A DNA stretch of 43,514 nucleotides, from NCBI GenBank assembly GCA_003344405.1, contig NOWV01000173.1, positions 124,001 to 167,514 of the forward strand. Reading direction: 5' to 3'. The stretch comes from Trichoplax sp. H2 (lineage: Eukaryota). The notes under the pieces were generated by a model that ran no database searches, had not been told where the DNA came from, and saw only the letters and a program-made list of their open reading frames with translations. Numbering within the stretch: the stretch's first letter is position 1; the number at the start of each line of letters is the position of its first letter. Both the position numbers and the translations under genes were made by a program. Shown piece by piece: positions 1 through 43,514 of this stretch.

Positions 1-709
1 GTAAATATATATACAGCACAATAGACCTCTTAAACCTTCATCAATTTATAGAAATTACACGAAATATAATTCTTCAAAAGGATTCTGTTACAATTTGGAG
101 AGAGTAAAACTCAACATTCCATTCTATCTACTGCATCTATCAGGTTATTAATGGCATTATTACCGTGATGGTTAAAATAAATATTAACTTATGGTCAGAC
201 TTTCGGTATCTTGCTGATTCAATTCTCGTATTAGCTGCAGTTCCTTTATGACTTAAAATTTGTTGCATTTTTCTTACTACATCTGGCATCCCTTTTAAAT
301 GACACAACTAGTGAAAACGATTTAAGAATAGTTATAACGTGAATTATCAAATCATACTTTAATTATGAACACCTCATTATTTTGTAATGATCAGGCATAA
401 TTTAGGGATCAGTAGCTTAAATAATCATGCTGTGTACTTACGAAGAATAATTCAAATTATTATTGCTTTGAATAAAATTTAAGCATTCGCCAACTGTTAA
501 TATCTTATTATTAATCTGTCTTTACCAGTATATAATACATACTCATGTAAGAGTATTATTAGAAACTAGAAATAAATTTCACGTGAAGTATATTAAGTCT
601 ATATTTTGATAATTTTAACAAATTTTAAACTGAAGATGGCACAGTCGTTAGAAGCACCAATATCTGACATAGCTTGAATACAATTTATGCTAAGCTTATT
701 TTAGTTAAC

Positions 710-3700
710 CTGAATAATTGCGAAATGATGATGTAACTCAGCCAAATTGGGCAAACAATCTAATTGATTGCATGCATGCCACTGAATGACCACGATAAGC
801 TGCAGATCATCAAACATATAGCACTTATATGACCATTTTGCATGATATGGCTGCTCTAAGTAGCTACAAGATATGAGTTCCAAGTTTTTTCCCTGATAAA
901 TCTATGGATAAAGAGAGCTTAGTCAAAAAAGAGAAATTTAAGCATAGAATGACAGTAGAGAATGAAATCTACAAACTACATAATTAATCATCTATCTCAT
1001 GCTCATAAAATTGCAACTGATCTAAAATTGGCTTGATGCTATACCTCTAATTTCAATTTCTTGTTCTTCTTGTCTCCATATAATTTTGTGACATGCGGAA
1101 CATCAAAAATATAGCAACAGCTAGAATCAAGTAATTCAATATTGGAACTATTTTTCATAGCCAGTCTATCGCCAACGATCACTTTGTTTTGTGGAACTAT
1201 CCAGTTCAATTTTTTGTCTAATACAGTACGATATCATACACCTTTATTCAGTTTTGAAATTCATCATAGCTTGCTCAATTAATAAAATTAAAATAAAGTA
1301 ACTTGTATGTATAATAGATTACCTTCTAAGTCATAACGAAACAGAGATTGAGTTTTAGTTTGATTAACGATAAAAAAATGATGACTTTGAGGCATAGACA
1401 TGAGATGATGCACTTCCTGTACAAAATTAATAGTTGTAAAGGAACTACAACACCTCGAAGCGATATCAAGTTTCTAACATTTGAAAAGCAAAAAAGGATC
1501 AGCACATCTGTACAACATGAAACCTACTTCACGTTCTTCCAGAAGGATTAATAAAGTAACTTCATGAAATATACTAGCAATGCTGTCAAAAGGAAGCTAT
1601 AGGCTTACTAGAATGTCGATATTATGTCCCTTATGTATAGCTAAATATTGGTAATCATCTGTTATGATCATATCATCAATTGCTTTTGCTGTACGATAAA
1701 TTGGTTGAAACACATCTTCAAATTGCTCTGTCATGTCGATGATTATAGTATCTCCGTTTTGTCCTTCGATGTCTAAAAATCCAATGACGTTGCTATAAGC
1801 CATTAATAAGACTGGAATTTCACCGTTAATATATTCCACATGATAGAGGTAAGAACTAGAATCAACATATCGAGTACATCTGTATTTGTTGTCATCGAAG
1901 CGTTGAATTAATGCAGGAACATCCCAAAGCCGATGGCAATGCCAGTTTTCCAGTTGCCAAACCTGTTAAGAAAATGATCATGATAATTTTTACACCCTTA
2001 AACTAGGCAATTTTTATTATGTATACTTTTTTACAGAGTTAGATTACTTCTATACGACATTCAGGCAGCCTTGAATTTAATTTCATCCAACTTAAAAGAC
2101 GATTAATCCAGTTACCGTCCTCATTTTTATTAAACTTTAATCGATCATAATTTCGCTGACAGACAAGAATATTGTCGCTGCTTCCGAAAAATTTACAATA
2201 TTCAATCTCGTCTTCACATGACATTGATTTATTGGTAGATTGAATTTCGTTTTCGGTAATTTTCCAGATCTATAAAATTAGAAAGTGATAAAAATTAGAA
2301 TCTAGTATAAAGAAATGAAACTCTATTAATTAATGCTCTTGTTTAATTTTAGCCTAAAGATACAGTAACCTAGAATAAATACGAAACTGCTTTTGAAGTT
2401 CTTTATAAGTATTTGACCTGCATATTCTAGGAATGTTCCCGTAGACGATATACTGACCTTAAATTATCGATTTTATACATAGTACTTAAGGTACTAATTT
2501 AAAGATTTAGCTAAATATTTGTAGGTAGTATTTGTTATTAAAATTATAGCATGCTGGAATGTAAAACAGCTTTGAATTAGATTCTAGCTATGAAAATAAC
2601 TGAGACTCTATTAGTCTAGTTCAATTCTAGCATAAAGATGCTTAACCTAGACTAAATATAAGATGCTTCTGTGGCTTTTAAAAGTATTTGACTTTGCTGT
2701 ATATGTACTAGAAATATTTTAGTAGAAATATGTAGACCATAAATTATTGATATTACAGACAGTACTTATGGTACTTAATGAAAAATATAACTATATGCAA
2801 TTATTAAAGATATCTCTTAGTAAAGTATCAGAGTTCTGTAATGAAAATGTAGGCGTTCGTGGTATATTAGCACTTACATCAGCCTCCTTCCTTCTGTTAG
2901 AAATTGTTAGCAGAAATGGGCGATTGGTAATATCAGATGAGAATTCCAGATTGGAGAAATTTGTTTTAGAGAGTTTACGGCTTTTACTGTTAACAAATCG
3001 AAGTTTTTCTTCCATAATTAGGTTATATACTATCCATTCAATGGCTGGTTTAGCCTTATAAAAATCGAAATAACGTTGTTACTAAAAATATAATTTATCC
3101 AGGAAGCTATTAATCTATCCTATTTCGTTTTTCACTATTAGTAAGTATTAAAGGTTTTATTTTCTTTGCTATTTAGATCACATATATTTGCTGTACAGAA
3201 TAAATTTCCTTAAATTAATATACGAGTACTAGAAATATACTTATTCAGTCCATAAACTTTATAAAATATTTGCTTACATTTCACTACGTAAAGCCTTATA
3301 ATAAGAATACCACATCTATAATCATTTATGAAGAACTTTAGAGAATTTACTACTTACTTTTTTACCGCCCTTGATCTCTTCAAAGGAGAAGGCCAGAAAT
3401 TTCCCATCAGAGGAAATCTTAATATCAGTAACTTGGGTATGTTGATTTTCGATCTTACAGTTAATAACTTTTCTGGATGACTCATAATTCTTAACCTGTG
3501 GTACAGCACGCTTATAGTATTAATTCAAAATAGTTTTTGTCTGGCAACGACATCTAAGAAGTGTTTTTATACCGTCGCTAACAGTTTGTTATTTTTGAAC
3601 AAAAACTTGCCTATACGTTGAAATTACGCTGAAAAACTTACAAGGACCCTCTGATTCGGTATATCTTCTTTATTACAACCAAATGCTAGTAGTAGATGTT

Positions 3701-6700
3701 CGCTACGTGAACTAGAACAACTTGGTAATAAGCTTCCAGAATGGCTTACCATGGTTCTTGACTCAATCCACGTTGGAATATTGGCACTTTGATGGCTAAA
3801 ATAGTAAATAATAAAATACAGAGTATTCGTTCATTCAGAAGAGGAATAACAGCTTAGAGATTGATTACAGTTAAAACAGAAATTTCAAAGCACAGTACTT
3901 TTACCTTGATATTTTCCAGTACGGGCCAAGACCACATTTGATATTTTTTTCAGCAATCACTAGCGCTCTTTGCATAATCCAGCTATTTGGTTTAGCGCTA
4001 ATTAATAGGAACTGCACGAAATCCATTTTATCAATATCCAAAAAAGATTCGTTTCGTAAATACAAATCCAGCAGGTGTTTCATTTTATCGCATCTCTATA
4101 GAAAAGTTATAAAGAGATTACAACTGCATCTAGGCTAACGTTAAAAAATTTAGAGGAAATATGAATTAGAGCATGCACTATTTAATTGCTTTCCATCTTC
4201 CGCGATTATGTTAGATCTGAAGTAGACTAACTTGAAGAGACTACTAATACACATCTACAGGGAACTACCCTTTTGAGTTTACCTAAGTTAAAACTTATAC
4301 CAATACTTTAGGCTAAATTAGGATAAATTTCTCAATAAAGTAGTATTACTACTCATTTCAGAGCTACAGTATTTATGCTTTTCATTATTGGTAATTACAC
4401 TAGATTAGTTCCTAAATGTGTAACCAAGCTAACTTGAAGAGACTGCCAATATATGCCCACGGAAATACCATTCCGAGTCTACGCTAGTTAAAAGTTATAC
4501 CAATAATTTCGGCTATATTGGGTTAAATTCCTCGATAAAGTAGCATTACTACCGTATATATTTATACTAATGGAATTTTGCTTTAAGATAAAATATAGTA
4601 AACCGAATTACTTTAAAAACCTCGATAACATTAATTTTATTACCTCCTCAAGCTTCTCGTTGTTTACTTTCTTCGATTCCAGATATCCAATATATTCTTG
4701 CAAATCGATTCTTAGATCATGCAAATTTTTTATCTGCCTTAGTTTCGCAGTTATCCAATTAAAATCCAATAAGATCGTTTCTATAGATTGATAGTCTTCA
4801 GCTTGAATAGCATGTTTGATAAAATTTTTATAAAAGTATATGTTGCATTGGCTAGTGTCTGGATATTTTGTATTATAAAGCCTCATATAATATCGAATCA
4901 ATAGCTGATTTAATGCCTTTCGTTTTGACCACGGCAAGTCTTGAAAATAAGTCATAGCATTTTCTTTTATAGTAAAGCAGATCCTTTCAATGCTGAAATT
5001 CAGTATTCAGAACGCAAATAATAAATATGAAGATTATACCTCTTGCTTGTTACACAAATAGTAGCCAATTCAATTTCATGAACTAGAAATATTGCCTATG
5101 TTTGAGTAATTTTCAATTTATGAAGACCATATATGCTATTCTACTTTCTTGCCAATTTAAATTAAATCCAAAGATTTTTACTCGCTGTTAATTTATTGAC
5201 GTTTCAATTCAAATTCTTTACAGCCTATTTCAAGGCTGTAATCGTTTCTTCATTTTAGTTAAGTACCAATTTTTTCTTTAAAAAATCTGCAATTATTTGC
5301 TATTATATTGACAAATATTGGTATCGTTCCTCAACGTTAAATGATCGACATAAGTATTTTTAATGTGTTTGTTTTATCAAAGTAATTTTGATTATTTATG
5401 ATTTTAATTACGAAATAAGAATGGTAAAGATAATTATTAAAGCTTCTGAAAGAGAAGTATTATCAGAAGCTACTTTTACTTTTATCGACTAATACAATAA
5501 CCACTATTTTTACAAGTAAAACTAAAAAAGTGGTTAATGAAGGGCAAATATTCGTAATTACAAGTCGGCCACAAATCTTAGGCACCAAATTTATCTAAGT
5601 ATAGATCCATTACAACGTAAATGCTTAACCCATTTTCAGCTAAAGTAATTAATCAATCATCTTAAAAGCTCTTGACCCACAATGCATATTGGCGATAATT
5701 ATTTATGCCCCTAATTTGATTTTTTATCTATTGCCATTTCGCAAAACTTAGAATCCGTGATATGAAAAGATGTTATTATGCCCGTACTCCATCTAAATAC
5801 CTTACTTACGGTACAAAGTACTGCAATTTTTATCAACAAATTAGGGTTTTAAAGACATTACGTTTTAATTTATCTATCTATTTTGGTGAGTTACTATTTG
5901 GCATATTTATTCCTCATGTCTTCACGATTCAGCGAACCATAAAAAGTAAAAATGGTCATGTTGTACTTTAAGTAAGACTGTGATATAAAATGGACACGTT
6001 CCGAATTGTTGAAGTTATATCCATATGTAAAAAAAAATACCAATTGGGATTATCTGCTTTACCGTTAAAAAATTTGAAAGTACTGGAAGTATTGTCGACT
6101 CTGCGCCTATTATTAAAAAAAATTGCGAACTGAAAAGATGTTAGAGATTCAAAAAGTATTGGAATTTCACCCTAATGTAACCGTTAGAGCATTGTCTCTT
6201 GAACTAGGTATGTTATATTTCGTAACAAGTTTGATTATTTGAATATCCGTTAGATCGCTAGACTTTCATTAATAATTCGGAATGATTGATGATAATAATT
6301 AAGGAATATTGGCAGTCATATGCTTAGCATAAGTTTGTAGTAACTATTGCAATCATATATAGATATGAAATCGATTAAGGTGTGAGAAAAATATGTTACA
6401 CTATGATCTTAAAATTTAAGTCAATCTTTTACTTCGCTATCAGATATTCCAAGACCTATCGTCCATTACATAATAAAAAACTTGAACAGCGCATCCTACA
6501 GTTTGCATATGTATTCACCATTTTCAAATGAAGAATGCGAAGCTAGAAAATCTGCAAGTGTTGATCTTTACGGATTAGCTGCTGGCGATTCTACTTTCCT
6601 AAATAATATCATCTTTTCTGGTGAAGCTATCATTTATACTTCATCCTTTATCCGTAAGCATAATTGCAGAGTTTTAGGATTATAGAAACCATCACATTAC

Positions 6701-9700
6701 AATCCATTAGTAGAGAAAACGGAAAAGTTACATGTTTGGTGTGGATTGACGAAACATGGACTTATTGGCCCATTTTATTTCTGCGGCTTAATTAATGAAG
6801 AAAACTATTTTTCTTTGTTAAAAAGTATGATGATTCCAATGCTAGGAGCTAAAGCAACTTGAAACCGGAATATTTCATCAAGACGATGCTTTGCCACATC
6901 AAGCTACTGCAATTAAAGAACTTTTAAATGATAGCTTTCCTAATAGCTAGATTGCTTTGCAGGGGCCAATTACTTGGCCAGCTAAATCACCCGATTTAAA
7001 CTCTTGTGACTTTTTCTTATGGGGATACAATCAAAACCAGACTAATTATAAAATCATATCAATCTATGAATTACCTAGAGATTTGTGTCGATGACATATG
7101 CAAAAATCTACCAAGCGAAAGATTGCAAAAGCTTTTACCAATTTTAAACAGAGGATAGGTCTATGTATACAGGTTGAAGGAGGTCCCATACAANNNNNNN
7201 NNNNNNNNNNNNNCACATCAAGCTACTGCAATTAAAGAACTTTTAAATGATAGCTTTCCTAATAGCTAGATTGGTTTGCAGAGGCCAATTACTTGGCCAG
7301 CTAAATCACCCGATTTAAACTCTTGTGACTTTTTCTTATGGGGATACAATCAAAACCAGACTGTAGTGTATTTAGAATATACTGTAACTATATTCTACTC
7401 TTAAATATAGACATTTTGTATTGCGCTTATATTTAGACAGAACTACAGTCCGCTTACTCTACATTCATATATAGCCTACTGTATTTAGTTATTACGGTAC
7501 TCGCTGTTTTCTACAATCATCTGCTATTTTGTAATCTGTTATGGTATATGTTGTATCTAATTCCACAATCCTATTCTCTGCATGTGCTCTATCTTTAAAA
7601 CTATAAATACCGGCGATTTCTACCTCAGAGTTCATTAGCCTCTCAGTTAGTCTTCTAGTTAGTCTCTCACAGTCTAATACTTCTACTCGTTACTCACGAC
7701 AGCTTGCACGCTGATCTACCGTAACTACCTCACTGTACTTCATATTACTAACCTACAATAAAGCATAACTTTTATAAACCCTTTGTTGTAATAATTGTAA
7801 ATGGCGACTAAATCTCAATCCTCTGAGATATCGAACCCTCCATCACACAGACTAACTAAATATCATATCAATCTATGAATTACCTAGAGATTTGTGTCGA
7901 TGACATATGCAAAAATCTACCAAGCGAAAGATTGCAAAAGCTTTTACCAATTTTAAACAGAGGATAGGTCTATGTATACAGGTTGAAGGAGGTCCCATAC
8001 AATATCTCTGCACTGGATGTTTATAATCTTATAAAGCTTTCTTTTTTGCAGTAGTTTAAATTTGAGCCAAATTACTGATGTAGTTATGCGCGTATATACT
8101 AATTTATTTTGTATATTCTTGGCGCACCTTATCGACTTAATGATATATAGTCATCGTATTTCTAACAGTAATGGTTAGATTACTGCTTTTGATGGATTAT
8201 GCTTATACTTGTGTTAATTAAGATATAGCATATGAAATATTACTAATGTTGTTTACTCGTAGAACAACTATAACTATTGAAAGAAATCGTAAATTGGGAG
8301 TTTTACGTCATATTTGAATAAGAAAAATAATAAATATTATCTCATTCTATGCTTGCCATTAAAATTTTTCTCACTGCTGTCTTGCTATGATAGGATTTAA
8401 TCGCGGAACTTTACCCAACACCCCTTATAAGGAACCAAAAATATTACATTCTTGAAGATTATATTTAGTACAAATGTGATTCCGGTCATCATATTATTAT
8501 TACGACACTTAAAATCTTGATAAAATTAAAAAGTCAATACTGTGACTTTATATTGAAGATCTTCGTTTAGATCAGTTAATCTTCTATTTTTTTACATATC
8601 ATAACCTTGTGCAGCTATGATTTATTATACTTTAAAGCCTGACCTTATAGAGTAACAAAGTTATAAATAATTCTATATGTTATTATTCTATATGTTATTA
8701 AAATGGCAACCTAAATTCGAGAAAATGTTTAATTAAAGTACTATATGAAGGTGCCAAATCCCTATCCTGTACTCTTTTTTTTAAGTTATCATATCATAAC
8801 CCCCTGCTTTAACTTGTAAACCGGTCAAAATATATACTCTATTTAGAGCCGTATACTTAACGGGTAGGAGGCATTGGACCTCTAACATACAATAGTACTA
8901 TATAGATTTCATACTTAAGAAGCTTAAACTTTAAAATATTAGCTTGTAATATTACAATAATATTATGAAGTAATTCGTTTTGAAATTAAGATAGCAATTT
9001 GAATTCGAGAAGACGTTTGCCTGAAGTATTGTATGAAGTAACCGAATTCCTATCTGTTACGAATTAGGAATAGCCCTAACTTGCAATAAGGATTAACGTG
9101 TTAAAGTATATAACTATACTCTGCTCTAGAGCTATATATGAACGAATACCTTACTTCAGGTAATCGTCGTGAATTAATAGTAATACATGTAATTTTAACG
9201 CAAATTTTAAAATTTCAAATAGAATTACGGTAGTATTCCGGTAATGTCTTCGTCGAGTCTGATACGAAGCCCTAGCTACGGAATATGTCTAAAGATAGCT
9301 ATCACATGCTAATTTTTGGGGTATAATTGAATATTAAATAAAGCAATTTCTACACTTCCTACACGGCAAAATTTAGACTTAATTGGTAGATTAACTTCAT
9401 TACTTAAATTAAATTTCCGTCAGGCTGTAAGTAATATAGTTCATAACCTCGGAAGATAATTTAGAATTTACATACCTATCGTCTTCATCAGATTGCAATA
9501 ATCCGTAATGGCTAAATTCTTTCAACAAAGAAACTGTATAGACCGTATCAGATTCCCATACTGTAGCGATGATGTCAACTGGTATCCGCCATAATTTAGG
9601 AAACAGTGCCAGCAAATTGAATAGCTTCTGTTTCTGTTGGTCTAATTAAATTATTAGGATGATTATGAACATACATTTATATTAACTCTAATATAAATAG

Positions 9701-12700
9701 GAATTCATTCCATCTGGAACAAAAATGCATAAAAATACAACTATCAAACTTAAGCTTCATAAATTACTGGCAACAAACTCAAATAAACTGCTTTGGGAGG
9801 TCTTTAATACAATTAGGTCTAAGTAATAGTTGTGTAAATGAGTAAAATGAAATCTATCCTAATTTAGTATATGTTCATGTTGCTGTTCTCAATAAAATTA
9901 TTCAATATCGCAGTAAAAATTGGGGAAAATGTGATCCCTGAAGGAAAGCTGTTTGGTGGAGTCTAATAAATTTCTTATTGAATAAATGCATATTGAACGA
10001 TATACTTCTAAATATAGTAATTATTTTTAGTTTAGAACATTTGATATAGCAATCATACATGATTTAAATTTAATAAAAAAGCTGTATTTGTAGAGCTTAC
10101 TTCTAAATACGGTAGAGTCTATTTTTAGTAAAAGTATTAGTTTACCCCAGACTGTAGCATAATTCTAAGACTGTAACATAACTCTAAATATGTATCATCT
10201 ATATTTAAGAATTTACTCTTTGGAAATATCTTGTACTCTAGCTAACTTATACCGTAGCACTAGCTTAATATAGAAGTAACCTATTTTCATGAATCATTCG
10301 CGCCTATAAATAATTTCCTCCTGCTGTGCTCCTAACATTATAACAGCTATTTTCTTTCGTCTATCTCGTTGTTTAGTTCTGGTAGTTGCACGGTAAGCTT
10401 GCACGCTTTATCTGTTCTACACTACTATAGTTATTCGACTAAATTACGTCGTTACTCGCACATTAGATAATGTCACACGATTATTCTCTTACACTCGCTC
10501 AATAAAGGTTATTCTTCCGTTAAGTATTCTATTATACTATTGCGACTAATGGCAAACTCTCAATCTTCCGAAACATCACAGTATTTAACGGTGTTTTGCA
10601 CTCAATTAATTAGTTAAGCATAATAATTATGGTATAATTTCCATAACATTATTCAGTAGTAAGTTTAATAGGCATACTGTACATATTGAACTTTATTTGT
10701 TCAATTTTCAAGAAATGTTTTGTCATCAGCTTGAACATGGTTATAATATTAATTAGAATAATATTATTAGGTCTATCTAAATTTTACAGCAATCCTTTGA
10801 TTTTGATACCTTAACGGCAAGAAGGTAATCAGTAAATTAATTTTTATTAATGGAAGAATATCTGTATAGCCTAGATGTTCTTCATTACTAAAAACTTTTC
10901 ATTATTATTCTTTCACTTCTTTTGGAAAAGGAAAATAAATAGCTTGTAATGGTATGCATGAATAATTCGTCAGTGTAAGTGGCGAAAAGATATCGTGTTA
11001 ATAGCTATTCTTTCTTAGAATAACATTTTGTATCAGTGTCAATAAGTCAACTTCAAATAGATGGTCATCAAACTTGATAAAATAAGAAAATTTAATACGT
11101 TAATGCAGACTGTGCAACTACCATTACACTGTTACAAAGTAGCGCAATACTCTCACATTTACATGGAATTCTATGCTTCTATATCAAGACGAAATAGTAT
11201 GAAGATAAATACTAAATTTGTTTACAAATAAAATCATAGATAGTCAAAATATTTCCTCCGTCAATGGTATTACATTTGTTTATGAGACGGTTCATAAGGA
11301 TATAGTCCAGTCTTTTTTCGATAAATTCAAAATAAAAGCTGATCGATATCTACGTCCTCAATATTTCTAAAATTTATAAATTCGTTGTAGAATTTTAAAA
11401 TTAGTTCGTAAAGTTCTAGTTTGCAAATTTTAAGAATACAGAAATCTTGAATCCGATTAGTGAAAATAAAAGATGATACAGAAAACTTTAGTACAACGTC
11501 TACACTTATCCTTTCTATCTTATTGAAATGAACAAGAGTTCCTTTTTTTTGGAGGTTATTATGATGGAGGGTTCGAAGGGTAAGATAATGTGGTTTTAGT
11601 TGCCATGCAGAGAATTGCACAAGGAGTTTAAGAAAAGAGGATACTTTATTGTAAATAGTAGTTAGGTACAATGTGATAATTACGGTAGGTCAGCGTGGTA
11701 GCTGCCGTGAGTAAAGTGTGAATACTAACTGTGACTAATAATGCAACTTAACAAATCTAAGGTAGAAAACGGCGGTATTTATAGCTATGGCACTAAAACA
11801 CATGCAGAGAACATTATTGTAGGATTAGATACAACACATACCAAAACAGGTTATAGAATAGCAGATGATTGTAGAAAATAGTGAGGACTGTAATAACTAA
11901 ATGTAGTAAGCCATATTTGAATATAGAGTGAACAGACTATAGATAAGTCTAAATATAAGATCAATACAACATGTCTAATTTAAGAATAGAATATAGTTAC
12001 AGTATACTCTAAATACACTACAGTTATAATGTATCGTCTGTTACAGTTTCAACTCTTGCATTTGCTTACTCTCTAGTTTGACGTTCATAGGCGATCGCGT
12101 TACGTAAAATATTCATTTTCCGAAATTTTGCCTTTAGAATTAATGTAGATGTATTTACCAGACACATCTTGCGTTAAATAAAATATTATTATAGGTGGTT
12201 AAAGTAGATATCAAAAGTAGCAATGCAAAACTAGCCATCTAAATTTTAAATAGCTTTTAATGGCGTAAAATTGGAACCTTTAGAATTAAAATCTTAATAC
12301 TCTGTTATAAATTCAAAAATTAAAATCTATTAGGGAGATAGAAATTTGTTTTTTGCCATAAATTCTAAACTTTGTGACACAATATACCTATGAAAAGCTA
12401 AATTAAGACTAGAGAATTTATCATTATTTAAAACAGATATTATAATGAAAAATCAAAGATGTAACATCAAATTCGACTCAAACTAGCCATAGAAATTGAA
12501 ATTTTGCAACTGAAAGATGGTGTATAAGAATTTTTAATCCAGAATCTTCTTAAATAGTAATAGTTATTCAAAGAAATTACTACATAAAGATAAACTGAAC
12601 GAGCTAGATGATATTTCTGTTCATAGCGTAGAGAAGCATATTATTCGTACCGCGTGTACAAAATATAGTGTAGTTAACTGTAGTAGCTAGCAGACTTACA

Positions 12701-14208
12701 TACAGACAAGTATATTGCATTGAGTACCGTAAAAATAAAAATTCTTTTATTCTTTCAAGGTACAAAGAATATTAGAAAGTTTGAAAATAATACATTAGAA
12801 CGGTGAAATACTTGTAGTTGATAATAGCGTATTATATGACGGTTTCTTTTCAATTATAACATGATATTGTTTTAGCCATTAGACAGAAATAATTGATTAA
12901 ATTATATCTGTTATTAGTATCGGCGGAATAGTAGTTGGTTCAGCTTGGTTCTACTGCTCAAATGGAAGAATCTAATAGCTAGAGTATGCCCGTAAAATTG
13001 AGCATCGTGATAATATATTGTAATTTGATAGTTTCTACCAAATTCGCAAACTTCTAATTGCCTATCTAAGACCAATTAAGCATCTTCATTACTTAAACGT
13101 ATTAAAATTATTAGTTTCGATGAAAGGCGATTTAGAATTTTTTGAGGAAATGATGATGATAAAGTAGATCGACTCGGAAAACTATGTCTAATACTATCAT
13201 CATACTACATGCTAGACTTTCCTCCTCGAATGTTATGAGTACGGTATCAATCAATTCTTGCGAAAGGAATTTAAAATTTAGTTTATTGTAATTTCTTTTT
13301 GTTAAAAAAACTTTAGCATATCGCTAATTTTACTTTTAGATTTTAAGTATCCATGTCAATAAAACATATATATGTTCTAGTTACAATTGGTGCCAAAACA
13401 TCGAATGTTTTAGTAAATACTTCATTAGAGTCATTTTTTACGTACTACTTTATCGATTGAGATTAAATTTGTGATTGTAATTTCAGCTTTATATATTTAT
13501 CAATATAAATAAGTACGTAAATAAATACTAACCGTTAAACAGATGGCAAGAAATGGACTCTTTTTCGGCCGATTGGTTTGCGTTATCTTCTACTAGCGAT
13601 TCTTGAGTAATTGATATTGGAAGATCACCTTAAAAGAGATTGTGTGATTACGAAATAAGTTTAGCAATGCTATAGAGCAGGATTAGAAGCTCATTATGAT
13701 TTCAACTTCTTGCGTAATTACGATAGCCGTTCGCTTCATATTAAATTCAAAATTGAACTAAGACGATCGAAAAACCAAATTTTAAGTTGCAAACATTAAG
13801 TTCTAAAATGTAACTAGGCTATTTAACTATTAATCATAAACCGAATAGATTGTCACGAGTAAATCCTATCAAAAGTTAATTTGTTAGGATATTACCACAG
13901 TTCAGTGCTTCATCGCCGTAAACATCCCTCCGCAAGTGCATTCCAAGCTTATTTGAGATTTTACTTTGATGTTGGCACAATAGATTGCAAAATAGATCAA
14001 ACTGGCCATCATCACGGCATTTTAAGAGTTTGATAAAAACAGTATTTCTTTGCTTTGAATTTTGAATCTTGCGAAGCTCGTCGATATCATTATCGGATAG
14101 TAAATGGTTTTCTTGCAAATCGCTTAATAATTCTAGTAGTTGTAAGTTGGTTACTATCTTGGTTAGGTTCCTATTGATGATATTATCGATAAATTGACTT
14201 ACTCCCAT
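710..14208 (-). CDS. Apaf-1-like multi-exon gene (CARD - linker - winged helix - HD2 - WD40-like repeats); NB-ARC nucleotide-binding core not found intact; 3' end probably extends below 710
   Basis: Hand-spliced GT-AG exons with mutually compatible phases: 14208-13896 (CARD), 13628-13533, 9641-9476 (DQQKQKLFNLLALFPKLWRIPVDIIATVWESD..LLKEFSHYGLL, Apaf-1 WHD-like), 4992-4644 (YFYKNFIKHAIQA..ILLDFNWITAKL, Apaf-1 HD2-like), 4095-3905, 3795-3642, 3495-3358 (VTDIKISSDGKFLAF, WD40-like), 3054-2878, 2269-2048, 1962-1609, 1473-1323, 1217-1045, 901-710. Similarity judged by eye from recalled Apaf-1 motifs. Confidence 0.85.
2291..2790. repeat. Diverged direct duplication (about 220 bp unit, copies about 2291-2505 and 2575-2790) in an intron
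   Basis: Collinear shared blocks: ctctatta, taacctaga.taaata, aagtatttgac, aaattat.gat.tta, agtactta.ggtact. Confidence 0.7.
4227..4552. repeat. Diverged direct duplication (about 125 bp; copies 4227-4352 and 4429-4552) in an intron
   Basis: Both copies run from ctaacttgaagagact through agttaaaa.ttataccaata to ctc.ataaagtag.attactac. Confidence 0.8.
4644..4992 (-). CDS. Apaf-1-like end of WHD plus helical domain 2 exon
   Basis: In-frame join from the 9476 donor (phase 2). Contains YFYKNFIKHAIQAEDYQSIETILLDFNWITAKLRQ, similar to Apaf-1 YWYNFLAYHMASA..LMFSLDWIKAKT. Confidence 0.85.
5990..8003 (+). mobile_element. Decayed Tc1/mariner-superfamily transposase of the DD41D (rosa/Visitor-type) group, inside an Apaf-1-like intron; 3' part assembled twice (two haplotypes)
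   Basis: Translates to KKFESTGSIVD..TVRALSLEL/DIPRPIVHYIIK (HTH), IIFSGEA (first D mutated to G), KLHVWCGL..GLIGPFYF, and IFHQDDALPH...WPAKSPDLNSCDFFLWG with 41 residues between the 2nd and 3rd catalytic Asp. Several stops and frameshifts; TIRs not located. Confidence 0.9.
7362..7847 (+). mobile_element. Solo LTR (486 bp) inserted in the transposase remnant
   Basis: TGTAG...CATCACA ends; perfect 5-bp TSD CAGAC (7357-7361, 7848-7852); TATAAATA at 7602 and AATAAA at 7757; the empty site is visible in the allelic copy near 7038-7042. Confidence 0.9.
9476..9641 (-). CDS. Apaf-1-like winged-helix exon
   Basis: AG acceptor at 9643-9642 and GTATGT donor at 9475. LALFPKLWRIPVDIIATVW..V..LLKEFSHYGLL resembles the NB-ARC WHD (Apaf-1 LSILQKDVKVPTKVLCILW..EFVNKSLL). 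Confidence 0.8.
10089..10580 (+). mobile_element. Solo LTR (492 bp)
   Basis: TGTAG...CATCACA ends; TSD GTATT (10084-10088, 10581-10585); TATAAA at 10305 and AATAAA at 10501; shares agcttgcacgct, gcgactaa and tctcaatc blocks with the 7362 element. Confidence 0.85.
11560..12022 (-). mobile_element. Solo LTR (463 bp), same family as 7362-7847, inverted
   Basis: Reverse complement starts tgtagtgtatttagagtatactgtaactatattct (near-identical to 7362) and ends gaaccctccatcata; TSD GTTAT (11555-11559, 12023-12027). Confidence 0.9.
13896..14208 (-). CDS. First coding exon of the Apaf-1-like gene: CARD (death-fold) domain
   Basis: MGVSQFIDNIINRNLTKIVTNLQLLELLSDLQENHLLSDNDIDELRKIQNSKQRNTVFIKLLKCRDDGQFDLFCNLL fits the CARD pattern (LL..L....LL...D...I.....R...L..L..R....F..F...L). 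ATG at 14208; phase-1 GT donor at 13895. Confidence 0.85.
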
Positions 14209-14320
14209 TTTTACTTTCAACAAGACATTACTCAATTAACTTTTATAGTGAAACCAGTGTTAAAATTTATGATATAGGTCAAAAGATATTCGGTATGAGA
14301 GATACGGTAGTATCTCTTTT

Positions 14321-14338
14321 AAAGTGAAAAGTGAAAAG
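14321..14338. promoter_or_regulatory. Candidate IRF-binding element (IRF-E/ISRE-like) upstream of the Apaf-1-like gene
   Basis: AAAGTGAAAAGTGAAAAG, about 115-130 bp upstream of the CARD ATG; extra half-site AGTGAAACC at 14247-14255. Confidence 0.4.
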
Positions 14339-17300
14339 ATTTTTGGACTGCTATAGAAAGAGATGATCGATGAAATTGCGAACTGTAATTGGAATCAGAC
14401 TTCTAACTCAGTATTTATCTTATTTTCTAAAATTCGATAGGATAGGACTACACAATACTTAATTAAATGAGAAAGCTAATTAATTTTATTAATGTTAATT
14501 AATAATATTTCATTCTGTCAAATTTTTTAATCATTATACTTCCTAGCGCATCTCTTACAAAATGATTACCACCTTTGCAGCTTCTATTACCTGCCATATT
14601 ATACACGATTACTTCAAATTTATTTCTTTTAATTCTAAATCCATCACGAGAACAGGCCAGACAATTTATTTTTAGCTTTTCTATGTAGAAATGAAAATTT
14701 TTTGTTTTGTTCCGGGAAGATATATGGAAGCTATTATATAATACCAAAACTTCTATTTTTAAACAATACTCAGCCATCCAGTAATTAATACAAAATCATA
14801 AATAGATTCTGTTCTATACCACTGTGTAATTTCGCTATAATTTATTAATAACACTGCAGTTTTTATGTATTTATTAATATAAAGTCTAGAATACCCGTAT
14901 ACTGTCTGTTATTTACACGATACTTCCCCTATTGAAAGGTTAAGTAGTAGTACATGTCGAAGTGTTCTTAAATTAATTGAAAAATGTCTAATCGTGGTCA
15001 CACATTTGCTTTAAAAATAAAGTTTTTATAGCCGATCAGCATTACTTTGCTTACTGTAGACTAATTAATTAAATTATTATCTGGAAGAATGCATTTGTGA
15101 AGTAATAAAGTTATCCCTTATTATATCATCATTTACAAGACAAAAATTATCAGCAAAATTTTTAAGTAGGTATTTGTAATTCCGCTATCGTTCAACTTAT
15201 ATACCATAATTAAAGAATATTAACAAATTATTAAAATTCTAAATAAACTCATCTTTAACTTCCGGTCTGATCGAAACTTGAAATTTATTGGAATGACAAC
15301 GTACTACCTTCTAGTCAATTTGGGTTGTTGTAAAAGCTTTATTCGCTACCGGTGGCTTTCAATAGCGTTAATATCAATTCTTAATTTATTAAATTGCATA
15401 AGTAAATTCGCACATTTTAATTCACCATGTTGATAGACCATATAAAAGTGTTACAGTCTCAATTTAAATTCTGTCTACATATAACTTACTACTAATTTAA
15501 AGAATAACAAGTACCATTATTTACTGAGTCGTGAGTATTAAGAACATTAGCAATTGTGCACTAACGGCATATTTGCTAATACATATGATCATTTAGCGCA
15601 AAAGTATGCAATTACTTTGCCCATTATTTCTTTATCATTTACGAAATTGTTACCATTTAAGCGGATTTAATTTATTTTCATTTCTTATTTTTAGACTTGT
15701 AATTGTAATTTGTGAACTATTATGCTTGTATCTATGAATGGATGACAATTAACTCACGAATCCTTAACGCTGCATTCGAATAATAAGTAAATCAATTTTG
15801 TTACGTGATTTACTTATATTATTATTTGCTCTTGTTTTCAATTTTCGCATAATGTAATCATATCTGCCGTAGTGCTAGTCATTCTCATTATATGGACGAT
15901 ACTTGATTAATCTCTACAGTTGGATAATATACCATTTACGCTAATGATTTTTATTTTAACTTATCAACAATTTTTTAAATATAAACATCTTTCTTCAAAT
16001 TTTTCGCTAAAGTTAAACATTACACTTAGGTAGATATGATTATACGAACTGCTATATTCTGTTAATTAAGGAACCATTATGATATTATAATGATCAACTA
16101 TAAGTCATTTCTCTCAACGATTACTTAGTTGTATCTTTCATTTGCAAGTGTTATTGCTCATTTTTAGATTTTACAGTATTTCCCTATAGTGTACGGGTTA
16201 TTTGCCCTAGGTAAGATGCCATCACTGTATTGCCTACACAAAACTAATGTAATTAGCTGAAATCACTACATTCCGATATTTAATACCATATTCTAATCTT
16301 TCAAGATATATAATTTTTAACAGCCTAATATTTCAGCAAGATTCTAGATTCACAGTTATACCATCAAGCTTTTAAAGTACTAATCAGATGTAACCTAATT
16401 CTAATTCCAGCAATTTCAAAGTAGCCATTGTTTGTTTGTATAATAATTACCCAATTTTGCTATCGTTTTAATTTCCTGAGGAAGCTTAAGCTTACACTTT
16501 TAGCTATGGCAAATGTGATCGAGGACTAACATATCTAACTGACATCTTGAAGTAATGCATATATTTGTAATTTAATATTACTAGCGTTACTATTTAAGAT
16601 GACAAAGAGAAACTATATCATAGAGATTTATGGTCAGTTTTTTGAGGCAATTTAGATATGGAATAATTTGAACCAACGCAGAACCTCACCCTGAGAGTCT
16701 ATTCCTGAACTTTTTAAGTAGTAGTGACAATTCCAATACTGCTATTAGTTTGTAATGGTTTGTATAGATTAAAGTATATTAGCGGGCTGTGGCTGATGAT
16801 GAAACGGTGAAGTAACGTAGTAGCTATTACATTGTTATTCGAGTGATTCTCACCATAAAATTTTATAATACTAGATAGTAGTGCTCGTATAATTCAGATT
16901 GAAAATATCGTTATAAAATTTGCTATAGAGATATTGAATTAAAATAACACTAATCAAATTGACCTATGATTACAGCGTCAGTTAGATCACCCTATCGATA
17001 ATAGAATAAATCACTTAAAGGGTACGTAAGCTATCAGATTGCAACACTTAGACTGCTTTTAATAAATTTCTTTTTTGAGTTTGAATTGGGTATAAAGAAC
17101 TTTAATTAATTCCGAATGGAATACTTTTAACGAATACGTGATTAAATGAACTGCTATTGTTAGAAATTTTTAATTGTAATGCAAATTCTAATATACCTAT
17201 CTAATAGCTCAAAAGCATTTAGGTAACATGTTCTAATCCTATTATCTAGCTTAAAGACTAAGCTAAAACGATAACAGTAGCTATTTCGTAGGGTGAGATA

Positions 17301-17462
17301 ATAAATATCTTGCGCTTTGATCATTACACTTTTGCTTAAAAAACTAGATACTACGACGTACTATCTATATTGGTGCATACCTTACGCTAGATCACTACAG
17401 TAATCTACTTGGCTACTAAGGCAATGGTTGCTAGTTCTTTCAATGCTCTACAGTACTTTTTC

Positions 17463-17975
17463 ATGTGATATCTAGTAAGCTATATCAGTAAGACACTAAA
17501 ATTTGATTGCAACGATTGATATATTCTAGCTAACCAATACTTTAAGGTACATCTTCTTAAGACTACTTTTGCGTTCATGCATCAGCGTGATCAGTCATTC
17601 GCAAGCTTGAAATTCTGAGTATCATTTTAATCAAATAAACATTNNNNNNNNNNNNNNNNNNNNCTGTCATAAAAAGTCAGTGCTGTATTAAAACACAGTA
17701 TATCCAAATTAGAAGTTAACTAAATAAGGATAGTCTAACAGAATTATCCTAACATAGTTATTTCTACTGTAATACAGTATTTAACACTGTAACAATGTGA
17801 TATCTAGTAAGCTATATCAGTAAGACACTAAAATTTGATTGCAACGATTGATATATTCTAGCTAACCAATACTCTAAGGTACATCTTCTTAAGACTACTT
17901 TTGCGTTCATGCATCAGCGTGATCAGTCATTCGCAAGCTTGAAATTCTGAGTATCATTTTAATCAAATAAACATT
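17463..17975. repeat. Allelic (haplotype) duplication across the N gap 17644-17663
   Basis: 17463-17643 recurs at 17795-17975 with one visible SNP (actttaagg vs actctaagg). Confidence 0.85.
17664..17794 (-). mobile_element. Partial LTR-like insertion end present in one haplotype only
   Basis: Sequence absent from the other allele; it ends ...TGTAACA exactly at the junction (TGTTACA start on the minus strand); the rest is lost in the gap. Confidence 0.5.
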
Positions 17976-18471
17976 AGATGCAACTTTTTTTATGAATCTT
18001 TACTTCATCATTTTAGTATTTGACTATATGGTTTGCTAGATCTGAAATCCAAACTTCAAAATTGAAATATTATCAGTTTCTTAATCAAAATAATGAAATA
18101 GGGTACTAGAGATTTCAATAAATATCTAAAAATTTTCAATGATACAGTACTTTACGCAAAAATATTTTTAAATATTTAAGAAGTGGGTACAGTGTTTGCA
18201 AGTTTATTGCCATTGCAAATTGGCCAATAGAGTATCCCGCAATTGTTTTAACTTTCCCGACTATTATAAATAGCAACTGCTTTAATAAATTTGATGATAT
18301 TGAGCATTATAATTAGATAGTTAATATTACTGGATAAAAAGTATCCATGTTATTGTTTAAAGTATGGTATATTAGTCTAGGACGTAAAAATTTTATTTTT
18401 CAACTTTCAACTTCAATAGCTGCATATAACTACTATAGTTACAGTTTATTAAAATTAGGTTATTAAATTTT

Positions 18472-19784
18472 ATAGTTTAAGGTGCAATCAGAGACGATAA
18501 CAACTAAAAATTAAATTTGCAAAATGGATAAAGAAGGGAAATGAACCTACATTCTTTTAATTCCTTTAGAAATTGCAGATATTAATGATTCTGTTAACGT
18601 GAAGCAACGGGTTTTACCGTCTTTACATCGACAAAAATTAGGGCTTGAGCTTACAGCAATTTGCTAATTTGCAATACATTAACCGCAAAAAGAAGAAGCC
18701 AACAGGCTGATAAAAAAGTTATCTTTAGTATTTTTAACGCTAAACCGATCTTTCGCAAAATAATTGCTTGAAAGGGATAGGAAGGTTAGTGAAATTAAGA
18801 GTTCTAGTGACGGCTGTAATGAAAAGATCTATCTCTATATCTTAACAGATCAAAAAATGTAGTCGCTAAAATATCTTAATGGCTAAGAAGAACTGGCTCT
18901 TTTTATATACTCTACAAAGGTTCATACAATTCGATAAATTATGATCCTTAACCAATCATCATTGAAATTCAATCGATGAAAATGATATAAAATCATTCAA
19001 CACTGATGTCATTGGAATTTCTTTGTAGGTCAGAAAATAAAGGAATGATATTTATTTTAGTATAATATATGATATATTTATATGTAATGAAATAAAATGT
19101 GTAGAGATCAAGCTACGAAACTTTAACAAACTTTGATTCTACTTTCGTTGCACTCCGGTCGACTTAACGCTAATACTTTGACACCAAATAAAATTTGGGG
19201 AAATAACCGAACAACAATTTATTTCAAAACAAAAATGGAGAGAAGTATAAACCGAACAAACTTACAAATACTTAGCTTTAAGTATTATTAAAATAAATGA
19301 CAGACTTAAAAACTGTCAACGACCAAACAACCTTTCAAAAAGAAGAACGTTTTAACTTACGACAATTCGACCCCGAAGGCCTTTTAAATTCAACAAGTTC
19401 TTCAAATAAAATCTNNNNNNNNNNNNNNNNNNNNATAGTTTAAGGTGCAATCAGAGACGATAACAACTAAAAATTAAATTTGCAAAATGGATAAAGAAGG
19501 GAAATGAACCTACATTCTTTTAATTCCTTTAGAAATTGCAGATATTAATGATTCTGTTAACGTGAAGCAACGTGTTTTACCGTCTTTACATCGACAAGAA
19601 TTAGGGCTTGAGCTTACAGCAATTTGCTAATTTGCAATACATTAACCGCAAAAAGAAGAAGCCAACAGGCTGATAAAAAAGTTATCTTTAGTATTTTTAA
19701 CGCTAAACCGATCTTTCGCAAAATAATTGCTTGAAAGGGATAGGAAGGTTAGTGAAATTAAGTATAATATATGATATATTTATA
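18472..19784. repeat. Allelic duplication across the N gap 19415-19434, with a 261-bp indel
   Basis: 18472-18799 plus 19061-19082 recurs as 19435-19784 with a few SNPs; 18800-19060 is missing from the second copy. Confidence 0.85.
19083..19414. mobile_element. Partial TGT-terminated insertion present in one haplotype only (LTR-like)
   Basis: The alleles diverge after gatatatttata: the first continues TGTAATG... into the gap, the second continues gttttg. Confidence 0.5.
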
Positions 19785-21865
19785 GTTTTGTGTTCTGAAT
19801 TATTTTTTAGCGTATCGGAGAAACACATATTTAATGAATAAATTAATAGTAAGAACGTAATTAAAATGGGAAATACTTCTGATTGGTTGGCAGATTATAC
19901 AATTTTATTTTTATGTCACATGTCACACAGGGCACGATTTTAGGCACTCTGATGAGTAGAACTTCCTTTATAATTACGTAAACATAATTAACTGCTAATA
20001 TTATTTTTCTAGTCAATATACAGTGGTATTTTGGTGAAATTATAGTACACTATGAAGAGTTAATGAAAGTAAAATACTGCCTCCGTATATCAACTTTTGG
20101 CCGTTTCTGTTTCATAGGAGATGATAATATCATGGGTCTGTACTTAATATCTGAATGACTCACACTTATTACTGTCTGTGCTATTAGTCAGAGTGTGCAT
20201 TTAATATTAATATTCAATTACTGTACTCAGCTTAAAGAGAGAAGTATACTGTGCATTCATATAGCGAATCTTTCGAGGCTTAGTACTGTAGAATAGCAAT
20301 TTTCTATTGCCGTAACAATTGCCATGAAGCTACCAGTCTATTACAATATACTTATGCTGAAGTTAGTACCTTATTGAAAGTGATTCAAACTTTTTGATAT
20401 GATATTTTCATAAAGTTACAGCACATATTTTCAATCATCGCACTGTACTGTATTTATACGGCATTGCTATGCTTTAAGTATAAATCAGTCAAATTAATAG
20501 ATTGAAGATTTTACTGCTATAACGAAGCTTATACTAATATACCGAACTACTGCAGAGTTTAGTGAATGTATTTGTAACATTACTTTATGAGAATAAAAGA
20601 ACAAACATTGAAATAAGTTTGTTTGATGGGAATACAGTACTTTATATCTAAAGAAATGGCCCTTTTACAGCATTTTTGTAAGGTTTACTATCAGGCACTA
20701 GATGTAGCCGATCCGTTTTTGGTACAAGTTTTACTTTGCTCTGTAGCAAATGTTTTCGTCAGGTTAATATTTTGTAACGGACATTACCCGAAACGTAATT
20801 CTATTGATGTAAGTTATCATGGCAATTCCATACGAAGAATGTGTTGTAATGAGAGAATTATTTGTGGACGCTAAATTGATTTTTAAATATTTATAAAAGG
20901 AAAATGCTGTATTGCTGTAGTATATATCATAGATGTAATGATTTTAGCTAATTAAAGTGGTTATGCGATAGGGTTACGAAAATACAAAGACAGTATAGAT
21001 TTTATTCTTCTGCATAGTGAATTTCTGTTTCTAAGTACGCAATATTGCGCTTTATGTGAAATATTTTCTATTCCTTTATTTATGCTAGTAATTAAAGCAT
21101 TTTAATAGTAGGTTATTTAAAATTAATTGTAATTCACTACCTGAACTCATCGCCTGCTGCGTATCTATTTACTCATATATTCTCCAGTGCCTTATAAAAC
21201 TGCAATTTTGAGCCGTTCGTTCCTCGGATATTAAGATTTATTAACTAGAAATATAGATACTTTGCGATACAGTTACGTATATAAGATTTAAATAAAGAAC
21301 TAGTTTACTGCATTTATCTATTGCTTTGGTATCAACTATATCCTTGTTTTCAATGTTAGTAGCAGAGTTGCAATCGTGACTACCTTACATTGAGTAATAA
21401 TATCACAATCTTCAAATATGGATCGTAAGGTCACTTTATTTAACCACAAAAATTGGTAGCAGTGCATAATTAACAATATTTCAAAAGCATTTTTTAATAT
21501 TAAACGTTACGTTCTTTAACTTGAAAGTAGCTTTAAAATCTCTTCATTACTTATTTTTATTATATATATAATAAAAATAAGAGTATTAATTGTCACATTT
21601 TTTAACTGTTGATAGCGATAAATATAAGAGTAGAGTATTCTTGAGTCAGAATTGCTACTTTTGAAAGGGTGCATCACGTCTAGAAAGAATCTTTTATATG
21701 CTTATAGTCAGTGGATTTATGGCAAATCCTTTACATACTTTAATTGCTCAAAGTAATGCTTCGTAATAAAATGCAATAAAGTATACTTAAAGAATTGCAT
21801 TATACTGTAGTTCTGTTAATATTATGTTATTCATTTAGAACTAGTGAAGCCATTGATTAAGTAAT

Positions 21866-22416
21866 TGTAATGTAACTAGTATTGTGATTGTAGACTGTTA
21901 GCCATGTGTAGTATAATGTACGGTAGATATTTATCCTAAGAGATATTTGGTAGCTATAACTATAGACTGTAGTGGTAGAGACTCTATGCTAGAGTACAGA
22001 TGATTATATACAGTAAGGTGTTGAGTTACTAATAAGGCTATAGGTAAAAATAGAACTGTAAATCATATATTAGGATATGGTTAAGTCATTGTACTTTGGC
22101 TGGTGTGAATAATGTCTACGTAAGTACTGTAGTCGTATCCGTATTGGATTAATGACGGTCCGCAGTAGAATAGTCTTACTAAGAATAATTTAACTATGCG
22201 TAAAATAAAGTAAAAGGTTGCCATGCGGATTGTAACTGTGAATACTACAGAAAGTATAAAAGCATGCAACTTTAGATTATTCTGTTAGTTCGTTCTAGAA
22301 ATCTTTAGTAGTAGTATTCGGCTAGAGTATAGCAGTGTGTAGTTAGTCTTTGTATAAGATTCAATAAAGCCCTTATTTTTCTAAAATTTGAAATTTCGTG
22401 ATTGGTATATATCGCA
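21866..22416 (+). mobile_element. Solo LTR-like element (551 bp)
   Basis: TGTAA...ATCGCA ends; TSD GTAAT (21861-21865, 22417-22421); TATAAAA at 22255 and AATAAA at 22363. Confidence 0.75.
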
Positions 22417-22511
22417 GTAATGTAAAGAAGAAAGAATTTTGTCTTTTTAATTCTTGTCTTCACTGTAACTAGTTTGGTTCATGTCAGATCCAAATTGTAC
22501 TGTAGGTCCAC

Positions 22512-25500
22512 TTAACTGTAGAAATTGGAAATGCAGGTCACAATTGTTATAAGTACAAGTGACGCCTTTGGCATCTTTTGCGCTCCATTGGAAATCACTA
22601 AGCAAAGGTTATAGTAGTCAAAATGCGGCTTGCATAGGCTTGCTTACAGAATACTTCAATAAAATTACTGTAGACAAAAATTAGAAGTTACCTTCAACGT
22701 TGTTGACCCTAAGATCGTCAATAGCATATACAAAAGATGTTGGGATGGATTTCTTTGCCATACTCCTTAGCGTAATTTCAAACTAGGATTCAAATACGTC
22801 GATATAAAGTTAGTAAGTGATTGATTTTACCGAAAAAATTACTTCCTGATCTGGATCCTTTATAAACGGTATTTTGCTATCATGATGTTGTAGTAGAAAT
22901 TACTATCCTTAGATAGTAATGTAAATAAATTACTATGCATACAATACTATTTTTAGCTGCTGCTACATTTACTTAGAATGCTCAAGTTTAGGAATACAAA
23001 AAAATATAGTAGCAGCTGCTAGCTAATAGCCTGATTACAATAAAAATATTAGTATATAGCGTTATTGAAGTGATAAGCAAGCGATTACTTCGCCCATAAA
23101 TCAATTACAGCCATCCTATCGTTCAGTCAGTTTTTTGCCTTACCTGAAAATCTTCATGTAAATTATCTTCTACTTCTATCCACATTGTTTGGAATTGTCT
23201 AGTAGGTTCATCAATCGATCTGGATTCGATGATATGATCTCGGGTAGAATCTCGACGCAACTTATAACTTACTGAAATTTGACCATGCGGGATTCCATCA
23301 ACATAATAATCGAATAAAATCTATTAACAGTAAAATCAAATTAGTAAGGTAAATTCTAACCTTATTTCCTAATATTGATTCATGTTTAAAATAATCGCTA
23401 CGAACAAAATAAAAGCATAACTTACTTGAATTTTATTTCCGCTATTCTGCCTAAAGATTGGACTAATCAATTTACTATTACGTTCAGTATCGTCCAAAGG
23501 ATTTCTCTGCACGTAAATAAAATACTTATCCAGTCGATCTAGACAAGATAGGCGTAAAAAAAAAAAATTTTGGAGCTCCAGAAATGCCCTCTCGCTTTGC
23601 ATGTTTAACGCATACAGTAAATTTGCTTACTTATTTGAAGCGGATTATTCCAACTTTCACCTCTATGCCATACCCACTTTAAATCTCCTGCCACCTTCCA
23701 ACCACAATAGCTACGTATAAACGAGCATTGATCCGCTGTATAAACCATATCATGAGAGTAACATATTAATAATGATTCTATCGTGCTTGTAGCATATGCT
23801 TAATGTAAGCATTTGAAATATTTCTTAACTATAGACATCTTTATAGTCTTATCGCTTTCCAGGTAAATATAGGTTTTCGTAGTTAGTTATTTGTAGCGTT
23901 TACAGTCTTTGCTATTTCTACAATCATTTGCTATTGCATAAGTATATTTTATGTTGTAGACTGCATCTTACTTAAGAATCTTAATCGCTATTCTCTATGT
24001 GTTTGTTACTAATAGTTTATTACCGTAAATAATATTTTGCGTTACTAAGTTATTAGAAAACTAGATAATGGTAGAGCTAAGAAGATTAGCATAGAAAGTG
24101 CGAGCTAAAATTAAGATGGAGAATTTAACACTTATACTCGTTTCCTAAGAGACCGTAGTATTAAGGCTATTCAATTGGATGATTTCAGTTAGCATAATAT
24201 TTTAATTAGCACTCCCTATTGCTTATGCTATACATTAGATGAATTACTCTGAGGATCAATATCTTATTTATTAATTTGTTAATTAAGTTTTCCTTGCAGG
24301 AAAACCAGTAAATAGTATATAAAGGTATATAAGCTCGCTACTGATTAGTTAAAATAGAGTTGTAATTGGATTTACCCGGCGTAGCACGTTACTGGTAATA
24401 AATTTAACTTTCAAATATCGTTTCAAGTCACTGACTTTAGCTGTGGCTAAGGTTTCGAAGCATGTAGGGTTTAGTTCGACGCTTAGTAGCTGTAGTACCG
24501 CGTAAATTTTAAGTTTCCTTCAGTATTAACTAGCTAAGTAATACTCTAGTTATAAGTCCTAATTATAATTCTAGCAAATTGATCCAAATATAAGTGAAGT
24601 GATGTGAGAGAGATCTTCCAGTTGCTTAAAAGACAATAAAACGAAGTTGTTGCTTGGTTCTATTTCTTTGTTTTAAACGGAGTTGTGGCAGTGCTTTATC
24701 TCTAAAACTATCAAAACTAACAATTTCTGCCTTAGATTCAATTAGTAGCAATATTCACAATATATTTATTATGTTAACGATTTTTAAGTTGCTTTGTGAT
24801 AGCTTACATGCTGCTCTACGTTAACTGCCTTACATGCTCAGCGATCAATAAGTATTCGAATATAGTAATATTGTAAGATGCCCGAATTGTGTAGCAATAA
24901 CTAAGTTATTGCCAAATGCCTCGTTCATTTTGAATTATTAAGGAACGTTGCAGGGCAATATCTTCTAAATCTACTTCCTTTGAATTATTAAATATCCAAT
25001 AACAACATGCTACTTATATTCAAATCGTAATAAAATTATGATATTATTTCTCAACGATAACACTTATGGATATTGTATTTCATTTATCATATTAATTATT
25101 ATAAAGTTAAAGGATGGCTTGCACTCTAGACCGCTTTAGTTTAAACTAAAATAACTTACATGGACTTGCGTGAGGTATCATACAAGTCGCAGTTGCAGGT
25201 AAGGATGAACGGCAGAATGCCGAAGACCGCTCAGTATTGATAACACATTGATCAATCGATGATTCATAGCCACGGCAGTCAATGGATGTAATTAATGGTT
25301 TTGGATAATCTTTCTTTGGTGTATGGGCTAGTTAATAAATTAGGAAAATTTTCTAATAACATCGTGAAGCGTTGTATCATGAAAATACTATTCCTGTAAA
25401 TTTAATATATTCAGCTGCGATACATTATGACTCAAACAGAATTTCTAACTATGAACATACTATCATGACGTAATGCAGCAGGATAACCCATCTGACGACA

Positions 25501-28500
25501 AACAACATCGGCTGACTTATGGTTCCAACCAGAAGTACATATAGTTCCAACTTGACCATCATGTTTTCGAACAAGAACAGCTCCAACATTATCTTTCTTT
25601 TCATGCATAAGGCTTAAATTGTACAATCCGCTTGCTATATTGAAATTCGAGCAAATTGTATGGCATTAGTTTGTACCGTACCGATTAATGAATTATTAAT
25701 AGCCTCAATACCATAACTTAATCCATACTCTAACTACTTAATTCTTCCAATGTTGTAATTCTATAAAAAACAGTCATTAATTGCAGTAATGTAATAGTTA
25801 TATTAACGAACTAATGAAGTGAATACAAGGTACATTTAATGCACAGAAATTATTTATAGTCCTAATAAGAAAAATTTAATTTCGTTAAAATGGATTATCA
25901 CTAAGTATTGATTTCAAATGATAATTTGACTATCATCTTACTCAATGAATTATACGTGGAAGGGAGAAAACAAGTTAGCCAAACTTCATATCCAAAAGTG
26001 TGTAAATCTACAGGTGCTGTAATTGTGCATTCTGAAAATGATTTCTTTGATAATGGGCAGTCAATATTTTCAGCATCAATACAGTAAGTATTATTCAACA
26101 AGGCAGGACGAGCTAAGATCAATAGACAACGTCTTCTTTAATAATTATATATATAATTAATCATACTCAGCTTTTATTAAACTTAAATCTCAAAAATTTA
26201 AAGTCACCACTACTTACACCACACAACACCTACTCCACCAAATCCAGTTTGCTGGCACATTAAATTAATGGTTTTATGACTCAAAGAATCGTATGGATTA
26301 CAAATCGAACGCCATTTTCCATTGATATACGTACTAATACGTCCAGTATAGTCATGCAGGCCATGTAAATTCTGAATTTTTAAAGGATTTAATGCTATGT
26401 AAATTGAATTTTGTGTGAGTAAATTAGTATTTCAAAGTTATCATTCAATTGAGTGATTATTACTATAGGTATACTACTTTAGATTTAAGCAATGCATGAA
26501 CTGCTAAAGATTAGCAATACGATCAAGTCTACGTTAGATAGAATAATTTTAGCTTTACTTCCAAAAGGGTATTCTGAAGTTTGTGTATTTGGAAACTGGC
26601 ATTTGGATATATCACAAACTTGCCGTCTATTAGGAGAATCTTTAGTAAAGCACCAGGGCCTTGCTAAGCTTGAGTCTGGATTTCTGCAAAAATTATTCGT
26701 TAAATCTGCCTCAGGAAATTTGTCCTTCGTGTAGGAAGTTGATTTCCATGTAGTACAGGCATGCCCATATTTTGTTTTAGCAACTCCACCTCGATAGTAA
26801 TGGCCATTTCCGGAGAAACAGTATCTTTCTAATGATAAGTATTTAATAAAGGTAGGCATAATATAGCTTCTTTAAGTTGAAAGCTTCTTTGAAATAGCAT
26901 ATAAAATAGTATTATAAGCTTGCGATGGCTTATCTACCGCAGTGTATGATTATTGAGCCTGGCTATTTCGAATATTTTTTACGCCATAAAATAAAATTTG
27001 ATTTATCATTAAAACCCATCAACTACTCACCCATTGGTGAGATTTCAATCCGAATTAATCTTAATTCTCCAAAATGCTCACTTTCACGAGGTTCATGAAT
27101 GCCAAATAAACCACGCACAACAATCTGAGTTTATGAAATTCAGTAATTAAGAGATATAATATTTGCGTAAATATATCCTTGGCATAGGGATTAAAAACAT
27201 TTATGCTTCCATATTCCTTAATGTTATTATGGATGCAGTTAGTCAATCGATTTCAGTACTGTAAAATTATAATCATCAAGTGATAATATAGAAATGTGCC
27301 TTATTCCATGGCCTACGTTAATAGAGAAAATAGTTCATACGCTAAGTTTTGTTAGCAATTTACTTCAGTTAAAAAGCAAAGGAAAACATGTTGAATATAT
27401 TGGTATTACTTCCTGAAATAATCAACTTAAAAAACTGACTGAATGGAGTAGTAAAGGCTCATATAAGCAAATATATCCATTACTACAGAATACTTACAGA
27501 ATAAGATGGGTACATTGGTGAGAAATACAATGTATCTTTGAGCACATTCCTGGTCGAACCTTTTGAAAGATGAAAGTTGCTAATATCATCCATATGAGAA
27601 CTGGATGTTGGATATACGGCATGAAATGATATCTGTGCAAACGTGGCATTTTCAAACGCTGCGTAGACACTAATCTATAAGATTTAGGATATTGATGAGG
27701 TTAGTAATCTATTACAAGTGAGAACTGCTACACTTCTATAGCATGGCTCATTATTATACGTGAAGCAACATTAGCAGAATGATTGCTGATGTAAAAGAAG
27801 GCAATGCTTTGCATTACAGGCACAATATAATCAGAATTACCTTGATCTGCCTTGTTCTTGTTGGAAGTATTAATGGAGGGCTAACTATATCCGCGAAAGC
27901 TCCTGTAGGATACTGAAAATCTGGCTTTAATACCATGCCAACATTTAAACCTAACACAACGATCCCAATAATAATTTATTTTACTAAGAATTGAAAGCAG
28001 ATAATTGAAAATTTTGCACAATAGTTTTTGATTATAAAATAAAAAATGTAACATCGATAGCTGGTAATAGAAATGCTGAAAATTTTTTGAATTTTTAGAT
28101 CTAAATATACTCTTTATACACTACTAGTTTACATTTAAAACGCCAAAAATAATGCATATGAGAAATAGCTAGCATTAAAAATTGTAAATTCAAATTATTA
28201 ATAATACTAACGATGCTTCCAATCCAGGAAATCAATCGCTTCTAATTGATTCCAACGGCATGGACTTTTTCGAAATAAACAGCTATGTGAGAATAATGGT
28301 TCATCTGGACAGGCGATTTTATAAAAAAAGTATTCAGTACCGAAACATAAGAATTAAAAGTAAGAATACTATACATTTTCTATCATTATCTAATGGAGCA
28401 TGTAATGTTAAATTAAAAGCTTAGAGATTATTGATATTGATATATATAAATTTAGTTTTTTATCGATTTTAAAAATTAATCTTTCTTTCTTACGAATCAA

Positions 28501-30196
28501 TTCATTCAGCTTAGACTTAGACTTTTATGCTGTACTAACCTTGAAGATTATAGACCGAATGTTCTTGGAAATGGTGCGATTTGATACGTTGATCGCGATT
28601 ATTTTTGAATGATGGCTTCTTATGTCCTTAATAAGATCATAATGTAACTATTAACTTTATTAGATTCGTAATGAAGTAGAACCCAATCGAGATCATGCAG
28701 TTACAGGGTTGAAAATTTTTATGCTATAAATTGATTCTTCGTGAATTAGTAAAGAATAATCGCTAAGAACTCTCGATCAGTCTGGAATAACAATTTTCAG
28801 AATAACATGCTATATTATCCTATCGCAGTATATTTTCTATCAGCAATGTGCATAGCTTAAAACTAAGTTCTAGATGTATAATTCCTCAAAAGATCCCAAT
28901 TAAATAAATTATAATAGAATAAAATTAAGATATATTGATTTTAATATCGTAAGTATGAAAATTATAGTGACAAAAATAATTAAACACATTTTGGCCATGA
29001 TCAAGAAACTATTTTGGTTAATCACATCTAGTAACCTCGCTTTCGAATTAGTGGATCTTTGCTGCTATGTTCGAGATTCGGTTTTCGCAAGTCTCTATTG
29101 CCATTTGAGGTCCAACATTTACCAATAACCTCCACGGAGTATTCATTTGCAGAATGAAGCAATTTTTGAAGCCTTGGATCATCACACTGTAGTTTATCAG
29201 CTATCGCACTATCATGCAAGGGTACATAAAATACTAGTCATTCAAAGAATGTCTTATGGTAAACCATTCAAGATTTTACTTCTTGATGTACTCTAATTTT
29301 CATGTTCAAATATTACTTGATTCTATTACGAATTTTATCAAGTGTTTTATAAGAATTGTCTCTTTTTATAGCTATTTTACATTGCAACTCGTAAATAAGC
29401 GATTACATCTCTAAATAATCTACAATTACATCTTAGCATTAATAAGGGTTTGTAAACAATTATGATTCAAAGTATTTCTAATCAGCATGTACAAGTCATG
29501 TAAGCTAGTCTGGTGAAGTGTAATTTTAATCTTACCATTAAATACAGCTCAATCTCAGCCTATTGAAATTATTAAAGTATAGATGATTGTGTCTTAAGCC
29601 AGATTGATATCGCGACTCACAAATAGGCGATTAAACCTCTAACTTATCTATAATTGTATTTTAACGAGCTGTATACAAGTGTTATTGAAGGCATTTCTAA
29701 GCATGTATTAGTCGAATAAATTAATCTGGGAAACTGTAACATTGATTTACCATTAATAGTGGCTTAATTTCAAGCTATTTAGAATCTTCTAACATCAAAA
29801 CTAAGCACTAAATCATCGTTTACATCCATATAGAGAATAATTAATTCTTTCACCGTTTGAATGCTGTCAAGATAGCGATATGAAAATCCTATTACTAACG
29901 ATATTTTCAACATATCTAGAAACAATTTCGACTATTTCAGTTTTTATATCGGCAAATAGCAGTAGCTTTAGATTGGGCTCATGAACTTACATGCGTTTAT
30001 ATCCATGGCTTACATAGGATGCTAATTCATCAGTAATAGTCGGGCAAAGAATTTTAGATTCATGACAACTGCATGAGGGTGGGCAGCTTTCTCTTGCAGT
30101 GTGAGTTCTCGATAAAATTCGGAATAGAAATTGTAGTATCGTAAATAGAACAAGTAGTACAACAACTTTGTATTTCCAATATTTATACAATTCCAT
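22512..30196 (-). CDS. Mosaic extracellular protein: signal peptide - LRRNT - (disrupted LRR) - LRRCT-like - MAM - kringle - SRCR - SRCR - MAM - GPI-anchor-like tail; possibly a pseudogene
   Basis: Exon 30196-29991 (signal peptide, CPPSCSC). About 29233-29035 (LQCDD..VIGKC). MAM1: 28304-28212 (SCLFRKSPCRWNQ..FLDW), about 27950-27841 (ADIVSPPL), about 27674-27498 and about 27124-27031. Kringle: 26828-26559 (CFSGNGHYYRG..NFCRNPD..PWCF). SRCR1: 26394-26218 + 26112-25942. SRCR2: 25634-25461 + 25327-25160 (GTICTSGW..ADVVCRQMGY..IDCRGYESSIDQC). MAM2: 23735-23631 (CSFIRSYCGW), 23538-23426 (LISP), 23320-23144, 22782-22692 (AIDDL). Last exon 22597-22512. Phases are compatible except in 29915-29537. 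Confidence 0.85.
23788..24030 (+). mobile_element. Degenerate LTR fragment in an intron of the mosaic gene
   Basis: ttctacaatcatttgctatt, tatgttgta and ctattctct match the 7362 LTR in the same order; the ends and TSD are not resolved. Confidence 0.5.
26559..26828 (-). CDS. Kringle domain exon (phase 1-1)
   Basis: Six Cys with YRG, NFCRNPD and PWCFT motifs; AG/GT boundaries. Confidence 0.95.
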
Positions 30197-32014
30197 TTTT
30201 GCTTGTTACTTATTTCATGATATACTGTAGACTTGAATTATTGCACCCGGGATCATGATTAACAGATGTTCATAAACAGTTATTCATACTACTGCAAGGC
30301 CTTTTCTTGATTGTTGACTAAAACCCTGTAAAACATACATTTATCTATATGTCTAATGCCCTACTAATGGTAACAGTTTATAGTATAGATGCTCACCGTA
30401 GAAGTAATCTGTTAATTATAGTCTAAAACTAGCCTAGTTTCTAACATGTTTAGCAGTAGGCAAATCATGACGGTTCGTCTTTCTGTCCGATCACGGTGCT
30501 GAATTAATAAATACACAATACTTTTATAGTACTAGTATTTAAATTGCCTCCTGCTAATTATATATAGTAAAACTCTCGATTAAGAAGATTTTATCCATAT
30601 TAAGATCCTTTATGTGATCGATAAGCTTTGGCCTTGTAAGGTACTTTAACAAATAATATTTCATAATGAAAAGTCTCGCACAAGACAGCTGATTTACGAT
30701 CATTTATGTAACTAATTAATTTGGTTTGTAAGTAACCTTATGATTACTATTGGCAAGCATGATCATCGTATTTAAATAAACGTCTAAGACGACAACAACT
30801 TCTCTTAATTTCATCTTCCTACAGAACACTAACTTAGTTATCTGAGCTGCACTCGGCTAGATACTAGGGGTCAATTATTAAAATTTCAAAAATTGCGGCA
30901 ACTATTTCCTAGACATAGGTCTATAAACATTATGATGTTACACCTTTGAATTACTGTGTCATCTCGGCAATTATACAACTATAAGTCTTTAAGGTATTAG
31001 CCGTATTTTGTCAATACAAAAAATTAAGGAAGATATACAGCTTACAAGCTGAAAGCAACTGTGTCAGCAATACACCCAAAATAACTATCTCCATTTTATT
31101 TGCAGTTTGAAATAGGGTGTATACCTTAATTAGCTTGGGAAGCACTAATGTAAAGAATGTATTACTTTTTACATTTCATTTATAGAAAGATACAATATTA
31201 CAAACTTAAAGCATGTTTTATCAAGTTTTCCATATTCTAACTACTATTCTTCCTAACCCTTGATGTAAGTTGCTTCGACATCATCAATTATGTTATGTAT
31301 CAAATGGAAGTCACTATATTCGATCTGTGACACTGAGATATCCTTGACACTTTAGTTAGATTTAGAGGAGATATTTACAAGCGAAATTTTCATATTTGGC
31401 TAGGTATCTAACAAACTGGTATTATTTCTAAAAATTTTCAATGATTTGCTGCTTTGTCAAAAATTAGCTCATTATTGCTTAAAACATTGAAAGTAAAACA
31501 TTTACTAAATCTATAGAGCTAAGCGTACAAGCCGAAAAGAGGCTGTAGTTCATTGAGGTAGGCCAATATTCAGCAAAAACTTTGCAACAAATTGCAGTTA
31601 TTAAGTTGATATTAGTATCTACTTAACAGTATTTCATGCAAATTTATCTTACAATATACATGAACGTATTTAACGTATAGTAAAATTAAACTGTTATAAC
31701 CATACGGCAGAATTTTAATTGTCTGAAAATAAACCTTTGATTCGAGGTCTGCCACTTACAGACAGTCGATATAATCGTAGGAGTATTAATTACAGGATAG
31801 CATGCTTTTACCAGGCATAGAGTGATATTTTGATATAGCATATTAAATCTCCTGAACTAGCTAGAACGACTTAATAGAGGTCAATTCATACTTGCGAGAT
31901 ATAAGAATTGACTGTGATATAAGCCAAACGTCTCGAAACTAATTGTAATCGATGGGTACAGCTAAATTATTAAAGACTTTATTTATGGATTTTGAGTAAA
32001 TGAAAGCAAACTAT

Positions 32015-35000
32015 TTAAATTCCCTTTTCCGTGACGTACTGGTACTTCAGGCATTTTGATAATTTTTCTTTAACTGTCTCCCTATGAAATGGAAATTGAA
32101 TCGAATCTCTCATTCTCAGTTTATGGGTTTAAGAAAATCCATTATCTTACAGGCAATGCCAATTATTTAACTAGCAGCATTATCATGCAATTCTTACCAA
32201 ATTGAAAGCTCGATAAAATAGTATGTAGAAGATTTACTAAAGCCATTAAAAGGACTATGGAATACCGAGGAATATGCACCAAAGCCTATTTCGACATAAA
32301 ATTGAAATGACTATTTTTTTGTGTTGTTGATATCCTCTTATAAGGATCTGACCTTCTGCATAAAGTAAATCTCCAATATCTAACTGAAATAATATACAAA
32401 GAAAAACATATACTTTTGAGATGCATCTGAAGACTAAATGAAGAAAAGCTGCAGAAAGTTAAAATGAATCATTCTGGAAAAGGTCTACGATTCTTCTATA
32501 AACTAATCATGTGATGGTATCATACCTCCAGAAGCTGACATTCTTTTAGTAGATAATCCAATCCGGAGCAGGAATAACCCCAGACTGTACTTGAGAAAAG
32601 TCCTTCCAAGCTCTTACTGACAGGTAGGAAACGCTGATTATCAAAATCATGTAAAACATTTCCAAAGGATCCATGCAAACTCTCATTCACATAATATGCA
32701 TACTTTTTCTGAAAATGAACAGAGCGGTAACTATAACTATTTGCAGTATTGGGCAGTAATTAACGCGAAATTTGCATCTGCACGTATGGATTATTCATAA
32801 TTCGATCACCTGTTCCCCTGAAATAATTGTTAAACAGAATTAATTTTTCGTTATATGATGGTAATAATCTCAAATTTTACGTATTACTTAAGAAAATTTT
32901 TAAATAATTCATACCAATTGACATAACTTACCTTGAGCAGTGAGTTCTTTTGTGTTAATTTCACGCTTTCCAATTACGTCCATGACCAAGTGAAAAGCAC
33001 TTTCGGCAAAATATCGACCTGATTTTAAGAAAATTCTATAACTGTCATTCCTTGATACAATATATATCTACTTTCTACAGTGTATCTGTTTAAAAATGCA
33101 ATCAAAAAAGGCGCGAATTCTCATTATATTATTAGAAATAGCTATCAAAATTATTATTGATTATAATCTCAGTATACCCGGCTCTGACATAATCTTAACT
33201 TGATCTTCAATAGGAAAATATTCATCCAAGGCTTGTCTAATCTTAGCGCAAATCTATATCGAGAAATCATTTCATAAAGATAAAAAATATCTCATGAAGA
33301 CGTTTTTTAATTACTTATTGCAAACGAACAGTTTCAAATTTAGCATCAGCATATCCAGGAAATCCACCACCAATATCCAAAATGTCAAAAATTATATCCG
33401 ATCGATTTCTAATACGGATGTAAAACAAAACTACAGCTTTAGATCAAATAAAGAGCGAGAGTAGAAGAATATTTTATTTACACCATAATGGAATGCTTTT
33501 CTAGCCAGCTGTATGGCAGAAGCGAAAATTTCGCCGTCATAACGTCCGCCACCTATATGAAAGCTGCAACCGAAAAATTTTTTGAATTAATTTAGATCAG
33601 GCAGCTGAAGAAATGAATATCTGAAATGCCGCATTTGATTTTTTTAGCATTCTGTTTTTATAAACGCAATATCGATATCAGTGACAAATTCATATTTAAT
33701 AGAACCTTAACAGAATGCAGAATACGGCAATATATCTACCTTATCCCAACTACGTTAAGTTGCAGATCACGAGCTACTTGGAGTTGATTAGGGCAATCTT
33801 CAATATCGACGCCATACTTTTCACTAAGCTATACAATTAATTGAAAGAAGACAGTTATCTGTTTTAACATATTAGTCCTTAAAGACTTTAAGGTTACACT
33901 TACATGATATAGAGTACCAAAATCATCGATCTTAATCCGTAATAACAGTCTGAATTAGTTATTGATTAAAATTAAAAATAAAAATTTAAACTTAAAGATA
34001 GATGTAGTACACTCTCTCAATTAGCTAAGAGTTAAAGCAATAAGAAATTACATATAAAATTACTTTGCTTCCGGATAGCATCGCTTGATTTTATGTAGCT
34101 CTGATACGTTATCGAACGTCATTAAAGCTATTCCATGGCGTTCTGCAAATCTTAAATATTAGTTAAGAATCTTAATCGAGGTTACTATAATGCCTTTCGA
34201 GATATTTTACTGCAGCGTTTCTATTTGCTCTAATTAAAAGTAGGCAAGCAGAAGGTTTTAGGCAATAGAGCTATTATTGCTCTACTTATCAGGACTTACT
34301 TCAGGTGAGAAATTTGTTTGCAAGGATTAGCATAAATAACTTTACTGGAATGGGCGCATATCTTAACAATGGCTTCCATCTCGTTCTAGATACATTTGTT
34401 AAAGTTGTGACTATTTAAATCAACTTCGTAAATATTGATTTTTAAAATTCCTTTAAATCATGGTTTTACTATAGCTCTACCTTACTAGCGGCATCAAAAC
34501 CAACTCCTAATGCATTAAGTGTTGCTAGCAAATTTATGTCGTTATTACACTTCACGGCTATAATCAGAAGCAAGGAATTTCGATAATTAAATTTGCAATA
34601 AAAACTCAACAGCTGTATAATTTAGTTATTCACGACAATAAATTTAGAATATCCCTAAGCCTACCATAGAAAGGCTGGACACGAGGCAATAAGGACATCC
34701 ACTAGATAAGGTTTTAATTACAATTTAAAATGTTAATACGTAGTAATTTCACTGTCTAGAACCATACTTAGTATTAACGTAGTTTTTTATTAATATCGAA
34801 TAGAATAGTTCAGTACTTTTATTCGATTACGACCGGTATTTATTAATTTATATTAATCTACTAGATATTTTGACTATTTTTGGCCAAACCTATTTCGTAA
34901 AAATATCTAGCAAATATGCGTATAACCCTTAATCGCTGAAAGTTTACAGTTAATTGCAGTAGCGTATTAGATTTACATACTACAGACATTGCAAAAGTTT

Positions 35001-35332
35001 TCATGGTCTTTGGATTGATATTCTATCGCACTTACTCTTTGAACTTTATAAATAACATCTCCGATATTGGCTATGTAAAAAGATCGATCATCATCATCCT
35101 TACAAACATAAGTAGGAAGCAGGTAAGTGTCATCCGAGAAGCTTGTATACTATCCTTTAGCTCGTACATAGTATTTAGCTTTAAATATTTAGTATAAGAA
35201 ATTAATTAAGAATTGATTCAAATCCAATTAAAACGATAAAAAACTTACTATACGGTTAGTTGCGATCTTTTGGATGAGCTGTCTAAGTGAAAATTCAGGT
35301 AAAATGTTTAAAGCGGAATCCTCATTCATCAT
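32015..35332 (-). CDS. Ornithine decarboxylase-family (fold-type III PLP) protein, paralogue A; apparently intact, about 16 exons
   Basis: Spliced motifs: FYIANIGDV, PRVQPFYAVKCN (PLP Lys), GFDAASKNE, IYANPCKQ, MTFDN, LLLRI, KYG, SFHIGGG, LDIGGGFPG, SEPGRYF, YYVNESLHGSF, WGYSCSGLD, GAY..FNGF. ATG at 35332, TAA at 32017-32015. Confidence 0.92.
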
Positions 35333-36629
35333 TCCTTAGTTAGTGGCAAACGATATCGCTTGTAATAGTCCTACAACAAAGCAATTAATTCTGAAGCTTA
35401 TTAATGTTAGTTTCTACTATAGCGATATAGATTATCGAACTGAATATCCTCAGTAAAGGTGTTGATCATTTATATACAGTCAATCAAAACATACAGTTTT
35501 ATAAATTACAAGTGGAATGTCCATTTTTCAAAAGTAACTTTAAATGTTCTATTACTGTGTTACGATGCGTAAGCTCGTCCTAATTATTGAGTAATATTAA
35601 ATATTGCTTGCGTGCAGGAGTTTCTGACGAGACTATAAAAGGCTGGTGCCTGAAGATTCCTTTTTAGTTCGTTAGTCGGTTAGATAGTCAACTAGTTTTT
35701 CAATTGATATTTAATTGTAAAGACTATAATCTTGGGTGCCAAGATTCCTTCAGTAATAAATGATAGTAAATCTCTGACTATCTCGTCTACATCATCTGTG
35801 ACGCTATAATTATACCATAGTATTCGGTTGTTGGAACTGAATTATTTGGTGATATAGCTAATCTCGCCTCTTTAAGTTAGTAAGTGGCGTTCTACGCAAG
35901 GATTGGCGTGTGTAGACTACTTTGTCACTAGTGGTGTGTGACATACTGATACGAGTCTTATTATCTTCTAGGCCTCGTTGGCAAGTAAATTAGCTCAATA
36001 GCTGCGGTACTAAGATTAGTTCCTTAATTAAGAAGTACTTCACCATATTATCAAGTAAATACTTTTTATTTTTTAATTACTCAAATTAACACGAACTTAC
36101 TTTCCTCACAAAACCTGGGACTCAATCGACTAACTAGGCAACTCAAGGAGTTGAGCTAATCGACCCTACGCTTTTATTACGCAGTTGCTCATACATAATA
36201 TACGGTGCTACCTATGATTTTAATCACTTGACTTAATATGATACCGAAACATTGACTACGCATACCACCTACAGGTTAATGTAGTTTAATAGTAACGAAA
36301 CCACGCTATTGCAACATTTATATTAACATCCAATACATAACTACAACAGCCAGCTTCCGCAATAAAGTGCTAATTCTAGCGCTACTTTGAAACTAGTCGC
36401 TTAATAATTGATCATGTAAGGTAGCGGTTAAAATTGTTTCTTACTAAAAATTATTATTGAATATTGCCGTGGTAAATTTAGACCAAGGAAGTTATAAACA
36501 GGTTGCTCTCAAACTATCGACTAAACTCTTTCCTCCATTCTCACTTAAGGCTACGGCTATAGTCTCTAAAATTATTCACTAGCAGTATTCGACTATCATA
36601 AAGCCTAAATGTATTCCTTGACACTGTTA

Positions 36630-36702
36630 CCGTTTAAGTACGAAATCCAGTCAATTATTGATTAGGCATTTCGCAAATTGCCTGGATTTCGTACTTGGAC
36701 TG
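36630..36702. mobile_element. Short hairpin MITE-like element flanked by TA
   Basis: Arms aagtacgaaatccagtcaatt and aattgcctggatttcgtactt are 20/21 complementary; ends TA|CCGT...ACTG|TA. Confidence 0.55.
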
Positions 36703-37100
36703 TAACAACACCACCAGTTCACTCAGGTCGAGTGCCGCCATCTTACTTATGATTAATTCTTAATCAATAATGATCTCAGGCAGACAAAATATAGAACTTT
36801 CATTGCAAAGTTAAGAAAGGTGTAGCTATAATTAACCAAAATAAGAACATAATCTAAAGTATCCTGAACTCAAAACAGAGCAATGGTTGAACTAGCCTAA
36901 GTTCTTTAATACGTTTTGTTTTTAATCTATCTACGGTAATAAAGTAGCCTGCTACAGCTATTAGGCTCAAGCCATTAAATAAAAAATTTTTTTCAAGTAG
37001 ATTCTCAATATAAGATTCTATAGCCACCTTCATCGTTACAGCATAATAAGTCACGTAAGTCTTAATAAACTGTAGCTACCGCCACAATAACGTATGATAT

Positions 37101-37588
37101 TGTAGTGCAGCCCCAAATATAGCTTAGATTACTATTATAAGACTGTACGAGAATAACTTAACTTGAAAGCTAGAGTGTAAGATTGTGTAAGAGTCTATTT
37201 GTACAAGATGTTTACAGTACGTATTGTAGCGAATCAATTAAAATGTTTATATAAAGATCTGAGATATAAATAGATTTGCGCTAAGTATGTTAGTACTGTA
37301 AGTATTGTATTGTAATGCTTTAAATAGACGCGAATTATGAATAGATTGCGCGATAGTAAATTTAGATCTGATCTTGCGACTTAATGGGCAAGACAAGATT
37401 TGTTACGGTAAAAGCGTTCTGTAACTAATCGTATATAAATCGTGAATTTTGCTGTAGTAAGTAGATTGTCAGATTGTCAGATAGTCAGTTAGTCCTTGGT
37501 AGTTACACGAACCTAACTTCTGCAATAAAGTGAAATTTGCAAGAAACTGTATTTCTTGATTTATTGTTTTGAAGATCACTTTATCACA
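37101..37588 (+). mobile_element. Solo LTR-like element (488 bp) between the ODC paralogues
   Basis: TGTAGTG...TATCACA ends; near-perfect TSD GATAT/GATAC; TATATAAA at 37432 and AATAAA at 37524. Confidence 0.75.
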
Positions 37589-39424
37589 GATACCTAGTCA
37601 TCAACAAGGAAATTTAGATAAGTTACACAGGTATCATTAACAGTAAGCGACTAACCTAACCGAAAACCATTCGAAAATATATGCTACTACGTCTCCTCTA
37701 AGATCAGCCCCAAAAATGTAGGTAAATGTACCGTTGCGCTTTCTTGCTTTGAATCTCAATAACAAGGAAGACGGTGTACTGTAAGTGATTATTATTTTAT
37801 ATCAGCGATACTGATTTGGTTACCAGAACATTTTCATTTTGTAATAAAACGTATAGTTTGTTTTTGAAACTGACTGATAAAGTTTGTATAGACCATTCCC
37901 CTCTATCTTACAGTTAACTTATTACATGCCGGTACTAATTATAAATTCATCTATGCAACATTAATAACAATCGTATCATCAGGCAGCCAAAAGTGATTTA
38001 TTCGATTTCCATCAGTGCCATTCTTAATGTAGTAAACTAAACAATGTAAAGATTATAATTATCTATCATATTTTATCTCTCGCATCATCCGCGGTAAATT
38101 TACAAAGGTTACAAAACTTATTTAGTAGAGGTAGTTCAGATTCGATTGTGCATTCAACGAGATTAACCTAAATGACAATCCGAGATTAAATCTATCTTAG
38201 CGGCAACGATATCAAATTATTAATTTAGTAATTATTTGTAGCCAAACATCTCATATCAGCTAATGTTAAAATCATGCATTGTTGCTAAAATGGTAATAAG
38301 TTATAACACATTAATTTGAAAGTTCGAAGCCGTTAAATGATAAAGTGTCTTTCCAGCGGTTGAGAAAAGAAGACTAACTTTGAGTAATTTTAAATTATTC
38401 TCAGTTTTAGCCTGTTTTATTTTGTTGTGGTACTGTGACTGTTGTATAAATGACTAGAATTTAAGCGTAGTTCTAAGCATTCTTAGTCAACATAGTAATG
38501 CTTTAGTTGAAAGCTTTTTTGATTGAAGTACCTCCAATTATATTCTATATTGTAGCTAGTTTATTTTAATTTATATCGGCTATATTCGGGCGTATTATTC
38601 AAACGATTGAACGATCTTCATTAAAAACTTCATTTACGATATTGATGAGCTAATATGATTTATCCCGTAAGAAGCATTCCTTCATCTAGAGTGGTGAAAT
38701 ATATTACATCACTTAATGTTTCAAATATATTACCCAAATATTAGCTACGAATTCATTGAAAATCTTAGAGGAGTAATTTCTCGAAACAAGCACCCCCAAA
38801 TTTTAAAGCTTTTGCTTCTTTAAACTACTGAATGGATTGAAAACGATGCATATTACATCATTACCGTAACTCTACTAGAATATGACATTGCGAATTGGAC
38901 GTAACAACAACATCAGCTCTCTAAGTAACGAATCCTAAGTAACAGATACACCTTACCATGCTGCAGAAATTATCTAGGTAAGAACTAATACAAGCAAAAT
39001 CAACACAGAATTTACTTTATCAACTCCAGTGATATTGAGATTTATATCATAATTGCATATTTAACGTAATCAAACAAAGTTGGGATTACGTGGTATCGAC
39101 ATGTCCCTACTGCATTAACTTGTCGATACAAGTATATATAGTCAATGTTACTACATCCAACTGAATTATGTAACAGAATTCTTCGCTATTTAATAAAAGC
39201 ACGCGGTAAATAAGCGATTCATAGCAGCAACTGGTTATATAGTTATGTAGTTGATTAATCATTTGATTAAGGAGTTATTCAGAATATAATTTAGCGCTCC
39301 TTTAAGAATTCCTAAAACATATTTTGTTCATATAATAAGTTGACGGAATATTTGCTGAGGAAGTCGTCATAATATTGCAGCTGTTGAGTTATTTACCAAC
39401 GTAGTTAAGAATATTATAACCAAT

Positions 39425-42400
39425 TTATAAATCAACTTCACTGATATTATTGAAATATGGCAATAGCTTGTCTTTCATAGCATCCCTAAATTTTGGTTAG
39501 AAGATAGAAATTTACATTTCTTTATCATCTAATTTTTTGACATTTCGATTTATGTTTATTTTACTTACCAAGTCTTGCGATCAATAAAGTGATACACCGA
39601 AGCCTTATCAAGACCATTAAAACTTGTGTGCAGAGTCAATGCATAGGCTCCCATATCTACGAACGTTTAACTAAAAGAATTAGATACTGCATATCAACAA
39701 CTGGATAAGACCATATATCAAAAGACTCGCCTTCCCAACAGATTAAATCGCCATTTTCTAGCTGCAAAATTTATAATATTAATGGATTAATTTAATTGGC
39801 AGCAAGTGAACAGAATAATGGGGTAAAACAAGAAATTACTACATAAATTAGAACGATAATTACCTCAGGAAAGTGACATTATTCTTGAATGCAATCTATC
39901 CCGCTGCAATTAGAAGCCCAGACACTGCTTAGATGTTGCAAGTCACTCTTCTTGCACAAAGGTTGCAAAGAAATAGTACTTTTTTTGCGTAACAGCGAAC
40001 CAAATGAGACATGCAAGGCATCGTTTATATAGTACATGAATCGTTTCTAAATCAGAAAATTAATTAAATTTTATCATTAACATTCAATGATCATACGATC
40101 ACCATTATTTCAAATTATACGCAATATTCATGATTATAGATTAATACGAACTGATTCTGTATTTATGCTCTTAACTTCCGAAGTTTCTGCTATAATTATT
40201 TAAAGTCATATTAATTGCCCATCTTTACCATTAACTTATAGTATCATTATCAATAGAAAAATGCTACAATCAACTTTATATCTTACTTCTACTGCACTTC
40301 AATTCTCGCTTGCTAACAACGCTCACGGTCAAATGAAAAGCAGAGGCTGCAAAATAGCGACCTAAAGGATTTAAAACAGTAGATATTCTTTTTTACTTAA
40401 TCATTTCAAAGAACTGAAATAACTCCAAATCTACTTGCATCTATTACAAGCAAAAGCCTAATGATCGCTATAAATGATACTCTATATGAACTCTATATTA
40501 CCTGCACTAGAGATAATTTTAACGTTACTAGCAAGTGGAAAATGTTCATCTAGGGCCTTGTTTACATCAACACATATCTAAAGTATTAAATAAGTAAAAT
40601 TTTAAAATTGGTAAAATTATTCGCCGATCTAAGTAAATATATAAAAATAGGAACTAACTTTTTCAAATATAGAATCTGCGTATCCCGGAAATCCTCCACC
40701 AATATTTAATATATTAAAATTATAACCCGCAGATTTCTAAAAGCATATAGGTTGTATGGTGTTATTACTCTGTGTTATGAGCCAAATGGTAAATTATTTT
40801 TATACTCATATGCTGTGAAGATTAATTTAAGCTATTAAATTCACCCCATAATTAAAAGCCGTCTTTGCTATTTTAATGGCAGAGATATAAAATGAAGTGT
40901 CTGTTCGCCCATGGCCTATATGATAACTTTAAAGTACAATATTTAGGTTTATTAATTGATCCAATACAATGCCTTTGCTTTGAGACACGACGATATTTAA
41001 GCAAAGACTTTAGTTTGCTGTATGTACTGTAGGTAAGTAAAATAAAATAGTAACGATTTAGCAACATAAAGCTTAGCATTACTTTCTCTACAGATACAGC
41101 ATTGATCGCGTTACTGGCTATATTAAAAGAGGTCAAGTACTTGTGACTTCAAATCATTATTTTCATTTAATTCTATAAAAATATAATTTTATAATTAAAC
41201 GTGGAAAATTATGCCATCTTTTACCTTATTCCAACAACATTTAGTTGCAACTGTTGAGCAGTTTGTAGGACACTCGAAACATCATCTATTTCTACACCAT
41301 ACTTTGATCCAAGCTAAGTAATGTTTCAGTGTGAATTATAAGTTAAATTGTTAGTTCCTAATTTGCTAAGCAACATCTTTATAAATGGTATAATCTAATC
41401 TTAAACAAAGATTAAGCCTTAGCACGACTTATTCACGTTATATTTGATCTATATAGATTAAATAATCCTCTAGTATTTCATTCAATGGGCTAATTTAAAA
41501 ATAGTTTGGATACATAACACAAGACCGAAAGAGGCACTTTAATTATTTTTATCCTTCATTTATAGCTCTTATATCCTGTAGTTACATGCATTTTAAAAGC
41601 GATTTAAATCCTAATCCTCTCACTTTTTCAAATATTCTGATAGTAAAATAATTAGCTTACATATAATTGTTATCTACTCATTTACATTAATGAATCATTT
41701 CGAATGATTATCTAACTGTAACCGCTTACACAGTTTCCTATACTATTGATGTTCTCCGATATGTCGCAATCATCAAATACATCACTACATGTTCACTTAA
41801 ACTTCTAACTCGTATTTCTCTCTTACCTGATAATGAGTATCAGAATCGTCAATCATTAAACGTAGAAGTAATCTAAAGATAAAAATTACATGAAATAGTG
41901 GAATATTACATTGGTAGTTTATATCATTGCACAACTATAAATAATAAACAAGTAAAGCAGATCACTTTGCTTCCGGGCATAATTTCTTGATTTTGTACAA
42001 TTCTGATACATTATCAAATGTCATAAACTGAACTTTATGACTTGCCGCAAATCTACAACAGCGAGATAGCCGTGTTAATGCCGTGTCTGAAATTTGACTA
42101 AATTATGCCTTACGAGTATTTAGTTAACTTAATTCGACTACGCTAAACAGTAATCAAGTACTAAAGATTTATACTAAGAATTATTTATCAAATTATGTAT
42201 ATTTTCTTACTTCAGATGAAACCTTGGCTTGCAAGGATTAGAATAAAAAATTTGATTTGCTCTTGCACCAATTTTTATAACTTTTTCTATTTCATTCTTA
42301 TAAATGATAGATGGCATTTTATTTCATTAGCATATTTCTCTGTAAAGAGCACTTTAAAATATTCGTAATGATTGCTACCTTGCTAACGGCAGAAAAGCCT

Positions 42401-43155
42401 ACCCCTAATGAGTGCAATATGGTCAGCAACATTAGGTTATCATTGCACTTTATAGCTAAAAACGATAAAATCGATAAGTATTCGGTTGATAGCAATTTTA
42501 TTTAGTACGTATGTAGAGAATGTCAATAAATTCCATACCATAAAATGGCTCTATGCGAGGCATTAGTTTTCGCCACTATCAGCATCAATTTTAAATTAGA
42601 CACAATTAATAACCTTTATTAACACAAATTTTGTTGATTGATTATACATAAAGTATATTAACTATTCCCTTTCATACAAGCTGAAGTAAAAAATAAAGGC
42701 CGTAGCTTGTTAAAATTTTAAATTAGCAAATAATAACTGAATCTTCAATTGCTATATGTAAGTTCTAATTTATGTCCTAATTCTAATGTTATGCTAACAA
42801 ATTTGAGAGGATGATCTCATTTAGAACATGTAAAAACTAAACTTCTAGTATGTAAGCATACTGAAAATCATGATTAAATTATATAAAGTACCTTGTTGAC
42901 TTTATCGACCACATCGCCAATATTTGCGATAAAAAATGGGCCATCATCATCATCCTAGTGCATTAAACATAAATAAAACATTGATGAAATTTTTGTGTAG
43001 AAACTAGCCAGAAGAATCCGTAAGATCTATAATAGTGCACGTAAATGATAATATAATGTCTTAATCCGTACATCACGTCTGCTTACGACTTTAGAAACAA
43101 GTTCAGAAACCACAAAAGTAGGTACGATTTTCAAAGCGGCGTTTTCGTCTGACAT
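39425..43155 (-). pseudogene. Ornithine decarboxylase-family paralogue B with an in-frame TAA (39881-39879); pseudogene, null allele or truncated protein
   Basis: Nearly the same exon layout as paralogue A: FFIANIGDV, PRIEPFYAIKCN, GFSAVSKNE, YSNPCK, MTFDN, LLLRL, KYG, SYHIGHG, LNIGGGFPG, SSAGRYF, YYINDALHVSF, WASNCSGIDCIQE*CHFPE, DMGAY..FNGL. ATG at 43155, normal TAA at 39427-39425. Confidence 0.85.
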
Positions 43156-43514
43156 TTTGACTTGCAGTGAAGTAGAGCTCTAACGCAAGAACAATCAATA
43201 AAGCGACATTGTAATTGCATTGCTGCATTTATGAAATCACATTTAGCCGGCACATTCTTCTGTTGCAATACCTTAGAGAAAGTGTAACTTACTCTTACAT
43301 TTACTTGACAGATCCACTAAGGGACATTTTATGCATTGTGATAAATTGTACTTATAAATTATATTGAAATGCTGTCGGGTAAAATCTCTACGGAATTTAT
43401 GTTAATATAGTACTTTTTCCTGAAACAGTTATTTTGAAATGTGCTATGACATTCTAGACCCCTGATAGGCTGGCTATCACTTAAAAATTGTAAAATCAAA
43501 AACAGGGGGTCGTA

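What the first reader, a model, noticed from the sequence alone, without database searches (positions are those of the whole stretch)
4644..14208. Apaf-1-like gene that appears to have lost its nucleotide-binding switch (CARD-linker splices in frame straight to the winged helix)
Seen: I find no intact Walker A (GxxGxGK[ST]), Walker B or GxP motif between the linker exon and the WHD exon. The linker exon ends in phase 1 (13533) and the WHD exon starts in phase 1 (9641), so a direct splice reads in frame (..HLFN-DQQKQKLF..). The next ten exons stay open and phase-compatible. Known: Apaf-1/CED-4 need the NB-ARC NBD for ADP/dATP exchange and apoptosome assembly. Inference: a CARD-WHD-HD2-WD40 protein could act as a decoy or dominant-negative, or as a nucleotide-independent sensor/adaptor. 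Alternatively the gene is midway through decay.
Basis: partly seen in the sequence, partly recalled or inferred. Interest (0 to 1): 0.75.

Follow-up and report, generated by a model that had tools for sequence, protein, structure and literature searches.

The report
Apaf-1 relative lacking its nucleotide switch
A Trichoplax (placozoan) gene related to the cell-death trigger Apaf-1 is transcribed and spliced into a form that keeps the caspase-recruiting and sensor parts but has no nucleotide-binding engine, so it more likely tunes cell death than fires it.

Summary

RNA contigs from two runs, two studies and two organisms join 13533 directly to 9641, with GT..AG ends and no letters between. They also join 9476 to 4992. 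A DNA run does not show these joins.

Pfam finds CARD, WHD and APAF1_C but no NB-ARC. All 9 other long family members do hit NB-ARC. tblastn, a family-specific NB-ARC HMM run on all six frames, and motif scans find no NBD relic anywhere in the 43.5 kb window. The predicted fold matches Apaf-1 and Dark best.

So this is a real, expressed CARD-linker-WHD-HD2-beta-propeller paralogue from the placozoan Apaf-1 expansion. Its function is untested. The reading frame is open over 940 codons in the window, all 13 introns are canonical, family-invariant residues are kept, and dN is low (omega about 0.26-0.53, based on only 4 substitutions). These favour a maintained gene, most plausibly a decoy or regulator. 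A young decaying copy is not excluded. It is a new variant of a known kind, of moderate interest.

The parts
13896..14208 (-). Exon 1: start codon at 14208 and the CARD domain (residues 1-104 plus 1 nt).
   Evidence: Pfam CARD E 2.7e-8, 34.1 bits, above the cut-off of 23.9. An in-frame stop lies upstream of the ATG. An RNA contig of X20 covers 14015-14302. The joint to exon 2 is seen in X16.
13533..13628 (-). Exon 2: 96-nt linker exon (DLPISIT...CHLFN) that ends in phase 1.
   Evidence: Exact match to P0034 residues 105-136. Joint 13626/13894 (equivalent to 13628/13896) in X16. X20 record 17 holds the whole exon. AF2 confidence is low here (pLDDT <50 over residues 51-134). No NB-ARC homology: the real segment got no reported score, while 644 of 1000 shuffles did.
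9642..13532 (-). Intron 2, 3891 nt, GT..AG. This is where NBD/HD1 exons would be expected. It holds no recognisable NB-ARC coding sequence and carries high-copy repeats.
   Evidence: Searches are all negative. Depth in DNA run X8 is 847 at 10081-10560 and 1952 at 11521-12000, against about 34 for single-copy sequence. There is no N run in the interval.
9476..9641 (-). Exon 3: winged-helix domain (WHD), which starts in phase 1.
   Evidence: Pfam Dark_WHD E 3.1e-6, 27.9 bits against a cut-off of 27. RNA contigs X16 record 1 and X20 record 17 cover it and join it on both sides.
4993..9475 (-). Intron 3, 4483 nt, GT..AG. It holds a 20-N assembly gap (7194-7213) with duplicated flanks and a high-copy repeat.
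   Evidence: Joint 4992/9476 in X16 and X20; depth 1949-4388 at 7201-8160 in X8.
4644..4992 (-). Exon 4: end of the WHD and first part of HD2 (APAF-1 helical domain).
   Evidence: Pfam APAF1_C E 3.8e-9. X20 record 17 covers 4644-4992.
164..4095 (-). Exons 5-14: 4095-3905, 3795-3642, 3495-3358, 3054-2878, 2269-2048, 1962-1609, 1473-1323 (the public model uses 1416), 1217-1045, 901-710 (not in the H2 model) and 307-164. They encode the rest of HD2 and the beta-propeller region. The gene then runs off the left end of the window (P0034 residues 858-1127 lie outside).
   Evidence: Exon map reproduces P0034 1-857 at 100%. The RNA-supported version has 940 codons without a stop, and all introns are GT..AG. 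X20 joints: 307/710, 901/1045, 1217/1323, 1473/1609, 1960/2046. The region is beta-rich in the AF2 model. After Apaf-1 and Dark, Foldseek hits are WD40 tandem propellers.

Best explanation
This is a genuine, transcribed member of the placozoan-specific Apaf-1 expansion that has lost the whole NB-ARC nucleotide-binding domain and HD1. It encodes CARD, a roughly 32-residue flexible linker, WHD, HD2 and tandem beta-propellers.

Shown: the anatomy, the splicing, and the absence of any NBD coding sequence at the locus.

Inferred: without the P-loop NBD and HD1 it cannot bind or exchange ADP/(d)ATP. It also cannot build the NBD-HD1-WHD hub of an apoptosome ring (established Apaf-1/CED-4/Dark structural biology). 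It most likely does not fire by itself. Instead it would act as a nucleotide-independent regulator: a decoy that offers a CARD to the CARD-caspases or to the CARDs of full-length paralogues, and perhaps a ligand-binding propeller. That would set a threshold for, or dampen, death signalling by the 12 or more full-length paralogues.
For: Anatomy and expression
- The public H2 model contains the junction.
- RNA contigs X16 record 1 (312 nt: 4877-4992, 9476-9641, then 30 nt at 13533 onward) and X20 record 17 (742 nt: 4644-4992, then joined across exon 3 to 96 nt of exon 2 by its length and joint sides) join the exons with no spare letters. They come from two studies and two organisms.
- The joints are absent from DNA run X8.
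- The CARD-to-linker joint is seen in X16.

No NBD
- Searches are negative for this gene.
- 9 of 9 other long family members hit NB-ARC (E 2.1e-22 to 6.7e-5; P0016, at 22.7 bits, falls just under the 23.5 cut-off).

Fold
- Best PDB matches are human Apaf-1 (3j2t_A, E 7.3e-21), murine Apaf-1 and Dark (8y6p, E 3.3e-14).

Signs of maintenance
- 940 codons without a stop in a 30% GC genome, where 5.4% of possible substitutions make a stop; 13 of 13 introns are GT..AG.
- The two organisms differ by 4 amino acids in 910 aligned residues.
- Rough omega is 0.26-0.53. P(<=4 nonsynonymous) ranges from 0.0007 to 0.12, depending on which non-coding divergence is taken as neutral.
- It keeps 5/5 WHD, 17/23 HD2 and 27/46 propeller columns that are invariant in the paralogues. 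The NBD-bearing paralogue P0038 is similar at 5/8, 17/21 and 27/44.
- Its end branch (1.63) equals that of P0038 (1.60).

Local erosion where expected
- In the WHD motif that reads HDLxxDYL in 5 of 6 paralogues, this protein has KENAMTYF. By my recollection of the Apaf-1 structure, that His contacts the ADP beta-phosphate. The pattern fits long disuse of nucleotide sensing while the rest was kept.

Precedent
- Plant NLRs with truncated or absent NB-ARC (Pb1, NRG1.3/NRG1C, RXL) are experimentally validated immune components (passages of PMC8559963, passage of PMC11933841).
Against: - No protein-level evidence and no binding or activity data exist.
- The only second organism available is about 0.5-1% divergent, so the open frame and low dN could simply reflect a recent loss. 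The selection estimate rests on 4 nonsynonymous and at least 2 synonymous differences. With the most conservative neutral rate it is not significant (P=0.12).
- No indel was seen in about 2.65 kb of coding DNA, against 6 in about 7.5 kb of non-coding DNA. That is also weak (about 2 expected).
- No orthologue from a more distant placozoan was found, so the age of the loss is unknown.
- Propeller conservation (27/46) is lower than in three paralogues (27/30 to 27/31).
- Contig-level RNA data cannot give expression level or exclude rare isoforms.
Confidence: 0.45

Rival explanations
1. A young unitary pseudogene in early decay. A deletion, or decay plus exon skipping, removed the NBD exons shortly before the split of the two Trichoplax lineages. 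The remnant is still transcribed and spliced in frame by luck (1 in 3) but does nothing.
For: - Large, repeat-filled introns of 3891 and 4483 nt flank the WHD exon, while the other 11 introns are 85-608 nt. This suggests a disturbed locus.
- Birth-and-death turnover is expected in an expanded family of 39 NB-ARC genes (passages of PMC6321704).
- The selection test is non-significant under the most conservative neutral rate (P=0.12).
- Propeller conservation is lower than in three paralogues.
- No distant orthologue was found.
Against: - No stop or frameshift in 940 codons in the window, nor in the 1127-residue H2 and 974-residue H1 models.
- dN is below non-coding divergence under two of the three neutral rates.
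- The HDLxxDYL motif is already replaced at 4 conserved positions while 5/5 other invariant WHD columns are intact. This argues that nucleotide sensing was lost long ago while the rest stayed open.
- Its end branch is no longer than that of an NBD-bearing paralogue.
Confidence: 0.3
2. An autonomous nucleotide-independent sensor or adaptor. Ligand binding to the propellers frees the tethered CARD, which then nucleates CARD-caspase activation without any NTPase switch. This would be functionally comparable to CARD8 relative to NLRP1 (recalled).
For: The protein retains both the effector CARD and the complete sensor half: HD2 plus propellers. This includes two coding segments that the public model missed but RNA supports. 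The linker is predicted to be flexible.
Against: No known Apaf-1, CED-4 or Dark protein activates caspases without the NBD-HD1 oligomerisation hub (established knowledge). Nothing here shows self-association or autoinhibition of the CARD. The AF2 model is too poor (pTM 0.39, CARD pLDDT <50) to read domain packing.
Confidence: 0.12
3. An assembly or annotation artefact: the NBD exons exist but were dropped from the assembly or missed.
For: The window has three 20-N gaps, one inside this gene (7194-7213) with duplicated flanks. The H2 model does miss two RNA-supported coding segments.
Against: The RNA contigs are independent of the assembly and join linker to WHD to HD2 with no extra letters, in two organisms. 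The gap lies in intron 3, downstream of the WHD, which is the wrong place for an NBD. The interval 9642-13532 has no N.
Confidence: 0.02

Closest known systems
Full-length Trichoplax Apaf-1 paralogues (e.g. RDD41632.1 = P0037, RDD46820.1 = P0020, RDD41290.1 = P0038, XP_002117913.1 = P0010)
   Same: They share the CARD (or a Death domain in some), WHD, HD2 (APAF1_C) and the same divergent beta-propeller region. The alignment is collinear, with 23-31% identity overall and 34-44% in the HD2 exon.
   Different: All of them carry an NB-ARC with the P-loop HGMAGSGKT, Walker B LFIFDD and the GLPLAI motif. This gene has none of these and has KE in place of the WHD HD motif.
Human/murine Apaf-1 and Drosophila Dark (PDB 3j2t, 5juy, 3sfz, 8y6p)
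   Same: They are the best structural matches (E 7.3e-21 to 3.3e-14) and share the CARD, WHD and HD2 Pfam families.
   Different: There is no NBD or HD1, so no nucleotide switch. Sequence identity is 11-13%. Pfam WD40 is not detected.
Plant NLRs with truncated or missing NB-ARC that still work with or against full-length partners (RXL with Pm5e; NRG1C/AtNRG1.3; Pb1)
   Same: They are STAND-family paralogues that lost most or all of the NB-ARC and are nevertheless validated immune components. NRG1C is reported to antagonise its full-length neighbours. Sources: a passage and a reference title in PMC8559963, the listing and one passage of PMC11933841.
   Different: They belong to a different kingdom, with different N-terminal and C-terminal domains (CC/RPW8 and LRR). 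This is an analogy in logic, not homology beyond the STAND superfamily. No functional data exist for the placozoan gene.
Inhibitory isoforms and CARD-only decoys of the death machinery (CED-4L, short Apaf-1 isoforms, ICEBERG/COP-type CARD-only proteins, CARD8 versus NLRP1). These are recalled, not looked up here.
   Same: The idea is the same: a variant that keeps the CARD but cannot complete the ATPase-driven assembly, and so modulates caspase activation.
   Different: Those are splice isoforms with an altered but present NBD, or tiny CARD-only proteins. This is a separate gene that keeps the whole sensor half (WHD-HD2-propellers) and lacks only the NBD-HD1 module.

Membership tests
Apaf-1/CED-4/Dark (NB-ARC STAND ATPases) | N-terminal CARD | tested here: met
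   PF00619 E 2.7e-8, 34.1 bits, above the cut-off of 23.9 on exon 1; E 1.9e-6 on the whole protein.
Apaf-1/CED-4/Dark (NB-ARC STAND ATPases) | NB-ARC nucleotide-binding domain with Walker A, Walker B and the HD1 GxP/GLPL motif | tested here: not met
   No PF00931 hit on P0034 at E<=0.1, whereas 9 of 9 other long family members hit it. No motif or relic in any frame of the window.
Apaf-1/CED-4/Dark (NB-ARC STAND ATPases) | Winged-helix domain with the nucleotide-sensing His (LHD/MHD-type motif; the role of the His is recalled) | tested here: inconclusive
   The WHD fold family is detected (Dark_WHD 27.9 bits on the exon against a cut-off of 27; 23.5 bits on the whole protein). The HD of the motif is KE here, against HD in 5 of 6 paralogues.
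Apaf-1/CED-4/Dark (NB-ARC STAND ATPases) | HD2 (APAF-1 helical domain) | tested here: met
   PF17908 E 4.7e-10, 39.9 bits, above the cut-off of 22.8. The 12 invariant or nearly invariant columns of the 32-sequence alignment carry the consensus residue here.
Apaf-1/CED-4/Dark (NB-ARC STAND ATPases) | C-terminal WD40 beta-propellers | tested here: inconclusive
   Pfam WD40 is not significant. The AF2 model is beta-rich with moderate pLDDT. Foldseek aligns the whole model to Apaf-1 and then to tandem WD40 propellers at E about 1e-10. Blade number was not determined.
Apaf-1/CED-4/Dark (NB-ARC STAND ATPases) | Nucleotide-dependent oligomerisation into an apoptosome that activates a CARD-caspase | not testable with these tools
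   This needs biochemistry. It is expected to fail for lack of the NBD and HD1 (inference).
CARD decoys / dominant-negative regulators | The CARD binds a CARD partner but the protein lacks the module needed to activate it | not tested
   A CARD is present and the activation module is absent. Binding was not tested.

The most novel reading that the evidence does not exclude
Placozoans maintain a dedicated Apaf-1 paralogue that has discarded the STAND ATPase module yet keeps the CARD and the complete sensor half. It would work as an endogenous, nucleotide-independent brake or threshold-setter, or possibly a ligand-released CARD adaptor, for their unusually large set of full-length Apaf-1 proteins. 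That would be an animal counterpart of plant NB-ARC-less NLR partners such as RXL and NRG1C.
Probability: 0.4. Interest if true: 0.65.

Novelty: new variant of a known kind. Interest (0 to 1): 0.48.

Why it matters
Surveys of Apaf-1 and NLR evolution pick their genes by the NB-ARC/NACHT domain. This is stated in passages of PMC6321704 and of 10.1101/2021.12.21.473695. A member without that domain is therefore invisible to them.

This gene shows that the placozoan Apaf-1 expansion also contains an expressed, NBD-less member. If it is maintained, it gives a natural separation-of-function allele: CARD plus sensor without the switch. That would help to study how multi-paralogue death or immune networks are tuned in an early-branching animal. 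It would also extend to animals the theme, known from plants, that truncated STAND paralogues regulate full-length ones. If it is merely decaying, it is an ordinary by-product of gene-family turnover.

Tried and rejected
- Whole-genome search: no genome is held for this window.
I used single ORFs, tblastn and my own HMM instead.
- Relics picked by eye at 13132-13323 and 12914-13075 (a P-loop-like and a Walker-B-like string) got no Pfam hit at E<=10 and no HMM support. Part of the second lies in a 1199-nt stretch that is absent from the other organism's DNA. I reject them as chance.
- A lone GKS tripeptide at 13214-13222 is at chance level.
- tblastn HSPs inside the interval all had E of 1.3 or more. 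They fall at 10237-10392 (a high-copy repeat), 9917-10039 and 13526-13576, the last overlapping exon 2. I treat them as noise.
- MAFFT twice placed the linker exon under the GLPL motif of HD1. The HMM test against 1000 shuffles gave the real segment no score at all. This placement is rejected.
- Orthologues in other placozoans: three word-based searches found only the gene's own cluster. The exhaustive search returned paralogues at 29-44% identity only. This says nothing about absence, because other placozoan proteomes may not be in the libraries.
- ESM Atlas: best score 0.89, below the level at which a hit counts as more than a lead.
- Earlier scan notes: none found.
- DNA run X8 shows no cover at 9121-10080. 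A hole proves nothing.
- Mariner-like ORFs in intron 3 (recognised by eye) got no Pfam hit at E<=0.01.
- Complex prediction was not used. CARD-CARD pairs tend to pass by likeness, and no caspase partner had been fetched.

Full report
WHAT THE WINDOW IS

The window is AT-rich (GC 0.28-0.335) and eukaryotic. No whole genome is held for it.

The HD2 exon is 100% identical to Trichoplax adhaerens XP_002116902.1 / TRIADDRAFT_60918 (P0033, 974 aa). That protein's 90% cluster also holds Trichoplax sp. H2 RDD38516.1 / TrispH2_009070 (P0034, 1127 aa, 'hypothetical protein'). The window reproduces residues 1-857 of P0034 exactly through 13 exons, and the remainder lies beyond the window's left end. At the four residues where the two public proteins differ, the window carries the H2 state. 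So the window comes from Trichoplax sp. H2 or something indistinguishable from it.

THE OBSERVATION

The gene lies on the minus strand.

| Exon | Coordinates | Content |
|---|---|---|
| 1 | 14208-13896 | CARD |
| 2 | 13628-13533 | linker |
| 3 | 9641-9476 | WHD |
| 4 | 4992-4644 | end of WHD, start of HD2 |

- Pfam on the single exons gives CARD E 2.7e-8, Dark_WHD E 3.1e-6 and APAF1_C E 3.8e-9.
- The four exons joined in a script give 924 nt in frame and equal P0034 residues 1-308.
- The public H2 model already contains the exact junction ...CHLFN|DQQKQKLF....
- Ten more exons follow in the window. All 13 introns are GT..AG. Their sizes are 267, 3891, 4483, 548, 109, 146, 303, 608, 85, 135, 105, 143 and 402 nt.

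IS THE NBD REALLY ABSENT?

- Whole-protein Pfam finds no NB-ARC in P0034. It does find NB-ARC in 9 of 9 other long family members:
  - P0037 E 2e-16, P0038 1.6e-11, P0020 2.1e-22, P0010 3.8e-14.
  - P0016 6.7e-5 (22.7 bits, just under the 23.5 cut-off), P0023 2e-10, P0030 5e-6, P0007 7.8e-14, P0013 1.7e-11.
- tblastn of 7 paralogues against the window hits the CARD, WHD and HD2 exons and the downstream exons collinearly. It gives no HSP with E<1 in 9642-13532.
- I built a 281-node HMM of the missing region from 5 paralogues. I searched it, with all filters off, against all 3501 six-frame ORFs of 8 aa or more in the window. The best hit was E=0.1 at 21244-21384, outside the gene. Inside the interval nothing scored better than E=14.
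- No Walker A, relaxed Walker A, family Walker B or GLPL string exists in any frame of the window.
- Two alignments placed the linker exon under the HD1 GLPL motif. Against the HMM, however, the real segment got no reported score while 644 of 1000 shuffles did. That placement is an alignment artefact.
- Strings I had picked by eye as relics are unsupported.

I laid four coded runs on window 1-14400.

- The joint 9641/13533 skips 3891 nt, with CT..AC on the plus strand, which is GT..AG for the gene. It is present in one contig of X16 (RNA, organism A) and one of X20 (organism B). These come from different studies.
- The joint is absent from DNA run X8.
- The record coordinates leave no room for extra letters:
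  - X16 record 1 (312 nt) is 4877-4992, then 9476-9641, then 30 nt at 13533 onward.
  - X20 record 17 (742 nt) covers 4644-4992 at record positions 132-480. Its remaining 262 letters equal the 166 nt of exon 3 plus the 96 nt of exon 2 given as the two joint sides.
- The same contigs carry the 4992/9476 joint.
- X16 also shows the CARD-linker joint (13626/13894, equivalent to 13628/13896).
- X20 record 16 (2069 nt) shows five downstream joints.
- X20 behaves as RNA, because its joints are canonical and absent from the DNA run.
- Organism B carries D at residue 660 (1791 T>C). This is the T. adhaerens state.

So the NBD-less mRNA exists in both Trichoplax lineages.

Two limits apply. Contigs cannot give expression level or exclude rare isoforms. 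Other RNA contigs inside intron 2 are unspliced pieces (X16 records 5-7, X19 records 13-14), and no other joint from 13533 or into 9641 is among the 15 rows shown (7 rows were not shown).

Mis-assembly is excluded as an explanation. The RNA is independent of the assembly, intron 2 has no N, and the one gap inside the gene (7194-7213, with duplicated flanks) lies in intron 3.

WHAT THE PROTEIN LOOKS LIKE

- AF2 on a 32-row alignment gave mean pLDDT 61.7 and pTM 0.39.
- Confidence is good in the WHD-HD2 region (about residues 140-360) and moderate in a beta-rich region from about residue 390. The CARD and linker are poor.
- Foldseek's best PDB matches are human Apaf-1 (3j2t_A E 7.3e-21; 5juy), murine Apaf-1 (3shf, 3sfz) and Dark (8y6p, E 3.3e-14). 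Tandem WD40 propellers follow at about 1e-10.
- RNA supports two coding segments that the H2 model omits: exon 901-710, and a 57-nt longer exon 11 that starts at 1473. Both fill gaps relative to the paralogues. With them the window holds 940 open codons.

FAMILY CONTEXT

- An exhaustive search with the HD2 exon found 29 relatives at 29-44% identity. Several are named Apoptotic protease-activating factor 1.
- Passages of Kamm et al. 2019 (PMC6321704) report 39 NB-ARC genes and at least twelve Apaf-1 homologues in H2. The genes were chosen by the NB-ARC/NACHT InterPro domains. The same passages report two CARD-caspase-like genes.
- A metazoan Apaf-1 phylogeny also used the NB-ARC domain only (passages of 10.1101/2021.12.21.473695).
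- An NBD-less member would escape both studies.
- A full-text search for five identifiers of this gene found 0 papers. The supplement of PMC6321704 could not be read.

IS IT MAINTAINED OR DECAYING?

For maintenance:
- The frame is open and the splicing canonical in both lineages.
- There are 4 amino-acid differences in 910 aligned residues.
- Within the window, 653 shared codons hold 1577 nonsynonymous sites. That gives 7.6, 12.1 or 15.2 expected changes under neutral rates of 0.48%, 0.76% or 0.97%, which I took from the X8 contigs. Four were observed. P is 0.12, 0.007 or 0.0007, and omega is 0.53, 0.33 or 0.26.
- The differences at 3964 and 845 are synonymous.
- It keeps columns that are invariant in the paralogues about as well as the NBD-bearing P0038 does. 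Its end branch is no longer than P0038's.
- In 5 of 6 paralogues the WHD motif is HDLxxDYL, and here it is KENAMTYF. By recollection, that His senses ADP in Apaf-1. Erosion concentrated at this one motif, while the other WHD invariants are 5/5 intact, suggests nucleotide sensing was lost long ago and the rest was kept.

Against maintenance:
- Every count is small.
- The two lineages are only about 0.5-1% apart.
- The indel test is weak: 0 observed against about 2 expected.
- Propeller conservation (27/46) is below that of three paralogues.
- No distant orthologue could be found.

MECHANISM

Shown: CARD plus sensor half, with no NBD or HD1.

From established Apaf-1, CED-4 and Dark biology, such a protein cannot bind or exchange nucleotide or form the ring hub.

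Inference: it acts through its CARD, and perhaps through ligand binding by its propellers, as a decoy or threshold-setter for the full-length paralogues and the CARD-caspases. I put this at about 0.45. The rivals are a young transcribed pseudogene (about 0.3), an autonomous nucleotide-independent adaptor (about 0.12) and an artefact (about 0.02).

Plant NLRs with truncated or absent NB-ARC that are functional (Pb1, NRG1.3/NRG1C, RXL) give a precedent for the logic. The sources are passages of PMC8559963, and the listing and one passage of PMC11933841.

VERDICT

This is a new variant (NBD-less) of a known kind (the Apaf-1 family). It is already present as an unremarked 'hypothetical protein' model, and interest is moderate.

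Noticed in passing
window 710-901 and 1417-1473 (minus strand): The public H2 gene model omits two in-frame coding segments that an RNA contig (X20 record 16) includes: a 192-nt exon and a 57-nt 5' extension of exon 11. Both align to segments present in the paralogues. The T. adhaerens model has the 192-nt exon. The true protein is therefore longer than 1127 aa.
   Followed up: partly
window 11836-13034 (intron 2): A DNA contig of the other Trichoplax organism (X8 record 27) joins 11835 to 13035 with 15 other letters between. Depth there is 3-4 against about 34 for single-copy sequence. So this is a 1.2-kb insertion/deletion difference between the two lineages inside the large intron.
   Followed up: no
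window 7408-7632 and 11753-11977: Inverted copies (225 nt, 81% complementary) of a high-copy repeat sit in introns 3 and 2. Contig depth there is about 1950-4390 against about 34 for single-copy DNA, and the repeat is also abundant in the RNA runs. A further repeat lies at about 10130-10555.
   Followed up: partly
window 6895-8002, around the N run 7194-7213: The 20-N gap is flanked by near-identical duplicated blocks (6895-7043 = 7214-7362; 7050-7193 = 7859-8002, both 99%). This looks like a scaffolding artefact inside intron 3. It does not touch any exon.
   Followed up: no
window 25435-26871 (minus strand): A neighbouring gene has a Kringle domain (E 3.1e-21) and SRCR domains (E 4.7e-11 and 2e-4). 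It belongs to the scavenger-receptor-type repertoire said to be expanded in placozoans (abstract of PMC6321704).
   Followed up: no
protein P0016 (XP_002116458.1, TRIADDRAFT_60393), not in the window: This paralogue has the highest identity to this gene (33% over 317 columns). It also lacks the HD of the WHD motif (TE instead). Its NB-ARC score is just under Pfam's cut-off (22.7 against 23.5 bits), and its model reads GSGN where the others have GSGKT. It may be a second member with a weakened switch, or simply a faulty gene model.
   Followed up: partly
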